Source of the DNA: Poseidonia sp.
Lineage (GTDB): Archaea > Thermoplasmatota > Poseidoniia > Poseidoniales > Poseidoniaceae
DNA length: 64,000 nucleotides
Assembly (NCBI GenBank): GCA_965661285.1
Contig: CBFIDD010000001.1
Location: 500,852 to 564,851 of the forward strand
Direction of reading: 5' to 3'
The translations under genes were made by a program, and so were the position numbers. The notes below the pieces were generated by a model. It made no database searches and had not been told where the DNA came from. It was given only the letters and a program-made list of their open reading frames with translations. This document shows, in pieces, positions 1 through 64,000 of this stretch. Within the stretch, counting starts at the first letter, position 1. Every line of letters begins with the position of its first letter.

Positions 1-1110
1 GCCCAAAAGCCCGCCCACACCGTAGGTGAACGCGGTTCCCTCGTAGGCGGTGGCCGAAAGGGTGGCGTCGAATTCGAGTTCCGTGGCCAGAACGACCTGT
101 TCGCGCAATTCCTTCCAGCTTTTCAGGGTCAAGTCTGCTTGCCCGGTGGTGGTGTCGGTGGTGAAATCCGAGCATTTCGAAGCGATGGGGTAGTGGCCCG
201 AGACGTCAAATTGTGAAAACGACATCTCGTTCACGCTCTCCACGCCCAACCACGACATGCCCTGCCCGCCTCGGATTTTTACCGCACCGAGACGGTCATC
301 GGACGACTGGGTGCTCAACTCAACCCCCGTGCCTTCGGTGATGGACACCGTGCTCTCTCCTTGAAACGACAAGCGGATTTTGCAGTAGTTCGGGGGGTCG
401 TCAAGGCGGTCGGTAACGAGTTGTACGTATTCTTCGGAAGCGAGGAAACTGCCTTCGGTGATCATGTAGCCCATGCGGTCGCCGTAGCGCAGTGAATCTG
501 CGGTGAACGGCTCAAGTTGGTTGTTCACGTAGTACCAACCGCCTGCCCCAAGCAGCACCAAGGTGAGAAGAACAGCAACGGTCTGCGGGCGCCGTACCAT
601 TTCCATGAGGGTCGTGGCCTCGTTTTCACCGGTTGCAAGCGTTTTGCTGGGTGAACGAGATGGGAGCGGAACAACCGGTTGGTCCTCGACATCCTCGGCC
701 TCGACCGGCGCATCGTCATCGATCAGGTCGGCTTCGAGAATTTCCGCCTCGAGGACATCGTCATCCTTCGTGTCCACGTCGGGCTTTCTACGGGACGGTG
801 GGTCGGTGGTTGGAAGCGGGACCCTTTCTATCGTATCATCGTCCTCAAGGGAAAGCATGACCGGTTCGTCTTCGTCGTCAGCATCGTCCCCCTTCGTCTC
901 GGGTTCAGCCTCGGGCGTCTCCTCTGCCGTGGTGTGGAAGGTGGAGGTTTCTTCATCAAAGACCTCAATGCCAAGGGTCTCCTTGTCGACGCCCGCCTCG
1001 AGCAAACGGGCCAATAATTCGGCCTTTTTTCCCGTGGCAGAGAGGTCGTTCAGGACGCACAGCGCCTTGAGTTTCGCCACCGTGAGGTTGGTGGTCAGTC
1101 CCTCTCCCAT
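1..1110 (-). CDS. SAP-domain, single-pass membrane protein (3' end outside window)
   Basis: Read manually; absent from the ORF track because it is open at the edge. MGEGLTTNLTVAKLKALCVLNDLSATGKKAELLARL is a SAP motif, followed by an acidic linker, a TM segment (VAVLLTLVLLGAGGWYY) and an external domain. GAGGT SD lies 6 nt upstream. Confidence 0.8.
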   Translation of the reverse strand, partial: MGEGLTTNLTVAKLKALCVLNDLSATGKKAELLARLLEAGVDKETLGIEVFDEETSTFHTTAEETPEAEPETKGDDADDEDEPVMLSLEDDDTIERVPLPTTDPPSRRKPDVDTKDDDVLEAEILEADLIDDDAPVEAEDVEDQPVVPLPSRSPSKTLATGENEATTLMEMVRRPQTVAVLLTLVLLGAGGWYYVNNQLEPFTADSLRYGDRMGYMITEGSFLASEEYVQLVTDRLDDPPNYCKIRLSFQGESTVSITEGTGVELSTQSSDDRLGAVKIRGGQGMSWLGVESVNEMSFSQFDVSGHYPIASKCSDFTTDTTTGQADLTLKSWKELREQVVLATELEFDATLSATAYEGTAFTYGVGGLLG

Positions 1111-1203
1111 GGTCATACCTCATCAAACCGTAGGCTTGGTGCCTTTCAAGGCTGGCGCTGATTTGATGGCCTTTTGCATCAATTCAACGTCTTGAAGCGC
1201 GGG

Positions 1204-2247
1204 TCAACCTTCGTGGGGTACGTACGAGCCATCGGTGTTTTGGACGTAGACGGTTTGGTCGTACGTGCCATCTGGCAACTTCCGGAAGAAATACCCGTTT
1301 TCCGCAGGCTCAAACGTGCCCTCGTCTGCTGATGTGCCCTCGTCCGCTGATGACGGTGGGGCTGTGGCAGCAGCATCGGGTTCGGCATCACTGTCCGTGG
1401 GTGCACCGGGCGGACCGGTTGGCCCAGTGTTCTCTTCACCGGGAGCACCCGGGGGACCGGCAGGACCTGCAGGCGGAGCGCCGCCTGGTCCCGCAGCGAT
1501 GCGGGCCTTGCTGGCTTCAGAAAGCACCTTGGATTCCGTGGTTTCGTTCTCCCCCTCGAGGATTTTGCGAACGGCCGCACCGTGTTTTTGTGCGCCGACA
1601 AAAGCAAAGGCAGAGAGGCCCAAACAGAGCAGGCCGAGCAGGCCGCCAAAGAATTGGTTGGGGTAGAGTTTGCCTTCCACACTCAACGCATTGCCAGAGG
1701 TTGTGATCTTCTCGCCGTTGCCGTCGATGTACTCGGCGATGAGGCAGTACTGGCCGGGGTCGATGTTGAATTCGAAATCATACGTGCCGTCGGCAAGGAC
1801 GCGACTGGTGGCCTCTTGATACTGGTAATCGTGGGAATTGCCGGCCTTGGCCTCCTGCATCTTCTCGCTGAGGGTAAAGTCGGTGCAGTCGTCTTGCTGG
1901 ATGACATACACGGCGATGTTGATGGCCGACTGCGCAGGAGGTTGCTCGGCCGTGACGGTGAGCCGCATCGGGACATCGAAGAGACCTTCGCCGTCAATGG
2001 GAAGGCCCCAAACACGACCGATGTCTTTCTCCGCAGATTTACTGAAATCATCGTAATCGGCCGAGAACGGCATGGGGAAGAGGGCAAAAGCGAACAGAAT
2101 CGCAGCCACGCCGAGGTAGAGAAAAACGTTCCAGCGTGCTTTCTTCAAGCGTTCTTTGCGCTCTTCGATGGACATGTCTTCCATCAACTCGTCTTGGTCC
2201 TCGTCAACGGCCAGTGCGCCTGCTGCATCAAGTTCCTCTTCGGTCAT
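1204..2247 (-). CDS. Hypothetical membrane protein (2 TM, Gly/Pro-rich cytoplasmic tail)
   Basis: 355-aa ORF, start revised to MTEEELD. Two hydrophobic helices flank an external beta-rich domain; GPP/GAP-rich tail. Confidence 0.75.
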   Translation of the reverse strand: MTEEELDAAGALAVDEDQDELMEDMSIEERKERLKKARWNVFLYLGVAAILFAFALFPMPFSADYDDFSKSAEKDIGRVWGLPIDGEGLFDVPMRLTVTAEQPPAQSAINIAVYVIQQDDCTDFTLSEKMQEAKAGNSHDYQYQEATSRVLADGTYDFEFNIDPGQYCLIAEYIDGNGEKITTSGNALSVEGKLYPNQFFGGLLGLLCLGLSAFAFVGAQKHGAAVRKILEGENETTESKVLSEASKARIAAGPGGAPPAGPAGPPGAPGEENTGPTGPPGAPTDSDAEPDAAATAPPSSADEGTSADEGTFEPAENGYFFRKLPDGTYDQTVYVQNTDGSYVPHEG

Positions 2248-2347
2248 GAAAGCCCGAAATCCGCCGAGCACTTCAAGACCGCGACCGAAGAATTAGTGCA
2301 CAATGGGACCCGAAGGAACCAAGAACGACGCCACGGGGCCTCTGGGC

Positions 2348-3547
2348 ATGGGGCTTCGCTTGGCGGTTTTGAGTCGGGGGCCAAGGCTGTACAGCACCCG
2401 TCGTATCGTTGAGGAAGCGAAAAAACGCAACATCGACGTCGAGGTTTGCGACCCGATGAAATTCTCGATGGTGGTGGACCAGGGCAGCGTCGATGTGCTC
2501 CACCGAGGTCGGCCCTTTGCCAAAGACGCGGTGATTCCGCGCATCGGCCACTCCATCACACAACACGGGGTTGCGGTCCTTCGCCACATTGAGCAGTTGG
2601 GCATCTGGACAGCCAACACCGGCCGGGGTATTTTGCAAAGCAGAGACAAACTCCACGCTTCTCAACTTCTGGCTCGCAACCGAATCCCGGTGCCAAAAAC
2701 AGTCTACGTGAGGGAAATTCTCGATGTTGAGCAGGCCATCGAAACCGTTGGTGGCTTGCCCGTGGTCGTCAAGGTCACCCAAGGTACTCAAGGCGATGGC
2801 GTCTTCCTGCGCCACACCGCCTTTGAGGTGCGTAATCTGGTTCAGGGCTTGCTGATGACGGGAAAATCCGTCTTGGTTCAGGAATACATCGCGGAATCCC
2901 ACGGCAAAGACATTCGCGCCTTGGTGGTGGGCGACAAGGTCGTGGCCTGCATGCGCAGGCGAGCCCGCGGGCGTGAATTTCGGAGTAACTTTCACCTGAA
3001 CGGCACCGTTGAGGCGGTTGAACTCCCTGAGGGTTATGCCGAAGCAGCGTGCAGAGCAGCTCGTATCTTGGGCCTCAACATTGCAGGCGTTGACCTGCTC
3101 GAAGGCAACAACGGCCCGCTGGTGCTGGAGGTGAACTCTTCGCCCGGACTGGAAGGTATCGAGAAAGCCAGCGGCGTGAACGTCGCAGGAGCGATCATCG
3201 ATTACGTCATGGAGGACACGGCCTTTTCGGAGGTGGACATCGGTCAATTGTTGCGAACCGTACCCGGCTCCGGCGTGCTCTCATTGCAACTTCGAAACCA
3301 TCCAAAAATGGTCGGGAAGCGCCTGCGGGAGGTGTTCGCCGCCGTGCCGGTGTTCGCCCTCTCTCGTGGTGACCGCTTGGTGTGGAACCCCGATGAAGAA
3401 CTCCAACTTCGATATGACGATGTGCTGGTGTGCTACGGTGATTTAACCGAATTACGCTCCTCGCTCAAGCAAGCGATGTTGGGCGTGCCACGAGAAGCCC
3501 TGATGTTCGATGAGGCCCAGAGTACGTCCGAACAAACCGAAGGCTGA
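2348..3547 (+). CDS. rimK: RimK-family ATP-grasp alpha-L-glutamate ligase with C-terminal TrkA-C (RCK_C) domain
   Basis: LSRGPRLYSTRRI, DAVIPRIG, SRDKL, GTQGDGV, LVQEYI, FRSNFHLNG, AGVDL, LEVNSSPGLEGIE. C-terminal VGKRLREV..ALSRGDRLVWNP..LRYDDVLVCYG is RCK_C-like. Confidence 0.9.
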   Translation: MGLRLAVLSRGPRLYSTRRIVEEAKKRNIDVEVCDPMKFSMVVDQGSVDVLHRGRPFAKDAVIPRIGHSITQHGVAVLRHIEQLGIWTANTGRGILQSRDKLHASQLLARNRIPVPKTVYVREILDVEQAIETVGGLPVVVKVTQGTQGDGVFLRHTAFEVRNLVQGLLMTGKSVLVQEYIAESHGKDIRALVVGDKVVACMRRRARGREFRSNFHLNGTVEAVELPEGYAEAACRAARILGLNIAGVDLLEGNNGPLVLEVNSSPGLEGIEKASGVNVAGAIIDYVMEDTAFSEVDIGQLLRTVPGSGVLSLQLRNHPKMVGKRLREVFAAVPVFALSRGDRLVWNPDEELQLRYDDVLVCYGDLTELRSSLKQAMLGVPREALMFDEAQSTSEQTEG

Positions 3548-3567
3548 GCCGATGGAGCAAGGGGGAG

Positions 3568-4125
3568 TCAAACCTCAACGCTGGGCTGTGGGCGCTCCGA
3601 GGGCCAAAGCATCGTCATGCGAGCCCGGCGAACCACGAGATACATCCCCGCCGAGACGAGAATGCTGACCCCTATGGGTATCGGCCCCCACAACCAAGCG
3701 TCAAACCAGCCATCGAAAATGTAGGCGATGGGGTAGAACGGTTCCAGTCCGTAGGCCCCTGTGTGGGACGGAATATCCGCGAGAAGGTGAGAAAGATAGG
3801 CAACCGCAGCAAGTTTTGTGGTCTGGCTTTTCCGCCAAAACGGAAGAAAGACGATGGCCCAAAACAGGAGGCTGTGGGAAAGCAACCAGGCGTGGTAGGT
3901 CCAATGGTCGAGAATTTCGGGATGATTGAGGAAGTCAACGCCCATTGCGAACGGTATGTCCCGGCCCGCCACCAAGCCCAGATAGGGGTGCACGAGAAGG
4001 ACGTTGGTGATGTCTGGAAGCATCCCAAAGCCGAGGCCAATCAATCGACGATGCTTGATGTCCTTGGGCGCCATCTCACCCAGCATCAGTCCGATAAGCG
4101 CGTGCGTTGCCGTGTCCAAAATCAT
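3568..4125 (-). CDS. Membrane metal-dependent hydrolase (YdjM/DUF457-like)
   Basis: DTATHALIG, MLPD, SHSL, YLSHLLAD motifs; multiple TM helices. Confidence 0.75.
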   Translation of the reverse strand: MILDTATHALIGLMLGEMAPKDIKHRRLIGLGFGMLPDITNVLLVHPYLGLVAGRDIPFAMGVDFLNHPEILDHWTYHAWLLSHSLLFWAIVFLPFWRKSQTTKLAAVAYLSHLLADIPSHTGAYGLEPFYPIAYIFDGWFDAWLWGPIPIGVSILVSAGMYLVVRRARMTMLWPSERPQPSVEV

Positions 4126-4274
4126 CCGACCTTTGTGCTGTGACATCCCTATGAAGTTTTGAATTATCAATCCGCCTATTGTGGGACACCTCAACCGCTG
4201 GACCACGTTTTACGAAACATGAGCGAAGTGAAGCCCGTGTCCATTCGCCCCAGAAAGGCCCCGTGACATGAAGA

Positions 4275-4550
4275 TCAAATGACGCCCAGGCCTTCGAGGA
4301 CCAGAACAACGCCGAGCGTGAGGAAAAGAAGAATCATGGCGACGAAAAAGATGGGCCCTTCGGCGGCGGAAACCCACTTTCCTCCCTTGTTGGTCCAATT
4401 TTGTTTCCAAAATCCACCTTTGACCAGCGGCCAGTAGGCAAGGTAGGCAAGGCAGAGGAGACCTGCGGCAAGGACTCTGTGTTGGCGACCATGGTATTGT
4501 TTCCCAACAGATAGAAAATAATGGTATTGATGGGCGATGTACGCTCGCAC
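4275..4550 (-). CDS. Small hypothetical membrane protein
   Basis: C-terminal part of a 163-aa ORF with a GTG start at 4550; two hydrophobic segments; fills the gap between co-oriented genes. Confidence 0.5.
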   Translation of the reverse strand: MRAYIAHQYHYFLSVGKQYHGRQHRVLAAGLLCLAYLAYWPLVKGGFWKQNWTNKGGKWVSAAEGPIFFVAMILLFLTLGVVLVLEGLGVI

Positions 4551-4593
4551 AACCTGCCAGCACCGATTCAACGCACTGCTCGCCGTGATGGGG

Positions 4594-5637
4594 TTATTGC
4601 GAAAGTGGCGTTGACCAGCGACCGTTCCATTCGGTGGCGTCCGTGAAAAGATCGTAGAAGGCATCGAGGCTTTTCTCAATGGGTTTGGCGTACCCGCCGC
4701 CCATGAACACCACGGTGGGAAGTTGCTGCTGACGGGCGGCTTCGAAGACCGCTTGATTGCGAGCACGCAGGCCCGCTCGCGAGACGTTCAACTTGCCGAG
4801 TGCATCCGCATCCAGCGCATCCACGCCGGCCTGATAGAGAAGCAGATCCGGTTCGAAGTCAAGGCAGATGTTCAGCGCTTCCTCGACCGTCCTGAGGTAG
4901 GTTTCATCGTCCGAATTGGCGGGAAGAGGCAGGTCGTGGTCGCTGTGGGATTTGCGGAACGGGAAGTTGGTTTGGCAGTGAACCGAGACCGTGCAAACCC
5001 GAGGCTCCTCTGCAAAAATGGTGGCGGTTCCGTCGCCTTGATGCACATCCAAATCCAAAATGGCGACCTTTCGAACGTCGTGATGGGCAAGGGCGTGCAG
5101 GGCACACATGGCCAGGTCGTTGAAGACGCAATAGCCCGAGCCGAAGTCGCGATGCGCGTGGTGCGTTCCTCCCGCCATGTTTCCCGTGATGCCACCGTGG
5201 AGAAGGGCGTGCTCCGTCGCTTCAAGCGCCCCGCCCATCAGGTAGAGCGTCCGCTCCACCATGGCCGGTGTCCACGGGGTGAGGCCGATGCGCTTCCGTT
5301 CTTTTTCTTCCAACGTTCCACTCAGGAAGCGGTCAACATAGGCCTCATCGTGGGCCAAAAGAAGCGTCGAGCGCTCAACCCGTTGCGGCGTCTTGATGTT
5401 CATCTGGTCGTAGTATTCGCTGCCTTGAAGTCGGGCAAGCAAACGCTGGTAGCGCTCTCGAGGAAACCTCGCCTCGGGATGAATGCCGTCGGTGTAGATG
5501 GAATGGTACCAGAGCGGAAAGGGACGATGCTGGTGAACCGGGCGGGTGGGTGGAGGTGCCTTTGTGTCGTTGACCACCGTTTCCGCCCCCGTTTGAGGCC
5601 TGAGAAAGCGGCGAATAAAGCCCTGTTTGGGTTGCAC
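4594..5637 (-). CDS. Histone deacetylase family protein (class IV/HDAC11-like)
   Basis: NMAGGTHHA, GYCVFND, ILDLDVHQGDGT, YQAGVD, DALG, MGGGY motifs. Confidence 0.92.
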   Translation of the reverse strand: MQPKQGFIRRFLRPQTGAETVVNDTKAPPPTRPVHQHRPFPLWYHSIYTDGIHPEARFPRERYQRLLARLQGSEYYDQMNIKTPQRVERSTLLLAHDEAYVDRFLSGTLEEKERKRIGLTPWTPAMVERTLYLMGGALEATEHALLHGGITGNMAGGTHHAHRDFGSGYCVFNDLAMCALHALAHHDVRKVAILDLDVHQGDGTATIFAEEPRVCTVSVHCQTNFPFRKSHSDHDLPLPANSDDETYLRTVEEALNICLDFEPDLLLYQAGVDALDADALGKLNVSRAGLRARNQAVFEAARQQQLPTVVFMGGGYAKPIEKSLDAFYDLFTDATEWNGRWSTPLSQ

Positions 5638-5707
5638 CTCTTTTCCGGTTGTTCGTGAGGATGAAGAAAAACGGCCTTCTTTATGCTGGGGCTTGGGATT
5701 TCTCGGC

Positions 5708-6613
5708 GTGAAGTACGCTGCCGTTCACGAAAAGGTTCTGGGTGACCGGACCAACGAGCGCCTGCGGCGGGCCTCCATCAACCTCGCCATCGCAGGCTTT
5801 GTCATTCACCTTGCGGCCTGCACCCTTCACATGCTGTCGTATCTCGATGCCCCGGAGATGAACGGCTTCATCGACTCCTACTTGGATGCGCTCTACACGC
5901 CCTTTTCCATCATTCTCGCTTACGAAGTCTACGAGTTGATTCGTGCCATTCCCGAATCGTTTTCAGTCTCCATCGGCAAGCAATTCGAAGTCATGACGTT
6001 GCTCGTTGTTCGTGATATTTTCAAGAATCTTGCCGATGTCGAAGCCACCTCTGGAGCCACCGTTGACAGCGACGTGGCGTTCATTGCCGTGGAAGCTGTA
6101 GCGTTCATCGTCTTGTTCACCACGGCGCTGTTTTTCAGGAGCACGACTGCGAATGCCCGACACGACGACACCGGGAACGACGACGTTAGGCGTTTCGTTG
6201 TGCAGAAGAAAAATCTGGCCTGCGCTCTGGCCGGCGTGTATGTCGCCGTGGCGGCTTACTCCTTTGCATCGTGGACCCTGAACACGCTCGATGGTGATGG
6301 CGATTTGAGCCGAACGGTGTTCTTCTTGGACTTCTTCACATGGCTCATCCTCTCTGACATCATCATCTTACTCGCCTCCTACAAGCACATCACGGATTTC
6401 ACACAACTTGCCCGCAACACCGGCTTTATTCTCTCAACGGTGATGATTCGCGTCGGCATCGGCACGCCCGGCTACACCGGCGCAGCCCTGTTTATGCTGT
6501 CCGCTTTGCTTGCAGCCGGTGTGCTCAAGTTGAGTCTCAGCGAGCATTTCGCACACACTACGACCGCAGCGGTGGCCATTGAACCCGCCCTCGCCTCACC
6601 CTCCCCCGCTTAG
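5708..6613 (+). CDS. Hypothetical polytopic membrane protein
   Basis: About 7 TM segments; GTG start at 5708 preceded by TTTATG at about -28. Confidence 0.75.
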   Translation: MKYAAVHEKVLGDRTNERLRRASINLAIAGFVIHLAACTLHMLSYLDAPEMNGFIDSYLDALYTPFSIILAYEVYELIRAIPESFSVSIGKQFEVMTLLVVRDIFKNLADVEATSGATVDSDVAFIAVEAVAFIVLFTTALFFRSTTANARHDDTGNDDVRRFVVQKKNLACALAGVYVAVAAYSFASWTLNTLDGDGDLSRTVFFLDFFTWLILSDIIILLASYKHITDFTQLARNTGFILSTVMIRVGIGTPGYTGAALFMLSALLAAGVLKLSLSEHFAHTTTAAVAIEPALASPSPA

Positions 6614-6689
6614 GGTTTGGATATCGTAGGAATGTGCTGACCCACTTCAACGGACATACGTGCAGGCCCACTTCAACGGGGATGGACAC

Positions 6690-7760
6690 TCACGATGCGG
6701 TCGCGGCGTCTCCATCATCCTCGCCGGACGGAGCCGATGCACCTTCCGGCCCCTCCTCGAGAAGGGGCGCTTCTGAATCTGAAGGAGGCAGTTGTTTGGA
6801 AAGCCGGTCGAGGCCACTGATTTCGTTGCCGAGTGAAGCCAAGCGGGTTTGAACAGGCCCGACGTTGCTGGTGAGGTTATTCGCGTGCTTGAACAGGGTT
6901 TGCCATTGCGATTCAAGGGCGTTGAATTCGTTCAAAATACGCTGGTGCGCATCCAAGATCTCGTTGTGCATGGAGTCCATGGTCGAGGCGATGTTGGCGA
7001 TGCGAAGCATGTGCATGTTGGCCATGAGCGTGGCTGGAGAGCAGATGATGACGCCCTGTGAAGCGGCCGTGCGCATCAGTTGAGGCGCATGGGTGATGAG
7101 GAAATCATACACCGATGTGGAAGGGATGTACATGTAAGCCACACCGTGGGTTCCCTTGCCGGGATGGACGTAATCGTCCTTGATTTTCGACACGTGGTTC
7201 TCAACGTCATTCTGGAAGGTTTTGAGGAGACGTTCACGCGTTTTTGTGGCCGTTTCTGAGGCCTCGATGTACTTGTGGTAGGTGTCAAACACAAACTTCG
7301 AATCAATGCAGAGGATTTTACCGTCAATTCGCAGATGGGCGTCCGGATTTTTTCCAAGTTCAGGCACCTGCTCTCTCAATTTGACGGATGGAAAGATTTC
7401 CTTCAACTCCTCCCCCATAGCCCACTCGCCCCAAGCCGCACGCTCTGATTTTTGGAGCATGTTTCGGTTGAATGCATCAGCGACCTCCTTCAGTTCGGCT
7501 GAAGCGGTGCTGAACATGCCAATCTTTTCGGCGATGCCCTGCTGAGTGAGGGTCGAATTCAGAGCGACGGCGATGGTTTGGGAGGTGGGAATGTCCAACG
7601 CCGTCTTGATATCGGTGACACTGGGGATGTTCAAGGCAGCAGTTAGCAGGTTGATGTCCAAGGCAGGGTCGTTTTTTGCGTTTTTTGACTGCATCCAGAG
7701 GTTGGCGAGAAGTCCGACCACGACCAAACCCAAAAGAACGGTTGACGCCTCAATTTCCAT
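6690..7760 (-). CDS. rmuC: RmuC-family DNA recombination protein (PD-(D/E)XK-like)
   Basis: N-terminal TM, RAAWGEW, PD..IDSKF, HVSKIKDDY, MYIPS, CSPATL, C-terminal coiled coil. Confidence 0.8.
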   Translation of the reverse strand: MEIEASTVLLGLVVVGLLANLWMQSKNAKNDPALDINLLTAALNIPSVTDIKTALDIPTSQTIAVALNSTLTQQGIAEKIGMFSTASAELKEVADAFNRNMLQKSERAAWGEWAMGEELKEIFPSVKLREQVPELGKNPDAHLRIDGKILCIDSKFVFDTYHKYIEASETATKTRERLLKTFQNDVENHVSKIKDDYVHPGKGTHGVAYMYIPSTSVYDFLITHAPQLMRTAASQGVIICSPATLMANMHMLRIANIASTMDSMHNEILDAHQRILNEFNALESQWQTLFKHANNLTSNVGPVQTRLASLGNEISGLDRLSKQLPPSDSEAPLLEEGPEGASAPSGEDDGDAATAS

Positions 7761-7777
7761 GGTTGACGCTTGCTGTT

Positions 7778-7795
7778 AACCGAATATAAACGGTT
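7778..7795 (-). promoter_or_regulatory. TATA box (TTTATA) of rmuC flanked by a 5-bp inverted repeat
   Basis: AACCG-AATATAAA-CGGTT; minus-strand TTTATA lies at -30..-25 from ATG 7760. Confidence 0.55.
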
Positions 7796-7866
7796 CCTCC
7801 ATGCACGAATTTCGGTCACAGTGCTGTTCCGGAGGATTTTTTGAGGGAATGCCCACCATGCCAATC

Positions 7867-10800
7867 ATGCGTGCGTGGTTTATCACCGCTGTGTTGGTCG
7901 CCGTCGCATGGTCGCCGATGTTTTCTCCGACCGTCGAATTGGACAGGGGGACGCCCGCCAGCCATTCCAGTCCGCTCCAGGCCACCGTCTCACCCGCCAG
8001 TGGATGGACGAGCGGAGGCGAGGACATCACCATCACCGGCAATGGCTTTTTGGCCATGGCTGACAGAAACGTCACCTACGACGGCATCAATCACCAGTGG
8101 ACGACCTTAACCGCGGATTATGCTGACGAATCAGGACCCGAAAACGCCATCGTCGTTGATTCCAACGGCCACGTTCACATCGTCTACATCAACGGTGGAA
8201 ACCACAAGATCATGCACGCTGAGCACGATGGCACGTCTTGGAGTACGCAAGAGGTCGACGCCTGTGCTGGGAGTTATTGCTGGGACGCCCATATGGTCAT
8301 CGATGACAACGATGAACTCCATGTGACTTACTCAGCCCAAGGAGAAAAACTCGTCTATCAGCACTACGACGGTCAAGATTGGAACGGCGGCGTTGTCTCC
8401 TCCTACGCACGATTTGCACCGGTCGGCATCGCCGTTGACAGCAACAACCTCCCCCACATATCCTATTCCGCATCAGGTCAGTGGTGCGGTAATGGTCTCC
8501 GTCTTGCATCGTTCGACGGAAGCGTATGGACCACCCAGAGCGTTGATTCGGGGACAAACAAGGGTTGTGATTCTTCCATCGTGATCGACGAGAACGATCA
8601 CGTCTACATCGCCTACCAGGACCGAGACAATTCAAAGCTGAAATTCGCCACCAACAAAAGCGGTTCGTGGTTGAGTTATTCCCCTGATGCTTCCTCGTTT
8701 GGCAACAACATGTACCCGGGCTATTCCACCTCATTGGCCATGGATGATGACGGCGACTTTCACATCGCCCATTACGACAGCGATAACGAAGATTTGCGCT
8801 ACTCGACGGGCAGACCCAACGGCCAGTGGACCAACACCATCGTTGACGCTTCGGGAAATACGGGCAAAAATCCCTCCATCGCGGTTGACGCCGCCGGTGA
8901 TTTGCACATCGTCTACGCCAGTTGGTCGGGTTTTGACTTGAAGTACGCCACGCTCAAACCGTCCTCATCTTCCTCCTGGCAGAAAAGCCACATCCAGACG
9001 CAGAACATGGTCGGGGATTCAAACGCCATCTTCATCGACGACAACGGCATGATCCACGTTGCCTACAGCGACGACTCCAACGATGTTCTGAAGTACGCCA
9101 CGAAGTCCACCGGTGTCGTTGTCACCGACGAAATTACCGTGAAGTTTGGCCAGCTCGGGGCGGTTACGGGCGATGTGCTGGACGATGAGACCATCCAACT
9201 CACGACGCCGTCGGTCGCTTCGCCCGGTGTGGTCACCGTCTCCCTCATTGACGAGAATGGCGATGAGCACACCTTGGCGCCTTCGTTCGAATTCATTGAC
9301 CAAAACGACCTCGACGGCGACGGGGTGGCGAACGCTGCCGACGACTGTCCCAACGATGCAGGAACATCGACCCAAGATCGGGTTGGTTGCCCTGACGACG
9401 ACGGTGACGGGTACAGCAATGCAGGGGATGCGTTTCCCAACGACGCCAGCGAATGGATGGACAGCGATAGCGACGGAGTCGGCGATAACGCTGATGCCTT
9501 TCCCAACGACGCTTCCGAAACACTCGATTCTGACGGTGACGGCGTGGGTGACAACGCAGACATCTTCCCAAACAACCGATTTGAGCAGTACGATTCCGAT
9601 GGTGACGGCGTCGGCGATAACGCTGATGCCTTTCCCAACGACGCTTCCGAAACACACGACACCGACGGTGACGGCGTGGGCGACAACGCCGATGCCTTCC
9701 CATTGAACGCGTTTGAAACGATGGATTCCGATGGCGACGGCGTGGGCGACAACACCGATGCGTTTCCCAACGACCCCACAGAATCGGCAGATACCGACGG
9801 GGATGGCGTGGGCGATAACGCCGATGCGTTTCCCAACGATGCCTCCGAAACGACGGACAGCGACGGGGATGGCGTGGGAGACAACGCCGATACGTTTCCC
9901 AATGACGCCAACGAAAGCGTCGATGCCGATGGTGATGGCGTGGGCGACAACGCCGACCAGTGCCTTGACACGGAGGCGGGCGCCGTTGTGGACACTACCG
10001 GATGCCTGGTGGTCACCGATTCGGACGGCGACGGCGTGGCTGACGCCGACGACCAGTGCCCCAACGAGAACGCTTCGCAGGCCGACGATGACGGCGACGG
10101 ATGTCTGGACGACGATGACGATGACGGGGTGCTCAATGACGACGACGTATGTCCCTTCACCGACCCGGGAGAAACCATCAACGCCGAAGGATGCAGCAAC
10201 GGCCAGTTGAGCGTCTTGGACACCGACGCCGACGGGGTTTCCAACCTTGACGACCTCTGCCCCGATACACCTGCCAACATCAGTGTGGATGCGACGGGGT
10301 GTGCCGTCACCGACACCGGCGGTGGCGGGGACGATTCAGGCTCGCTGCTCGATGCCTTCCTTTCCGGCGACGCCGACCCTGTCACCACGACCGTTGGTAT
10401 CGGTGCCATTCTCATCGCCCTCTTTGGGCTGCTTCAAACCAATGCAGTGGCGGCCTTGCTTCCTGAGACCTTCCGATGGGTACAGGTGCTCCGAAACAAC
10501 ACCAAGTTGACCAAAGAAGAAGAAAACGAATTGACGTACTTGCAATCGTTGACCCAAGCCTACCACACCAACCCCGAAGAGTTGGCTGAGGAACTGGAGC
10601 AATTGCGCGGCGACCTCACCGCCCGGTATGCGAACAACGAGATCAGGAAGGAAACCCGAGAGAAGCTCATGACGCTGATTGACGATGTGTTGGCCGCATC
10701 GCCCGAGCAACTGAACCGCATCGCTCACAACGACGCCTACTTTGGCCTCGCCGGGGCCATCGACACCGAAGACCGCACCCTCCTGCTCAACGAAAAGTTG

Positions 10801-11004
10801 GCCATGACGGCCCCCGCAGGTACTGCTCCAGCCGCCGCACCTCCCGCCTCACCTCAACCAACCCACGCCCCAAGCGAGCCCACAATCACGGCGGTGGGGA
10901 CGGTCAAGGACGACGGATACGAATGGATTGAATGGCCCCAAGGCAGCAGCACTTGGTACTACCGAACAGCGCATTCACGCACACGTTGGACCAAGTGGCA
11001 TTGA
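7867..11004 (+). CDS. Large surface protein: IPT/TIG + beta-propeller + thrombospondin type-3 repeats + TM + cytoplasmic tail
   Basis: Signal peptide; VSPASGWTSGGEDITITGNGF (TIG); repeated SIAVD.NG..HISY blades; DxDGDGVGDNAD repeats; TM; C-terminal GYEWIEWP..WYYR motif. Confidence 0.88.
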   Translation: MRAWFITAVLVAVAWSPMFSPTVELDRGTPASHSSPLQATVSPASGWTSGGEDITITGNGFLAMADRNVTYDGINHQWTTLTADYADESGPENAIVVDSNGHVHIVYINGGNHKIMHAEHDGTSWSTQEVDACAGSYCWDAHMVIDDNDELHVTYSAQGEKLVYQHYDGQDWNGGVVSSYARFAPVGIAVDSNNLPHISYSASGQWCGNGLRLASFDGSVWTTQSVDSGTNKGCDSSIVIDENDHVYIAYQDRDNSKLKFATNKSGSWLSYSPDASSFGNNMYPGYSTSLAMDDDGDFHIAHYDSDNEDLRYSTGRPNGQWTNTIVDASGNTGKNPSIAVDAAGDLHIVYASWSGFDLKYATLKPSSSSSWQKSHIQTQNMVGDSNAIFIDDNGMIHVAYSDDSNDVLKYATKSTGVVVTDEITVKFGQLGAVTGDVLDDETIQLTTPSVASPGVVTVSLIDENGDEHTLAPSFEFIDQNDLDGDGVANAADDCPNDAGTSTQDRVGCPDDDGDGYSNAGDAFPNDASEWMDSDSDGVGDNADAFPNDASETLDSDGDGVGDNADIFPNNRFEQYDSDGDGVGDNADAFPNDASETHDTDGDGVGDNADAFPLNAFETMDSDGDGVGDNTDAFPNDPTESADTDGDGVGDNADAFPNDASETTDSDGDGVGDNADTFPNDANESVDADGDGVGDNADQCLDTEAGAVVDTTGCLVVTDSDGDGVADADDQCPNENASQADDDGDGCLDDDDDDGVLNDDDVCPFTDPGETINAEGCSNGQLSVLDTDADGVSNLDDLCPDTPANISVDATGCAVTDTGGGGDDSGSLLDAFLSGDADPVTTTVGIGAILIALFGLLQTNAVAALLPETFRWVQVLRNNTKLTKEEENELTYLQSLTQAYHTNPEELAEELEQLRGDLTARYANNEIRKETREKLMTLIDDVLAASPEQLNRIAHNDAYFGLAGAIDTEDRTLLLNEKLAMTAPAGTAPAAAPPASPQPTHAPSEPTITAVGTVKDDGYEWIEWPQGSSTWYYRTAHSRTRWTKWH
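9394..9960 (+). repeat. Coding tandem repeat, 66-nt/22-aa units (TSP3 Ca-binding), 8 full plus 1 partial
   Basis: Consensus DSDGDGVGDNADAFPNDASET; a 46-nt block is identical at 9478-9523 and 9610-9655. Confidence 0.9.
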
Positions 11005-11129
11005 ATCCGAGGGTACGCTTCGATCCAAGCGGGCTATGAATGCTTGAACGAAGACAAAAAATATCGGAAAAAATTTTATCATTTCATTTTGGAGTATAAC
11101 GACCATGTCTGGAGAAGTCCAGTGGCGAC

Positions 11130-11405
11130 TTGGTCGCACAAGCTTTCCATGAGAATGCAACGGTTGTTGGGTATCTCAACGGAGATTTCCTTCAACTTCC
11201 AACCCCCGATTTCGCTGGTTTTGTATCAGCACAAGAGCCTGGCGCAGTCGAGTACGAAGTGTTGTCCTTGGAGATCAACGGAGACACGGCAACAGCAAAA
11301 GTGAGGGATACCTACCTTGGAATCACGTTCTTGGATTCATTGACGCTTGTCAACGAAGGTGGAACCTGGTCAATTTACTGCAAGGCCTTCCACGTCGAAG
11401 CTTGA
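11130..11405 (+). CDS. NTF2-like (putative lumazine-binding) protein, apparently 5'-truncated
   Basis: AFHENA..G, EINGDTATAKV, FLDSLTLV..GTWSIYCKAF. An in-frame TAA at 11097 leaves no room for the usual first helix. Confidence 0.6.
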   Translation: MVAQAFHENATVVGYLNGDFLQLPTPDFAGFVSAQEPGAVEYEVLSLEINGDTATAKVRDTYLGITFLDSLTLVNEGGTWSIYCKAFHVEA

Positions 11406-11421
11406 GCCGTGAGGAGAGCCG

Positions 11422-14400
11422 TCAGCCCCAGAAGCGGCGGGTGCGAGCGTATTCAACCTCAGCCCTGTGGATCGCTTGGAGCAGACCGTCGGTATCGCCG
11501 GGTGAAACCTTCACCAGCAGACGATTGGCCGTGGCTTCTGCGACCCCCCGCCCCATCAAACACATGATGGCTTCAAGGCCACGGTTGGCCACCAAATCGG
11601 CGTTCTTCATCATCCGGTCTTGGTCTTTCTGGTCCTCGGATTTCACCCAGCCCTCCAGCATGTCTTGAAGGCCTTCTCGTGCACAAGCAAGGCGTTTGCC
11701 ACCGCACTTCAAGCACGTTCCCGGGCGCTCCATCGCCCCAAAACGGGCGACTCTGAACCGACGGACGGCGTTGCAACGCAAGCAACAGAGCACCGCGCGC
11801 TCGTTGGTTAATCGACCGCGAAGACGTTCCCGAAGGGCAGCGTTGTCCCAGTTGGGCAGCAGCATGTCGTCCTGTGTTCGATTGGAAAGCCCGAGCGGCC
11901 CCCGAGCGGTGATGGTCAGTGAAAGGACGCCGGACTGCAACCCGCGCAACACGTCGGTTGCACCGCGCACGTCCATGCGTTCGTGGAACAATTTGGAAAG
12001 CACCTCCTCCATGACGACCGTTCCTCGGTACTTGCGAAGCAGCGCTTGGAGGTTGATGCGACGGGGGTCAACGCCGTGGCGGAGAATGCCGAAAATTTTC
12101 GCAACCTGTGCAAACCGCCAGCGAACTTGCCGGGAATTCGGCACCGTGATGCTGAGCAATTGTTCAATCGCTTCGGGCGGTGTTTCCATGAGCCAGGCGA
12201 CGATGTCTTCGGGACGAACACCGCTCACCTGCAGCGCAATTCGGGTGGGTTCGACGATGAGCCGACCCCAACTCCCTGATTTGGTGGAGGCCATGGCAAG
12301 GAGGAAATTTCCGATGGCCTCGTTGATTTTAGAGCCTTGACAGCAATTCAACACGAAGGCGTCGTCTCGCTCCTCAAGCGTCATCACACGGTCGGTGGGC
12401 AGCGTACCGGTGGCGTCCACGTGGGCTGCGATGGTTTCAGCGAGCATGCTCCTCGCTTCGTCGTCGAGGGGATAATCGGCCAGCGATTGCGAACGGGTTG
12501 GGACGAGGCCGAGCGGGTCCAGGTCCGGGGGTGCGGGCGCATCGAGCAGACCGAGGTCGTGCGCGATGACATGACGGAGGTAGCCCACATCCCGTGCCAC
12601 CGATTCGGGAACGGGGGGCAATTCACCCAACCACTGCGGAGCTTTGCCGTGGTCGTTGACGGGAGCGACGAGCAGTTCGGACTGCTCGGGGTCAGCGTCC
12701 ACGATGAGCCACGTTCGCCCGGCGATAACGAAACGACGAGGTGTGCCGTCGTCGTCCTCGCCCGCATCGTTGAGACTGAGAACGAAGGCTTCGTCCACGT
12801 TGCCTAAACTGCGGCGTGTGACGGCGTCACGCACCCTGTAGGTCTTCTTGTCGGGAATCATCGAGAGGTGATTGGACACCCACTGGCGAGTTTTCCCTGC
12901 CGTGGAGAACCAGCCTTTGGCAAAGCGCTTGGGAACATCGACCGTGCGCTCGGTGTAGCGACGTGGTACTTCTTCATCGGGCACGTTGTACAGCGGCAAG
13001 TCCTCTGGAAGGTCTTCGCCGCGTGCTGCTGCCGCCTCTCGTGCCTCGGCATAGACCGCCTTCGGCCAGCGATACCACGGTAATTCGCTCGGTGTTGGCG
13101 TGAAACGAATGACCCAACGCTCGGCGAGAACCTGGAGGAGGGCTTCGGTATCGGGGCGCTTCCAACCTTCGAACTGCGGTGCTGCAGCGATGAGCGCCGT
13201 CGCTTCATCAATGCTGACGGCTTTGAAACAGTGGGCCATGAGCACCAGCTGATTTGCGGCGATGACGCCAGGTCGTTTCCTCCACACCACCGGTTCAATC
13301 TCCCCGTTCATGGCGCGTTGGGCGACCACCGCCGATTCGAGAAGATGGTCAACGTCCCACGAGATGACGTGTCCCCTGCCAACACCGCCCAAACGGTGGT
13401 CGGCCCGTCCGACGCGCTGAAGCATCCTGTCCACAGATTTTGGTGAATGCACCTGAACGATTCGCCGCACACTGCCGACGTCAATACCGAGCTCCAAACT
13501 CGAGGTGCAGACCAGTCCTGCCAGCGTCCCATCCCGAAGTTCATCCTCCATTTGTTGCCGAGTTTCGGCCGCCAGGGAACCGTGGTGGACGCCGATCTTG
13601 AGGTCGGGGGCCATGGCCTGAAGACGGGTGGAGAGCGTTTCCGCATCGCTCCGGCTATTGACGAACACCAAGCACGGTGCTTGCGTTCTCAAAATATGAC
13701 ACAGATGGCGGTAAGAGGCATGTTGCTTCGGACTCAGGGTATGCTCGACGCTGTCGATTTCGTCTTCCGCCGTGGGCATGGGGGATTCAACGGTTAACTC
13801 GGTGTCACGCTGGCCGGTGGTGATGAGGGGTTGGGCTTTGTTGGGCGAAAGCCAGTGCGCCACGGCGTCGGGGTTTCCAACGGTTGCAGACAGGCCAAGG
13901 CGCTGCACTTCTCGTCCCGCCAGGGCTTCAAGACGCGACAGCCCGATGCCCAATTGCCAGCCACGCTCGGAGGCAGCGAGGTCGTGAACCTCATCGATCA
14001 CGACGGCTTGAACGGTGCTCAGCATCTTACGCAGATTCTTCCCGCTGAACATGAGCTGGAAGGTTTCCGGCGTGGTCACGAGCAGGTGCGGAGGATTTCG
14101 GGTTTGTTTGGCTCGCTGCGATTGACTGGTGTCGCCGTGGCGAACGTCCACGCGCAAACCAACGCTTTCAGCCAGTTCCTTCAGTCGACGGTCGACGTCC
14201 CTGTTCAAGGCTCGCAGCGGCGTGATGTACAGGATGGAAAGCGGCGACCAGCCTTCCGTGAGACAGCGATGGAACAGCGGAAGTATCCCCGCCATGGTTT
14301 TTCCCGAGCCGGTTGGGGCAATGACAAGACGGTCATGGCCTTCCACAATATCCGGAATGACGTTTTCCTGAACCGGCGTGGCTTGCCAGCCCTTTTCCTC

Positions 14401-14448
14401 AAGTGCGCTGGCCAGGGTTGGGTGAAGCAGAGAAAACACGCGTGACAT
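11422..14448 (-). CDS. lhr: Lhr-family ATP-dependent DEAD/H helicase
   Basis: APTGSGKT, YITPLRALNRD, RHGDT, TTPET, DEVH, GLSATVGN, HHGSL, TSSLELGIDVG, QRVGRA, C-terminal CxxC..CxxC; GGTGGGGAG SD. Confidence 0.93.
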   Translation of the reverse strand: MSRVFSLLHPTLASALEEKGWQATPVQENVIPDIVEGHDRLVIAPTGSGKTMAGILPLFHRCLTEGWSPLSILYITPLRALNRDVDRRLKELAESVGLRVDVRHGDTSQSQRAKQTRNPPHLLVTTPETFQLMFSGKNLRKMLSTVQAVVIDEVHDLAASERGWQLGIGLSRLEALAGREVQRLGLSATVGNPDAVAHWLSPNKAQPLITTGQRDTELTVESPMPTAEDEIDSVEHTLSPKQHASYRHLCHILRTQAPCLVFVNSRSDAETLSTRLQAMAPDLKIGVHHGSLAAETRQQMEDELRDGTLAGLVCTSSLELGIDVGSVRRIVQVHSPKSVDRMLQRVGRADHRLGGVGRGHVISWDVDHLLESAVVAQRAMNGEIEPVVWRKRPGVIAANQLVLMAHCFKAVSIDEATALIAAAPQFEGWKRPDTEALLQVLAERWVIRFTPTPSELPWYRWPKAVYAEAREAAAARGEDLPEDLPLYNVPDEEVPRRYTERTVDVPKRFAKGWFSTAGKTRQWVSNHLSMIPDKKTYRVRDAVTRRSLGNVDEAFVLSLNDAGEDDDGTPRRFVIAGRTWLIVDADPEQSELLVAPVNDHGKAPQWLGELPPVPESVARDVGYLRHVIAHDLGLLDAPAPPDLDPLGLVPTRSQSLADYPLDDEARSMLAETIAAHVDATGTLPTDRVMTLEERDDAFVLNCCQGSKINEAIGNFLLAMASTKSGSWGRLIVEPTRIALQVSGVRPEDIVAWLMETPPEAIEQLLSITVPNSRQVRWRFAQVAKIFGILRHGVDPRRINLQALLRKYRGTVVMEEVLSKLFHERMDVRGATDVLRGLQSGVLSLTITARGPLGLSNRTQDDMLLPNWDNAALRERLRGRLTNERAVLCCLRCNAVRRFRVARFGAMERPGTCLKCGGKRLACAREGLQDMLEGWVKSEDQKDQDRMMKNADLVANRGLEAIMCLMGRGVAEATANRLLVKVSPGDTDGLLQAIHRAEVEYARTRRFWG

Positions 14449-14528
14449 GGTCTCCCCACCCTCGTGGAGTATGCCTCTGCCCACTGCATTTGAGGATTTG
14501 GCTCTGAGCAGGCGGCTGTTGCCGGCTC

Positions 14529-17500
14529 TCAATCATCGTCTTCATCGTAGTCGTCGAAGTCGTCATCATCGTCTTCGTCTTCCCAATCGGCCTCGTCTTC
14601 GTCGAAAGCACCCTCACCGTAATCGATGGAGGTCTTGGTCGCCACGGTAAACACGATCGCCAACGTCATGATGCTGAGAATGGCGAACATCCACGCAAGC
14701 GGTTGCTCACGGACCGAATCGAACCATCCAAGGTACTGGCCGTAGGCGATGGTGACGGCGTGTTCGGCCGAGTTGTCATCGTCGTTGGCTTCGGGGACCT
14801 CGTCCTCGGCATCAACAACCACACGAATTCGGTCGACGTCTTCGGATTCCCAAACCACGTTCACCGAGTAGAGTTCGCCGGCGTCAATACCGTTCACTCG
14901 AACGACTTCGAAGGGCTCGTCACTTGAACCCGAATAGAAGGCGACCTTGAATTGCTGCGAGGTGTTTCCGCCTGCGTTGTAGATGTCCGCACGGACGTCG
15001 ATGTTCGCACCGGGAGCGATGTGGTCGTCACTCATGGCGATGTTCTTTACGCGAAGTTCGGGACCGACGGCTCCCAACCGTACCCACTGGCGCTCGAAAT
15101 CCGTATCTTCAGAGGCGAGTTCAGGGATGGGGCTGGCTTCAGAATTGGAGACGACGGGGAACTGGTTGCCCGCCGCATCGTAGCCGGTCATGTAGAAGCC
15201 GACGAAATCGCCCGCTTTCGGTATGACCGTTCCGCCCGCTGTGATGTCAACCACACCGGTCCACATCACGTTCTGGCCGTCCTGCTGCATCCCCAACAAC
15301 GTTGAGCCTGCACCGATGGTCATCGTTCGCGTGGCGTCTCGCATAACCCAGTGAACGAGTTGCTTTGAGCCGGTCAAATCGGCGTCCTCCGTTCCTTGGA
15401 ATTCGACTTCGATTTGCGTCAAGTCGTTGTTGGCCGAAATGTCGATGACGTTGAGCGGTGCAATGCGTCGAGTCACACGGGGTGCAGCGTCGTCAACGAC
15501 GACCTGGAGCGTGGTTGAAACCAAGGTTCCCGTCATGTCTTCGCCACGACCTGGAATATTGGTAATGGAGATGAGACACGTTCTGGATGGCGAGGATTGG
15601 AGGGTCGATGCCGAGGAGAGTGGCACTTCAACAGCGTAGCCACCATCTGCGGTCAACGAGCCGTCGGACCAGAGTTTCTCACCGTCAAAGACCTCGACGA
15701 GGATACCCACATCTCGAGGAGCGGGGGTTTGGCTGCCCTCGTAAACCACGCGGCCGGTGAAGGCCAAACGGTCGTCCTTGCGCACCCGGCTGCCATCGGC
15801 AACAGGACCGGTGCGAGGCTCGCTGATGTCCTCAACTTCGAAATCAGCCGGGGCCAGCATCAAATCGTTTTCAACACGGAAGGTGTGTTCGAGCAATAGA
15901 ATACGGGAGGCATCTGAACTGCCCAGTTCCTTGTACATCAGTGCCACATCGCCCATCTCTTCGTCAGGCCAATCCCAGCTGAACTTGAAGTGGAAATCAA
16001 GCATGATCCACGGCAGCCCCGACTCGTTGGTGGTCTGCATCATCGTGCTCGTTGGAAGCAGGTGAATGTAGGGTGAATCGGACCAGAAGGTGTTGTTGGT
16101 TCCCGAATAGGAGATGGATTGAGCGTCTCGAGCCGGGTTGGGACCTTCAAAGTCAAACACCAAGGAGATGAACTCGAAGTCAATCGCCGTGTTGGCGTCG
16201 ATAAATCCGAGCGAAATCGTCTGCTCCATGCCGGCGTACACCGGTTCATTGTCCTCATGACCAAACCATTCGAGGCCGGTGAAGATGGCGGACGAATCCT
16301 TGCGTGTTCGGAAGGTTGCGTCGTCGTAGAGGAAGCCTTCCGAGGATTCGAAGGAAAGGAGTTCGTCATCGTCGTTCATGACCGTGAAGTGGAGTGGGTT
16401 GCCTGCTTGGTCCCCGCCGTCCCAGAAATACGACACGCGCCCCATGTTGGGGTTTCGAGACGTGTCAATGGTCGTGATGAACCACTTCGCTCGAGCCTCT
16501 GTCGTGTTGGTGACCGTCTTCACCACGTACTCTTCGGGGTCGGCCTCACCGTTTCGGTTGGCATCATGGTCGGCTTCAACCCAGTAATTGAGTTCCAGTT
16601 CCATGGGGTGGCCAACCTTGTCATCAACGAGGACCTGGACGGTTTGCTCGGTGGTCGCTGCTTCGTAAGCATCCTCAACTGGTGCAACTTGCTTGCGTTC
16701 TGGATGGGTCGCATCAACGAGGTAGGTGCGTCGCCACTCCGCATTGGGTTGTTGCACGTGGTCGGGGTTTCGCTCGTTGTAGGTTTGAACTTCGTACGTC
16801 AGGCCGTCCGGGACGTCGATGTTCGGGAGATCGATGGAGACAAAGAACGAGCCGTTGTTGTTCGTCGTGTCCCTGGCCGTCGATTCCACGTAGCCGTTTC
16901 GCGAAATCCGTACGTCAAACGCACTGTCTTTGGGCGCGTCGTCCGTGTCTTGGAACCACATGGCGCCCACAAAGTGGAGTTGCTCGCCCGCCGCGACCCA
17001 TGAACCGTCTTCGACGTCCATGGAGGTCAGTTCACCGTCGTTGTCGCGCACGTTCAACCAGCCGAGGCCGAAGGAGCGATTCACACGGAGACCTTCCTCG
17101 GAGGTCAGCGGTTCGGGTGCGAAACCTGCGGTTCCGCTGTCGTCCAGACAACCCACGCGGAAACGAACGTTGTCTTGGTCCGGCATCTCGCTGGTGACGA
17201 AGAACTTCCAGTGAATTTCCAAGATGCCGTTGCTCTCGACCGAGTACGAAGTGGGGTCGACCTCAATGTACTGCGAAGGGTCGTTCGGGTCAGGGAACAC
17301 GTCCCCGTACTGCCAGGAGAGAATCGGCCAGTTGGCGGCACTTCCAGCGGTCATGAGGGTCAACTCGGCGCTGACCATCGAGTTCGCAGATTCACCGATA
17401 ACGTGTCGGGATACGACTTCGTAGGGCGTGATGCGCTCGTGAAGAACCTCACCTTCGGGGATGGTCAAATCGAGGTTGACCGTTTGCATGACGTAGGTGA

Positions 17501-19595
17501 TTTCAAACGACGTGATGGACAACTTACCGGCGGATTCCGACGTCAATTCAATCGGAATGTCCACCGTTCCACTACCGGTGTCGGGAATGGCGTCGTTGAG
17601 CGCATCAGCCAGGGCGCCGGTCGTAACGCTGACCGGGCCGATCAGGGCTCCAGCCGAAGAGGAACGCTTCCACGCCGAAACACCATCGATGGACAAACCG
17701 GGTTGGTTGGGCGCATTGGAGTGAAGGGCAATCGAAAGGTCAGAAATGCTGGGCGTGGCCCCGGTTGAGGAGGTTGAAAGCATGATTCGCATGCAGAAGT
17801 AGGACGACGAACCGGTCATGGATTTCGTCGTGTTGGGCGAGGTGTAACTTTGGACGCCGGAGTTGCCTGTGTTGCAACTTGATGAGCTGGCTTTGTAGCC
17901 GACGTTCACGGTGATGGACGTGCCGGCTGGCCGGGTTTCGTTCCAATCGACGGTGGCAGCGATGACGTTGCTTGACCCCGAGCCGGTGTACTGGTAGGCG
18001 TAGTAATAGCCGCTGGTCTGATAGTTGGTGGTGTAGGTCAACACCACATCGCCGAGCACGGGCGTTTTGGAAGCGCTGCCGTTGAGGGTGGCGCGCCATT
18101 TGATGGAGGTGCCGGCGTTGGCGAAGTTGACCTTTTGGCCAACGCTTCCCGATTTCCAAGTCACGCCACCGTCGTTTGAAACATCGACACGGATGCTGGT
18201 GCCGGTTGGCGTGGAACCGAAGATGCCTTCGACATTGATGCTGTTAACGGCCCGTGAAATCGACGTTGTTTGGCCCACGATGAGTTGCGAGGTTTGCGAG
18301 GTGGAGCGCACGTCGAAGTGGGCGCCATCGCCGTAGGTGTGGATCTTGCGAAGACCTTGGCTGCAGTAGTTGGTGCCCGACCAGTGGCAGGAGAACATGA
18401 CCTTGTGGTCATCGGTGTCAACCATGCCGTAATGTCCCCCACCGGGCATCGTCCGCTCACCCTGACTGGAGAGCAGGCCGCTGGCCATGGTGTAGTGATA
18501 GTGGACGCTCTTGTAGTCGGTTTGCATGTAGTAGATGTTGTACATCACGTTGGGCATGCTGACGGACAAACCGGCGCCGTGGTCGTAGTAATACGACGTT
18601 GAGGTCATGAGCCAAGTTCCGGTGACGACCGTTGGCGAGGCCGGGTTGACCTCCTTGAGGTAGTGATTCTGTGCCGAGGTGTCATAAACGCCGATGTACA
18701 TCTTGCCGGTGTTGTCATCAAAATCAACGCCCGTGATGTAGTTGGGGTAGTTGTAGTTGTACGTGTTTTTGCAACTCCACTGGACTTGCGTCCCCGCCGT
18801 GTTCCATCCAACTTCCCACTTGTGGACCTTGTAGTACGAGTAGTGAGCGGTGTAGACATCACCGTTGTACACGTCGGCATCGTGGATGCTCCGTGTCGCT
18901 GATGAGCCGCATGTTCCGGTGGTGTAGGACGCCGTACCGAGGTACTGGCCGGTGCTGGCATCGATGCGCATGATGCTCGTGGGTGCGTTGGAGATGTACT
19001 GGCTTGAATATCGGATGACGTGAACTTCTGAGCTGTTGATGGGAACGGCCACACCGGTGTAGCCCCAAGGGGTGTTACTGGCGGCGGTCAAATCGGTGAA
19101 TTTCTTGGTCGGGCTGGTGTAGCCTTGGTCGCTCAATGCCACGAATTCGCCCGTGGTGTTGAGGTGAGCGTTTCCGAGGGTGGCCACGGCACCGGTCGAC
19201 GAAAAGCGGGGCGTGTACTCGGTAGGATTGCCTTTGAGCGAGACCGTTTGGCTGTCAACTTCGAAATTGTCCCGGCGGGCATACGTGAACGGGGAGGGGG
19301 AGGACGTCGACGTACTGGTGTAGTCGGTGTCGCCCGCACCGCCGTAATGGCTGTCCGTGGTGAAGTTGGTGTACGTGGTGGTGCTGGCTTCACCGAGCAG
19401 GTTGAAGGTCGCAGATTGCACGTCTGCACCGATGGGGAGCGTGACGACGCCAGCCGGCCCCGTGCCTTTCTGAGAAAAGGTGTGCTGATAGGACGTTGTG
19501 CCGTCCTTGAACTGCGTCTCCGTGGTGGCTGCAGCAGCCAGCGGCGACATGACGGAAAGCACGAAGAGCAGCATGAGGAAGATGGCTTTACGCAT
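14529..19595 (-). CDS. Very large surface protein with C-terminal CARDB domain, TM anchor and acidic tail
   Basis: Signal peptide MRKAIFLMLLFVLSVMSPLAAA; Thr/Ser/Tyr-rich beta domains; Asp-box SNDGGVTW; CARDB (ADIYNAG..VVVDAEDEVPEANDDDN); TM; poly-Asp tail. Confidence 0.88.
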   Translation of the reverse strand: MRKAIFLMLLFVLSVMSPLAAAATTETQFKDGTTSYQHTFSQKGTGPAGVVTLPIGADVQSATFNLLGEASTTTYTNFTTDSHYGGAGDTDYTSTSTSSPSPFTYARRDNFEVDSQTVSLKGNPTEYTPRFSSTGAVATLGNAHLNTTGEFVALSDQGYTSPTKKFTDLTAASNTPWGYTGVAVPINSSEVHVIRYSSQYISNAPTSIMRIDASTGQYLGTASYTTGTCGSSATRSIHDADVYNGDVYTAHYSYYKVHKWEVGWNTAGTQVQWSCKNTYNYNYPNYITGVDFDDNTGKMYIGVYDTSAQNHYLKEVNPASPTVVTGTWLMTSTSYYYDHGAGLSVSMPNVMYNIYYMQTDYKSVHYHYTMASGLLSSQGERTMPGGGHYGMVDTDDHKVMFSCHWSGTNYCSQGLRKIHTYGDGAHFDVRSTSQTSQLIVGQTTSISRAVNSINVEGIFGSTPTGTSIRVDVSNDGGVTWKSGSVGQKVNFANAGTSIKWRATLNGSASKTPVLGDVVLTYTTNYQTSGYYYAYQYTGSGSSNVIAATVDWNETRPAGTSITVNVGYKASSSSCNTGNSGVQSYTSPNTTKSMTGSSSYFCMRIMLSTSSTGATPSISDLSIALHSNAPNQPGLSIDGVSAWKRSSSAGALIGPVSVTTGALADALNDAIPDTGSGTVDIPIELTSESAGKLSITSFEITYVMQTVNLDLTIPEGEVLHERITPYEVVSRHVIGESANSMVSAELTLMTAGSAANWPILSWQYGDVFPDPNDPSQYIEVDPTSYSVESNGILEIHWKFFVTSEMPDQDNVRFRVGCLDDSGTAGFAPEPLTSEEGLRVNRSFGLGWLNVRDNDGELTSMDVEDGSWVAAGEQLHFVGAMWFQDTDDAPKDSAFDVRISRNGYVESTARDTTNNNGSFFVSIDLPNIDVPDGLTYEVQTYNERNPDHVQQPNAEWRRTYLVDATHPERKQVAPVEDAYEAATTEQTVQVLVDDKVGHPMELELNYWVEADHDANRNGEADPEEYVVKTVTNTTEARAKWFITTIDTSRNPNMGRVSYFWDGGDQAGNPLHFTVMNDDDELLSFESSEGFLYDDATFRTRKDSSAIFTGLEWFGHEDNEPVYAGMEQTISLGFIDANTAIDFEFISLVFDFEGPNPARDAQSISYSGTNNTFWSDSPYIHLLPTSTMMQTTNESGLPWIMLDFHFKFSWDWPDEEMGDVALMYKELGSSDASRILLLEHTFRVENDLMLAPADFEVEDISEPRTGPVADGSRVRKDDRLAFTGRVVYEGSQTPAPRDVGILVEVFDGEKLWSDGSLTADGGYAVEVPLSSASTLQSSPSRTCLISITNIPGRGEDMTGTLVSTTLQVVVDDAAPRVTRRIAPLNVIDISANNDLTQIEVEFQGTEDADLTGSKQLVHWVMRDATRTMTIGAGSTLLGMQQDGQNVMWTGVVDITAGGTVIPKAGDFVGFYMTGYDAAGNQFPVVSNSEASPIPELASEDTDFERQWVRLGAVGPELRVKNIAMSDDHIAPGANIDVRADIYNAGGNTSQQFKVAFYSGSSDEPFEVVRVNGIDAGELYSVNVVWESEDVDRIRVVVDAEDEVPEANDDDNSAEHAVTIAYGQYLGWFDSVREQPLAWMFAILSIMTLAIVFTVATKTSIDYGEGAFDEDEADWEDEDDDDDFDDYDEDDD

Positions 19596-19736
19596 GGTGG
19601 TCACCCGACATTTCCCTGTACGGATTCCATCGCATTTGAATGATGCCCTTTCACGGCAACCCACCAAATCTCCAAATTGAACCATGACAGGGGAGCATTC
19701 AAGGCCTCCAACGGCTTGGTGAGGACAGGTGAAGGC

Positions 19737-20129
19737 ATGAGCGAAGAGGGGACCTTCTTTGGACGACTTTGGGCCAAACAACATGGAAAACAATTCGGCA
19801 TCAGTGCCGTTGCGGCTGGGGCCAGTGCCACACTCCTGGTGGCCTGCATGTACCAGATTCTCTTCCTTCAGGACCACGCCGACTGGAACGAATTCACTGG
19901 AGCCGCCATCATCGGTTCCGTCGCCTCCCTCATCGTCTTCCTCATCTCGTTTCCAGAATACCTGCGTTTCAAAGGCTATGTCTCGGAACTTGAGGAATTG
20001 AAGGACATCCAGTCAACGGCCGAACTTCGCCGCAGGAAAGCCGACGGTGACGAAGCCGCTGAAGCCTTGGGAGCGGGGCATCTCGAGCAGTGGAAAGCAT
20101 TCCTTGATAGTCGCGGCGTGAAGCGGTAA
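19737..20129 (+). CDS. Small membrane protein (possibly DUF3198-like)
   Basis: 2 TM plus a helical C-terminus; AGGTGA SD upstream. The family assignment is tentative. Confidence 0.7.
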   Translation: MSEEGTFFGRLWAKQHGKQFGISAVAAGASATLLVACMYQILFLQDHADWNEFTGAAIIGSVASLIVFLISFPEYLRFKGYVSELEELKDIQSTAELRRRKADGDEAAEALGAGHLEQWKAFLDSRGVKR

Positions 20130-20144
20130 GGCTGAGGGCCCCTC

Positions 20145-21128
20145 ATGTCGGACCACGACCCGTTGCGTTCGTTGCTGCTTGAACTGGCACTTGCCGTTGG
20201 CATGATCGCATGCTTGGTGGGCGCCATGTTCATCCACACCGGCTCCATGCCACCCCTGGTTGTCGTCGAGTCAAAGTCCATGATTCACGATGAAGGAGGT
20301 GAACTTGGCAGCATCGATGCCGGCGACCTCATTCTGGTTCACGACCAACCCGGCGATACCATCGTGACGTATGCGGAAGCCACGGACCCAACCCATCCAG
20401 CCTACGGCTACGAACAACACGGCCTCGAAGGCGACGTCATCATCTACGCCAAAAACGGTGAAGCGGGGACGCCCATCATCCACCGGGCCATCATGCGTGT
20501 GGTCGCAGAAGAGACCGTCGCACCCGACCGACAAGCCGCATCGCCGTGCCCGGAAGAGGCGACCTACGATGCTGTACGGATGGCTGAGGACGGTCTTGCG
20601 GGCTCGTGCATCCTCACCTGGTCGGTTCCAGGTACGTCGGTCAAGAACGTGACCAACGTCACCGTTTCCTTTGACGGAAGCGACGCCGCCTACTACGCCT
20701 GCAAACGGCCGGCCCATGCGGGGGTTGAAGCCCATCTTGTGGTGTGGCAGTGGAAGCCTGCTCACGAAGGCATGCTCACGCTGGGCGACAACAACAAGTG
20801 TTCCGTGGACCAAGGTGCGGCGGCCACCAACGGTTCCGCCGGCGTTCACAGCCCGTCTGGAGTCGTCGGCCCTATTCGAGACGACTGGGTCTTGGGTGTT
20901 GCCGGAGGGGAAATCCCGTGGCTCGGAACGGTGAAACTCATGGTTGGCGGACCGGAATCCTACGGAACGAGGGACGTCCCGTCCTCGTCCTTCATTGCCC
21001 TCTTTGCCGTACTTGGAGCCGTGCTTTTGACGCCGCAAGCCTCTGAACAGGTGTTTCGCTGGTGGTTGAACCGCTCGCCCGAACTGACCGAACTGGCCAA
21101 GCGCGAACAGGATCAAGAAGCGTCGTAA
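20145..21128 (+). CDS. Signal peptidase I (S26, archaeal Sec11-type) with inserts
   Basis: VVESKSM (catalytic Ser), IDAGDLI, GDVIIY, PIIHRA (His), TLGDNN, IPWLG. Confidence 0.88.
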   Translation: MSDHDPLRSLLLELALAVGMIACLVGAMFIHTGSMPPLVVVESKSMIHDEGGELGSIDAGDLILVHDQPGDTIVTYAEATDPTHPAYGYEQHGLEGDVIIYAKNGEAGTPIIHRAIMRVVAEETVAPDRQAASPCPEEATYDAVRMAEDGLAGSCILTWSVPGTSVKNVTNVTVSFDGSDAAYYACKRPAHAGVEAHLVVWQWKPAHEGMLTLGDNNKCSVDQGAAATNGSAGVHSPSGVVGPIRDDWVLGVAGGEIPWLGTVKLMVGGPESYGTRDVPSSSFIALFAVLGAVLLTPQASEQVFRWWLNRSPELTELAKREQDQEAS

Positions 21129-21859
21129 CCCGATGCTTTGAGGGCCTCATCCATCGTGAGATGCCCTTCACTTACACGCATCGCCATCTCGAGGGAAATG
21201 GTCAATTGACCCTTTGAGCGCTTGCGGCTGATGCGCTGGAGGTTGCGCAACTCACCCGGTGTCGCCCGAATCTTGCGTTGCTCGTGCACCGCAACCCCCG
21301 ATATCATGGCTATTTTGAGCGCTGCTGAGCCGTGTGCGTGGCGGCGTTGGCCCGTGCTCGTACGGTGTTCGTTGACGATCTCGACATGATAGCCCAGCGA
21401 CAACACGCGATTGACCATTCGGTCTCGATGGACCGGTGAGCCATGACCGATGCGGATGAGCACGTTGGCTGGAGCCGTGTGTTCCACCAGGCTCACCACC
21501 TGCTCAAGGGCTTCGTCAATGGTCTCGAATTCTCGTTTTCCAAGCAGTACACCGTCGGCAAAAAAGGCGCAACCCGGGCGGGGCCCGGGGTCAACGCCAA
21601 CGACCACCTGGTCGGGTGGAGCGGTCAACTGCCGAGACAGAAGCCACGTCGAGACGACCTGGTCAACGTCCTCCAGTTCCATCGCCACGCCACGCCCTCC
21701 GAGGAGACGAACCTCTTCGGGCGTACCAAACCAATAGGCATCCGGCTCGATCGTGTCGTGAATCGACACTTGTTTCGCCGGGAGGTCTCGGCGTTTTAAT
21801 TCACTCAACAACCGGTGAGCCAAACGAAAATCCTCGGTTCGCACGTAAACCGGCTTCAC
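21113..21859 (-). CDS. RNase H-fold (YqgF/RuvX-like) protein
   Basis: VVVGVDPG, IRIG, IVNEHRTS, HGSAALKIA motifs. Confidence 0.65.
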   Translation of the reverse strand: MKPVYVRTEDFRLAHRLLSELKRRDLPAKQVSIHDTIEPDAYWFGTPEEVRLLGGRGVAMELEDVDQVVSTWLLSRQLTAPPDQVVVGVDPGPRPGCAFFADGVLLGKREFETIDEALEQVVSLVEHTAPANVLIRIGHGSPVHRDRMVNRVLSLGYHVEIVNEHRTSTGQRRHAHGSAALKIAMISGVAVHEQRKIRATPGELRNLQRISRKRSKGQLTISLEMAMRVSEGHLTMDEALKASGYDAS

Positions 21860-21983
21860 AGCAAACCCACCCCTGCGCCCTGTTCTAACCTATCGGTTGG
21901 CGAACTGCACCGCCTGTCGAACAGCGAATCTGAGGCGATGGTGTTCCGAAGTAATCAAGAACGATAGACGCGGATGGGCGCCC

Positions 21984-22655
21984 ATGACAGGTGCTTACGA
22001 GCGAGAACTTCGGGATGTTCTCTCCGGCACCGAAAAGGGAGTTACGGCGGTCACGCGCAGTTGCACACCGGAAGAAAAAGCCCGAACGCGCTGCGTTCTC
22101 AACCGCCCTTTTCTCGTCGTCCGAGCAGCCGGTTCGGGCATGGAAGGGAGCGGTGATTTGGTGGCCCTGCGAGGCGACTGTTGCTTCCCCATCGAAGTGA
22201 AATCAACCAAAGCTGAAAAATTGTATTTTTCAGGACGAACCAAAGACCAACTCAACGCCATGATTCGTGAGGGGGAGCGCTCGGGCTTGATGCCGTTGTA
22301 CGCTCACCGCCGCAAAGGTGTTCGGGGCGATTCGTGGCGGCTGTTTCGCGTGGAAACCGAAGGACTCACCGGCACGCTGGCCCGCCTTGCAACCATGATC
22401 CCAGCGTTGCCACTGAACCGAAACGGCTCGCCGTTTATCGATTGGGAACAGGGCATGCCCCTCAACCAATTCATCGGCATGATGTGTTCGCCGCTCGGGG
22501 GAGAGGATGCGCCCCTCAAAACCCTGCAGCAACGGGCCAAAAAACCAAGCAGCCCCACCATGGCAGAACATCAAGACAAAAGTGCCACCGATATTTTGGC
22601 CGAATTGGAACGCCGTCGCTCGGCTTCATTCCCGGTGCTCAAAGGTAAGGAATGA
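21984..22655 (+). CDS. hjc: Archaeal Holliday junction resolvase Hjc
   Basis: AYERELRDVL, VVRAAGSG, DLVAL, IEVKSTK. Confidence 0.88.
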   Translation: MTGAYERELRDVLSGTEKGVTAVTRSCTPEEKARTRCVLNRPFLVVRAAGSGMEGSGDLVALRGDCCFPIEVKSTKAEKLYFSGRTKDQLNAMIREGERSGLMPLYAHRRKGVRGDSWRLFRVETEGLTGTLARLATMIPALPLNRNGSPFIDWEQGMPLNQFIGMMCSPLGGEDAPLKTLQQRAKKPSSPTMAEHQDKSATDILAELERRRSASFPVLKGKE

Positions 22656-24096
22656 ACATCGTGAACAGCAGCATGCCCAACAAAACGAACGACGAATAGC
22701 TCGAGGCTCGTGAAGAAATATGGTCCACCCACATCGGGTGCAAGTCCCAGAGTTTGATCTTTCGACCAAGTCGCTTGACACCGCTCAGGAAGGCATGCAG
22801 CATGTCTCGCAGCATGTGGCCCCCGTCAAAGGGTACCATCGGAACCAGGTTGGTAAATCCAAGAAGAATGTTCACCCAAACCAGCCAGAACATGAGATGA
22901 CAAAGGAACATGAGAACATCGGTCCCCAGAAGGCCGCCGATCACACCGTCTCCTGCCACCATCAACGCTTCCTCGAACGGATGAATAGCAACACCACCGA
23001 GTTCGAACGGAATCAACAAGATGGTCAGCACGTGGAAGGGGAGAGCAAGGGCTCGCTGAGCAAGATCCCCTTCCCAGCGAGGCGAGAAGGGCCCCGCCAG
23101 TCGGTCGACACCGGCCGTGCCTTCCGAGAGCCCCTCAACGCCCAAGAAGGCATCACCGAGTTGAATGTCGAGGTTGGCGAGCACCTCCTCGCTCCATCCT
23201 AAATTCTTGTAGTATTCGTATTTGTCACCAAACGTGGCTTGGAGTGTTTCCCGTGTGCCGTCTTGATGAATCACCACCAAATCGACAGTGTCGTTGCTCG
23301 TGTAAGCTAAAAGGATGTCCCTGAAATCCTCCGTGGTGTGAACCGGCTGCCCGTCAATGGACACCAGCGTGTCCCAAGGTTGCATGCCGGCTTGATCAGC
23401 ACCACCGTCCTTCACGATGCCTTGAATGTGGATGTAATCGTCCTCGGCGACGAGTTGGGAGGCGATGCCGCCCAACAACATCAACATGATGAACGCGGCA
23501 AAGAGGTTGGTGGCAGGACCGGCTGCAAACATCCGTAGACGCTCTCGCCGAGGCGCCCGCATCAATTCGTCAGACTGAGGCTCAGCAAAGGCACCGAGCG
23601 GAAGCGGTCCCAGTTGGAGCAAGCCGAAGGAGCGTATTCGCATGCCGTGACCTCGAGCCAACAACCCGTGTCCAAATTCGTGAATCACCAGGGAGACGAC
23701 GAAGGCAACAACGCCCCAGCCCAGAGGAATGACCGGATTGATGCCCGGCACGGCCACCAGTTCACTCGCGGACGGAGGCGCTGCTGTGGGCGGAGAGAGA
23801 ACCGACAAGACGAAGGCAGCAATGACGAACAACGCCACCATCAACATGGAGACCGAACACACCCAAAGCGAAACCTCGCCGTAGGCACGCCAGAACCGTC
23901 TTGGCTTCGCAATCCAATCCAAAAGACGCTGGCCGCGTTGCGTGCGAACCATCAGCACGATACCGAGGGCACGGGTGGCGTTCCAACGGTCGAGGGTGCC
24001 GTTTCGCTCCCATGTTTTGATGAGCACATACCAGCCAATGAGCAGGGCAAACGCCACGGTCCAATTCGCCTGAACCGAACCCAGTGTCCCCACCAT
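22639..24096 (-). CDS. Site-2 protease (M50) with PDZ domain
   Basis: IHEFGHG, LGAFAEP, AAGPATN, PDZ (GADQAGMQPWDTLVSIDG), NLVPMVPFDGG. Confidence 0.92.
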   Translation of the reverse strand: MVGTLGSVQANWTVAFALLIGWYVLIKTWERNGTLDRWNATRALGIVLMVRTQRGQRLLDWIAKPRRFWRAYGEVSLWVCSVSMLMVALFVIAAFVLSVLSPPTAAPPSASELVAVPGINPVIPLGWGVVAFVVSLVIHEFGHGLLARGHGMRIRSFGLLQLGPLPLGAFAEPQSDELMRAPRRERLRMFAAGPATNLFAAFIMLMLLGGIASQLVAEDDYIHIQGIVKDGGADQAGMQPWDTLVSIDGQPVHTTEDFRDILLAYTSNDTVDLVVIHQDGTRETLQATFGDKYEYYKNLGWSEEVLANLDIQLGDAFLGVEGLSEGTAGVDRLAGPFSPRWEGDLAQRALALPFHVLTILLIPFELGGVAIHPFEEALMVAGDGVIGGLLGTDVLMFLCHLMFWLVWVNILLGFTNLVPMVPFDGGHMLRDMLHAFLSGVKRLGRKIKLWDLHPMWVDHISSRASSYSSFVLLGMLLFTMFIPYL

Positions 24097-24193
24097 GACC
24101 TCCCCACGCCCCGTTCCGTCTTGAACGTTGATACGCGTCCAACGGGTTCAACATGGACAAACCTTGATGATGGGTTGGCATCTGTTTCCCCTC

Positions 24194-24712
24194 ATGCACC
24201 CCCACAACATGGCCATCGAGGTCTGGTGTGAAGAGACTTGGGGGGAGCGTCCCGTACGCATTTCGGACTGGGCGAACCACGGCGATATCGTTCAGGTGTT
24301 CATCCGCCTCTCGTCAAGCGTGCTCATCGCTGATTTCCTCCTGGATAGCGATGGCAGTCTGAACATCCAACAGCATCTCCACATTCCGTTGGAAACATGG
24401 AATCCAGGCTCGATTCAAGGTTTTCGAACAAGCGAAGGAAAAACACGTTTCCAGCATCGCCGACAAAGCATCTACCTCTCGAGCGAACTGCGCGTGGCCG
24501 AATGGGGGGCTGCTCTCCTCGAGGAATGGCTCATGAGCATGCGAAGCGCGGTGAATCGACCAAAAGACCGAACACAACGCCTGAACGAGATCAAGCGATT
24601 GAAACTCTCCATCGAGCGCAACCTCGAGAGCGCATCACTGGCAAAAGTGGCCGATGAGCGAGCATCCCTCGATGTCCATCTCGACCGTATCGATCAGCGC
24701 TTAGCGAACTGA
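24194..24712 (+). CDS. Hypothetical protein with C-terminal coiled coil
   Basis: ORF fills the gap; start MHPHN is preceded by TTGATG at -30..-25. Confidence 0.7.
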   Translation: MHPHNMAIEVWCEETWGERPVRISDWANHGDIVQVFIRLSSSVLIADFLLDSDGSLNIQQHLHIPLETWNPGSIQGFRTSEGKTRFQHRRQSIYLSSELRVAEWGAALLEEWLMSMRSAVNRPKDRTQRLNEIKRLKLSIERNLESASLAKVADERASLDVHLDRIDQRLAN

Positions 24713-25339
24713 ATCTTGCATGGTTGTGTCCACGCCCGGGAACTGGTCTTCCCCTTCCCGATACACGGTTCGCATGTTGTTGATGAAGTTCTTTTCCTTG
24801 ACGACAATCGTATAGTTCTTGATGCCGTAATCCTTCTCGCCGTCCAACATTTCAAGCAGCACCTGCAAGGTCAACCGAGCGCCCTCTCGATGCGGATAGG
24901 AAAACACGCCCATGGAGATGGGGGGAGAGACCACCGACGTGACGTCGCCCATCTCCTCGATGGTTGCAAAGAGGTTAGCGTAGGTTTCTGCGAGGAGTTC
25001 GCGCCGCGATTCATCTTGATTTGGACGGCGACAGTCAGGACCAACAACGTGGATGATATGTTTGTACTGGTCTGCCAGCGAAAAGGGCTCGGTGATGACA
25101 TTGTTCGTCACAGCGCACGGAGGAGCGTTGATTTTACGCTTCTCGAGAACGATGTTGCGCGTGACTTGACTCATCTCTTTGCCGGCTTTTTGATGAATCA
25201 TGGCATCGATGCCTTCTCGTCCGGAGAGGCGGTTGTTTGCGGGCGTGATGAGTACATCACCGCTGTGTGTCCATGGTTCGCCGCCCATGACGCGGAGAAC
25301 ACCGTTTTTGCACGTGCGTGCCATATAAAGTTCCGCCAT
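24701..25339 (-). CDS. Macro domain protein (ADP-ribose binding/hydrolase family)
   Basis: DVLITPANNRLSGREGIDAMIHQKAG, IIHVVGP, PPISMGVFSYP. Confidence 0.88.
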   Translation of the reverse strand: MAELYMARTCKNGVLRVMGGEPWTHSGDVLITPANNRLSGREGIDAMIHQKAGKEMSQVTRNIVLEKRKINAPPCAVTNNVITEPFSLADQYKHIIHVVGPDCRRPNQDESRRELLAETYANLFATIEEMGDVTSVVSPPISMGVFSYPHREGARLTLQVLLEMLDGEKDYGIKNYTIVVKEKNFINNMRTVYREGEDQFPGVDTTMQDSVR

Positions 25340-25478
25340 CGGTTCTGAGAGAAGGCGACCCTACATATTATCTGCCCCGTATTTTGATGAAAAGAGGGGA
25401 TTTTCGCACCGTGACTCGTTGTGCTGCACGCATACCTCAAGGCGATACGGCTAAATCGGCCATGATGGTGCAACGACC

Positions 25479-28400
25479 ATGTCCACGAAGGCGACCAGCC
25501 TCGCTTTTGTGGGCTTGTTGCTGCTCTCCCTCTTCCCGTACACACCCTTCGATAACACCGAGGAGGTTTTTCGCCAACCGGCGCTTGGAGACGCCTTGTT
25601 TTCTGGCTTCACGGTTGGCGGTGCTGACGATGTTTGGAACCAAACGCCGTGGCAAAGCATCGCCGTGCCCGAGGGGTTCTCCTACGAATCCGTGATCGAC
25701 TACAGCGATGTTGGGGTGCTCATCAACAACCTCTCGGAAGAAAGTCGTACCATCGGTTGGGCCTTTGTCGCAGCGAGAAACATCTCGCTTGACCGCGTTT
25801 TCCTCTTCAACGCCTCGGGAACACCAACCGGCGAGACCATCAACAGAAACCAATTCACCACCTATTTCGCAACCCCCTTCCTCGACATGTTACAGAACCG
25901 CACCACGGTGAATGGACTCAACTACCTCGTCACCACCAAGGGGATGCCGCTGCGCGTTTCGGGCGGCAACAACAAGGCCAGTTTCGACCAAGAATTCTCG
26001 CTCTTGGGCGGGGCGTACAACAACTCCATCGGCGGTGATTATTGGGTCACCCACGGCTATGGACCGCTTGCCGGAAAGGCGATGGAACCGTTCACGCGAA
26101 GCAAGTACGGGTTCTTCCTCGTCACCCGACTGACCGGCTACACCGTCGACACAGCGCTCGGCCTTATCGAACGCGCCAACCAAAGTCTCGGACAGCGAGG
26201 CACCTTTGTCTTGGACTTGGCCACCAACCGAAACAATTCGGGCTACAAATTCTGGAACGACGACCTCTACACGGCCAACACAACGCTCAGCCAAGGACTC
26301 GGCTTGCCTGTTCAATTTGATGAAGAAACAGAATTTTTGACCAACATCTCCAACGTCATGGGCTACGCATCGTGGGGAAGCAACGATGGGAATTGGAACA
26401 AAAATTACCTCCCAAACAGCGGATTTGACACGCTGGACACCTCGTGGCAAAGCGGTTCGCGATACTGGACGCACACCTCACCCACCGTGTCGCCTGAGGA
26501 TGCGTTCAACTGGTCGTACCAGACGGATGTGAAACAAGGCGGTAACGGCGCCTTTGAAGCCAGCCTGCGCACCGACTGCGACCAGGACGGCGGAAAAGGC
26601 ATGCAGGGCATTTACGGCGAATATTTTGACAACGACGGCGTCAGTTTCAGCGCCTCAACCATGCCGTCGCTCATCGACCGAAGTCCCGACCGCGTCCAGG
26701 TAGAACCTCATCTCAACCACGGTTCGTCCAACAACGCCTACCCCGGGCTTGACGACCGGTTCAAGACCCACTGGGGAGCGCGCTGGAGTGGGCTAATCGA
26801 TGTTCCTGAGACCGGAAATTGGACCTTTTTCATCAACTCCGACGACGGATCAGAGCTTTGGGTCAACGGTGAATCTCTTGCGACCAATTACGGCATGCAC
26901 GGCATGCGTGAACGTTCAGGCTCCCTCAATTTGACCGAGGGGCTTCATGAATTCCGCATTGAGTTCTTCCAAGGCGGTGGACCTCACGGCCTCATTTTTT
27001 CCTGGCAGGGACCAAACACGAGCAAAGCCGCTGTACCGCCATCTGCGTTCTACGTCGCCAGCCATGGTGTACCCGAATCCTCGAGGCTCGTCCACCACTG
27101 GGCCTTTGAAGACGGTTCGGGAACAACCGCCCTCGACAACGGCACGGATGCGGCCAACATGACGCTGACGGGCATGGACAACAGCAACTGGAGGGCCTGT
27201 GCAGACGGTTCCTGTCTGTGGTACGACGGAACCAATGACATGGCAAAGGTGAACGTGGACGACTGGTACGGGAACATGACGGTGAGTCAGTGGGTTTGGG
27301 CGAACACCTCAGCGCAATCCACCTATGCCTCGACCTTTGCTGTTGACGACCAAGCGGGCTCGAACCTGTCCTTCCAGCACATGATCTCCAGCAATAAATG
27401 GCGATTGCACAACAACCAGACCAGGGTCTTTGGGGACGTGGTCGCCCAGCGCTGGACCCATCTCGTTACCGTGTTTGACGATGGTGATATTCGGCAGTAC
27501 ATGGACGGCGTCTTGGTGAATAACGGCGTCTACCCCAACGGCTCGTTCAACAACATCGACCTGTACAAATTGGGCGTTAATCGGGCTGGAAACGCCTACT
27601 TTGAAGGCATGATCGACGAAGTCATGGTGTGGGATGTTGCGCTTGATGACGATGACATCACCACGCTACGTCGCACCATTATCGACAATTGCACCTCGTA
27701 TTCGGGGGCCGGAAACAACGTCGCCTCACTTGAGACCACCTTTGCTGTGCCAAGCCACCTCATGGACCATGCATGGAACATCTACGTCTATGGAAAGCGG
27801 GACGGTGAAGTGAACGGTGCGTTCCGATTGCATGTCGATGGCGTGGACACCAACGGGACCGTTCTCTCAACCAACACCTCCAGCGTCAAGACGTTCACAA
27901 CAAGTTGGGCCACGCAAACCATGCGCATGCGACCGCATGCCAGTGCAACCGAGTTGACCATCAATGTTCAACTCGACATTGAATCAACCTCGACGGTGGG
28001 TTCGCTTTATGTCGATTCGGTGATCCTGAGAGCCATACGGCCGCACATGGATTGGGTCAACGGTTCCATCGCCGATACGGCCGTCTCCACGGGGGGGCGC
28101 TCGTTCAACTGGGGGACGAGTTATGGGCAGTCGCTCATTGCGGACCTTCTCGAAGACGGGGTGTCGGGTGTCAAAGGCTACGTCTACGAACCGTACCTCA
28201 CGGCCGTTGGCCTTCCCAGCACCTTCCTTCCGACCTATGCTTCGGGCTACAACCTCGCCGAGAGTCACGCTGCCGCCAACCTCTACACGGGTTGGATGGG
28301 CGTGGTGGTTGGCGACCCCAAAATGGCACCTTACATCGATGTCGTTCACGACGTCAACCTCCTCGGCGTCCGTAGCGTTGGCGACGTCAACCAAGGCGAA

Positions 28401-30773
28401 ACCACCACGATTGAAGTGGCTGTGGAGAACCTGGGGATGGCTGCGTCAAACGGCACGCTTGAGATTCGTACCGTTCTCGGAAACACCCTCCTGAACATGA
28501 CCCAACTCAACCTCCCTTCCGGAGATGCAGAGGGGAGCCGAACCACGGTGAACGCGACCGTGGTGCCGCCGACGGATGGCTTGCTCGATTTACGTGTCCG
28601 ATACACGAACGCAAGCCCGGAGAGAAACTATGGCAACAATCTCCTTTCGTTCTCTGTGGACGTCAATGCCCCACCGGAAATTCTTGACGTGTATTGCAGT
28701 GCTTCGGCGCTTTCTCGAGGCGAGTACACCATCTGTTCGGTGGAGGTGAGCGATGATAAGGGCGTCACGAACGTGACCCTCGACTGGCAAATTCTCGGGC
28801 AAAACGAGAGCGTGAACACGTCCCGGTGGTCCACGCTGTACATGGGGTCGGTAAGCCCCACGCTCTGGGAGACTTCCCTGGTGATCCCGACCGACGCAAT
28901 GCTCGGGTCGGTCGCGCTGCAAGCCTTCGCCCGAGACGCCAGCAACATGACGCACATCTTCCTCGTGGAGAACGCCACGCGTGTGGTTGACGCACCGCGA
29001 ACGTGGTACGGCATCCACGTATCAGGGGTGGACCCGCCCAGTTGGAACAACGCCTCAATGTTGCCCAACCGTCCTTCCGTTGGCCTGTACCGACACAAAA
29101 CACATGCCCTGACCGCTTGTGTCATGGACGCCGATTACGAAGCCAACACGCCTGCTCCGTTCTTTTTAACCTCAAGAGGCACTGTTGGAAACGCCATCCT
29201 TCTTCCACAAACTGCGGCTCATCTCTACTGCTATGAAACGTCAATTACCCTCGAAACCGGAAGCGGATTGGACGACGTGGACATTGAACTGCGCGACGCA
29301 GCTGGGTCACTGCTGCTCCAAAGAACCGTCTGTGTGGCCGATAAGGCCCCAGAGGTGATCGTCTCCGTGGAGTCTGTCTCGGGACAACCGCTTGACCGGG
29401 TTGTGGGCGATGGTGATGAATTTGTGCGTATTACGGTGGAGGATGTTGACGACCCGCATACACCCTTTGTGGGTGATCTCACCATCCAATGGCCGGGAGG
29501 CGAGCCCATTCAGTTGCCCCTCGACATCGCCGGGTCGGAGAATTCGACCGTCATCCAACTTGACCAGGTGTTGATTCCGCTCGAGGCGGGGGAACTGACC
29601 TTGAGCACCACGGGCCGCGGCCAACACGGGGCGACAGCCAGCACCACGCTCAACCTTCCGTTCCTTCTCACGCCGCCAAAGATTGAGATGTTTGAGGCGT
29701 GCGATGAAAACGGCGTGGTCCGCAACATGACCTTCGGTCAAATCGCCACGCTGGTGGTGGTCGTCTCGAGCGACCGACCGCTTCAGTCCACAACGGCACA
29801 ACTGACCCAATCGGGATGGGCCATCAACGCACCGACGATGGACGCCCCTGTTTGGGGTGAGGGCGAAGCCCCCGCCTCATGCAGCATGACCGGGGCTGAA
29901 ACGGATGAATGGACAACGTTGTATCTCCGACTCAAACTGGACAACTCGCTTGTGGACGGCCCGGGCAAGGTGATTTTCTCAACGGCAGACCTTGACGGAC
30001 TTGTCCGGTCTCAATCGCTTGAGTTGATGTTCCAGCACGCCCCGACCATGCTCGAAAACCTCACGTTCTCTGAGGCCACTCCGGGCCTTGACCTCTACAC
30101 CAACCTCACCGTGACTGATTTGGACGGATTGGACCGCGTGGTCTGTGCGTTCAACCTCTACGATGCCGGCGATGCCTTGCTGACGACATTTGTAACCCAG
30201 GCTGGCCCTGAGGGTGTCTTCACGAACGCATTGTCGTACCGTTATCCATTGACGGCCGGCCTGGCCAACATGACGTTGGAAGCGAACATCACCTGCCTGG
30301 ATAGTTTGCAGCAGTCGTTTTTCCTCAACGCCACGGTTGAAATCGGTGAGGCCCCCCAGTGCATCGATTGCAGCGCAACGGAAAATACAACGTCGCTACC
30401 GACGACCGAAGGGAGCGCATCAGACCTCACCTTCGTGCTGCCCTTGGCTCTGCTCGCCTCCATTCTTGCCCTAACAGGTTGGTTTGTGAGGCGACGGGGA
30501 GGCGTGCATGAGGATGCGGTTTGGAGCATGGGCGAAACCGAACCGATCGTCAACACCGAGATGTTGTTTGACAGCATGGAAACCGAAGGGCTGTTGGAAG
30601 CGACCGTTGAGGACGAACGTCCCGATATCGTACCCGAAGGTTGGTCCGTTGAGGATTTCAAGCGTTGGTTGGACGGCCCGGTTCCGGACGGTTGGTCGGA
30701 GGAACAGTGGGTTCAGTACGTCAAGGCGTCAACCTCGGCCTTGGAAACGCACGCATCCAAAGCGGAAGGGTGA
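25479..30773 (+). CDS. TIGR03790-family surface protein with PA14, LamG and CARDB-like domains and a C-terminal TM
   Basis: LVTTKGMPLR, LVTRLTG, GYASWGSND; PA14 (NSDDGSELWVNG, IEFFQGGG); LamG (FEGMIDEVMVWD); GVKGYVYEPYL..VVGDP; TM plus tail. Confidence 0.88.
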   Translation: MSTKATSLAFVGLLLLSLFPYTPFDNTEEVFRQPALGDALFSGFTVGGADDVWNQTPWQSIAVPEGFSYESVIDYSDVGVLINNLSEESRTIGWAFVAARNISLDRVFLFNASGTPTGETINRNQFTTYFATPFLDMLQNRTTVNGLNYLVTTKGMPLRVSGGNNKASFDQEFSLLGGAYNNSIGGDYWVTHGYGPLAGKAMEPFTRSKYGFFLVTRLTGYTVDTALGLIERANQSLGQRGTFVLDLATNRNNSGYKFWNDDLYTANTTLSQGLGLPVQFDEETEFLTNISNVMGYASWGSNDGNWNKNYLPNSGFDTLDTSWQSGSRYWTHTSPTVSPEDAFNWSYQTDVKQGGNGAFEASLRTDCDQDGGKGMQGIYGEYFDNDGVSFSASTMPSLIDRSPDRVQVEPHLNHGSSNNAYPGLDDRFKTHWGARWSGLIDVPETGNWTFFINSDDGSELWVNGESLATNYGMHGMRERSGSLNLTEGLHEFRIEFFQGGGPHGLIFSWQGPNTSKAAVPPSAFYVASHGVPESSRLVHHWAFEDGSGTTALDNGTDAANMTLTGMDNSNWRACADGSCLWYDGTNDMAKVNVDDWYGNMTVSQWVWANTSAQSTYASTFAVDDQAGSNLSFQHMISSNKWRLHNNQTRVFGDVVAQRWTHLVTVFDDGDIRQYMDGVLVNNGVYPNGSFNNIDLYKLGVNRAGNAYFEGMIDEVMVWDVALDDDDITTLRRTIIDNCTSYSGAGNNVASLETTFAVPSHLMDHAWNIYVYGKRDGEVNGAFRLHVDGVDTNGTVLSTNTSSVKTFTTSWATQTMRMRPHASATELTINVQLDIESTSTVGSLYVDSVILRAIRPHMDWVNGSIADTAVSTGGRSFNWGTSYGQSLIADLLEDGVSGVKGYVYEPYLTAVGLPSTFLPTYASGYNLAESHAAANLYTGWMGVVVGDPKMAPYIDVVHDVNLLGVRSVGDVNQGETTTIEVAVENLGMAASNGTLEIRTVLGNTLLNMTQLNLPSGDAEGSRTTVNATVVPPTDGLLDLRVRYTNASPERNYGNNLLSFSVDVNAPPEILDVYCSASALSRGEYTICSVEVSDDKGVTNVTLDWQILGQNESVNTSRWSTLYMGSVSPTLWETSLVIPTDAMLGSVALQAFARDASNMTHIFLVENATRVVDAPRTWYGIHVSGVDPPSWNNASMLPNRPSVGLYRHKTHALTACVMDADYEANTPAPFFLTSRGTVGNAILLPQTAAHLYCYETSITLETGSGLDDVDIELRDAAGSLLLQRTVCVADKAPEVIVSVESVSGQPLDRVVGDGDEFVRITVEDVDDPHTPFVGDLTIQWPGGEPIQLPLDIAGSENSTVIQLDQVLIPLEAGELTLSTTGRGQHGATASTTLNLPFLLTPPKIEMFEACDENGVVRNMTFGQIATLVVVVSSDRPLQSTTAQLTQSGWAINAPTMDAPVWGEGEAPASCSMTGAETDEWTTLYLRLKLDNSLVDGPGKVIFSTADLDGLVRSQSLELMFQHAPTMLENLTFSEATPGLDLYTNLTVTDLDGLDRVVCAFNLYDAGDALLTTFVTQAGPEGVFTNALSYRYPLTAGLANMTLEANITCLDSLQQSFFLNATVEIGEAPQCIDCSATENTTSLPTTEGSASDLTFVLPLALLASILALTGWFVRRRGGVHEDAVWSMGETEPIVNTEMLFDSMETEGLLEATVEDERPDIVPEGWSVEDFKRWLDGPVPDGWSEEQWVQYVKASTSALETHASKAEG

Positions 30774-30806
30774 TGTGCTAGCACCGCCTGTGGGCGACTG
30801 AGCAAG

Positions 30807-31043
30807 ATGGCGATTGGATACGTTCTCATCAATGTGCAACCGGGTATGGAACAACGCGTGTACGAGGGGGTCAAAGCGCTCCCGCACGTAACCGATGCTA
30901 CCGTGTTGTTTGGCGACCACGATCTCATTGTCAAGTTGGAAGCCGATGATTTGGCTACCATCGCAAAAGCCGTCGTGGAACATATTCGTTCTGTGGATGG
31001 CGTGGTCAACACCAAAACCCTCGCGGGCGCAGATCTCGATTAA
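30807..31043 (+). CDS. Lrp/AsnC ligand-binding domain protein (stand-alone)
   Basis: GYVLINVQPG..VLFGDHDLIVK..IRSVDGVVNTKT; no HTH. Confidence 0.88.
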   Translation: MAIGYVLINVQPGMEQRVYEGVKALPHVTDATVLFGDHDLIVKLEADDLATIAKAVVEHIRSVDGVVNTKTLAGADLD

Positions 31044-31150
31044 GCCTGTCAAAACCGGGCCACTGAGTAGATATCCGTTCAAAATACGCTCTCGGAATGG
31101 GGTACTGAGCGGCATATGTGGCGCAGTAATGCCTTTTTTCGGGGAAATCA

Positions 31151-31185
31151 TTATATGCTCAACGGTACAAGGCGTACTCGGAGGT
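31151..31185 (+). promoter_or_regulatory. TATA box and Shine-Dalgarno of the MC1 gene
   Basis: TTATAT at 31151-31156 preceded by purine-rich GGGGAAA; GGAGGT at 31180-31185. Confidence 0.6.
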
Positions 31186-31191
31186 AATCCA

Positions 31192-31458
31192 ATGTCAGAC
31201 GGAAAGAAATACTTCGTTCTCATGGAGAACGGAAAAGACACGAGCCAGGTATTTGCGAGCAAACAACCCCGCGGTGCAGCCTTGAAGGCCGCAACCCGCG
31301 GACATGAGACCATCCGCCTACGAGAACGTGGCACCAAGCGTGTCCACGTCTTCAAGGGCAGCATCACGATGGTCCCAAAGCCTGCTGGCGGACCTGACTG
31401 GCTGCCAGATATGATCAAGAAGGCCAACGTCAAGAAGCAAGGCATCGAGCACCTTTGA
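31192..31458 (+). CDS. Non-histone chromosomal protein MC1
   Basis: KYFVLM..VFASKQPRGAALKAATRG..IRLRERGTKRVHVFKG..PDWLP..KANVKKQG matches the MC1 family; 88 aa. Confidence 0.93.
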   Translation: MSDGKKYFVLMENGKDTSQVFASKQPRGAALKAATRGHETIRLRERGTKRVHVFKGSITMVPKPAGGPDWLPDMIKKANVKKQGIEHL

Positions 31459-31505
31459 GTGCAGCCTGCTGCTGACCCTTCTTCCAGCTCTCTGAGTTGT
31501 ACAAC

Positions 31506-31551
31506 GGCCTCTCCCGTGCCAAGGCATGGAAAAGGCCCCACCCCTTTCTTC
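31506..31551 (+). terminator. Putative hairpin and pyrimidine tract downstream of MC1
   Basis: GGCCT..CCGTGCC-AA-GGCATGG..AGGCC followed by CCCCTTTCTTC. Confidence 0.35.
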
Positions 31552-31654
31552 ACCCACCTCGTTAACGATGAGTTCATAAACACGGCCACACACTTCCAAC
31601 CGTCCTCCGGGACATGGGATGCACACCCGCTTCGGCGGGGGGCGGTGACGCCGA

Positions 31655-32740
31655 ATGAACAGACGAGAGATGCGAACGCCACAACCAAAGGCGCGTAAGC
31701 CAAGTCAAATGCGGCTGGCTGAAGAGAAACTCTCACTTCCTGCACGACTCACCCATCTTCGCCATCTTCCTTGGTTGTCATGCTATCAACGTCAACTCCA
31801 AACCGAAAACAAATCGGAAAACACACAAAAATCCTACTTTTACGGCCTGCGCCCGCTGATCGAGACCGTGCTGCCAGGCGAAGATGTGTTGAGTGAAGAG
31901 GCCTACAAACAACTGTCCATCGAAGCCCTCGCCGAACGCATGGAGCCGATGAAGGGACGATTGGACCTCTGGGCGCACAGCATCGCTGGCCTTCGGCCGA
32001 CGACCTACAATGCTCGTCTGGCTGCGGCGCGACACCTCATCAAGTGGCTTGGTTTGCTCTGGCCCGACCATTTACAGCGCGCTCGTACTGGAAAACGACT
32101 CCCTCGCACCCTAACCCGAAGAGAATTGACGACCGTGCTGGAGACCGCCGACGTGAGCGAGAATCCGGCTGCTTCCCTCGTGGTCACCATGATGCTTGAC
32201 ACCGGTTTGCGGGTGAGCGAAGTGTGCGAGTTGAACATCGAAGACATTGATTTTGACGATGGTTCTGCGCGCGTTCTTGGCGGCAAAGGTGACAAAGACC
32301 GTTTGGTCTTGTTTACCGCACGAACCTTGGCTCGCTTGCAAGCATGGATGCCGATACGCACACGATTGGCGCCAGCGGAGGAACAAGCCTGTTTTGTCAA
32401 TCGTCACGGTCGACGGTTGCAACCCCGAGGGGTGCAACGCATGATGGATGCACTCGGCCAAGAAGCGGGTTTGCCCAAAGGAAAACTCACACCGCACGTG
32501 CTGCGCCACAATTTCGCCACCGGCTTGTTGGAGCGAGGGGCCGACTTGGTCACGATTCAACGGCTGATGGGGCACGCCACCATTGCCACCACTCGCGTCT
32601 ATCTCGAAATCTCTGACCAAACCCTCCGTGAGGTCTACCATCGGGCGCAATCCATGCGTGAAGACATGGACGATTCGCCCATTGAAACCATCCCCGTCGA
32701 AGAGACCACCCCGTCAACGAGCACCCACGGCGTGGTGTGA
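31655..32740 (+). CDS. xerA: XerA (XerC/D-family) tyrosine recombinase
   Basis: KRLPRTL, DTGLRVSE, GKGDKDR, TPHVLRHNFAT, LVTIQRLMGHATIATTRVY (R-K-H-R-H-Y set). Exact start uncertain. Confidence 0.9.
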   Translation: MNRREMRTPQPKARKPSQMRLAEEKLSLPARLTHLRHLPWLSCYQRQLQTENKSENTQKSYFYGLRPLIETVLPGEDVLSEEAYKQLSIEALAERMEPMKGRLDLWAHSIAGLRPTTYNARLAAARHLIKWLGLLWPDHLQRARTGKRLPRTLTRRELTTVLETADVSENPAASLVVTMMLDTGLRVSEVCELNIEDIDFDDGSARVLGGKGDKDRLVLFTARTLARLQAWMPIRTRLAPAEEQACFVNRHGRRLQPRGVQRMMDALGQEAGLPKGKLTPHVLRHNFATGLLERGADLVTIQRLMGHATIATTRVYLEISDQTLREVYHRAQSMREDMDDSPIETIPVEETTPSTSTHGVV

Positions 32741-32923
32741 TCAGGTGTTGGATTTCTTTCGTTTTGACACCTGTTCTGGCCCCGTCCACGCCCGATGGGG
32801 ATGGACCTTGTTACCTTGATGGTCCTCAATGGGGCAGTGCTTGCCGGAGCGGCAACGGGAACAGTTTCCTTTCGGTGGTCTTTCGACCGTTTTGCGAAGG
32901 CGTCCATATTTCCGCCTTGGCAT
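32741..32923 (-). CDS. Small basic Cys/His protein (putative Zn-binding), 60 aa
   Basis: ATG start; fills the gap tail-to-tail with xerA; TTTGAAG at -29..-23; CSRC-x4-HC-x4-H motif; Arg/Lys-rich termini. Confidence 0.6.
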   Translation of the reverse strand: MPRRKYGRLRKTVERPPKGNCSRCRSGKHCPIEDHQGNKVHPHRAWTGPEQVSKRKKSNT

Positions 32924-32965
32924 GAACCGTGTTTGAAACGACGGTCTTCAAAGATAGCGCTGGTT

Positions 32966-33469
32966 TCATCCTTTTTTGAACCAAGGCATGTCCTTGACGG
33001 ACTTGGGGACCTTGATGGTGGTGCCTTTTCGGTCTTTGTCCTTGGACGTTTTGAGACTGGTGCCTGCCGACTTGGTTTTCTCGACGATTTTTTCTGCCAC
33101 CTTCTGACCCTTTACGACGGCCTTTTTCGTGGCTTCTTTGGATGCTTTGCTGGCTTTCGCCGAGGCTTTGGATGCCTTCTCGCTCGCCTTTTTCGAAGCG
33201 GCTTTGGCTTTTGAGGTGGCTTTTTTGGCTGATTCTGAGGCATTCTTTGTTGCCTTTTTTGCGGTGGTTTTCGTGGCACTTGCCGCCTTGGCAGCTGCGT
33301 GAACTTTCTTGGCAACAGCGAGCGATAAGCCGGCCTTTTTCAGGTCGCCGACGCTGGCTTTCGCAATGGTTGCCACGGTCGCTAATTTTGCCGCTTGCAA
33401 TTTCTTTGCCGTAGCCGCACCGACTCCGGGAAGCGATGTGAGGCCCGAATCCTTCTGTTTACCTGCCAT
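32966..33469 (-). CDS. Helix-hairpin-helix protein with Lys/Ala-rich histone H1-like tail
   Basis: LTSLPGVGAATAKKL (HhH), then KASKASAKASK repeats; 42 Lys in 167 aa. Confidence 0.85.
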   Translation of the reverse strand: MAGKQKDSGLTSLPGVGAATAKKLQAAKLATVATIAKASVGDLKKAGLSLAVAKKVHAAAKAASATKTTAKKATKNASESAKKATSKAKAASKKASEKASKASAKASKASKEATKKAVVKGQKVAEKIVEKTKSAGTSLKTSKDKDRKGTTIKVPKSVKDMPWFKKG

Positions 33470-33576
33470 GGTTTCACCGGTTGGAGAATAAAAGTGACCT
33501 AACTTGAACCTTCCCTTATCAGAACGATGGTGCCTCTGGCGGTTGTTTCTTGTGCGACGATGCCATAGGGTTCACG

Positions 33577-34464
33577 ATGGAGGACCTTCTTGACGCTGCC
33601 GTTTCGGTGCTGGTCGCCCAGGTGCGTCAAGCCGACGCTTCGCACAAGATTGACACGGCCCATCAACTGCTTCGTGGACGCCACTTCAACGGGCCCAGCA
33701 AGGTGGTCTACCTCGGCGATGTCGCCAAAGCCCTTCTCGCACAATTGGACCACCCCGAGACGCCGGTGTTTACCGAAGCGCCTGGATACAACGAGCAGCG
33801 GTGGGTGCTACGAACGACGAGCGGGGACCTCAGCGTGAGCATCGCTTCTCGCCCTTATTGGGGATGGGGGTTGCTCACCACGGGGTATCTCAACATGATT
33901 CGATTGGAGGGGCCTGTTTCAGCGCGTGCACGGCTGGTGCTTGACGTCGTCAGTTCGCTGGGTCAATCGCCATGGGAGATGGCATACCAGCGTTCGGCGC
34001 AGCGGTGGCTCAACCGGCACCAAAAAGGAAGGCCATTGAAAGAGAACGAGCGGCAATGGCGGGCTCTCTTTCGGCGAGGACGAGACGACTTAAACGAGTT
34101 GATTGAAGCGATGAAGTTGAGGTGCACGGATGTCCTTGAACGGCACGGGGAAGACATCGACCATGCAACGTGGCAGGGGCTCATCGACGAAGACCTGCAC
34201 ATGGCTCAACGCGCCCTTGGCGAAGACAACGCTCCCGGTGTTGAGCGGGCCTTGGCCAGACTCGAGGCAAGTCTCATTCAGTTGAACAATGCGGCAGACG
34301 ATGATGTGGCCACGGCCCCGAAAACCGTGGTCTCCGATGGCTCAGACGTGATGCAGCCAGCCGTTGACGAGGAAGCCCCATCGTTTATCATCAACGCGGC
34401 AAACGAGGCGGACGACATTCCCTTTGTTGACATGGTCAGCATGACGGGCGCTGAAGAAGAATGA
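33577..34464 (+). CDS. Hypothetical protein
   Basis: Long ORF with typical codon usage; start MEDLLD. Confidence 0.75.
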   Translation: MEDLLDAAVSVLVAQVRQADASHKIDTAHQLLRGRHFNGPSKVVYLGDVAKALLAQLDHPETPVFTEAPGYNEQRWVLRTTSGDLSVSIASRPYWGWGLLTTGYLNMIRLEGPVSARARLVLDVVSSLGQSPWEMAYQRSAQRWLNRHQKGRPLKENERQWRALFRRGRDDLNELIEAMKLRCTDVLERHGEDIDHATWQGLIDEDLHMAQRALGEDNAPGVERALARLEASLIQLNNAADDDVATAPKTVVSDGSDVMQPAVDEEAPSFIINAANEADDIPFVDMVSMTGAEEE

Positions 34465-34514
34465 ACCGCGCGTCGCGTTCATAAGGGGGAGGGCGCTGGC
34501 CAAGACCGGTCCAC

Positions 34515-34706
34515 ATGGCAACGAAGAAGAAAAACGACGGCAGCGGCATTCAGCAAGCTGCAGGTTTGATTCGCTATTTCGATGAGGAATCCGAGGAATC
34601 TTGGAAGATCACGCCTGCGCAAGTCTACCTTGCCTGCATCCTTTTGGGTGGTTTCTTTTACCTCGTGAACCAAGGTGTGGTTCAAGCGATTTGGAACCTC
34701 TTCTGA
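34515..34706 (+). CDS. secG: Preprotein translocase subunit Sec61beta
   Basis: GIQQAAGLIRYFDEE..KITPAQV followed by a single TM. Confidence 0.9.
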   Translation: MATKKKNDGSGIQQAAGLIRYFDEESEESWKITPAQVYLACILLGGFFYLVNQGVVQAIWNLF

Positions 34707-34708
34707 AC

Positions 34709-35065
34709 TCAGAGCGCCTGAATCAACACCACTCGCTGGTCGTTTTCAGCCATGCAGCGAGCCACTTCCAACGCCGTTGAGAAATCCTCGGTGACGCCCA
34801 GCACTTCTTCCCCCTCGCTTGTTTGAAGCACCAAGCGATGGGTCAATTCGTGAAGCGTTGAGGCTTCGATACGCTCAAAAATCCAATGTTCATTCTCAAT
34901 TCGAACCAAGGCAGGGACTTCGGTCATGGGGCCCATTTGTTGACCCACACGTTCGGCCCGCGAGGTCAGTGATGCCAAGTCTCGCACCGGGCGCCACAAG
35001 CGTTGTCGCAACGGCATTCTCAATTTTCGATGTGGTTCAACGCCTGCGCGGAAAGCTCGTGCCAT
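34709..35065 (-). CDS. Hypothetical protein
   Basis: 118-aa ORF filling the gap, ATG start. Confidence 0.65.
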   Translation of the reverse strand: MARAFRAGVEPHRKLRMPLRQRLWRPVRDLASLTSRAERVGQQMGPMTEVPALVRIENEHWIFERIEASTLHELTHRLVLQTSEGEEVLGVTEDFSTALEVARCMAENDQRVVLIQAL

Positions 35066-35154
35066 AAGGGTCCCATCCCTGAAATCCGAAGATTTCAGTT
35101 GCCGCTCCTTCGATTCACACTTAAAGGACGCGACGCCAAGGCGGCCTCATCGGC

Positions 35155-36501
35155 CTATTTTTGTGCCACGGTGAGGTTTTGACGGCGCAACCACACGGCT
35201 CCAAAACCGCTCACCGACGCAACGGCGAGAAGCGCGAATTGCAACATATGGCGTGGATTGTTGGACGTGAGAAGAAGAGAAAAGCACACCAACCAAGCCA
35301 CCATTCCAAGGAGCAGGAACCGTCGTTCACGCAGGGTAGTCCGGTCCTGCAAGTCGATGGAAACAAGGATGACACTCCCCCCCGCCAACAGAACTGCGGG
35401 ATAGAGGAGCCATGCAGCATCCGACATCAAGACCCCAAGGGGGGGACCCAGTAACAATGTGGCCCGAAACCACCAGGCTTCTGGATGGTGGGCTGCATCA
35501 AAACCAACGGTGGGAAGCAGCATGGAAAGCGCACCAAAGAACAGCAACAGGGCCACGCCCTTCCAACCTGCAATGAACGCTTCCGATCCTTCTCCGTAGA
35601 CGTGAAGGGCGTCGGCCGTCATCCCAGCGACGATCAGCAACACCATCGCAACGAAAGAGAAACACCAACCCAAGTTCACCGCTTGAGACGACCCCTGTGT
35701 TTTGAGGCTCTCTGCCACCGTGGAGAAGGCGTGCGGGAGGGCGACCCATGTGCCGTAGGTTGCGATCATGAGGCCAACGGCGAGCCGCTCATCGCGCAAC
35801 GGACGGTCCCACCAGATCGAGGTGAACACCTCCGTTTGAAACAAGCACGCCCAAGCCACAACGCCTGCAACCAGCATCTTGAAAATGGCCCGTTGAAACA
35901 AGAGCGATGTCTCGCCACTCGTTGCCAAGTGAGCCGTTGCGGTGAGAATCTCACCCGACATCATCAAGAGAAGCGTGAAGAGGACGACGAGGAAAAAGGC
36001 CGACAAGTTCGCAATGTCTACGGTTGGTCGTTGAGGAAGGGTCTCAGGCGAGGCATACATGTCCTGCTGAAACAACAACATGAGCAGCATGACGGCCCAA
36101 ACACCGGCGTGTGTCATCATCCGAGAGCGCACAAAGTCCGAGGTCTCAGGCGAACAGCCGCGCAGACTCGGAAGATTGGGTGCGAACAGCGCAAACCCAA
36201 GGAAAGCGAACAACGCCCCTTCCAATGCACCTTGACCGGTGAACAACAGACGTATTTTCTCTGAAATGGAGGCGCCTTGGTCAAGCGTGAGCGCCACCTC
36301 GGGGTTGAGCGACGAGAGGCTGAGGATGTCAAACGCCCTCGAAACCACCAACCCTGCGACCATGAGCGGTGGCGTCCATCGGTAGAGCCGTAGAACGAAG
36401 CGGCGCTCTCGGAGGGCGCCTTCGAGGGAGAATGCAAACGCCCAGGCAAGACACGACAAGAAGAGAACTGGCAGATACCACGACACCGAGGAGGCCAGCA
36501 T
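35155..36501 (-). CDS. Hypothetical polytopic membrane protein (12 or more TM)
   Basis: Continuous hydrophobic ORF; start MLASSVSW. Confidence 0.75.
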   Translation of the reverse strand: MLASSVSWYLPVLFLSCLAWAFAFSLEGALRERRFVLRLYRWTPPLMVAGLVVSRAFDILSLSSLNPEVALTLDQGASISEKIRLLFTGQGALEGALFAFLGFALFAPNLPSLRGCSPETSDFVRSRMMTHAGVWAVMLLMLLFQQDMYASPETLPQRPTVDIANLSAFFLVVLFTLLLMMSGEILTATAHLATSGETSLLFQRAIFKMLVAGVVAWACLFQTEVFTSIWWDRPLRDERLAVGLMIATYGTWVALPHAFSTVAESLKTQGSSQAVNLGWCFSFVAMVLLIVAGMTADALHVYGEGSEAFIAGWKGVALLLFFGALSMLLPTVGFDAAHHPEAWWFRATLLLGPPLGVLMSDAAWLLYPAVLLAGGSVILVSIDLQDRTTLRERRFLLLGMVAWLVCFSLLLTSNNPRHMLQFALLAVASVSGFGAVWLRRQNLTVAQK

Positions 36502-36572
36502 GGAGGGTATCACAGCGAGCCACCTTTTGATGATGGCGGAAGACCCAAAGACAAGACGCACGAGCACACAGC

Positions 36573-38333
36573 GTGCGAGGCCCGACCGACGCCGAAGAGG
36601 AACGGCGCGCCTACGCCGAACAATCGTCGCTGACGGCGTTGGTTCGACACCTTGGCCGAGACGTGGAAGCGTGGCTCGAAAAAGCCCTCGAACCGCTCCC
36701 CGAGACCTTTCGAATTTCCCTCCACCGAAACGATCGCCAGTGGACCGTCGCCCAAGTCAAGACCCTCGGTGCGGAGCCGATTCCTTGGATGCCTGATGAA
36801 ACCGCGTTTACGATGCCGTTTGCACGTGGTAGAGCACCCGAGGGGTTGGCCAAACGACTGATGGCGTTGTTGCACGAAACCGGCCGCATCACTCGTCAAG
36901 AGGCTGCGAGCATGCTCCCCGTTCGTTTGTTGAAGCATGAACAGGGCATGTTGGCGCTGGACATGTGCGCCGCTCCGGGGTCAAAGACCACACAACTCGG
37001 TGAAGTACTCCATCCCAACGGCGTGGTGGTGGCCAACGAACCGGTTTCGGGACGGCTCAACATGTTGGTGAGCAACCGAAGCCGTTTGGGCCTGACCAAC
37101 ATTGTGGTCACCCAACACGACGGTCGCCATTTCGCCCGACTCCCCCCTCCTGGTTTTGATGCCGTCATCGCAGATGTCCCCTGTACCGGAACAGCCACGA
37201 CCCGAAAAAACCGAGATGTGTGGTGGGATTGGACCCCAAAGGAAAGCCGAAGGATGTTCAAGATGCAAGTTGACATCACGATGAGGGGGGCCTCCCTCTT
37301 GGTACCGGGCGGGCACATGGTGTACTCCACCTGCAGCATTGACCCGGTGGAAAACGAAGCCGTGGTCGCCGAAATCTTGCGCCGTTGCCCTCACCTTGAA
37401 CTCGTTCCAATGAGCCTTGAGGGCGTAACGCTCCACCCTGGTTTGACCCAGTGGCCACTTCTGGATGAAGAAGGAGCGCGCGTTGACGCAAAGGGGGCTG
37501 AGCAATTACCGTTTTTTGATGCCGCCCACCTCGCTCCCTCAACGCGCATTGAGCAAGGTGTGGGCGAGGAAGGCATCGAAAACGTCATCCTTGAACAACT
37601 CCCAAGATGTATGAGATTGTGGCACGACGACAACGACACGGGTGGATTTTTTGTCGCCCAATTTCGACACAAAACCGAGTCATCTCCCGAAGGCGTGGCA
37701 CAAGCCTTCCGATCGAGGCGAGCGACCCGGAGGGCCGAAGGCTGGACACCTACCGTAAAAACGCCCCCAAAAGCCACGGCGAATTCGGTGGTCGTCGCCG
37801 ATGATGAGGTGGTGGGCCATCTGGAACAACTGTACGGTATGGCATTGAACGACTATTCACTTTGGCAGCGAGGGAAGCGGTTCAACCTCGCTCCGCCGCT
37901 GGTCTACGAACGCCTCTACAAACCCCCTTCGCCGACCAACAAAGGCGACGTTTGGGGCGGTGATTCCTTCCACCCCATGCGCGTGGTTCACGCGGGGCTT
38001 CCAGCCTTTACGTTGAAGAAGAATTCATGGCGCAGTCGACAAGAAGCCCTGTATGCCTTTGGCGAAGGGTTTGAACGCAACGTTTTGGTCGTTGAGCCTT
38101 CGCAGTTCATTCGCATTTTGCGCGGTTGGGCGCCGCTGCTTGAGGAATTTTACGACGAGGTTGAGACCGAAGCGTTGCCGAAGGGGGCCTTCCTTCTCCG
38201 AAGCGATTTACCGTGGGGGCAAGAGACCATTTCGGTATGGATTGGGGCGCGTATCACGTTGATGATTGATACCAACGAGCAGAATATTTTGCGCCACAAA
38301 TTGGATTTGCCATGGCGTGATGAGGAGGAGTGA
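36573..38333 (+). CDS. RsmB/NOP2/NSUN family RNA m5C methyltransferase
   Basis: QEAASMLP, LDMCAAPGSKT, ADVPCTG, VYSTCS..ENEAVV, GGFFVA. Confidence 0.93.
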   Translation: MRGPTDAEEERRAYAEQSSLTALVRHLGRDVEAWLEKALEPLPETFRISLHRNDRQWTVAQVKTLGAEPIPWMPDETAFTMPFARGRAPEGLAKRLMALLHETGRITRQEAASMLPVRLLKHEQGMLALDMCAAPGSKTTQLGEVLHPNGVVVANEPVSGRLNMLVSNRSRLGLTNIVVTQHDGRHFARLPPPGFDAVIADVPCTGTATTRKNRDVWWDWTPKESRRMFKMQVDITMRGASLLVPGGHMVYSTCSIDPVENEAVVAEILRRCPHLELVPMSLEGVTLHPGLTQWPLLDEEGARVDAKGAEQLPFFDAAHLAPSTRIEQGVGEEGIENVILEQLPRCMRLWHDDNDTGGFFVAQFRHKTESSPEGVAQAFRSRRATRRAEGWTPTVKTPPKATANSVVVADDEVVGHLEQLYGMALNDYSLWQRGKRFNLAPPLVYERLYKPPSPTNKGDVWGGDSFHPMRVVHAGLPAFTLKKNSWRSRQEALYAFGEGFERNVLVVEPSQFIRILRGWAPLLEEFYDEVETEALPKGAFLLRSDLPWGQETISVWIGARITLMIDTNEQNILRHKLDLPWRDEEE

Positions 38334-38334
38334 C

Positions 38335-39477
38335 ATGCGACATCTCGTGCTCTGCATCATCGTTGGGTTGCTGCTCGTTCCGTCCCTCTCGGCCGAAGAA
38401 GAGGCGTGGGCCATTCACGCCGAAGACGAAATTTCAACCCGCTTATCGGGTGGACTTTCCGAGGTGTATCTGCCTTCGGGGCTTGGAGGCGAGGCAACCG
38501 TGCCCGATGGCTATGTTCAGTGGAATTGGTGGTCATGGAGCGACGAAGTCGGGTCGGATTGGCCGGACGACGATGCGATTTACAGGGCTTCGAATCGCAA
38601 CATCTCACTCAATCAATCCGACACGGAAGCTGCGGTTGAGAACCATGCCCTGGCCGGCGACGACATGGTGGAATTGGCCGGTAATGTGAAAGTGGTTTCC
38701 GCAGAAGACCGTGTACGAATGGTGGCGTTTGACCTCTCGCTCACGCCACTTCAAAACCTCAGTAACCACACCATCCTCTATGTGGTGCTGACCGAAAACA
38801 TCGCCGAGGACCAGCACCGACGTCAAACCGAACATCTCGTTCGAGAAATGCGACCCGAAGTGGCCTTTTCTGTCAAAGCCAACACCACGACCGATGTCGT
38901 GTCCATGCTGCCAGCCGACCATCTTGCGGCTGCGGGCGTTGACCTCGCCGAGGAGCCGACCGGTTGGTCCTACTCCGTGGCTGTGTTTGGAAGCGAGGTG
39001 GAGGAAAACGGGACGGCGCGATTGTTGGCCTTGGCCCACGGTGATTTGCCGGCGCCTTCACGACACACGGGGATGGGGGAGGCGTGGACACCGTTGTTGC
39101 TCACAGCCATCACCGCCGTTGTTGCGGTGTTCATTGTCCTCGCTGTGCGTCAGCGTGAACAAGCAATTCCAAAACTCCAAGCCACATGGCACAGCGGACA
39201 ATCGACCACGACCGTCATCAACATCCAAGCAGGCCACCACAACTTCCGTATCACAAACTGGCACGTGACGCCGCCTTGGCGTTTCCGAGGTCGGCCACCC
39301 AAGTTGAATCTTGATGCTGGCGAATCAAAAACCGTCGTGGTCGATTTCCGAGAACCGCATACGGAGGACTGCCATCTCGAAGTGGCCATTGACATCGAGG
39401 AATACGGTGCGTGGCGACAACATCTTTGGTTGAAGGCGAGAGAAGGCCAGGGCTCGTTCCATTCCCAAGAAGAGTAA
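38335..39477 (+). CDS. Hypothetical membrane-anchored protein
   Basis: Signal peptide, external domain, TM, C-terminal beta domain; GAGGAG SD within the upstream gene's last codons. Confidence 0.75.
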   Translation: MRHLVLCIIVGLLLVPSLSAEEEAWAIHAEDEISTRLSGGLSEVYLPSGLGGEATVPDGYVQWNWWSWSDEVGSDWPDDDAIYRASNRNISLNQSDTEAAVENHALAGDDMVELAGNVKVVSAEDRVRMVAFDLSLTPLQNLSNHTILYVVLTENIAEDQHRRQTEHLVREMRPEVAFSVKANTTTDVVSMLPADHLAAAGVDLAEEPTGWSYSVAVFGSEVEENGTARLLALAHGDLPAPSRHTGMGEAWTPLLLTAITAVVAVFIVLAVRQREQAIPKLQATWHSGQSTTTVINIQAGHHNFRITNWHVTPPWRFRGRPPKLNLDAGESKTVVVDFREPHTEDCHLEVAIDIEEYGAWRQHLWLKAREGQGSFHSQEE

Positions 39478-39508
39478 GGGTTGTAGAGCACCACACACTG
39501 GCGAGGCT

Positions 39509-39967
39509 ATGGACCTCGACGAGACGGACCAAGCCCTGTTGAAACGGCTTCACGAAGATGCCCGAGTCAGCCATCGACAACTCGCACGTGAACTGGGGAT
39601 TGCCCAAGGAACGGTCACGAACCGCATTCGCCGTCTCGAGAACGAGGGCGTGATCGAAGGCTACCGGGTGGCACTCAACACCGGGGCGCTGGGATGGACC
39701 ATGACGATCATGGCGGGTTTGCGCATCCAGAAAGGGCGCATGATCGATGTCCAGCAGAAAATCTCTGCCGACCCGAGGGTGTTCGCTGTGTACGACGTCA
39801 CGGGTGACTGGGATTCCATCGTCCTGGCGAAGGTCAAAGACCGCGCAGATTTGGACAATTTGACAAAAACGGTGTTTACACTCGACGGTGTCGCACGCTC
39901 GTACACGCACGTCGTCCTCAACACCGTCAAAGAAGAGGCGTTTCCGTCGCTCTCACCGGGAGCGTAA
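39509..39967 (+). CDS. Lrp/AsnC family transcriptional regulator
   Basis: LDETDQALL..DARVSHRQLARELG..RIRRLENEGVI (HTH); YDVTGDWD. Confidence 0.93.
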   Translation: MDLDETDQALLKRLHEDARVSHRQLARELGIAQGTVTNRIRRLENEGVIEGYRVALNTGALGWTMTIMAGLRIQKGRMIDVQQKISADPRVFAVYDVTGDWDSIVLAKVKDRADLDNLTKTVFTLDGVARSYTHVVLNTVKEEAFPSLSPGA

Positions 39968-40447
39968 ACCTTCGTCGTACACGTCGACCAGCGGGCCCAA
40001 CGCGCCGACAAGACCCGACAAGCCTTCGACCACACGAGTTTCTGGCTTGAGGCAGCGCATGAGCGTTGAGCGAAGTCGCTCTTCAATACGAACGTCCAGC
40101 GATTCCAAATTACGGCGAATCGTGGTTTGGAGTCGCCCCCCTGTTCGGTCCCAATCCATCAACACGATGATGCTCGGCCCGCCGTCGTGGACGCTCTTTC
40201 GACCGTATGTTTCGACCAGATAGACCAGCACATCATCCACCGGCCACCCTCGGTTTAACACCTCGATCGGGCCTTGAAACCCGTAGGCTTCGAGTGCTTC
40301 TCGGTCTCGCCGACCTTCAACAAACACGACGGCGTTGGCCTCCCGGTTTCGTTGGCGTGCTTCAGCCAGCGCCTGCGCTGCTTTGTGCCAGCGCACTTCA
40401 GCATTGGACGGGCCGCGCCCGATGCCGTGATAGGAATCCGAACTCAA
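39953..40447 (-). CDS. TOPRIM domain protein (RNase M5-like)
   Basis: VFVEGRRDREAL and IIVLMDWDRTG motifs. Confidence 0.85.
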   Translation of the reverse strand: MSSDSYHGIGRGPSNAEVRWHKAAQALAEARQRNREANAVVFVEGRRDREALEAYGFQGPIEVLNRGWPVDDVLVYLVETYGRKSVHDGGPSIIVLMDWDRTGGRLQTTIRRNLESLDVRIEERLRSTLMRCLKPETRVVEGLSGLVGALGPLVDVYDEGLRSR

Positions 40448-40767
40448 TCCGTCGCCTCCAGATGGTCCTGTATGCGCTGCGCAATGGCAGCCACATCTCG
40501 CACCTCGATGCGGACCGATTTCAACCTTGAGCGGTGACCTGTCGTGATGGAAAGATGATGCACTGGAATCTCAAACGTGGCGGCGAGGACGTGCAAGACG
40601 GCTTGATTGGCTTGGCCTTGCTTGGCTGCGGCCCTCACGGCAACGGAAAGGCGTTGGCGCCATCGGTTCAATCCCGTGATGCCTTGTATTTTTGAGGAGG
40701 GTTGAACTTCAATGTCAAGGCTGACCGAGCCGTCAAGGGTCGTGGAAAGACAGGAAATCGGAGCCAT
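40444..40767 (-). CDS. DUF167 (YggU/UPF0235) family protein
   Basis: VQPSS, AVRAAAKQGQAN, ITTGHRSRLKSVRI. Confidence 0.85.
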   Translation of the reverse strand: MAPISCLSTTLDGSVSLDIEVQPSSKIQGITGLNRWRQRLSVAVRAAAKQGQANQAVLHVLAATFEIPVHHLSITTGHRSRLKSVRIEVRDVAAIAQRIQDHLEATD

Positions 40768-40981
40768 AAGTTACGCTCTTCGCGGGGGGTTCAAGTAGCA
40801 TCGCCCGGATAGTAAAAGTGAGGCACGGAATGGTGGCGGAATCGTTCAATTTCAAGGCGAAAAAATCGCGAATAAAACGCATAACGGCTCGCCATGTAGC
40901 CTTCGAAAAAATCAGAGGTTCTAGCCCCCACCAAGCAACGCTTAAGGAGGGGCTACACGGCCGGTTCAACAGGGTGGTTGC

Positions 40982-41965
40982 ATGGTAGCAGAAGATACTG
41001 TCTTTGCTGTTCTCTATGATAAGTTCATGTTTTGGTCCATTCTGGTCGGAATTTTTACTTTCGGCTGGTTGTTTTTGGCCATGCTTCGCTATCGAGACGG
41101 CGTCGAGCCCGATACCACACAAATCGACCACATCGAGGTGGGTTCGTTCCCGGTCGACCGACACAACACCAAACTTGAGGTGTTTTTCTACGTCCTGCCG
41201 ACGGCCATCGTTGCGTGGCTCATCGTCCTCGCCCTCTCATCCAACACGGCGGTTTGGGTCATCCCTGAGGAAGCCGAAGCTCACGACATGAAAATCATCG
41301 GCAAGCAGTGGTTCTGGGAATACGAGTATAAAGACGCCCTGACATGGGAAGACGACCCCGCCATCACCTACATCGACGTTGACTGGAGCGGTACGGCCCT
41401 GACCGTGTCAAGTACCAACGCTGCTGCGGTGAATGTTTCCATTCAGAAAGGTGCAGATTCCCTTCCAGGGAAGTCGCTTGACACTGTAACAGGAGATGCA
41501 CTCATCGAGGAGACCTTTGACCCCTACAAGCATTCCATCGTTGAGGTAACCGACGCAGACGGAAACGTGCTCCACACCTGGATGCACATCCCTAAGCAAC
41601 ACGTGTTCTCCTCTGCCCTTGGCGAAGACATGATTCTTCCTTGCGATGAGGCGGTCGTGTTTGAGATGCACTCCGCCCCCTCTGACGACTCTAACCCCAA
41701 CTACATCGGCGTCCAGCATTCGTTCTGGCTCCCTGAATGGGGCGTCAAAGAAGACTTGGTGCCCGGCATCGAAGGTGGCACCTACATGACCATCACCGCC
41801 GACGACCCCGGCACCTTCCCCATCCGTTGTGCAGAGTACTGTGGCAACCAGCACTCCATGATGATCGGTCAAGTCAAGATCGTCGCCGCTGAAGGCACCG
41901 ATTGTTCGGTTGACACCGGCGTCAAGAAGAGTGGCGAGTCGCCCCCTGCTGGAGGTGCGTACTGA
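40982..41965 (+). CDS. coxB: Cytochrome c oxidase subunit II with ~100-aa insert
   Basis: 2 TM; GKQWFWEYEY; CuA ligands VQHSFW and CAEYCGNQHSMM. Confidence 0.93.
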   Translation: MVAEDTVFAVLYDKFMFWSILVGIFTFGWLFLAMLRYRDGVEPDTTQIDHIEVGSFPVDRHNTKLEVFFYVLPTAIVAWLIVLALSSNTAVWVIPEEAEAHDMKIIGKQWFWEYEYKDALTWEDDPAITYIDVDWSGTALTVSSTNAAAVNVSIQKGADSLPGKSLDTVTGDALIEETFDPYKHSIVEVTDADGNVLHTWMHIPKQHVFSSALGEDMILPCDEAVVFEMHSAPSDDSNPNYIGVQHSFWLPEWGVKEDLVPGIEGGTYMTITADDPGTFPIRCAEYCGNQHSMMIGQVKIVAAEGTDCSVDTGVKKSGESPPAGGAY

Positions 41966-44286
41966 TGCGAGGTCGTGTCACGCTCCTGCTCGGCGTGCTC
42001 TTGGTCGCATTGATGGCCGCACCTCAATTCACAGCTGCTCCCGGCGGCATTGGCTCTGCCGGCGACCAAGGTTGTACCTGTCACGGCGGTGCCTCCCCCG
42101 ACACCACGGTTCTCGTGGACGGCCTCCCTGAAACCTACAACGCCAGCGAGACGTACACCTTCACCGTCACCGTGCAAAACGACGTAATGGAAATCAACGA
42201 GGTCGACTGGAACGGACGAGCCGGTGGATTCCGCATCCTCGCGTCCCACGGCGACATCACCGCCGTGCCCGAATCCTACAGCCAAATGATGGACGGTGGA
42301 CTCACCCACACGGAAGAAGCCAACACCGTTCGCTCGTGGACCTTCGAATGGACCGCTCCCGCTGCTGACGACCTCAACGTCGAGATGACCATTTACGGCA
42401 ACGCTGTGAACGGTGGAAACGGTGCTGGAGGCGACCACTGGAACGTCGCCACCGTCGCCGTCGCAGGGATCAATGCTGGCGCCGTTGCAGCCAGTGCCAG
42501 CGCCCTTGTGATTTTCCTGACCTCCATTGGACTCGCTGCCGGCCTCATCTTTGCGGGTATCTTGTGGGTGTTCTACCGCCGCTCACCCGAGACCTTCACC
42601 ATGGAACGGTTCTGGAGCTTCCTTAAGCCGTGGCTGACCACAACCGACCACAAAGAAGTCGGCATCATGTACTTCCTGTTCGGGTTCTTCTTCTTCCTCG
42701 TTGGTGGACTGTTGGCCCTGCTCTTCCGCATTCAGTTGGCGCTGCCTGAGAACGATTTCCTCACCTACGACGAGTACAACTCCTTCTTCACGCTGCACGG
42801 AACGACGATGATTTTCCTCGCCGCCATGCCGATGATTGCTGGATTCATGAACTACATCCTCCCGCTTCAAATCGGCGCCAAAGACCTCGCTTTCCCACGC
42901 ATCAACGCCATGGGTCTGTGGTTGCTCGTCTTCTCCGCACCCCTCATTTTCACCGGCGTCTTTTCAGGTGAGGGTGCTGACATCACGTGGGTCATGTACC
43001 CGCCCTATTCCTCACTCAACGAGGCAAACCTCGGGTCAACCCTCGCCGATTACGGTTCGAACCCCGGCACAACGGCGTTCATTTCAGGCATGCTCATGCT
43101 CGGTGCTTCCTCGACCTTGGGCGGTGTGAACTTCATCACCACCGTGTTCACCATGCGTGCGCCCGGTGTGACGTGGATGAAGATGCCGCTGTTCACCTGG
43201 TCGGTCTTCATCAGCGTGTTCATGCTCTTCATGTCCCTGCCCGCACTCATCATCGGTGTGGCCTTCCTTCTGTTTGACCACACCATCGGAACGCAGTTCT
43301 TCGTTGCCGGGGGCGACCCGTTGCTCTTCCAACATCTGTTCTGGTTCTTCGGCCACCCCGAAGTCTACGTCGTCATCGTGCCGGCCTTCGGTATCGTTTC
43401 AGAGGTGCTCGCCACCTCCGCACGCCGCTCCATCTTCGGCTACAAATCGATGGTGTTCGCCATGGCCGGTATTGGTATCGTCGGTTTCATCGTGTGGGGC
43501 CACCACATGCTAACCTCCGGTATGGACCCGTTCTGGCGTGCGCTTTTCATGATCATGACCATGCTCGTCGCCATCCCGACCGGTGCGAAGATCTTCAACT
43601 GGCTCGCCACCCTGTGGGGCGGCTCGCTGGTGATGAAAACCCACACCCTCTGGTCGTTGGGCTTCCTGGTCACCTTCACGCTGGGTGGTATCTCAGGTAT
43701 GTTCTTTCCCGTGGCTGGTCTTGACATCCACTTCCACGATTCCTACTTCGTGGTGGCTCACTTCCACTACGTGTTCATCGGTGGTACCGTCTTTGCCCTG
43801 TTCTCTGCTGTCTACTACTGGTTCCCGAAGGCCACTGGACGCAAACTCAACGAAACCCTCGGACTGTGGCACTTCCTCATCGGCTTTGCCTCTTACAACG
43901 CTGCCTTCTGGCCCATGCACGCCCTAGGTATCATGGGCATGCCTCGACGAACCCACACCTACACCATTGAATCCGGCTTTGCAGAATACAACATGGCCGT
44001 CTCGACCTTCGCCTTCATCTTCGGTATCAGCCAACTTCTGCTTGTCTGGAACATCATATACTCTGCACGACGTGGAGAACCCGTGGGCAAGGACCCATGG
44101 GGCGGCTGGTCCCTCGAATGGTCCACGACCTCCCCGCCGCCGACGCCTTCTTTCCACGACATTCCTACGCAGTACGATAAGAATGAGGAATTCGGTCATC
44201 ACAAGGACGAACCGTCCTTGATGGACAGGCTGGTGAAAGCAGAACCGAAAGGTATTGTCGTCGGTCATGTGGAGGGAGAAGAATGA
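41965..44286 (+). CDS. coxA: Cytochrome c oxidase subunit I (A1 type) with N-terminal secreted Reeler-like domain
   Basis: TTTDHKEVG, TLHG, D.AFPRIN, WFFGHPEVY, WGHHM, PTGAK, FHDSYFVVAHFHYV, GMPRR; ~220-aa N-terminal extension. Confidence 0.95.
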   Translation: MRGRVTLLLGVLLVALMAAPQFTAAPGGIGSAGDQGCTCHGGASPDTTVLVDGLPETYNASETYTFTVTVQNDVMEINEVDWNGRAGGFRILASHGDITAVPESYSQMMDGGLTHTEEANTVRSWTFEWTAPAADDLNVEMTIYGNAVNGGNGAGGDHWNVATVAVAGINAGAVAASASALVIFLTSIGLAAGLIFAGILWVFYRRSPETFTMERFWSFLKPWLTTTDHKEVGIMYFLFGFFFFLVGGLLALLFRIQLALPENDFLTYDEYNSFFTLHGTTMIFLAAMPMIAGFMNYILPLQIGAKDLAFPRINAMGLWLLVFSAPLIFTGVFSGEGADITWVMYPPYSSLNEANLGSTLADYGSNPGTTAFISGMLMLGASSTLGGVNFITTVFTMRAPGVTWMKMPLFTWSVFISVFMLFMSLPALIIGVAFLLFDHTIGTQFFVAGGDPLLFQHLFWFFGHPEVYVVIVPAFGIVSEVLATSARRSIFGYKSMVFAMAGIGIVGFIVWGHHMLTSGMDPFWRALFMIMTMLVAIPTGAKIFNWLATLWGGSLVMKTHTLWSLGFLVTFTLGGISGMFFPVAGLDIHFHDSYFVVAHFHYVFIGGTVFALFSAVYYWFPKATGRKLNETLGLWHFLIGFASYNAAFWPMHALGIMGMPRRTHTYTIESGFAEYNMAVSTFAFIFGISQLLLVWNIIYSARRGEPVGKDPWGGWSLEWSTTSPPPTPSFHDIPTQYDKNEEFGHHKDEPSLMDRLVKAEPKGIVVGHVEGEE

Positions 44287-45638
44287 GTGGCGGAGAAGCT
44301 CACGTTGAGAACAGCGTTTGGATGCGCGCCGTCTTGATCGGTGGCGTCTTCCTCGCCATCGGTATCCTCGCCTTCGCCACCATGGGCGTTGGTGTGGCCA
44401 ACATCAAACACCACGATTATGACGTCGCCATTGAGGAGTATGAGGACGCCAAGTACGCTTACGAAGACGCCAAAGCCAACGGTGCCAGCGAATCGGAAAT
44501 CAAATCCCTTAAGGAAGCCAAGGAAGAAGCGCACCACCATGAAATAGAAGCCCATCTATCTTACTTAACGTGGCGAACAGCAGGCATTACCATCCTGCTG
44601 ATGTGCATCACCTATGCAGCCTTCATGGGCCTGGGTGGCTTCATGAACTCGATTTATCCCGACGATGCCGGTCATGACGACCACGGCTACGGTGGCGATG
44701 ACCACGAGCACCACGGTTCAGGCTCGCCGATCGTGTTCTCGCTGGGTATTCTGCTCTTCTTGATGGGCTTCCCGTCCTTCCAAGGCGTGCTTGGTAACTT
44801 GCTTTCCGGCGTGGATGCCAACCTTAGCGACCTGGGTTTGAGCATGCTCGGCCTGGTGGTTGTCACCGCCGGTGTTGCCAACTGGTGGCGTGAAGACCTG
44901 CCGTTTATCGGCAATCACGAGCAAATTGCGACCTCCGATCCCTTTGAAGGTCAACACATCCGCAAGGCCGGCCTTTGGGTCTTCATTATGTCCGAAGTGA
45001 TGGTTTTCGCCACCTTCTTCTCGTCCTACCTCCGCATGCGCACAGAATGGTGCACAGGCTGGCAGGTCAACGCTGGAAATTGTGAGGAAGTGAACATGCT
45101 CACGGCCTCCGATTTCCTTCGACCCAACGGCGCCATGCTCGACGGACTGGGTGGACAAGGCGACTTCATGACGCTCTTACCCGGTGCCATCAACACCTTT
45201 GCGCTCATCATCTCCTCCTACACCATCGTGCTGGCCCTCAAGACGGCCAAGGACAAGGAGTGGACGGCCCCCTCAGGATTCATGGGCAAGCTGATGCCAA
45301 CCCGAAAAGTCGCTGTCCGAAACTACCTGCTCGCTACGTTCATTCTGGGTTCGATGTTTATTGTGCTGAAGCTCATTGAATGGAGCCATCTCGTTGCAGA
45401 AGGCTTCACCATCGGAACCCAAGCGGGCTCCATCTTCTACATCTCAACTGGCGCTCACGGCGTGCACGTCTTTGTCGGCTTGCTCGTGATGCTGTACTTG
45501 ATTTTCAAGGCAGGCTTTGCTGGAGACGATGTTGAATATGACGAGAGAAACGCTCAGGGCATCGAATACTTCGGTTTGTACTGGCACTTTGTCGACTTGG
45601 CTTGGGTGGTTATCTTCCCGGCCTTCTATCTGTATTGA
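44283..45638 (+). CDS. coxC: Cytochrome c oxidase subunit III with His-rich N-terminal extension
   Basis: NWWRED, GLWVFIMSEVMVFATFF, NTFALIISS, TGAHGVHV, GLYWHFVDLAW. Confidence 0.92.
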   Translation: MSGGEAHVENSVWMRAVLIGGVFLAIGILAFATMGVGVANIKHHDYDVAIEEYEDAKYAYEDAKANGASESEIKSLKEAKEEAHHHEIEAHLSYLTWRTAGITILLMCITYAAFMGLGGFMNSIYPDDAGHDDHGYGGDDHEHHGSGSPIVFSLGILLFLMGFPSFQGVLGNLLSGVDANLSDLGLSMLGLVVVTAGVANWWREDLPFIGNHEQIATSDPFEGQHIRKAGLWVFIMSEVMVFATFFSSYLRMRTEWCTGWQVNAGNCEEVNMLTASDFLRPNGAMLDGLGGQGDFMTLLPGAINTFALIISSYTIVLALKTAKDKEWTAPSGFMGKLMPTRKVAVRNYLLATFILGSMFIVLKLIEWSHLVAEGFTIGTQAGSIFYISTGAHGVHVFVGLLVMLYLIFKAGFAGDDVEYDERNAQGIEYFGLYWHFVDLAWVVIFPAFYLY

Positions 45639-45647
45639 GGTGAGATC

Positions 45648-46043
45648 ATGGGAGAACACGAAACAACTGGAATCTTGGAATCAATTGTTGAAAAACTGCC
45701 GGGTGGCTACGACATCTACTTTTGGAACTTCGTCATCTTGATGTTCTTCACGCTGTTCGAAGTCGCCGCCGTTTTCTTTGAGAAGATCCCCGGTACGGAC
45801 ATTGAAATTTCGCTCTACGCTGTTTGGGCTATCTTGATTGGCGTTGGTGTCATCAAGGGCTACGGCATCGCTGCCTACTTCATGCACTTGAAGGGCGACC
45901 CCCGTATCTACACCCGAACAGCGCTGTTCCCCGTGCTCTTTGTCTTGTTGATGCTTTGGGGTATCGGACTTTCCAACCCGGGTTCTGTCCAAGCGCTTCC
46001 CGACTGGTGCACGCCCAACTGGGAGTTTGCTAGCCAACGCTGA
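45648..46043 (+). CDS. Cytochrome c oxidase subunit IV family
   Basis: 3 TM; FTLFEV and AYFMHLK motifs; position in the cox operon. Confidence 0.85.
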   Translation: MGEHETTGILESIVEKLPGGYDIYFWNFVILMFFTLFEVAAVFFEKIPGTDIEISLYAVWAILIGVGVIKGYGIAAYFMHLKGDPRIYTRTALFPVLFVLLMLWGIGLSNPGSVQALPDWCTPNWEFASQR

Positions 46044-46052
46044 GGGTCAACC

Positions 46053-47579
46053 ATGCGAGCCAGCCAAAAAGCACTGGCCGTACTGATGCTCTCGGTTCTC
46101 CTGATGGCGCCCGCTTCTGCCTATCTTGGTAAACAGTTGGCACGCGGTCCGGTAGATGACTTCACGCTCCTCGACCACAAGGGCGAGTCGTACACCTTTG
46201 GAACGGACGCTGAAGGCGTGGTCGTCGTTTCGTTCATCTTCACCCGATGTCCGGATGTTTGTCCGGTGCTGACGCAGAAATTGATTGCAGTGGACGGGGA
46301 ACTCAGCGATGAGGAGCGGGAGGACGTCACCTTCGTTTCCATCAGCGTTGACCCCGACCACGATACGCCAGAGGTGCTCATGGAATACACCGAGCGCATG
46401 GGTGCGTCATGGCCGCATCTCACCGGTTCAACCGAAGAGATGCAACCGATTTGGGACATGTTTGGGGTGGTGGTTCAACAAAACGTCATCGACATGCACG
46501 TGATGGAGTACCAGCCCGGTGAAGCCTCCGTCACCGTGGTGGACACCGGCAACAACAGTTCTCAACACATGTTCGCTTGGTCGGGATGGAGCATCACACA
46601 AACGATGGCATCGACGGCCAATTTGAGCCTCAACACCTCCGTGCACAGCGAATACGGAACCACCGTCCACGGCATCAACGGCGTGGATTCACCGTCCGAC
46701 TGGTCGTGGTGGTGGGAGCTCAACCTTTGGAATGCCACCAACAGCTCCTGGGAACCATCCGATGTTGGCGTGGACAGCGTGGACGGGTTGGACCATCCAC
46801 ACATCGCCTGGTTGCCCTCAAACGGCAATCGAAGTGCGCTTTCGCCACCCCACGATGACCATGCGACAAGCTTGAGTGTGCAGTGGCCCAACGGTACGCA
46901 AGAACAGTTCGGGCAGGAGGCGTTCAACGCCTACCACATCACGCAAGGTGCGCTCAACGGGGCCGACGTGAACACGTCCATTGAACTCACAACCTACGGA
47001 CACTACCTCTCAAGCCTCGGTGACGAAGACGCCCCTGACGATTATGCGTGGTGGTGGAACCTCTACGGATGGAATGCAACCGACGAAATGTGGGAATCCT
47101 CCAGCGTCGGCATGGACGATTTCAGCGAACCGCTGCACCTCGCTTGGGCACCCTCCTACACCAATGCCTCAACCATACCAGCCCCAACCGTTGAAGCCTC
47201 TGATGAAACGGTCTGCAACGGACATGGATGGGAAATGGGCAGCGGCGAATCAAAGCACTGCATGTGCGACAGCGGCTACATCTGGGCCGAGGACGACCAG
47301 TTGAGTTGCGTGCCCGAAACCACCGAGGAATACAACGTGGGCCATTCCACCATCACCTACATTCTCAACGATGATCTTGAACCAACCGTGGCATGGACCG
47401 GCGATGCTTGGCGCGTCGAAGACTTCACGGCCGACGTGAGAGAACTCCTTGAGAAGGAACAATTGGGTGGCTACGAAGCCGGTGTGGTGCCCTCAATTTC
47501 GTTGTTGATGACCACCATCGCACTGCTTTCAGCCACTGTTTTCCTTGGCGCACGCCGAGATGAGACGGACGAAGAGTAG
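46053..47579 (+). CDS. SCO/SenC copper chaperone with two inserted DUF4430-like domains and an EGF-like module
   Basis: DFTLLDHKG, FIFTRCPDVCP, ISVDPDHDTP, WPHLTG, ~275-aa insert, YNVGHSTITYIL; C-terminal TM. Confidence 0.88.
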   Translation: MRASQKALAVLMLSVLLMAPASAYLGKQLARGPVDDFTLLDHKGESYTFGTDAEGVVVVSFIFTRCPDVCPVLTQKLIAVDGELSDEEREDVTFVSISVDPDHDTPEVLMEYTERMGASWPHLTGSTEEMQPIWDMFGVVVQQNVIDMHVMEYQPGEASVTVVDTGNNSSQHMFAWSGWSITQTMASTANLSLNTSVHSEYGTTVHGINGVDSPSDWSWWWELNLWNATNSSWEPSDVGVDSVDGLDHPHIAWLPSNGNRSALSPPHDDHATSLSVQWPNGTQEQFGQEAFNAYHITQGALNGADVNTSIELTTYGHYLSSLGDEDAPDDYAWWWNLYGWNATDEMWESSSVGMDDFSEPLHLAWAPSYTNASTIPAPTVEASDETVCNGHGWEMGSGESKHCMCDSGYIWAEDDQLSCVPETTEEYNVGHSTITYILNDDLEPTVAWTGDAWRVEDFTADVRELLEKEQLGGYEAGVVPSISLLMTTIALLSATVFLGARRDETDEE

Positions 47580-47622
47580 GGGGCGAAAGAAGAAAAAGTG
47601 GCGCCGCTCCGCCACGGATAGA

Positions 47623-47708
47623 GCAGTCGTCGCATAGCCTGGTATTGCGCCGGATTTGAAATCCGGTGTCCCCGTGACTCGGGAGTTCAAATCTCTCCGA
47701 CTGCGCCA
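47623..47708 (+). tRNA. tRNA-Ser (anticodon UGA), encoded CCA, no intron
   Basis: Acceptor GCAGTCG/CGACTGC, D-arm TAGCCTGGTA, anticodon arm CCGGA-TTTGAAA-TCCGG, long variable arm, T-arm GGGAG-TTCAAAT-CTCTC, G discriminator plus CCA. Confidence 0.96.
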
Positions 47709-47766
47709 CTCCGATATCGACAAAAATCAGGGAAGACTTCTCAAACTCCACCCGCTCTCTCGGGGT

Positions 47767-49230
47767 ATGCGCAGAGGTACCCTCGCCATCTGTCTCATCG
47801 CCAGCATGCTTCTGGCTGGTTGCCTCGGACCCTCAACAGCCGAATGGGGAACGGGTTCGGGAGCGGTCCAGGTGGACTTCGCCATGGATGGCACCACCGT
47901 CAAAAGCACCTTGCTTGGTGAGTCTCGAACCGTAAGCGACCTGCTCCCGGTCGGTTGCACACCCGGAACAGAAGGCGGCACACTCGAAGCCGGTGCCGGC
48001 AGCCCCATCACGTTCACAGGCTATCTTGCTGCAAGTCAGTTTTACGACGCGCACGACAGCGTGATGGGCGCCCGGGGTCTTGACGTTGGTGTCACAACTG
48101 CGGTTGCGATACAGTCCATGCCCTTTGATGCGGCCGCCTCGGTGGTTGATGGCGAAGGCGCTCGAATCGATGTCAAGCAATGGGCGCTCCCCCTCCAGCC
48201 CGACACGGGTGCGGGAAGCGTTGACATCGATGAAGTCGATTCGGAGTCCGAAACCGATTGGTTTGTCCTCGGACTGATTCCAACCACGGAAAATCTCCTT
48301 GACGGCATGAAGGCCTTGGGCGAGTGGCATCAACCCGTGACGGTTCACGGTTACCTCGTATCTGCAGCCAACTCGAGTCAAAACGCCTACGGGTACCAAG
48401 CCACATGGCACAAAGCCAGCAACGAATGCGCATTGACGGTTGGATCGACCAACAAGGAAGACGCCTACGTGCTTGTCTCAAAGATTTCTCTCGACGGCGC
48501 CACCGTTTCAGCCAACGGTGAAGCGGACGACGAATGGGTTCAGGGTGATGTGCCCTTCCTCGGTCGAGGCGGATTCATCATGTTCTTCCTCATTGCTGGC
48601 CTTGGCGGTGCCGTCGGCCTGTTCATCGTCTCCAAACAGATGATGATGGGGGCAGCCCAGAAGAATATGCGGATCCTCATCGGCGACGAGGGCATGAAGA
48701 AGGCGGCCAGTGTCAAAAAGGACGCCAAGGCTGCCAAGAAGGCAGGTATGGAATCGCCTGAAGATCGTCAACGCCGGCAACAACGCGAACGTCAACAAGT
48801 CGAAAAAGAACAGAAGAGAAAACAACCCCCAGCAAAGAGCGAACCCAAGAAGAAGGACGAAGACGCCTTGGGTGGATTTGACCTTGACAGCGTGCTGGCA
48901 TCAACCTCATCGGGCGGACCCGGCGGTTCTGCCCCCAAAGGCCGAAAGAGTTCGGTGGTCGTCACCGAGGCGGCTCAAGAAATGGAACACATGAATGCAC
49001 AACAAGAGACGACGACCACAACATCATCCCTTCCTGCTTCGTTCTCACAGCAGCGCCGAAGTGCACCGCCAACGCAGACACGGTCCGAGCAACCTACAGA
49101 AGCCCCCGCCAAGCCCAAGGTCCGACGTCGGAAGGCCGTGAAGAGGTCTGCTTCCGAACCTGCAGAAGAGCGTGCTCCGCCTGCTGAACACTACGATGAC
49201 GAAGAGGACTTCTCCGACTTCTCGTTCTAG
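47767..49230 (+). CDS. Hypothetical lipoprotein/membrane protein with charged disordered cytoplasmic tail
   Basis: Lipobox-like LAGC, external domain, internal TM, K/Q/E-rich tail ending DFSDFSF. Confidence 0.8.
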   Translation: MRRGTLAICLIASMLLAGCLGPSTAEWGTGSGAVQVDFAMDGTTVKSTLLGESRTVSDLLPVGCTPGTEGGTLEAGAGSPITFTGYLAASQFYDAHDSVMGARGLDVGVTTAVAIQSMPFDAAASVVDGEGARIDVKQWALPLQPDTGAGSVDIDEVDSESETDWFVLGLIPTTENLLDGMKALGEWHQPVTVHGYLVSAANSSQNAYGYQATWHKASNECALTVGSTNKEDAYVLVSKISLDGATVSANGEADDEWVQGDVPFLGRGGFIMFFLIAGLGGAVGLFIVSKQMMMGAAQKNMRILIGDEGMKKAASVKKDAKAAKKAGMESPEDRQRRQQRERQQVEKEQKRKQPPAKSEPKKKDEDALGGFDLDSVLASTSSGGPGGSAPKGRKSSVVVTEAAQEMEHMNAQQETTTTTSSLPASFSQQRRSAPPTQTRSEQPTEAPAKPKVRRRKAVKRSASEPAEERAPPAEHYDDEEDFSDFSF

Positions 49231-50285
49231 TTGGGTCGCATGATGTGAGCGGCGTGCTTGAGCACCGTCATGCTGAGAGGGGTTGAGCCGATGTTTTCTC
49301 CATCGATGTTGATGGCGGTCGGCTCGGCAGTATCGATTTTCAGCGTGGTAAACCGATGATAATCCACCCGTGGATGGAACACATGTCGGCCTTCTTTTTT
49401 GAGCATACCAAAGGCTTTGAGCACGTCTCGACGGGTCATTTTCTTCAAGATCCCGATGTCCATCAACCCGTCATCGGTGCTCGCACCCGGTGCGAGCGGG
49501 AGGAGGGACCCGCCCGTTTGCGTGTTTTGTACCAGAAACAGGGTGAAGTCATCGGTGATGAAACAGTCGTCCAACGTCAGGGTGGCGGTACGCCTCCGAT
49601 TTGCCATGATGGCCAGCAGAATCCCCACATCGTAGCGAACAGGCCCCATCCAACGCATCTTTTCTGCTTGAATCGTTGAATCAACACCCAATCCCCATGT
49701 CACGAGATTGTGGCTGTAGCGAATCATCGGCTCGCCCGTCGCACCGGGAAGTCCCTCGGTCAACTCAACTTTGGCCAAATCCAGAGCGTGACGCCGCCCG
49801 TCCAGAATGGCCTCAATCGCACGGTCGACTGAAGAAAGGTTGAGGTCGTGCGCATGAGAGTTGCCCGTACCGGCCGGAATAATGGCAAAGGTTTCGCTGA
49901 CGCCCTTACCGAGGAGCATGCGGCCGGTGATCGCTTCAGAAAGCGAACCATCACCTCCCACAACGGCGATGACATCGCTCTCTTCCACCACGAGGGCTGA
50001 AGCGACTGTGATGAGATGACCGCTGTAGGCAGAATAGCTGGCATCGACGTCGACACCCGCATCCTTCAGCCTTTCAATGACGTTTGAGGCAATGTCCCGC
50101 CCCTTTTTCTTCCCCGAGAAAGGGTTGACCAAGAGATGAACCTTGGATGGAGGGCCGTGAGAGGCGCCTGCGTGCTGAAACACATCAGCAAACACGGGGC
50201 GGTGGGCACCCTTCTTTCGAGGGCTCGAACCGTCATGGTCGAACGCCATTGGTTCCAATAGACCCTCCACAGGTGCGTTGCCCAT
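49227..50285 (-). CDS. Diacylglycerol/sphingosine kinase family protein (YegS/DAGK-like)
   Basis: LVNPFSG, VVGGDGSLSE, IPAGTGN, GG..LAPGA..DDG, NIDGE. Confidence 0.9.
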   Translation of the reverse strand: MGNAPVEGLLEPMAFDHDGSSPRKKGAHRPVFADVFQHAGASHGPPSKVHLLVNPFSGKKKGRDIASNVIERLKDAGVDVDASYSAYSGHLITVASALVVEESDVIAVVGGDGSLSEAITGRMLLGKGVSETFAIIPAGTGNSHAHDLNLSSVDRAIEAILDGRRHALDLAKVELTEGLPGATGEPMIRYSHNLVTWGLGVDSTIQAEKMRWMGPVRYDVGILLAIMANRRRTATLTLDDCFITDDFTLFLVQNTQTGGSLLPLAPGASTDDGLMDIGILKKMTRRDVLKAFGMLKKEGRHVFHPRVDYHRFTTLKIDTAEPTAINIDGENIGSTPLSMTVLKHAAHIMRPN

Positions 50286-50452
50286 GGGTTCCTCAAGGTG
50301 TTTCAACCCTTGAATGCTTCTCCATCGCGTGGTTTTTACAATTATTCAATATGCATTTAATTTACACCGATATGAATAATTTGCGAGATTTTCCTGCATT
50401 TTGCGCTGGAGCCAATGCAAGCAGTCATGAACAAGTGGGGTCTGGACGGTAT

Positions 50453-51487
50453 GTGGCAGAAGCATGGAGTGATGCAGACCGCATGTTCATGGAACATGCG
50501 TTGCTGGTCGCTGAACGAGGGCGTGGCAAGGTCAGCCCCAATCCTCTGGTCGGCTGCGTTCTCGTCAAAGACGGCGTGGTGATCGCCGAAGGCTGGCACG
50601 ACCACCTGGGGGGCTTGCATGCAGAGCAGATGGCCATTCACGATGCTGAGGAAAAGGGGCATTCGCCAAACGGCTCCACCGCCTACGTTACCCTTGAGCC
50701 CTGCAATCACTTTGGCAGAACACCGCCCTGCACAGAGGCCTTGATGTGGGCTGGTGTGCGCGAAGTCATCATCGCTGCTCACGACCCAAATCCGACGGTC
50801 CGAGGCAACGGCTGCAGTGTGCTGGAGGAGGCGGGCATCCCCACTCGCGTCGGCCTGTTGAAAGACGAAGCAAACGAACAAATGCGTGCCTTCATGCACT
50901 GGTGTTCACACCGGCGTCCGCTTGTTACGGTCAAGATGGCCCTCGATGCGAACGGATCGGTCGACGACCGAAGCGAGGAGCCGAAACGATTCACGTCGCG
51001 AGGTTGTTTAGAGAAGGTGCACGAATTGCGGCGGGATTGCGATGCCGTGCTGGTGGGGGTTGAGACCGTGAATCGAGACGATCCTCAGCTTAACGTCCGC
51101 TTGGTGCCCTCAACGCGCCAACCGCTCCGCGTCGTCATCGACCCCAACCAGCGCATCAAAAACGATGCGCAACTCATCACCGACGGAGGAGAAACGTTGC
51201 TTATGCAACGTGAATATTCAGGACTGTCTTCTCTTCTTCATCAACTGGCCGACCGAGAGATTCAACGCGTCCTCGTTGAAGGCGGACCGACCACCGTTCA
51301 CCGGTTTTTAGAGGCCGGGCTGGTGGAGGAGGTCTTCTTGATTCACAGCACGGTGATGCATAAGCAGCCGGTCCCTGCCAATCTTTCGGCACAAAACCTC
51401 AGCGATGCCGGCCTCGCCTTGGCTCATGAATACGTGTGGGGCGAAGAGCGAGTGGAACATTATCTTCGCACGCCTACTTCAGCGTGA
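50453..51487 (+). CDS. ribD: Bifunctional riboflavin biosynthesis deaminase/reductase RibD
   Basis: PNPLVGCV, HAE, YVTLEPCNHFGRTPPC, LVGVETVNRDDPQLNVR, VLVEGG. Confidence 0.92.
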   Translation: MAEAWSDADRMFMEHALLVAERGRGKVSPNPLVGCVLVKDGVVIAEGWHDHLGGLHAEQMAIHDAEEKGHSPNGSTAYVTLEPCNHFGRTPPCTEALMWAGVREVIIAAHDPNPTVRGNGCSVLEEAGIPTRVGLLKDEANEQMRAFMHWCSHRRPLVTVKMALDANGSVDDRSEEPKRFTSRGCLEKVHELRRDCDAVLVGVETVNRDDPQLNVRLVPSTRQPLRVVIDPNQRIKNDAQLITDGGETLLMQREYSGLSSLLHQLADREIQRVLVEGGPTTVHRFLEAGLVEEVFLIHSTVMHKQPVPANLSAQNLSDAGLALAHEYVWGEERVEHYLRTPTSA

Positions 51488-52286
51488 GAATCTCGTTCCA
51501 TCGATGTGAGGAACCTTTGCGAAACAGGCCTTCGTGAAAGGCTCGCTGCTGCATGTGGACGCACCGTGCGATGCGACCACGATGGTTGTAGCATCCTTGA
51601 CGCGTGTGAACCACCACGAGAAGCTCATCCAGTGAGATGGCGGGCCCGGTCGGTGATGGAGGCGGGGTCGAGACCCGCTCGGTTGCCCCATCCCATTCAA
51701 CATCGCCGGTGGTTGGAGGGGAAAGTTCCCCGTGCTCAAATCGAACGCCACCTTCGGCGAGTTTCACGGGGCGCCAGGTTGAACGGACGCCGTTGTCCAA
51801 CCAGTCCCTGATGCGTTTCAGTTGCTCCTTGGTCGCCAAACCGATGTGAGAGCGCTCCCACCACCCCGGTGTTCGAGCAAGGGTCACGTGGTGAATTCCG
51901 GGATAGGCGTCGCGAGGGTCCAAGCCGTCAGCCCACGTTCTGCAGATGCCTTCCAAACGAACGGTAAGGAGCGGAAGCGGTCCGAGATTGATGTCTTGGA
52001 GCCGATAGGGATTGGCCAATTCCCCTTGGAGCAGGATGGGGCGCCGTTCTTCGAGAGGCGGGGCCTGTTCATCCGCAAGCAAGGTCTCGAGGGATGCGGT
52101 TTTGGTTCCAAATCGCTTGAAGTATGCAAGAAGTTCCGAGCCTTCGAGAACCTCGTCACCCGCTTCGCCTTCAAAGCCATCCAAGACAAGAAGTGCGTTC
52201 TGCGTGAACAGAAGCGATGCCTCCGGCAGGGCCAACGGAGAATTGTTCGCAGCGTATGGCCAACGTCGTGGCGAGGTCCCGTTCAT
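51474..52286 (-). CDS. Hypothetical protein
   Basis: 270-aa ORF, ATG start with TTCATG at -30..-25. Confidence 0.7.
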   Translation of the reverse strand: MNGTSPRRWPYAANNSPLALPEASLLFTQNALLVLDGFEGEAGDEVLEGSELLAYFKRFGTKTASLETLLADEQAPPLEERRPILLQGELANPYRLQDINLGPLPLLTVRLEGICRTWADGLDPRDAYPGIHHVTLARTPGWWERSHIGLATKEQLKRIRDWLDNGVRSTWRPVKLAEGGVRFEHGELSPPTTGDVEWDGATERVSTPPPSPTGPAISLDELLVVVHTRQGCYNHRGRIARCVHMQQRAFHEGLFRKGSSHRWNEILTLK

Positions 52287-52324
52287 GTGGTGGGCTGCTC
52301 AACACCCGTACATGAAACCGTCCT

Positions 52325-52747
52325 TCAATCGGTGTAGGTCGCCTCGAAGAGGCACGCGGGACATGTCACCTTGATCGGGCGTATATCGGGTATCCCGAGC
52401 GCAACACCGCAGGCTGAACACAAAATAGCCTGCTTGACCTGCTCGCGCCGTTCTTCCGCATCTCGTGTTGGGTCGTATTCAAATCGAAACTGCCGCTTGT
52501 CAAGGAGATTGGGGGCTGTCGAGGAGGGTGTTGACGGCAAATCCGGAACCCCTTTGTGCGATGTATCCCAGGACGGTGCGGGTTGATCGACCGCTGGTGG
52601 TGCGGGGGTTGGCATGGTTTGCAGGGCCGCACGAATCGTTGCCTCGTCCACACCGTAGGCTTTGCACAACCGGTCAATTTCGAGAATTTGGTCGTAGCCG
52701 GATAAACCTCTGACCTTTTCCAGCGCTTGTGCGGGAATGGTAGCCAT
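52325..52747 (-). CDS. Hypothetical protein with C-terminal zinc ribbon
   Basis: CSAC..CPAC at the C-terminus; Pro-rich linker. Confidence 0.75.
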   Translation of the reverse strand: MATIPAQALEKVRGLSGYDQILEIDRLCKAYGVDEATIRAALQTMPTPAPPAVDQPAPSWDTSHKGVPDLPSTPSSTAPNLLDKRQFRFEYDPTRDAEERREQVKQAILCSACGVALGIPDIRPIKVTCPACLFEATYTD

Positions 52748-52853
52748 GCATCATCGGTGCGGTTTTCTCGCTATATTTGTTGAGGGCGTTCGTGTGTTCA
52801 AACTCAAAGTTCCGTGCCGGTGGCAGGGACGGGATTGAGCGAGGAGAACGAGG

Positions 52854-53975
52854 TTAGATTCCCCAGTAGCGGTCGGCCTGCGCCTGGCGGGTTTGCAGGG
52901 TACGGACAACGGTGGTGACCGTCCACAGGACAGCGACCCAAATCAAGGGGGTTGTGAGGTCGTTGAGGATCATCTCAACGCTGAACTCATACGACGTTCC
53001 ACTGAGCACACGAATCGCAATGTCAAGGGCGGCGTTCAAGAAGGAATACACCACCATACCGAACACGCTCAGCACGATCAAACTGCCCGAAAACGACCCG
53101 CGTTTCAAACGGAGAAGCATGAATCCGGCCGTCGACGTCAAGAAAGCGATGACGGTCCATGCCAGGGAGGAATGAATGACGCTCAGCCACAACACCGATT
53201 GGGAGTCGGCGGTGGCTTCCGTAAGGCCGAACGCTCGCCATCCTTCCGCTACGGCAAAAATAGCGCTGAACAGGGTCGCCGTCCACAACAACGAGGAGAA
53301 CATGGCAGCATCGGCGTTTTCACGCATTTCTTGGATGACTCGGTTCACGGTGGATTCGATGCCTGCGCCCTTGCTGAAGATGTAGAGCCCAAGAACCAGC
53401 GGCAGGCCACCGATGACCACGCCGCCAATTTCGTTTGGCAGCATAATGCCAAGGCCCAAAATTGCCAACACAGCTCCAAATGGAATCATGATTTTTGAAC
53501 GCCATTTGGGGTCTTCAAGGGCCTTTATGATGTAATAATAGGTGCTTTCGATGCCTTTGGATTGTTTCACGATGATTTTCTCGACGTGGTCAATGCGAAC
53601 TTGTGAGGTGATGATGGGGAGGACGCTTTCGTCTTCTGCGCCGTCCGTCACCAAAATGGCCTGGTCGGGTTGGAAGGCGGACACCACTTCATCCAACTGA
53701 GCGGCGATGGCTCGGTCAGAGCGAACCCCTACCTTTTCGTCACCGGTCAAAATGGCGATTTCAACATCGTCTTCCTCGGTCTTGCTGTCCGCCAGTTTAT
53801 CGTGTTGGGAAAGCGCACCAAGAATAGCGTTGGTATCGCTTTCTTCTGGGTCAGCGATGCCCAGTTTCAACGCCGCGGTGAGGACTTGACGGCGCCCGAC
53901 AACAGGCCCGCGGATGGAGGTCTTCAGCCCGAGGTCGTTGTCTCGGTCAACCGTAATCACCAGCGTTCTCGTCAT
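52854..53975 (-). CDS. DUF373 family membrane protein
   Basis: LVITVDRDNDLG, ADPEESDTN, VTDGAEDE, VKQSKGIESTYY plus TM helices. Confidence 0.9.
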   Translation of the reverse strand: MTRTLVITVDRDNDLGLKTSIRGPVVGRRQVLTAALKLGIADPEESDTNAILGALSQHDKLADSKTEEDDVEIAILTGDEKVGVRSDRAIAAQLDEVVSAFQPDQAILVTDGAEDESVLPIITSQVRIDHVEKIIVKQSKGIESTYYYIIKALEDPKWRSKIMIPFGAVLAILGLGIMLPNEIGGVVIGGLPLVLGLYIFSKGAGIESTVNRVIQEMRENADAAMFSSLLWTATLFSAIFAVAEGWRAFGLTEATADSQSVLWLSVIHSSLAWTVIAFLTSTAGFMLLRLKRGSFSGSLIVLSVFGMVVYSFLNAALDIAIRVLSGTSYEFSVEMILNDLTTPLIWVAVLWTVTTVVRTLQTRQAQADRYWGI

Positions 53976-54055
53976 TCGAGCATCCCCGTTTGGTTGACCC
54001 ACCATCGTCCTTTCATTCAAAACCTTGTGCGAAAAGCCACACCGACCTACCGGAT

Positions 54056-55657
54056 TTACGAGCCCACCGTTGATGCACGACGGCGCACAACGGAAACGTC
54101 GTCGTGGCCCGGTGGTGGGTCTTCCCAGTCCTGATCGCCGGGCAACACCAACTCGGCACCGAGGTTGACCAGTTCACTGGCTAAACGTCGCTGCTCCTCA
54201 ACGAGGAGGTCCCATTCTTTCGTATCGTCCTTCCACACCTCCCACCGCTGAAGGTTTCGCCATCCGCGAATAAATCGAGCGTAGAGTTTGAGATGGAGTT
54301 TCGCAGACACGGGCCACCAAAACAAAAACACGAGTAACACAGCCACCGACGGCAACTGAGTGATTTCAACCAGCAGCCAGTGTTTCAGAAGCAGTTCGTT
54401 GAGCGGGCTAGACGCACTGAGCAGCGACCACGTGATGAACATGGATGCCATGAACCACCAGAGCGGGAAAAACACCACCGCCGAGAAAACCTTCGCCGTA
54501 CCGACCACCGAAGAATCCAGGGAACGGCGCTTGAGAAACCAACTGAGGAGTCCGTTGACCTTGTAGGGAACGTAATTGCCCGCAATGGCACTCCACGTGA
54601 CCAATCCGAACATCCAGACCAGCGCCCATATCCACTGTGCGAAATATTTGGCGTAACCCGCAAGAGAGAGTTTCTCCGGGCGGGCATCCACATCAAACGG
54701 CGTGATGCCTCGTTGTTCGAGGGTGGAAAAATGCCGTCCGCAATCATCGGCGAGGGTTTGGGTCTCCACGGGTTGCTCCCTCCCCATGTACTCCCACCCT
54801 GCCCGGAGGCGGCGAGCGGCAAGTACGGACTCGGCGTAGGTCGGTTTCACAAGGGTTTCACCAGAGAGGCGTTGCTTTTCAGCGTAAACCAGACTCCGTC
54901 CCTTCCAAATCATCGTTCGCTCTTTCCACGTCAAATTGGAGTGATTGGCCCGTTCAAGCTCGACGGCAATTTGGTCGGTGACGGTCTTGACCCAAGCGCG
55001 GTCGAGGCGGTCTTGTTCCTCCTCATCATCTACGAGGGAGGGGGCCTCTGGCAGGGGCATCGTTCGCTCGATGACCACAGCTGCTCGTTCGCGAAACCGT
55101 TGAGATTCTGAGTAGTGCAGGCCGACGGGAACGAGACTGGGAGGGGGAAGTCCCTGCTCCCTTGCTCGCCTGAGCGCTGGTAGTAAGATACGAGCGGCCC
55201 CTGAGCGAACCGTTCGAACGCCCGAATCGGCGTGCGTCACGCCCTCAGGAAAAATCAAGACGCTGCCACCTTGGGCAAGAAGGGAAGAAAGCGATTGAAG
55301 GCGTTGAGTATTCCGGATTCGAGACGCATCAAGGTCCTTGGAATCCGAAGGTCGTTCAATGGGCACCACGCTCGAGGCCTTCAGTAACCGCCCGAGCACC
55401 GGGATGCGAAACAAGGTGTGTTTGGCGACGGTGGTGAGTTGACCGGGGAGCACCGACGTCATGAGCATCGGGTCGATCAGTCCACTTGGGTGCCACGTGA
55501 TGTAGAGCCGGCCCCCTTCTTCGGGAAGGTTTTGGTCGTCAACGATGTTGATCTCACGAAACCAAACGTTCGTCAAAAACCGATAGAACCGACGACATAA
55601 ACGATAGGAGAGCGGAGGCTTTTGCAAGGTGATGATACCCTCTGCTTCACTCACCAT
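54056..55657 (-). CDS. PlsC-like glycerolipid acyltransferase with C-terminal TM region
   Basis: HX4D motif (HPSGLID), AKHTLF, VPIER, IFPEG, VPVGLHY. Confidence 0.85.
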   Translation of the reverse strand: MVSEAEGIITLQKPPLSYRLCRRFYRFLTNVWFREINIVDDQNLPEEGGRLYITWHPSGLIDPMLMTSVLPGQLTTVAKHTLFRIPVLGRLLKASSVVPIERPSDSKDLDASRIRNTQRLQSLSSLLAQGGSVLIFPEGVTHADSGVRTVRSGAARILLPALRRAREQGLPPPSLVPVGLHYSESQRFRERAAVVIERTMPLPEAPSLVDDEEEQDRLDRAWVKTVTDQIAVELERANHSNLTWKERTMIWKGRSLVYAEKQRLSGETLVKPTYAESVLAARRLRAGWEYMGREQPVETQTLADDCGRHFSTLEQRGITPFDVDARPEKLSLAGYAKYFAQWIWALVWMFGLVTWSAIAGNYVPYKVNGLLSWFLKRRSLDSSVVGTAKVFSAVVFFPLWWFMASMFITWSLLSASSPLNELLLKHWLLVEITQLPSVAVLLVFLFWWPVSAKLHLKLYARFIRGWRNLQRWEVWKDDTKEWDLLVEEQRRLASELVNLGAELVLPGDQDWEDPPPGHDDVSVVRRRASTVGS

Positions 55658-55707
55658 GGCCCCACCTCGACGGCCTCGCATTTAGAGAAAACGCCTGCGT
55701 TTCCCCA

Positions 55708-56925
55708 TCACTCCGAGGTTTCTGTCGTTTCTGGTGCCGGCGCAGACGGCGGCGGCGTGTTGGAACGGTCGGTGAGGCGCTTCCAACGCTGCGTGGCCCG
55801 GATGTACTTGAGCGGGTGGTCCATCCACGGTTGGTCACACGTTCGGTTATCGCCCGGTAAGACCGGACAGTTGTGGTTGACCTTGAGTTTTCCACATCCA
55901 GCAGGCGTGTATTCGTGCTGATAGACGTGCTGAACCTGATATGATGTTGTCGCCTCGCTGAAATCGGGTGCGCCACGGAAGAAACTGACGCAGGATTCCT
56001 GCGGTAGCGCCAGCGTGGCGGACATCGACGCCAGGAACAATCGACCAAAATGATTCACGTTGACGCCACCTGCCAAATCGGCGATGATCTTTTGCATGCA
56101 CGGCGGCCAGTCGCTCTCTTCGGCTCCAACCAAAGCGATGGCTTCGCTGGCCTTGTTCGCCATCAGATTTCGCACCATGCCCACGGGTTCAGCGAGGCGA
56201 ACGGCAAGGTCGGTGGTGACCTCGGCCATTTTTTCGAGGGCTTCGGCCTCAATCCCTGCTTTTATCCGCTCTCGGAGAAGGCGGGCAAGTTTGGCTGATG
56301 AAGCGTATTGGCGCTCACCGTGCAGTTTCACCCAGCCCTTTTCCACATCGACGTTGGGTAAGCGCCATCGAGTTCCGGTGATTTTCGGACAAATTTCGAT
56401 GAAGTCGGCCAGCCCAACCCGCCATTCTGAAGAAGACGTTTGGCGAAGTTGTCGCATGCTCATACCAGCACTGGCAACGGACGAAGCGGGGCTTCCAAGC
56501 GTCTGTTCAACCTCGGAGAGGTAGGTGCGGGCTACGGCCGGAAGGTTAGCAGAATCTTGGATCAGGAGTTGTTCCGCTCGGGCCGCTTCGGCCTGAGCCC
56601 ACCGTGCGATGAGGCGTTCGTCTTCGCTGGCACACATGACCAGCCTGGCGTAGTAAAACGAAAACGCTTCGATCAATCGGCCCTCTTCGGTGTGAATATC
56701 GCCGCCTACGACTTGAACGCCTTCTTTTGATTGCACGGAATCGATCAAACGGATTCGCGCCCGCTGGCGGGCTTGTTCCATCCACGTGCCGTCAAGCAAT
56801 TCGTTCAAGTCGATGCTGTGGCGAACAGCCATGTTGCGAATCCAGTCCGAGGCTTGAGGGAGGAACGGGTAACGCGCCAGCGTGACCTCATCCGCAAGCG
56901 GAGGCGGCGTGGTGGGCACGGGCAT
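55708..56925 (-). CDS. priL: DNA primase large subunit PriL
   Basis: ARYPFL, WPPCM, NHFGRLFLAS, APDFSE.TTSYQVQH, YTPAGC, C..HPLKY (Fe-S domain). Confidence 0.88.
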   Translation of the reverse strand: MPVPTTPPPLADEVTLARYPFLPQASDWIRNMAVRHSIDLNELLDGTWMEQARQRARIRLIDSVQSKEGVQVVGGDIHTEEGRLIEAFSFYYARLVMCASEDERLIARWAQAEAARAEQLLIQDSANLPAVARTYLSEVEQTLGSPASSVASAGMSMRQLRQTSSSEWRVGLADFIEICPKITGTRWRLPNVDVEKGWVKLHGERQYASSAKLARLLRERIKAGIEAEALEKMAEVTTDLAVRLAEPVGMVRNLMANKASEAIALVGAEESDWPPCMQKIIADLAGGVNVNHFGRLFLASMSATLALPQESCVSFFRGAPDFSEATTSYQVQHVYQHEYTPAGCGKLKVNHNCPVLPGDNRTCDQPWMDHPLKYIRATQRWKRLTDRSNTPPPSAPAPETTETSE

Positions 56926-57003
56926 GGTCGGAGGAGAAGGCCACGGATTATGAAGTTCAACCTTAGGGTCGCTTTCTTGACCTCGGCCACCTCCGATGAC
57001 ACC

Positions 57004-57741
57004 ATGCGGCACCTGCCTGAGGACGCAGCGGTCGCCATCCAGCACGACGTTCGCGCCCATTATGGCTGGTCATACGCCAGCGACCTGACCAGCGCTCAAG
57101 GACTACGTGAGACCTGCAATCACCATCCGATGGCCGAAGCCCTGGGTTGGTCGAAAGGTGCTCGGGAACGAACACTGGAGCGGTTGGCAACGCGTATCGC
57201 AGAAGCGGACCACGTGGTGTTGGTCGGAGCGGCCGTCTCGGTCAGCGACCTCGAGCACACCTGGCAGAAGAACACGGTCTTCATCGCGGCTGACGGGGCG
57301 GTTGGCGCTTGTTTTGACCGCGTGGAGGTGCTGTGCGTGGTGACCGACCTCGACGGGGGAGAACACCTTGACGAAGCCGTTCGCCGAGGGATTCCACTCA
57401 TCGTCCATGCACACGGCGACAACCAAGCTCTTTGGGAACGGCACACCGAGGCGTGGGCGCAACGAGGTGGCGGGCCCCTGGTCTTGACGCATCAGACCGA
57501 TGAGGCGTTTCCAGACATGCACAATGTCGGTGGTTTCACCGACGGCGACCGTGCGGCATGTTTTCTGGTTGCCCTCGGCGTTTCGCCGGAACGCGTTCGC
57601 TTTGTCGGGTACGCCGTGGACCATGTTGGACCTTGGTCAGGCACGACCGACCCGGTGCGAAAACTGGACAAATTGAAGTGGATGGAACGCGTTCTTGACC
57701 TGCTCAAGTTCAGGTGGCGAGACCATCCCGAGGCCTCGTAA
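57004..57741 (+). CDS. mptE: 6-hydroxymethyl-7,8-dihydropterin pyrophosphokinase MptE (DUF115)
   Basis: IAADGA, VVTDLDG, VHAHGDN, NVGGFTDGDRA, KLDKLKW. Confidence 0.88.
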   Translation: MRHLPEDAAVAIQHDVRAHYGWSYASDLTSAQGLRETCNHHPMAEALGWSKGARERTLERLATRIAEADHVVLVGAAVSVSDLEHTWQKNTVFIAADGAVGACFDRVEVLCVVTDLDGGEHLDEAVRRGIPLIVHAHGDNQALWERHTEAWAQRGGGPLVLTHQTDEAFPDMHNVGGFTDGDRAACFLVALGVSPERVRFVGYAVDHVGPWSGTTDPVRKLDKLKWMERVLDLLKFRWRDHPEAS

Positions 57742-57793
57742 GGTGCAGTGAAAGGGAACATAATCCTTAGAAGAACCCGCAGGAGTGGAAACC

Positions 57794-58417
57794 ATGGAAA
57801 AGCGCCGTTCCGTGCAAAGCATTTTGCTTTGGGTGGTCGCGCTGGTGCTCATCAATACGCTGTGGTTGAATGTGGCGGACCAAACTGCGCCAAACGAAAT
57901 CAACAACCCCAACCAGTTTCAAACCTACCGGGAAGTGGAAATATCGCCCGTTTTTGGATCCTCTTCACCCATTCCAGCCGAATTGAGCACGGTGTTTGAA
58001 AGCAACAGCCTTGACAATGCCAACGTGAGTTTTTCCATCAAAAAAGACAACCAAAGCACGGTGTTCTCGTGGTCGGGAACGCTCACCGATGAGCCCCCTG
58101 TTTGGTCGGATGAACTCGCGCCTGGGCAGTACACCATCACCACGCTGGTCGAGGAGGGCGTTGATGTCCAACAGCGCTTGAATCTCAAACCCCTCGCAGC
58201 CGTCCAGACGCTCGGTCATGTGGTCCTATCGATATTGTTGGTTGCACTTGCATGGGGAGAACAAGGCGTACGAGCGCTCTACGACCGACGAAAGAAATCC
58301 GAGACGGCCCAGCTTGCGGCGGAAAAGGCACCGTTCAAGACGAAAAAATTTGACACCAACGACGACCAGGTGATGTGGGATGAGTCGGATTCTCCATGGA
58401 GAGACCCCGTGCGTTGA
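57794..58417 (+). CDS. Hypothetical membrane protein (2 TM)
   Basis: TM helices near both ends flanking a beta domain; GGAGTG SD. Confidence 0.7.
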   Translation: MEKRRSVQSILLWVVALVLINTLWLNVADQTAPNEINNPNQFQTYREVEISPVFGSSSPIPAELSTVFESNSLDNANVSFSIKKDNQSTVFSWSGTLTDEPPVWSDELAPGQYTITTLVEEGVDVQQRLNLKPLAAVQTLGHVVLSILLVALAWGEQGVRALYDRRKKSETAQLAAEKAPFKTKKFDTNDDQVMWDESDSPWRDPVR

Positions 58418-58418
58418 G

Positions 58419-61400
58419 TCACAAAAAGTCCGAGAGCGAGAGTTGTTTTGCACGGTCATTGTTGAACAGGGAATCAGCGCTTGAAGCCAGCCAGTCTGCG
58501 TTCTGTCGCGTGTACAAATCCACGCCGTAATGGTCCATAACAAACGACATGACCTTGATGTATTTGCGTACGGCTCCCTCCGATACCGTCAGCGCAAGAT
58601 TGCCGTTGCACAATCCACCCTCGGCTTTGGCAACGCCCATCCTTGAGAGCCCCCGCCCGGTTTCTTTCTTCGGCTGAATGCATTTTCCGGAGAGTGGCAT
58701 TCGGCGATAGGAATGAGCGCATTTCAAACATCGGACCTTTTGCCGCCCATAAGCGTTCAAATTCCCGCGCAAATCCGGCAAAAAGTGCGAACGCACCACG
58801 CTTGAAGCCACCTGACGGACATTGACACCTCGAAGACGATGTCCGAGAGCGAGTTGCCCGTTCATTTTATCGATCATGGTTTCCAAGGTCTTGTAGGCAG
58901 AAAGGGCAGGACCCCGGTCGAGCGCGTGGCAGTCGTGGGTAAATCCGTATCCACGAACCGCAGCGACACTGCCCAGCCGTCGTTCAACGAAATCCATCCG
59001 AGACTGGATGTCCTTCGGGTGCGGTTGTTGCAGGGTGGCTTCGTAGAAATCCCGCTCGTAAAACCACGCCGAATCGACGTTGAGGGCTTCTTTGTCGACC
59101 TCGGTGGGATTGAGTCTGGTGGTCAGCACCAGCGGGGCGTCCATCTGGCCGCCGCGGTTTGCAGGTAAAATCTCACGACTAAAGTTCAACAGACCGTCCA
59201 TCAAGAGCATGATGGCGTCTTCATCGCCGTCGCAGTTTCGTCGTTTTGCGGCGTGGAAGAGAGGGTGAGCGTAGCCGCCCGAACAATCCGCCCAACCGAT
59301 GATTCGGGAGAGCACCCCGCCGCTGGTGTGCGGTGCAAGTGCGCACATGAGATGACCGATGAGGTCGTCGGGTTTGTCGGCGTTGTAGTAGGGTTCCATC
59401 TTGTAGTACCTCACCAATAATTCATCGATGTACTTCGCCGTCCGGAGCAGGAAATCAGCTGCTCCTTTGGCCACGATGAAGTCTTGGGGGAAAATTTCCA
59501 GCGTTTGTTCGTCGTCCTGCAAAGGCCGACCCCTGTAGTCGTGCGTGTAGCCCAACCCGTGAAGCGTTTTCCAAGGAACGCCTATTTCTCGGGGGCGGAA
59601 ATGCGTAATGGGCACATCGCTCATGTCGTAGCGAACCGTCCCGTCCCGGAAGACGGGAAGTTGGTGTTTGGCCCGGAGGATGCCTTTTTCGATGGCCTCA
59701 GGCGTCTGGTCTCGGCTGTTCAGTTTCTTGGTGCACTTGACCTGAGCGGGCAGACGGTCGATGCCCAGACGAATACGGGCGTCTTCCACCATCTCGTCCA
59801 TGCGAACGGATTGGACTTCGCCTCGGCGGTAGGCATTGGATTTGGATTCCTTGGCTTGTGTGCGCCCGCCACACGTCTCTCCCGCTTTCGACTCGCCGTG
59901 GGCGTCCAATGCGCGATGGTGACAGCGAAGGAACGGGGATTCGCGTTCGCAAACCGTGCACGTACGACGGCCCAATTGCACCCGAATCGTCCGCTTGTCA
60001 AGGGCGTTGTTCAGCAAGCGTTGATTTCCACCGTTCAGTTCGATGGGGAACAACGAGTGGGTCATCGGATTCATGATTCGCGGGGCGGCCTTTTCGGGAC
60101 GTCCCATTCGGCAGCCGACGCGAACGGGTGCGCTGTGTTCCCAGCGAAGGTCGGAAAGTTGCCGCACGAGAACCATGATGCCCTCAATGGCATGTTCGTC
60201 CTCCAAACGTTGAGCGGCGAGGTAAGCGGCAGGATCTTTGGGGCCCTCATCGGGAACAGAAGCTGCAGCATCGCGTCCCACGCGGTCGGTTTCGGCGATC
60301 CCCAGGCCGCGCTGTCGGGCGCCTGTTTCGGCAGCGATACGAATTGTGGCGCGCTCCTTTTCCAGTTCGCCTTTACGAGCGCGCTCCTCATCGAGCACGT
60401 GCTTGGCACGACGCAGGGCTGCGAGGCGGTCGTTGGTGACCTTCGCGGCGTTCTTTTGTCGGACAGGCGTTGCACCTTCCGCCGAGAAACCGAGTCCCTC
60501 AAGCAAGGATTCCCAGCCCGAGGTCACCACGATATCTGAACCGTCGTGGTGGTGAGCAAGGCCGAGCAACATCATCGCACCCTTGACGAGCCCGTGTTGT
60601 TTCAAGGCCCACCATTCAGGCAGGTCCCGGGTCATGACCGGTTGCTCGAGGTCAAACGACGGCCCAGCATGAGATGCGGTGGCCTCATCCGGTCGCTCGG
60701 GTTGCAATTGGTCCATCATATCCGCGGACCAATCCTTGGCCCCGTTTGGTAGACGGAGTTGCCGTGTGCTTGGGGCGGGCTGCGCACCACTCGGCGCATC
60801 TGCGACGTCCATCGCCTCTATCTGTGCCCCTTCGACCACCTTGAGAACGGCGGGGAGCCATTCGATGGGGAGGTCCTTGAACCAGGGATTGTGAGGCGGG
60901 GGAAGGGAGGTCGCGAATCGCTTTGAGCACGCCACGGCTTGGGGCCAGGTCAACGCCAGCGAGCGGAGTTGTTCGTGCCATTCGCAACGAATCCAAAACT
61001 GCGTGTTGGGGTCCTCGCATTCCTCCGGGCGAAGACCGGGGGTGCCGTCAGGCCAGTCTCCTCGGTCGGCGTTCAAGGTCTCGAGGAAATAGCCCACATC
61101 AGCGTCGGTCGTGAGGCTGTCGAGCATGTCGCTGGCCCACCAGTCCATCGTGTAACCTGCGGGCACCAAGCGCTTGTTGTTCTCCATAAATTCTCCGTAG
61201 CCGATGACGAGCTCTCCGTTGTCCCATACCTGCTTGACGCGATGGCGGAGTTCCGCGTAGGCGGCTGGGTCATCGACGCGCAGGAAACGCCCGTCCTCCA
61301 AGACCACCCAAGGACCCTCGGATTCGTCGCAGGGCGTGATGGCGCAGGCTTTCCCGGGTCGTTCAATCTTCATCTGCGTCCCAATGGTGATGAAATCGTC

Positions 61401-62516
61401 GAGGGCGAGCATCGATGCGGTGTTGGTCGATGCAGCAGCAAGGCCTGAGGGGCGAGCGCGCCCGTAGCGGAGGCGAAAACCACCGGGTTGCAGCGGCCCA
61501 CCAAATACCGGCCGGCCGGCGATGATGTCCTTCATGAATTTGGTAATGGGGGGGATTTGTTGGCTCTTGAAGGTTGATTTGTCCGCGGTTTCCGACTCCT
61601 TTCCGCGGCTTGCAAACTTCGTGATGAAGTCCCAACCTGGCAGGTTCAACCGCTCGGTGTGCTTCTGGATTTTCGGTGCCTTCAAACACATGCCTTCACC
61701 GATGACTAAGAGGACGCCACCGCGAATCCGTGCCTCGTCGATGTTGCGCACGTTGCCGTATCCGGCACATTCGATTCGTTCGGTCGATTCACCGTTCACC
61801 ATCACCGGGCATGCCCGAACAATCTCGTCAATTTCTTCTGGCGAAGGACGGTATTGGAGGTTCCCGCGATACAACCCGAATTCCTCCTTGACCCGCTCGA
61901 CCTCAGGGTCGGTGGGCTGGTAATGTCCAATGTTCAATTCACGGCGAATCATGTCGGCGATGAGCACCGCCAGCGCTTGGGCGGTTCCACCCGCAGCACG
62001 GATGGGGCCCGCAAAGTGAACCGAGACAAATTGAGAACCGTCGATGTTGTTGAGCAGTCGCACCTCGCTGATCCCTTCCAGCGGGGCGACAAGAACCGCC
62101 TCGGTCAAGACCGCCAATCCCACGCGAAGACCGACATCAATTGATTTCTCGAGGTCGAAGCCCTGTTCGCGAAAACCGCGGGCGACCGACTGTGCGATGA
62201 TGATGGACGTGGTCTCACGGTCGTGTTCGTCAAGCAAGGCCCGAATGTCATCTGCGACTTCGTAGCCTTCGAGGTGCTCGATGAGAAGTTTCTCCGTTCG
62301 GCCGGCGAGGTCTGAGGCCCGAGGAATCTCCACTCGGTCTTTGTGGTCAAGACCGAGTTGGCGAGCCTGCTCGGCGAGGCGGTAGGCGTCATCAGCGCGC
62401 TCATCGAGCCATTGGTGGTACGCCACCATCTCTCGGTCTAGACGGTCCACGTCCACACCGATGAGGGGGTTGCTTTCCCCCACAACTGCGCCCTGGTCGG
62501 ATTCGAACATGTTCAC
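58419..62516 (-). CDS. polC: DNA polymerase II (PolD) large subunit DP2
   Basis: LTEAVLVAPLEGI, AGPIRAAGGTAQA, GGFRLRYGR, RMGRPEKA, EKGILRAKH, LAPHTSGG, HAAKRRNCDGDED; no intein. Confidence 0.97.
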   Translation of the reverse strand: MNMFESDQGAVVGESNPLIGVDVDRLDREMVAYHQWLDERADDAYRLAEQARQLGLDHKDRVEIPRASDLAGRTEKLLIEHLEGYEVADDIRALLDEHDRETTSIIIAQSVARGFREQGFDLEKSIDVGLRVGLAVLTEAVLVAPLEGISEVRLLNNIDGSQFVSVHFAGPIRAAGGTAQALAVLIADMIRRELNIGHYQPTDPEVERVKEEFGLYRGNLQYRPSPEEIDEIVRACPVMVNGESTERIECAGYGNVRNIDEARIRGGVLLVIGEGMCLKAPKIQKHTERLNLPGWDFITKFASRGKESETADKSTFKSQQIPPITKFMKDIIAGRPVFGGPLQPGGFRLRYGRARPSGLAAASTNTASMLALDDFITIGTQMKIERPGKACAITPCDESEGPWVVLEDGRFLRVDDPAAYAELRHRVKQVWDNGELVIGYGEFMENNKRLVPAGYTMDWWASDMLDSLTTDADVGYFLETLNADRGDWPDGTPGLRPEECEDPNTQFWIRCEWHEQLRSLALTWPQAVACSKRFATSLPPPHNPWFKDLPIEWLPAVLKVVEGAQIEAMDVADAPSGAQPAPSTRQLRLPNGAKDWSADMMDQLQPERPDEATASHAGPSFDLEQPVMTRDLPEWWALKQHGLVKGAMMLLGLAHHHDGSDIVVTSGWESLLEGLGFSAEGATPVRQKNAAKVTNDRLAALRRAKHVLDEERARKGELEKERATIRIAAETGARQRGLGIAETDRVGRDAAASVPDEGPKDPAAYLAAQRLEDEHAIEGIMVLVRQLSDLRWEHSAPVRVGCRMGRPEKAAPRIMNPMTHSLFPIELNGGNQRLLNNALDKRTIRVQLGRRTCTVCERESPFLRCHHRALDAHGESKAGETCGGRTQAKESKSNAYRRGEVQSVRMDEMVEDARIRLGIDRLPAQVKCTKKLNSRDQTPEAIEKGILRAKHQLPVFRDGTVRYDMSDVPITHFRPREIGVPWKTLHGLGYTHDYRGRPLQDDEQTLEIFPQDFIVAKGAADFLLRTAKYIDELLVRYYKMEPYYNADKPDDLIGHLMCALAPHTSGGVLSRIIGWADCSGGYAHPLFHAAKRRNCDGDEDAIMLLMDGLLNFSREILPANRGGQMDAPLVLTTRLNPTEVDKEALNVDSAWFYERDFYEATLQQPHPKDIQSRMDFVERRLGSVAAVRGYGFTHDCHALDRGPALSAYKTLETMIDKMNGQLALGHRLRGVNVRQVASSVVRSHFLPDLRGNLNAYGRQKVRCLKCAHSYRRMPLSGKCIQPKKETGRGLSRMGVAKAEGGLCNGNLALTVSEGAVRKYIKVMSFVMDHYGVDLYTRQNADWLASSADSLFNNDRAKQLSLSDFL

Positions 62517-62630
62517 TCATTCCCTCTTTCCCACGACCCTTTATCATCAACACGGTTCGCTTGAATGAAACCATCCTGCCAACAGGACTCCAAAGGAAAG
62601 TTCATGTCATGACGGCCAAGAAAGGTGTTC

Positions 62631-63230
62631 ATGGCCGTCCACGATACCGTTCGAACACATCCCGACTGGCCAACCCTCGCCCGTCTGGTCCACGAGTTGG
62701 CGTTCCTCGACGGAGGCGACGACACGGCCTTCACCCTTGCGAGCGGTCGGCAATCTCGGTGGTTTTTCGACACCAAGCCCGTCATGATGCACCCGCAAGC
62801 GGCGAGCATCATGGGCCGCCTGCTCAACATCCGCATCAAGGCGCTGGGCGCCAACCTTGTGGGTGGTCTTGAGTTGGGCGCCGTACCGCTCACCGCCTTG
62901 GTGGTCGCCTCACCCGATGCCTCCGAGGAACTCCGCGGTTTCATGGTCAGGAAATCGCCCAAAGGCCGAGGAGGACGGAAAACCAACAACCCCCCGGGCA
63001 TTGAAGGCACGTCCCTCGAAGGCGGTGGCGATGTGGTCATCGTTGAGGATGTCACCACGACGGGTGGGTCCTCCATCGTCGCCGTGGAGCGAATTCACAA
63101 TGACACCGACTGCAAGGTGGTCGCCGTCATCAGCATCCTTGACCGCGAAGAAGGAGCCGAGCAAGCGTTCGCAGAAGCTGGGATTCCCTTCGAGTCCCTC
63201 TTGACACGCTCAGACATCGTCGCCCTTTGA
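62631..63230 (+). CDS. pyrE: Orotate phosphoribosyltransferase
   Basis: FTLASGRQS, GGLELGAVP, VRK, VIVEDVTTTGGS, ILDREEG. Confidence 0.93.
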   Translation: MAVHDTVRTHPDWPTLARLVHELAFLDGGDDTAFTLASGRQSRWFFDTKPVMMHPQAASIMGRLLNIRIKALGANLVGGLELGAVPLTALVVASPDASEELRGFMVRKSPKGRGGRKTNNPPGIEGTSLEGGGDVVIVEDVTTTGGSSIVAVERIHNDTDCKVVAVISILDREEGAEQAFAEAGIPFESLLTRSDIVAL

Positions 63231-63239
63231 GGTGAAGTT

Positions 63240-64000
63240 GTGTATCGAGTCTTCAAACCAGCAACCGTCTCTTCAGAGGGGCTGGTGGAACATGCGCAAG
63301 ACGCTACAGCTCCTGAAGGACTGATGTTCTTCCACGCCAAGGAAGGTCGGCCCTTAGCCACACCTTGGCAGGTGGCCGCGCTGCGTGCCCAAACGGTGAA
63401 CAAACATACCCTACCGGCCGGCGTGGTGGTGGATTGTGCCTGCGGCAGTGGCATTCAGCTCGCCGCTTACGCTACGGTTCTGCAACGTCCTGTCCTCGGC
63501 GTGGAACTCGTGGAAGACCGAGCCAGAGCGAGCGCCGTCAACCTGCAAACCGTCGCCGACCACACCCAAGCGAATGGACGTGATTGGTTCGTGCAAAGTT
63601 CCGTCTTGGCCGGCGATGGGACTGCGGCAGAAGACGTGCTTGCGGGAGTTGAAGGCATCGATGCTGGTGTGGCCTTTCTCCACCTCGACCCTGCTCGACC
63701 ACGAAACAGTCGCAACCACGCGCTTGAGGAGATGCAACCACCGCTCCATACCGTGATTGAAGCATGGGTGCCGCAGTTTACCGCCTCGCCCGAAGGCCCC
63801 GCACTTCTGCTCGACCTCTCACCTCGGCTGTCCGCTTCTCAACGAGATGAGGTGGAGGCCATTGTGGACCGTATCCGCCCCGGTCTTGCAAGAACCTGGG
63901 AGTGGACCTCCCGGGGCCGAGGACGCGTGGACCGCCTTGCGCTCTGGCTTGGTGGTGTAGCGCAGCCCGGTGTAGCACGCAGATTTGTACGCGTCCCCTC
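63240..64000 (+). CDS. Class I SAM-dependent methyltransferase (3' end outside window)
   Basis: Read manually: GTG start after a GAGGTGA SD; LATPWQVA, VVDCACGSG (motif I), LGVEL, LHLDPARP; open to the window end. Confidence 0.8.
   Translation, partial: MYRVFKPATVSSEGLVEHAQDATAPEGLMFFHAKEGRPLATPWQVAALRAQTVNKHTLPAGVVVDCACGSGIQLAAYATVLQRPVLGVELVEDRARASAVNLQTVADHTQANGRDWFVQSSVLAGDGTAAEDVLAGVEGIDAGVAFLHLDPARPRNSRNHALEEMQPPLHTVIEAWVPQFTASPEGPALLLDLSPRLSASQRDEVEAIVDRIRPGLARTWEWTSRGRGRVDRLALWLGGVAQPGVARRFVRVP

Follow-up and report, generated by a model that had tools for sequence, protein, structure and literature searches.

The gene for subunit I (coxI) of an A-type heme-copper oxidase in a Poseidonia sp. 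contig encodes, ahead of the oxidase core, a signal-like segment, a beta-sandwich domain of the choice-of-anchor V family that carries a contracted C-X-C-H motif, and an extra transmembrane helix (TM). This fusion was described nowhere in the literature searched. Our prediction, to which we give an even chance, is that the CxCH domain serves as a tethered monoheme c module for electron entry on CoxI. The DNA analyzed was a stretch of 64,000 nucleotides (the window).

The fused coxI gene and the family of its N-terminal domain

The features of the locus are listed in Table 1. The translation and the Pfam and NCBIfam matches showed that the A-type CoxI core is complete: PF00115 covered aa 232–685 with 485 bits, and TIGR02891 covered aa 223–735 with 639.5 bits, just below its cut-off of 670.75. 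The translation contains FFGHPEVY, with GHPEVY in helix VI; we take this motif to be the hallmark of A1 oxidases, its Glu lying at the end of the D-channel. A sequence-only reading of this DNA had placed a secreted N-terminal domain, GCTCHGG, and an extra TM before CoxI. The open reading frame, hydropathy, and the Pfam and NCBIfam searches bore this out, and every beta-sandwich string that it quoted was found in the translation. The segment G36-C37-T38-C39-H40-G41-G42 is encoded at 42070–42090 (+).

Table 1. Features of the fused coxI gene and the neighboring cox genes in the window
Feature	Position	Strand	Description or basis
coxII	40982..41965	+	327 aa; CuA motif C-x-E-x-C-G-x-x-H-x-x-M; PF00116, TIGR02866
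Fused coxI	41965..44286	+	773 aa open frame; signal peptide, CxCH beta-sandwich, extra TM, CoxI
Signal-like hydrophobic segment, aa 1–24	41965..42036	+	hydropathy windows 1–26 >1.6
Choice-of-anchor V / Reeler-like beta-sandwich, aa 17–163	42013..42453	+	NF041895, AlphaFold2, Foldseek
C37-T38-C39-H40, contracted C-X-C-H, proposed heme attachment site	42073..42084	+	codons tgt acc tgt cac
His115 (LTHT), candidate distal ligand	42307..42309	+	conservation
Linker and extra TM (TM0, about aa 173–205)	42454..42579	+	hydropathy
CoxI core, A-type heme-copper oxidase subunit I, aa 223–735	42631..44169	+	TIGR02891, PF00115
coxIII	44283..45638	+	451 aa; long N-terminal extension; PF00510, aa 344–450 only
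coxIV	45648..46043	+	131 aa; PF03626, 45.9 bits
SCO1/SenC copper chaperone (aa 36–145)	46053..47579	+	~360-aa C-terminal extension and terminal TM; PF02630, 92.3 bits

The signal segment formed a helix at aa 2–17 in the AlphaFold2 model, and the aligned ...F-x-A / x-P-x-G-I pattern suggests that cleavage is likely after the conserved Ala24. At the extra TM, windows 164–205 scored above 1.6, the highest value (2.41) being that of 181–200. Hydropathy and the known topology of CoxI indicate that TM0 would bring the chain back to the cytoplasmic side ahead of CoxI helix I. The signal peptide, the single extra TM, and textbook CoxI topology would together put the beta-sandwich on the CuA side of the membrane, which agrees with the face proposed for it earlier.

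The coxII stop shares 1 nt with the coxI ATG (TGATG), and there is a 4-nt overlap between the end of coxI and the beginning of coxIII. An ORF with the CuA motif lay upstream of coxI in 49 of the 53 loci examined. CoxII had been read as free of a fused cytochrome c; its sole Pfam domain was COX2 (PF00116), Pfam and NCBIfam gave no match to a cytochrome c family, and CxxCH is absent from its sequence. A His-rich insert was seen in CoxIII.

The N-terminal domain matched the NCBIfam model NF041895 (choice_anch_V) with 94.5 bits against a cut-off of 42 (E 6e-27; aa 17–163, model positions 4–148 of 150), a score far beyond chance, and it is therefore a real member of this family. NF041894 (MXAN_6652) is a related family. 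AlphaFold2 gave a confident model of the domain (pLDDT 93.1), for which the nearest solved fold in Foldseek was F-spondin (3coo, 2zou, 2zot), whose Reeler chains made up seven of the top eight matches (E 6.7e-6 to 1.3e-4, TMq 0.47–0.53). The profile match to F-spondin was weak (E 0.019–0.032), and the Pfam Reeler model PF02014 did not match the window protein (P0001, P0002) at E ≤ 1; three relatives exceeded its gathering score of 21 bits (L069, 36.1; L071, 30.9; L063, 27.6 bits). The resemblance to choice-of-anchor V and Reeler domains noted from the letters alone was thus found in the family match and in the fold.

A search with aa 1–220 retrieved the fused architecture in 85 database proteins of 430–795 aa, all annotated with PF00115. 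At 50 of 54 archaeal loci from GTDB species genomes, the domain and the CoxI GHPEVY stood in a single ORF; at the remaining four, the contig end was reached before the CoxI core. The fusion-bearing loci belong to Poseidoniaceae, Thalassarchaeaceae (L051), and two more distant archaeal MAGs (L053 and L054, 34–36% identical). This recurrence in database proteins and in many species-level genomes settled a doubt raised in the sequence-only reading, that of an assembly artefact: the fusion is genuine. Conservation of CxCH had been another point in question, and the motif was retained in 84 of the 85 fused homologues and in 53 of the 54 archaeal loci, where the exception (L048) begins mid-domain.

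The CxCH motif, His115, and candidate cofactors

C37 and C39 are the sole Cys residues in the first 218 aa, and they are unable to staple distant strands because the N-terminal part has no other Cys. Together with H40 they were invariant in 69 of 69 family members, 42 of 42 fused forms, and 33 of 33 domains aligned across archaea and bacteria. In these 33 domains, the spacing n of C-Xn-C-H was one in 8, two in 17, three in 3, and four in 5, and CH was fixed in all of them despite this range. Among the best 150 family representatives, 138 had CxCH and two had CxxCH. Bacterial relatives do carry CxxCH, as had been foreseen. The Cys spacing of heme c attachment sites in nature shows the same kind of variation. 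Judged from the aligned domains, the variation of the motif is that of c-type heme attachment sites. The domain has the C-Xn-C-H motif of c-type cytochromes, and its topology points to the extracytoplasmic export that they also have.

His115 was present in all 42 fused forms and at least 90% conserved in the 69 family members; in the 33 wide-family domains, the position held His in 29 and Gln in four. A Met or a His had been offered as the distal ligand. The Met of QMMDGG turned out not to be conserved, and H115 of LTH was. C37 and C39 would bind a single heme c covalently, with His40 as its proximal ligand and His115 as the probable distal one.

An invariant His after the second Cys and a conserved His115 would be left unexplained if the two Cys formed only a local disulfide loop and the sandwich were a structural or adhesive ectodomain with no cofactor, which might serve in S-layer contact, in stabilization or assembly of the oxidase, or in partner binding. 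Adhesion would likewise leave unexplained the association of the family with CoxI, with a Rieske/cytochrome b operon, and with a plastocyanin-like domain, and the F-spondin alignment offers no equivalent of the CXnCH segment or of His115. Such a role is nevertheless in keeping with the nearest solved folds, which are Reeler domains, pilins, cohesins, and adhesin domains, with the many bacterial members that begin large T9SS-secreted repeat proteins, and with maturation genes not being seen in the neighborhoods scanned. We judge it improbable.

The maturation searches covered gene neighborhoods, not genomes. Against a bound heme, Pfam found no Ccm or Ccs genes among the 35 ORFs of at least 150 aa in the 64-kb window, nor in the flanks of L053 and L055–L078 (L054 and L060 excluded), and a WWD-type heme-handling motif was absent from the 9,570 ORFs of the window and 78 loci. 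The main rival to heme is a metal ion bound by Cys37, Cys39, His40, and His115, for which Cu is the likeliest candidate and Zn or Fe a possible one; its extracellular loading would call for no heme maturation machinery. As a mononuclear redox centre, it could supply CuA with electrons; alternatively, the tethered domain could serve CuA/CuB assembly as a chaperone or reserve of copper. Two conserved Cys and two His are a classic metal ligand set, the same operon encodes the SCO1/SenC chaperone and the CoxIII with the His-rich insert, and one relative (P0179) is fused to a blue-copper domain. However, a Cys–Cys spacing of 1–4 with a fixed CH is typical of heme c and unusual for a fixed tetrahedral metal site, Gln replaces H115 in 4 of 33 domains, and the N-terminal part had no match to Cox11, PCuAC, CopC, or cupredoxins in Pfam, NCBIfam, or the Foldseek matches listed (to rank 50). 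We therefore regard a metal site as unlikely; if copper were bound, the oxidase would carry an attached metal centre of a new type.

The ligand count of two Cys and two His also agrees with a Rieske-like [2Fe-2S] cluster, and G-C-x-C-H-G resembles both box II (C-P-C-H-G) and the CPCH box of the Rieske-like protein encoded at L055 and L057. That protein has both boxes and a TAT signal, whereas the N-terminal part of the window protein, with two Cys only, lacks the second box (C-x-H-x-G-C) and begins (MRGRV) without a twin-arginine signal. Variable Cys spacing is at odds with a fixed cluster geometry, and Pfam and NCBIfam gave no Rieske family match to the N-terminal part. We hold such a cluster to be highly improbable.

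Paralogues, redox neighbors, and a possible electron path

The Rieske/cytochrome b operon at L055 (labeled marine group III) and L057 has a stand-alone CxCH paralogue as its first gene. The paralogue is C-terminally anchored, and the genes that directly follow it encode a small DUF7318 protein (for which L055 alone had a called ORF), a TAT-signal Rieske-like protein with the boxes CPHLCC and CPCH, cytochrome b6-like, subunit-IV-like/4Fe-4S, and CCG proteins, and a ferredoxin. L055 and L057 are near-identical, so the operon link effectively represents one lineage. Elsewhere, a choice-of-anchor V domain is joined to a plastocyanin/azurin-family domain (P0179), the copies in L072 adjoin EB_dh and Cytochrome_C554 genes, and PQQ dehydrogenases are encoded at a distance of one or two genes from those in L061 and L075. 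The paralogue atop the Rieske/cytochrome b operon and the plastocyanin-like fusion suggest, at the level of gene and domain context, a redox role and are new support for it.

Marine Group II (MGII) archaea are among the most abundant surface-ocean heterotrophs, and none has been cultured. Genome surveys describe MGII as having cytochrome b and Rieske genes without canonical bc1 genes (Tully, 2019; PMC6336850), and the electron route to the oxidase is therefore a gap. As a point against heme, a 2015 survey of archaeal cytochromes c reports them in just two single-cell Thermoplasmatales genomes (PMC4429474).

The N-terminus of CoxI has acquired a presumably Sec-exported choice-of-anchor V (Reeler-like) beta-sandwich, which a single additional helix anchors in the membrane. 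If the CxCH domain binds heme, it would be a built-in cytochrome for electron entry on the CuA face and would correspond in function to the cytochrome c domain that caa3 oxidases carry. The likely donor would be the Rieske/cytochrome b complex of MGII-type archaea, without cytochrome c1, and electrons would pass from Rieske/cytochrome b to the stand-alone CxCH protein, then to the CoxI-fused CxCH domain, and finally to CuA. The conserved tethered domain and, in relatives, the operon-heading paralogue are concrete candidates for the electron link of MGII to its oxidase. With a heme, the Reeler-like fold would join the few known folds of non-helical c-type cytochromes, the 908-representative choice-of-anchor V family would gain a function, and the role of the conserved residues in eukaryotic Reeler domains would become a question.

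A broader proposal, which we make tentatively and rate somewhat below an even chance, is that choice-of-anchor V domains are unrecognised beta-sandwich (Reeler-fold) monoheme c-type cytochromes with C-X(1-4)-C-H, two paralogues of which would be the missing respiratory link of planktonic Thermoplasmatota, meaning MGII and the archaeal lineage of L055 and L057. The membrane-anchored copy would replace cytochrome c1/f at the Rieske/cytochrome b complex, and the CoxI-fused copy would accept the electron and relay it to CuA, making a soluble carrier unnecessary. This would imply a CxCH-capable heme attachment route in archaea with none annotated.

Comparison with known systems

Members of NF041895 share with the CoxI-fused domain an N-terminal signal, CXnCH, and the blocks GGF, THT, W.W.AP, GN.VNG, and D.W. 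The term 'choice-of-anchor' denotes a domain whose C-terminal sorting or anchor signal can be of several alternative types. Typical choice-of-anchor V members have about 200 aa and a tail that is PGF-CTERM-like, T9SS, or a plain anchor or single TM; the window protein has a TM and CoxI instead of such a sorting signal, and its anchor TM, unlike theirs, runs on into the 12-helix CoxI. The family is named in no paper of the literature searched, and no member has a tested function. Many bacterial members are the N-terminal module of large adhesin-like surface proteins (SprB, InlB-B, PKD repeats; T9SS tails) whose setting shows no evident tie to redox chemistry. In the comparison with the Reeler domain of F-spondin, the HMMER alignment starts after CXnCH, and His115 stands opposite a non-His residue; we know of no heme binding by Reeler domains.

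A contracted CXCH heme site is reportedly present in an anammox multiheme cytochrome, and the likeness lies in the one residue between both Cys of a heme c motif. In that protein, it is one site in a multiheme, mainly helical protein, whereas CxCH is the only motif in the CoxI domain and, unlike in anammox, the norm throughout an archaeal branch of a beta-sandwich family (the 138 of the best 150 representatives).

Cytochrome f was the sole heme protein and the sole beta-sandwich c-type cytochrome among the Foldseek matches listed (to rank 50), as 1ctm (E 4.2e-4, TMq 0.47), 2jxm_B (TMq 0.51), 2e74_C, 7zyv_C, and 1e2z_A (overall E 4e-4 to 1e-3, TMq 0.47–0.59), a likeness no better than that of many pilins and other Ig-like domains (TMq 0.4–0.5). 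Cytochrome f is laid out as a signal peptide, a heme motif near the mature N-terminus, a sandwich, and a C-terminal TM. The stand-alone paralogues have the same layout and also adjoin Rieske and cytochrome b6-like genes. Cytochrome f has a small domain that the CxCH domain lacks, and PDB sequences and profiles gave no match between the two. With generic fold similarity only, we did not assign the CxCH domain to cytochrome f.

In the caa3 oxidases of Thermus and Bacillus, a cytochrome c domain is fused to subunit II. The window oxidase is not of the caa3 type, as its CoxII has PF00116 only and no class I cytochrome c domain. Both are A-type oxidases in which a module with a heme c-type motif is covalently tethered on the extracytoplasmic side and is proposed to pass electrons to CuA. 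In caa3, this module stands at the C-terminus of subunit II and is an all-alpha class I cytochrome c with CxxCH, whereas in the window oxidase it stands at the N-terminus of subunit I and is a beta-sandwich with CxCH.

Fusion of an N-terminal domain to CoxI

The window encodes a cox operon (Table) whose products are CoxII (327 aa), CoxI (773 aa), CoxIII (451 aa), CoxIV (131 aa), and a SCO1/SenC fusion (508 aa); the stop codon of coxII and the ATG of coxI overlap in TGATG. The window is archaeal, as it also encodes PolD DP2, Hjc, and the large subunit of primase. The sequence-only reading had described a signal-like N-terminus, a CxCH motif, a β-sandwich, and an extra helix ahead of CoxI, and all of these were recovered in a single ORF by translation and domain matches. 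C37 and C39 are the only cysteines in the first 218 residues. The core opens with the canonical TTTDHKEVG, is a full A-type core with GHPEVY, and matched PF00115 (aa 232-685, 485 bits) and TIGR02891 (aa 223-735, 639.5 bits). As also read earlier, CoxII has no fused cytochrome c: its CuA motif was present and no cytochrome c domain was matched.

Coordinates of features in the window, in the fused CoxI, and in related loci (L numbers)
Feature	Location	Strand	Remarks
cox operon	window 40982-47579	+	coxII, coxI, coxIII, coxIV, SCO1/SenC fusion, in this order
CoxII	window 40982-41965		insertion at aa ~118-215
CoxIII	window 44283-45638		
SCO1/SenC fusion	window 46053-47579		CPDVCP motif
Signal-like hydrophobic N-terminus	CoxI aa 1-24		hydropathy
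G-C37-T-C39-H40-G-G motif	CoxI N-terminal part		read from translation
β-sandwich	CoxI aa ~45-168		
Strongly hydrophobic helix	CoxI about aa 173-205		
tRNA-Ser (tga)	window 47623-47708		
524-aa ORF	window 47656-49230		secreted, membrane-anchored; listed start TTG
Very large secreted protein, 1067 aa	window 7801-11004	+	TIG/TSP3
Very large secreted protein, 1782 aa	window 14529-19877	-	CARDB
Very large secreted protein, 1764 aa	window 25479-30773	+	PA14 and LamG
Tyrosine recombinase gene beside large secreted proteins	window 31655-32740	+	Phage_integrase, 133 bits
CoxI and CoxIII as one ORF	L019:10001-13720		1240 aa
Rieske-like protein	L055:1760-2440; L057:11018-11692		TAT signal; boxes CPHLCC and CPCH
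Family member fused to DUF5777 membrane β-barrel	L065:5537-7066		second copy
Family member near DUF5777 β-barrel and YceI-like gene	L062:10001-12819		

The search for relatives of aa 1-220 revealed 85 database proteins of 430-795 aa, all with PF00115 annotated; the named carriers were Poseidoniaceae, Thermoplasmatota, or Euryarchaeota MAGs. CxCH was kept in 84 of them, the exception being a singleton with R-S-C-H. In a one-genome-per-species collection, 96 stretches encoded relatives and 78 loci were kept; the query was a single protein (P0002, the N-terminal part), which favours close relatives and leaves the bacterial and stand-alone loci as a thin sample. The nearest relatives were Poseidonia/Poseidoniaceae (MGIIa) MAGs, with 92-96% identity over the N-terminal part. 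The domain and the CoxI GHPEVY lay in one ORF in 50 of the 54 archaeal loci (L001-L054), the other four ending at a contig edge, and CxCH was found in 53 (L048 begins inside the domain). The fusion-bearing set takes in Thalassarchaeaceae (MGIIb; L051) and L052 (Poseidoniales), both 45-46% identical. Two more distant archaeal MAGs, L053 and L054, were 34-36% identical, and in both ctaA and ctaB precede the cox operon. A CuA-bearing coxII was directly upstream of coxI in 49 of 53 loci examined; three of the remaining contigs start too close, and the fourth is L010. Since the fusion recurs in these 85 proteins and 50 loci, it is not an artefact, and the expectation that relatives would carry both fusion and motif was borne out. 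Both the fusion and its conservation are beyond doubt.

In a rapid maximum-likelihood tree built from 151 domains, with SH-aLRT support only and many forks open, the MGII fused forms made one 22-row clade (SH-aLRT 98). The other fused forms (L053/L054/P0127, P0126, P0218, and P0067) fell elsewhere among stand-alone rows, and several rows scored as stand-alone are probably fragments. L001 (NZEQ01000060.1) is labelled a Verrucomicrobiales MAG and its CoxI fusion is 96% identical to the archaeal gene of the window; it is probably a mis-binned contig.

Other products of the operon also had additional segments. CoxII has an insertion of ~90-100 aa between the QWFWEYEY strand and the remaining cupredoxin domain; COX2 of Pfam matched in two separate stretches. 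An alignment of Poseidoniales CoxII showed the inserted segment to be conserved, and the CoxII of L053 and L054 is just 244 aa. CoxIII has an N-terminal extension of ~300 aa with further hydrophobic segments and a stretch rich in His and Asp (HDDHGYGGDDHEHHGSG), and the CoxI-CoxIII ORF of L019 could be a true fusion or a sequencing frameshift. SCO1/SenC carries a ~360-aa C-terminal extension that comprises two repeats rich in Trp (WWW.L..WNAT..W), an EGF-like piece rich in Cys, and a TM at its end. The SCO1 gene of L053 has a thioredoxin-like fusion partner instead, and Redoxin and VKOR genes come after it. The tRNA-Ser overlaps the listed start of the 524-aa ORF, whose true start is probably further downstream.

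Family, fold, and conserved residues

The N-terminal part matched no Pfam family. It matched the NCBIfam choice-of-anchor V model NF041895 with 94.5 bits (cut-off 42) over 145 of 150 model positions. Among 1.84 billion representatives searched, 908 relatives were found at E ≤ 1e-3 and 227 at E ≤ 1e-10; most of the best 150 of the 908 were proteins of ~200 aa that combine a signal peptide, the motif, and the sandwich with an anchor at the C-terminus. AlphaFold2 gave a pLDDT of 93.1 both on a 69-row alignment (pTM 0.84) and for the mature domain on an 85-row alignment (pTM 0.88). In Foldseek against the PDB, the F-spondin Reeler domain ranked first (E 6.7e-6 to 1.3e-4, TMq 0.47-0.53), followed by pilins, cohesins, and other Ig-like domains. 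Cytochrome f chains (E 4e-4 to 1e-3, TMq 0.47-0.59) were the only heme protein among the matches listed, to rank 50. A Cox11/PCuAC-like chaperone fold was set aside, as it had no Pfam or NCBIfam match and was absent among the Foldseek matches listed.

The N-terminal part alone matched no PDB sequence; the profile of its family matched F-spondin alone, marginally (E 0.019-0.032). The matched region begins past the CxCH segment, and a residue other than His aligns with His115. Some relatives exceed the Pfam Reeler threshold. The nearest ESM Atlas clusters were 'hypothetical protein' clusters of Thermoplasmatota, one with PF02014 on 11% of its members, and a homologue search with the database protein P0099 gave 8 proteins. 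The N-terminal part is thus a choice-of-anchor V family member with a Reeler-like fold, in agreement with the resemblance noticed from the sequence; it has an N-terminal CXnCH segment, whereas F-spondin, the solved Reeler domain, does not.

C37, C39, H40, G88, W125, and D157 were invariant in 69 family members, and H115 was at least 90% conserved. In a comparison of 33 domains, taken from archaea and from seven phyla of bacteria, the two cysteines and H40 were present in all and W125 and D157 in 32 each; at position 115, 29 domains had His and the other 4 had Gln. H115, the His of the LTH segment, was invariant in all 42 fused forms and is the candidate distal ligand; the Met residues put forward as ligands, M108 and M109, vary among the 33 domains.

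Of the 33 domains, 8 had a single residue between the cysteines (the archaea and one protein of Eisenbacteria), 17 had two, 3 had three, and 5 had four, with CH fixed throughout. The best 150 of the 908 representatives comprised 138 with CxCH, 2 with CxxCH, and 10 with neither. Among the last are sequences truncated at the N-terminus and two proteins with longer Cys spacing, P0208 and P0217, the latter with eight residues between the cysteines. Heme c attachment sites naturally show variable Cys spacing with a fixed CH. One constant spacing would be more expected of a fixed tetrahedral metal site or of a structural disulfide. A site for Cu or another metal is unlikely. We lean slightly towards covalently bound heme c as the cofactor. 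A Rieske-like cluster is highly improbable and was set aside: the N-terminal part has just two cysteines, no second box, and no Rieske match.

Genomic associations and proposed role

Stand-alone members (229/238 aa) lie directly upstream of a respiratory operon in L055 (labelled marine group III) and likewise in L057; the two loci are near-identical and therefore count as one lineage, not two observations. Their motif reads C-S-C-H, they have a TM at the C-terminus, and they score 72-75 bits against NF041895. Besides a small DUF7318 protein, whose ORF was called in L055 only, the operon encodes a Rieske-like protein, a cytochrome b6-like protein, a protein resembling subunit IV that carries a 4Fe-4S module, an HdrB-like protein with a CCG domain, and ferredoxin/flavodoxin modules. 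The Rieske-like protein reached none of the curated cut-offs (for TIGR01416, 33 bits over the cluster region against 97). With this protein and the 4Fe-4S, CCG, and ferredoxin/flavodoxin genes, complex III of these loci is unusual. The stand-alone member takes the position in which one would look for the gene of cytochrome c1 or f.

Other members also had redox neighbours. The metagenomic P0179 (647 aa) joins a choice-of-anchor V domain (C-K-C-H) to CARDB repeats, a plastocyanin/azurin-family copper domain, and a PGF-CTERM-like tail. In L072, two family copies adjoin genes for EB_dh and Cytochrome_C554 proteins; one or two genes separate a copy from a PQQ dehydrogenase in L061 and L075. Fused cytochrome-porins such as Cyc2 are known, and the layout of family member and DUF5777 β-barrel in L065 and L062 is reminiscent of them. 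By contrast, many members from Bacteroidota and Opitutales form the N-terminal module of very large surface proteins that carry SprB, InlB-B, or PKD repeats and end in T9SS tails; no redox role was evident in these. This setting would suit a structural or adhesive module without cofactor, a reading that we consider quite improbable. The invariant CXnCH and His115, together with three independent respiratory or redox associations, indicate that the domain quite probably holds a cofactor of some kind and takes part in electron transfer.

The Pfam scans revealed no Ccm or Ccs genes among the 35 larger ORFs of the window or in the scanned flanks (L053 and L055-L078 without L060), which are neighbourhoods, not genomes. 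No WWD-type heme-handling motif occurred in 9,570 ORFs of the window and all loci, again neighbourhoods. A 2015 survey of archaeal cytochromes c (PMC4429474) reported them in Thermoplasmatales from two single-cell genomes only; it describes pattern searches for heme c attachment sites and may therefore have missed CxCH sites.

According to Tully (2019; PMC6336850), cytochrome b and a Rieske protein occur in MGII, the canonical bc1 complex genes are absent, and complex III is termed MGII-specific. With CoxII lacking a cytochrome c domain, a redox domain tethered to CoxI is a natural candidate for the link between the Rieske/cytochrome b complex and CuA. It would take electrons from the Rieske/cytochrome b complex and hand them to CuA, and the donor may be a paralogue of the CxCH domain attached to the b complex. 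We give the mechanism as a whole, heme c included, an even chance of holding.

Comparison with known systems

In the literature searched, no paper named choice-of-anchor V, the related family MXAN_6652, or NF041895, and none connected MGII with cytochrome c maturation or heme-copper oxidase architecture; the main texts of PMC6461757 and PMC10783094 contain neither 'cytochrome' nor 'heme'. The family behind the N-terminal part has no characterised member. An oxidase with a built-in cytochrome exists in caa3, and cytochrome f is a β-sandwich c-type cytochrome. As a cytochrome, the module described here would differ from both in its domain and its contracted motif, and from caa3 also in the subunit that carries it.

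Follow-up and report, generated by a model that had tools for sequence, protein, structure and literature searches.

The 64-kb stretch of Poseidonia sp. DNA analysed here (the window) carries, on its forward strand, a cox gene cluster comprising COX2 (subunit II; 40982..41965; Pfam COX2, E 8.6e-12), COX1 (41965-44286), COX3 (44283-45638) and COX4_pro (45648-46043), the last three recognised with Pfam and NCBIfam, followed directly by an SCO-family gene at 46053..47579. COX2 bears the CuA motif, H...CAEYCGNQHSMM, and is the expected client of a Sco protein. The COX2-COX1-COX3-COX4-SCO order, with SCO as the last gene, is conserved in Poseidoniales loci: COX genes lie directly upstream in 13 of the 14 loci (L001-L014) whose SCO carries the insert described below, the remaining locus, L002, having just 56 nt of sequence on that side. 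Two of the oxidase subunits are themselves expanded, COX2 by ~60 extra residues inside its cupredoxin domain (as judged by alignment to solved subunit II) and COX1 by an N-terminal choice-of-anchor V domain (NCBIfam, E 8.3e-26), and both additions are kept alongside the insert-bearing SCO in related loci.

The SCO gene translates into a 508-aa protein of the SCO1/SenC family, in which the SCO fold runs to residue ~146, gives way to an insertion of ~280 residues in the Sco loop, and resumes at ~425. The insert contains two homologous Trp-rich units followed by a 4-Cys module, referred to here as the knob. An earlier note on this DNA had placed this gene and its copper ligands as we do, and its coordinates and its numbering of C66, C70 and H431 proved correct against the ORF translation. 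A word-indexed search returned 305 relatives at E<=1e-3; among the best 120 of these the length is nearly always ~500-550 aa, and 12 Poseidoniales species genomes have a full-length copy. The arrangement of the insert is neither chance nor an assembly artefact. Public annotation calls the relatives merely "SCO family protein", and no description of the interrupted architecture was found in the literature searched. AlphaFold modelled the full-length protein with a pLDDT of 88 and the insert alone with a pLDDT of 91.6 and a pTM of 0.79, the latter indicating that the modules of the insert pack in a defined way. That the protein is a Sco whose loop has been expanded by beta-grasp units and a knob is, in our judgement, highly probable.

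The SCO1-SenC profile (PF02630), which matches all 36 relatives examined, aligned residues 36-145 of the window protein to its positions 3-111 of 134 (E 3.2e-26, 92.3 bits against a cut-off of 22.8), and thus stops short of the His-bearing end. Residues 24-146 (46122..46490), which make up the first two-thirds of the thioredoxin-like SCO fold, were matched by Foldseek to Sco structures over 110-118 columns at 2-3 A rmsd. The fold search with the full model was likewise led by Sco structures (2k6v, E 5e-10) and returned SCO and thioredoxin folds only; alignments of 144-162 columns in it have an rmsd of 12-15 A, and the search cannot tell whether the C-terminal strand rejoins the core. Beyond the insert, residues 425-468 (47325..47456) comprise the His strand, the later strands and the final helix; the His-strand motif YNVGHSTITYIL lies at nt 47331-47366, and the full-length model has a pLDDT of 91-95 across residues 430-470. 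Residues 425-467 are 51% identical (E 2e-10) to the C-terminus of P0187, an uninterrupted SCO of 229 aa, with H431 (codon 47343-47345) aligned to the His of its YVVGHSS. The break in the profile and this C-terminal homology bear out the note's proposal that the SCO fold is split just before its His strand. Among 99 proteins in this analysis whose matches to the 508-aa SCO (P0001) lie outside the units, 14 (195-308 aa) show a two-part alignment, to query residues ~24-150 and ~422-467; the two parts are 7-105 residues apart in these targets versus ~270 in the query. C66 and C70 of the CxxxC copper/thiol motif (C66 PDV C70, 46248..46262) and H431 are invariant in the 94 aligned relatives. Where the SCO core exits into the insert stands a VIDMH motif (46485..46499) that is absent from P0187; its H149 is conserved in 88 of the 94, and residues 147-149 have a pLDDT below 50 in the full-length model.

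Compared with known SCO1/SenC proteins (Thermus Sco1, 2k6v; human SCO1, 1wp0/2ggt; Bacillus BsSco, 1xzo), the window protein has the same thioredoxin-like core, the same FTxCPDVCP stretch with its CxxxC and a distal ligand His on the Sco loop strand, and the same linkage to a cox operon encoding the CuA subunit II. It differs in adding ~280 residues, folded as three modules, inside the Sco loop, in having an extra conserved His (H149) at the loop entry, and in combining an N-terminal signal-peptide-like segment with a C-terminal transmembrane anchor, the usual membrane attachment of Sco proteins being an N-terminal anchor or a lipobox. The Sco loop participates in partner recognition. It bears the ligand His and becomes a beta-hairpin on copper binding, as stated in an excerpt of PMC6696091.

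The signal-peptide-like segment spans residues 1-23 (46053..46121), with a hydrophobic helix at 3-18 in the model, and ends in ...PASA before Y24. A23, Y24 and G26 are conserved among relatives. Cleavage probably takes place before Y24, and the protein is probably exported. The anchor (residues 482-506, 47496..47570) is a helix in the model and is followed by a charged tail. Anchoring through PGF-CTERM (TIGR04126) was considered and rejected: the model found no match on the window protein and matched just 1 of 36 relatives, at 23.8 bits against a cut-off of 24.5, so we read the segment as a plain transmembrane anchor. Some distant relatives end in ...PGFTF.... All 11 sequons of the window protein fall within residues 167-371, compared with a mean of 3.5 and a maximum of 10 over 2000 shuffles, and relatives carry on average 10.6 sequons inside the insert versus 1.3 outside it, the N194 sequon being conserved in 91 of 94 aligned relatives. 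To judge from these motifs, the insert is likely to be glycosylated.

Unit 1 (residues 160-272, 46530..46868) and unit 2 (residues 273-386, 46869..47210) are identical at 39 of 103 positions (38%, E 2e-17). The earlier note had read them as DUF4430-like and had proposed a Pfam check of the region, which came back empty on the window protein itself: PF14478 gave no match at E<=1 with the whole protein and none at E<=10 with pieces of it. The assignment was consequently made through relatives, profiles and fold. PF14478 matches 5 of 36 relatives at E<=0.01 and just 3 of 25 single units at E<=1; a search of 1.84 billion proteins with P0001 reached the multi-DUF4430 protein P0192 (E 1.9e-25), in which Pfam recognises DUF4430 in four stretches (E 3.8e-29); and hhalign of the 25 units against 12 Pfam-recognised DUF4430 units scored 99.2% (E 8e-20, 78 columns). 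In a fold search with the insert model, the best ten PDB matches were all DUF4430 or cobalamin-carrier beta domains, led by 3u7z (TMt 0.56) and 5no0 (TMt 0.57), and were weak statistically (E 6e-3 to 3e-2, rmsd 9.6-15 A, none at E<=1e-3). The nearest named clusters in a protein atlas were DUF4430 as well (score 0.90), which we treat as a lead. DSSP assigned to both units the order beta-beta-alpha-beta-beta-beta-beta-beta, with a hairpin after the helix, and an excerpt of PMC1796856 gives this post-helix beta-hairpin as the defining trait of the transcobalamin-like SLBB clade, adding B12 contacts in transcobalamin. Kinship to the cobalamin carriers is seen by fold alone, because the profile of the 25 units found no cobalamin carrier among PDB sequences and returned one irrelevant match (5vcm, E 0.48). 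Taken together, the hhalign comparison, the relatives' PF14478 matches and the insert fold search uphold the DUF4430-like reading, and the units are members of the DUF4430/transcobalamin-like SLBB beta-grasp family.

The units have the fold and topology, including the post-helix hairpin, of the beta domains of transcobalamin, intrinsic factor and haptocorrin and of the stand-alone 3u7z. They differ from known DUF4430/SLBB domains in being Trp-rich, sequon-rich and mostly below the reach of Pfam, and in sitting inside the loop of another domain instead of standing alone or at a terminus; unlike the cobalamin carriers, they have no alpha/alpha-toroid partner. Their invariant residues are chiefly Trp, Gly and Asn, and SCO relatives carry 1, 2 or 5 copies. 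A six-frame HMM search of the 64-kb window (E<=10) found no further copy. A census of longer proteins with the unit profile returned 64, all SCO-type or fragments of such proteins; it scored solely the 8000 candidates sharing most words and is uninformative on other architectures. The depositors' name for 3u7z, 'putative metal binding protein', was rejected as evidence of metal binding: 14 calcium sites were counted in it (excerpt of PMC3975891), the same excerpt describes partially occupied, non-specifically bound calciums in general terms, and the name probably stems from such calciums.

The knob (47214..47309; C388...C403-M-C405...C419) was delimited from the alignment of relatives, each of its Cys being present in 93 of 94. 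M395, H402 and M404 are present in all 94, an invariance equal to that of the copper ligands C66, C70 and H431, and W393 in 90. In the AlphaFold models the knob forms two beta-hairpins (pLDDT 58-87); if strands 392-395 and 402-405 pair, W393, M395, H402 and M404 would share one hairpin face, and the four Cys would presumably form two disulfides. The module had been described as EGF-like. A conserved 4-Cys module is indeed present, but the EGF label is weak: when 13 such modules were compared with Pfam, the best matches, to cEGF (E 0.0077), EGF_Teneurin (0.022) and FXa_inhibition (0.034), all lay below cut-off, with such sub-threshold matches in 6 of 13 modules for cEGF and 7 of 13 for EGF_Teneurin, and a profile of the module found no EGF domain among PDB sequences. 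With four Cys instead of six and no match above the Pfam cut-off, membership of the EGF-like domains was rejected. What the knob has in common with EGF-like modules (cEGF, teneurin-type) is the C-x-C-x2-G-Y pattern and the two consecutive beta-hairpins, whereas the invariant Met/His/Met belongs to the knob and is not an EGF trait. Twelve unit-bearing SCO-motif proteins (seven with one unit, five with two; some may be fragments) have no knob, and one SCO, P0227, has a knob and no unit.

SCOs of other lineages present different contents in the segment just before the His strand, namely a His/Asp-rich run in P0138 (8 His and 15 Asp/Glu in 75 aa) and a 2-Cys module plus a His-rich run in P0157; such runs were identified by direct sequence reading, with no overall count. 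The DUF4430-like unit of the SCO proteins also occurs in 45 of 120 ZnuA-type proteins, where it lies between the two lobes and precedes a His/Asp-rich stretch alignable with the His-rich segment of AdcA, and the giant ZnuA-type proteins of these archaea carry a second, 2-Cys module between the lobes as well. One SCO and one ZnuA-type protein have two separate insert modules in common (E 7e-26 and 8e-8). A tree of units, built from 124 columns, groups those of SCO and ZnuA in a single clade (96/98) that excludes the units of generic multi-DUF4430 surface proteins; within this clade the two kinds are intermixed, with only moderate support at the deeper nodes (91/57, 84/93). Related units build the generic multi-domain surface proteins P0192, P0218 and P0230, together with CarboxypepD_reg and a transmembrane anchor. 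The His-rich loop of ZnuA is an aid to metal capture, and the SCO insert may work like that of ZnuA/AdcA-type binding proteins, in that a metal-ligand-rich segment occupies a loop beside the primary metal site; Poseidoniales ZnuA-type proteins hold the same DUF4430-like unit and 2-Cys module as SCO loops, whereas the host fold is unrelated and the metal different.

We propose that the window protein helps to assemble the aa3-type haem-copper oxidase of Poseidoniales as Sco proteins do, by acting as a copper chaperone, a thiol-disulfide reductase or both. It would be exported and held at the membrane by its C-terminal helix, its gene being transcribed together with COX2-COX1-COX3-COX4 at the end of the operon, and its core, which keeps C66, C70 and H431, would serve the CuA site of COX2 in the way known from other members of the family. 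The Sco loop hairpin has been expanded by ~280 residues into two tandem sequon-rich units and a knob directly before the His strand, and the insert may form a rigid, glycosylated scaffold placing an additional soft-metal (Cu(I)-type) site beside the Sco site, with M395, H402 and M404 (plus W393) of the knob as a putative capture or hand-off site. The insert could then play, within the Sco chain itself, the part of an accessory copper donor of the periplasm, and not that of a corrinoid binder. A CuA-assembly Sco with a glycosylated scaffold that presents an extra metal site is the best overall explanation we can offer, and we hold it tentatively, at somewhat less than even confidence. The capture or hand-off role of the insert is more doubtful, although it is the reading of the insert that we favour. 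The analysis shows how the protein is built, what its parts are related to, how well they are conserved, where the gene sits in the operon and which modules recur in ZnuA-type proteins; from these we infer export, glycosylation, disulfides, a metal-binding knob and the transfer of metal.

The site we postulate would work like the periplasmic Cu(I) sites of PCuAC and CusF. In CusF, the Cu(I) site consists of Met, His and Trp, and in the window protein a small beta module next to the Sco site carries an invariant Met/His/Met and a conserved Trp. The knob differs in being a ~32-residue disulfide-type module, and the comparison is by function alone, with metal binding putative. For PCuAC, an excerpt of PMC6696091 gives the motif H(M)X10MX21HXM.

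Several observations weigh against a capture role, and most of them lend themselves to a structural or envelope role only, in which the units and the knob would be a glycosylated spacer, shield or envelope-interaction module of a kind widespread in Poseidoniales surface proteins, tolerated in exposed loops and devoid of any ligand or metal function. The invariant Trp, Gly and Asn of the units fit a structural core, not a ligand site, the conserved residues being mostly core-type Trp and Gly; the number of units varies from 1 to 5, as that of a spacer would; sequons are strongly enriched and conserved, as noted for N194; and related units build the anchored surface proteins P0192, P0218 and P0230. 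Surface SLBB proteins, moreover, often join polysaccharide-binding domains and may tether to the cell surface, according to an excerpt of PMC1796856. The capture role is further weakened by the 12 unit-bearing proteins without a knob, by the pLDDT of 58-87 of the knob, and by the placement of its residues on one face having been deduced from DSSP strings. A structural role, however, leaves unexplained why M395, H402 and M404 should be as invariant as the copper ligands, why the units were inserted beside the metal sites of two unrelated folds, with adjoining His/Asp-rich runs, and why the units of SCO and ZnuA should group together, away from those of generic surface proteins; we consider it somewhat unlikely. 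Less likely again is a docking module, by which the insert would recognise lineage-specific additions to the oxidase and position the Sco core on its client. The ~60 extra cupredoxin residues of COX2 and the choice-of-anchor V domain of COX1 are candidate targets, both of which accompany the insert-bearing SCO across related loci, and the loop concerned is the one that carries the ligand His and refolds into a hairpin with copper. Yet oxidase docking cannot explain the ZnuA-type proteins with the same unit.

In cobalamin carriers the ligand sits where the beta domain meets an alpha/alpha toroid. The earlier note had suggested that the units bind a corrinoid or another tetrapyrrole, thereby coupling copper delivery to cofactor binding, and in favour of this the units do belong to the transcobalamin-like SLBB clade, with a modelled beta-beta-alpha-hairpin-beta-beta-beta order that fits the B12-contacting hairpin of that clade (excerpt of PMC1796856). 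The same excerpt names the fusion of the SLBB domain to the toroid and its B12 contacts, and grounds the B12 inference for the clade in the toroid partner and a CbiO/CbiQ-type transporter context; scans of the protein and of 49 ORF translations from the window turned up neither a toroid domain nor such a transporter. It also proposes that archaeal members may scavenge 'a distinct metabolite'. The 25-unit profile, as noted, found no cobalamin carrier among PDB sequences, and the unit's presence in ZnuA-type Zn/Mn-binding proteins points away from a corrinoid-specific role. As for other tetrapyrroles, oxidase haems are not known to be inserted from outside the cell. In a preprint (10.1101/864751), docking alone is the basis for proposing that a bacterial transcobalamin-like alpha/beta pair binds haem. 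The suggested coupling finds no support here, and we regard a corrinoid or tetrapyrrole ligand as very improbable.

Returning to the extra metal site, a broader and more speculative version, which we think rather unlikely, is that Poseidoniales have evolved a portable toolkit for metal-site loops of unrelated extracytoplasmic metalloproteins, which in Sco would amount to a built-in second Cu(I) site. It would consist of a dedicated transcobalamin-like beta-grasp subfamily, small Cys modules, and His/Asp- or Met/His-rich elements, spliced repeatedly into the metal-site loops of Sco for copper and of ZnuA-type proteins for zinc or manganese. In Sco, M395, H402, M404 and W393 would capture scarce, organically complexed copper and pass it to the CxxxC/His site, and the toolkit would stand in for a separate PCuAC-type donor, adapting these archaea to trace-metal scarcity.

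Few metallochaperones are as well studied as the Sco proteins, in which copper binding centres on the His-bearing loop. A conserved three-module insertion in this very loop, across an archaeal order, is unexpected. Poseidoniales are among the most abundant archaea of the surface ocean, and the modules common to their Sco and ZnuA-type proteins suggest a general extracellular strategy for trace metals in metal-poor sea water. The prokaryotic DUF4430/SLBB domains, which are poorly understood, gain a new, non-cobalamin context. Should the knob bind Cu(I), the protein would unite a copper donor with Sco in a single natural polypeptide and would help in working out how CuA sites are assembled.

A Sco loop with other contents is found in another archaeal SCO, that of locus L019, which carries there a Redoxin/AhpC-TSA-type domain with a CAHC motif (E 1.8e-17). 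The window protein has no redoxin domain, its insert being made of beta-grasp units and a knob. Redoxin-type domains are a known type of Sco partner, and the L019 loop therefore indicates that the Sco loop accepts functionally relevant modules. The domain parallels the TlpA-type thioredoxin that acts on ScoI (PDB 4txo), which suggests, by analogy, that partner functions may have been fused into the Sco loop.

We examined the SCO gene (46053..47579, + strand), whose 508-aa product, P0001, matches the SCO1-SenC Pfam profile over residues 36-145 (E 3.2e-26). The match covers positions 3-111 of the 134-position profile and so leaves out the part that bears the His. The missing end was located at residues 425-467, which are 51% identical (E 2e-10) to the C-terminus of P0187, an uninterrupted SCO protein of 229 aa, with YNVGHSTITYIL of P0001 facing YVVGHSSLTLIL. 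Similarly, among 99 proteins matching P0001 outside the inserted units, 14 (195-308 aa) aligned in two stretches (query ~24-150 and ~422-467) separated by 7-105 residues, as opposed to ~270 in P0001. The interruption comprises two homologous Trp-rich units (unit 1, residues 160-272; unit 2, 273-386; 39/103 residues identical, E 2e-17) and a module of four cysteines (C388, C403, C405 and C419), here called the knob. ORF translation and alignments agree with the coordinates and residue numbering of an earlier note on this DNA.

A word-indexed search yielded 305 relatives at E<=1e-3, the best 120 of which are almost all 500-550 aa and, where named, are annotated as "SCO family protein [Poseidonia sp.]" or "cytochrome oxidase Cu insertion factor"; an exhaustive search with P0001 gave 53 cluster representatives at E<=1e-30. 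When the architecture was surveyed in contigs of one genome per species, full-length copies were present in 12 Poseidoniales genomes (L001-L012), alongside a shorter one-unit form (L013) and a copy cut by a contig end (L014). C66, C70 and H431 are invariant in a 94-sequence alignment (94/94). The split-SCO architecture is genuine and conserved in the order Poseidoniales, phylum Thermoplasmatota. For a chaperone so well studied this is a surprise, and the group across which it is widespread matters ecologically. The earlier note knew of no such architecture, and in the openly searchable literature we likewise found no account of a domain inserted into the Sco loop (the loop carrying H431) or of an SCO protein joined to DUF4430. 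Where the chain exits the SCO core, H149 of a VIDxH motif (46485-46499, + strand) is kept in 88/94 insert-bearing relatives and missing from the uninterrupted P0187; model confidence at the motif is <50, and H149 might act as a further ligand or as a hinge.

The SCO gene is the last in the order COX2 (40982-41965), COX1 (41965-44286; 773 aa), COX3 (44283-45638; 451 aa), COX4_pro (45648-46043) and SCO, all on the + strand, with overlapping or very short junctions. COX2 carries a CuA motif (H...CAEYCGNQHSMM), and thus a Sco client is encoded beside the SCO gene. Directly upstream of SCO, cox genes were found in 13 of the 14 insert-bearing loci (L001-L014), L002 having just 56 nt upstream. With profile, motif, His and genomic context all positive, P0001 is very probably a member of the SCO1/SenC family. 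Among 49 ORF translations scanned from the 64-kb window, none was recognised as PCuAC, CtaG, CtaA, CtaB or a cobalamin-related family. In 10 of the 12 full-length loci a 524-aa gene follows SCO on the same strand (L005 and L010 end soon past SCO), and in the one-unit locus L013 its counterpart lies on the opposite strand. In the window this gene (47656-49230, likely start 47767, + strand) encodes a protein that starts with a lipobox-like sequence (…LLAGC), continues through an ectodomain of ~270 aa and a single TM helix, and has a long tail rich in Lys, Glu and Pro; the product matched no Pfam or NCBIfam family, and its atlas matches were Thermoplasmatota hypotheticals only.

The oxidase subunits have unusual features of their own. 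COX1 begins with a ~165-residue 'choice-of-anchor V' domain ahead of the CtaD core (NF041895, E 8.3e-26, residues 17-163), which contains a GCTCHGG motif and whose fusion to COX1 is kept in related loci. COX3 is unusually long at 451 aa, its Pfam match covering mainly 344-450, and its N-terminal extension includes a stretch rich in His and Asp, DDAGHDDHGYGGDDHEHHGSGS, which is a further segment of this oxidase system with many potential metal ligands. The cupredoxin domain of COX2 has ~60 residues more than Rhodobacter subunit II (query 119-217 versus target 127-165), and the region that holds them (~120-216) gave no family match.

P0001 has a hydrophobic N-terminal segment ending in ...PASA and, in the model, a C-terminal helix (482-506) with charged residues after it; it is therefore predicted to be exported and C-terminally anchored. 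PGF-CTERM was matched in only 1/36 relatives, and we do not class P0001 as a PGF-CTERM protein. All 11 NxS/T sequons of P0001 fall within residues 167-371; 2000 shuffles gave 3.5 +/- 1.7 on average and never more than 10. Relatives average 10.6 sequons within the insert versus 1.3 elsewhere, and N194 is a sequon in 91/94. This sequon pattern suggests that the insert is glycosylated.

Direct sequence evidence that the units are DUF4430 domains is weak, since Pfam gave no DUF4430 match on P0001 or its pieces up to E<=10, only 3/25 isolated units matched PF14478 at E<=1 (best 0.0014), and the unit profile matched no cobalamin carrier among PDB sequences. Support came by other routes. PF14478 was matched at E<=0.01 by 5/36 full-length relatives (best 4.5e-5), and in the exhaustive search the insert matched generic multi-DUF4430 surface proteins, namely P0192 (E 1.9e-25), P0218 and P0230, whose Pfam DUF4430 repeats score E 3.8e-29, 2.1e-13 and 1.4e-13, respectively. 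Unit HMMs placed 4-5 tandem units in each of these three, overlapping Pfam's own DUF4430 stretch, and hhalign of 25 units against 12 of these tandem units gave 99.2% probability (E 8e-20, 78 columns). The confident structure model of the insert (pLDDT 91.6, pTM 0.79) retrieved the DUF4430/cobalamin-carrier beta family in all of the first 10 PDB rows. These comprise 3u7z, a stand-alone DUF4430-type protein (E 5.9e-3, TMt 0.56), as well as intrinsic factor and transcobalamin, the latter also as the isolated beta domain 5no0 (TMt 0.57); haptocorrin came at rank 14. No match reached E<=1e-3, and rmsd values were high (9.6-15 A), probably due to alignments crossing unit boundaries. In the model, each unit runs beta-beta-alpha-hairpin-beta-beta-beta by DSSP, an order that matches the post-helix hairpin by which PMC1796856 sets the transcobalamin-like clade apart within the SLBB superfamily. 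An atlas look-up, taken as a lead, pointed to DUF4430 clusters (score 0.90). On the basis of the relatives' PF14478 matches, the multi-DUF4430 matches, hhalign and the fold model, we accept the units as divergent DUF4430/SLBB family members, as the earlier note had proposed, though not by a direct Pfam call.

The knob, which the same note had called an EGF-like module, fits that name in shape, but its membership of the EGF family found no support above cut-off. Modules from the window and 12 loci (n=13) align readily, and display four Cys, a C-x-C-x2-G-Y pattern resembling the PROSITE EGF signature, and, in models, two successive beta-hairpins; "EGF-like" is a fair name for this shape. EGF-type Pfam models matched only below cut-off (ADGRF3_N 13/13, EGF_Teneurin 7/13, FXa_inhibition 7/13, cEGF 6/13), and the module profile matched no EGF domain among PDB sequences; we do not assign it to the EGF domains. 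In the 94-sequence alignment, M395, H402 and M404 are present in 94/94, each Cys in 93/94 and W393 in 90/94. By DSSP of the model, and on the assumption that strands 392-395 and 402-405 form a hairpin, W393, M395, H402 and M404 would lie on one face and C403 and C405 on the opposite one.

A census of 222 collected proteins with the FTxCxxxC motif, some fragmentary, revealed varied loops: two units with the knob in 131 and without it in 5, one unit with the knob in 6 and without it in 7, five units plus knob in 1 (P0056), the knob alone in 1 (P0227) and neither in 71. P0056 (756 aa) has about five unit-derived segments and the knob in its loop, and so the number of units can expand by tandem duplication. 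Among knob-less proteins, P0138 has a His/Asp-rich run before the His strand (8 His and 15 Asp/Glu in 75 aa), and P0157 a 2-Cys module and a His-rich run. Locus L019 of an uncultured archaeon encodes a 481-aa SCO (5869-7311, + strand) and has cox genes close by on the opposite strand. Ahead of the His strand, the loop of this SCO contains a related 4-Cys module and, after it, a Redoxin/AhpC-TSA-type domain (E 1.8e-17) that bears a CAHC motif and is possibly a fused TlpA-like reductase. Sco is known to have a thioredoxin of the TlpA type as a partner, by the title of PDB entry 4txo. Plain SCOs of 225-229 aa at two further loci (L017, L020) have no cox genes within about 5 kb. The units, knobs, His-rich runs and Redoxin domain thus mark the Sco loop as a place where insertions recur in these marine archaea.

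The exhaustive search also matched P0154 and P0172, in which Pfam recognises no domains other than ZnuA and EF-hands. Searching with P0172 uncovered a large ZnuA-type family, in which, of the 120 matches listed, 45 have one unit or more at i-E<1e-5; these unit-bearing Zn/Mn solute-binding proteins of Poseidoniales are giant (about 650-1100 aa). In P0293 (989 aa), the N-lobe (40-107) aligns with AdcA 6-73 and the C-lobe (802-983) with AdcA 96-279, and hence about 690 residues are inserted between the lobes, comprising His/Asp-rich runs, EF-hands, Cys modules and one unit (441-558). The His-rich segment of AdcA aligns with a His/Asp-rich stretch of P0293 just before the conserved DPHSW motif. 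P0293 shares with the one-unit SCO P0157, whose host fold is unrelated, both the unit (39% identity over 114 aa, E 7e-26) and the 2-Cys module (45% over 56 aa, E 8e-8). In a tree of 67 units (124 columns; 19 of the 45 unit-bearing ZnuA proteins and 7 one-unit SCOs chosen, L009 left out for its X residues), a 96/98 branch separates all SCO and ZnuA units from generic multi-DUF4430 units. The first (100/99) and second (97/87) units of SCO each form a clade of their own, which places their duplication before the two-unit family; those of the ZnuA proteins interleave (4 label changes), with only moderate support at deeper nodes (91/57, 84/93). This sharing of modules between SCO and ZnuA raises a testable question on extracellular trace-metal capture.

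As to the function of the insert, we infer an ordinary Sco core that would bind Cu through C66, C70 and H431 and/or reduce the CuA cysteines of COX2, chemistry described for the Sco family in PMC6696091. The insert sits in the loop whose closure builds the metal site; its two beta-grasp units would form a rigid, glycosylated scaffold and the knob a Met/His soft-metal site just before H431, which may serve as an intramolecular station for Cu capture or hand-off. PCuAC performs this task in trans in many bacteria, according to PMC6696091. We hold this reading, a glycosylated scaffold with a capture/hand-off site, only tentatively. The proposed site would resemble CusF-type sites, which are built of His/Met/Met/Trp, and may relate to the scarce, ligand-bound state of copper in sea water.

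A purely structural or envelope role for the insert is an alternative that we hold about as tentatively, and docking to the COX2 and COX1 ectodomains, which are lineage-specific, is improbable. The earlier note had instead proposed that the protein might couple Cu delivery to the binding of a corrinoid or other tetrapyrrole. We consider this very improbable, as the toroid partner and transporter context are missing among the 49 window ORF translations scanned and the unit recurs in Zn/Mn-type binding proteins.

Elsewhere in the window lie three very large predicted surface proteins, at 7801-11001 (+ strand, 1067 aa; TSP_3/TIG), 14532-19877 (- strand, 1782 aa; CARDB) and 25479-30770 (+ strand, 1764 aa; PA14 and Laminin_G_3). 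A tyrosine recombinase gene (31655-32737, + strand; Phage_integrase, E 1.2e-38) adjoins a gene for an MC1 chromatin protein (30895-31455).
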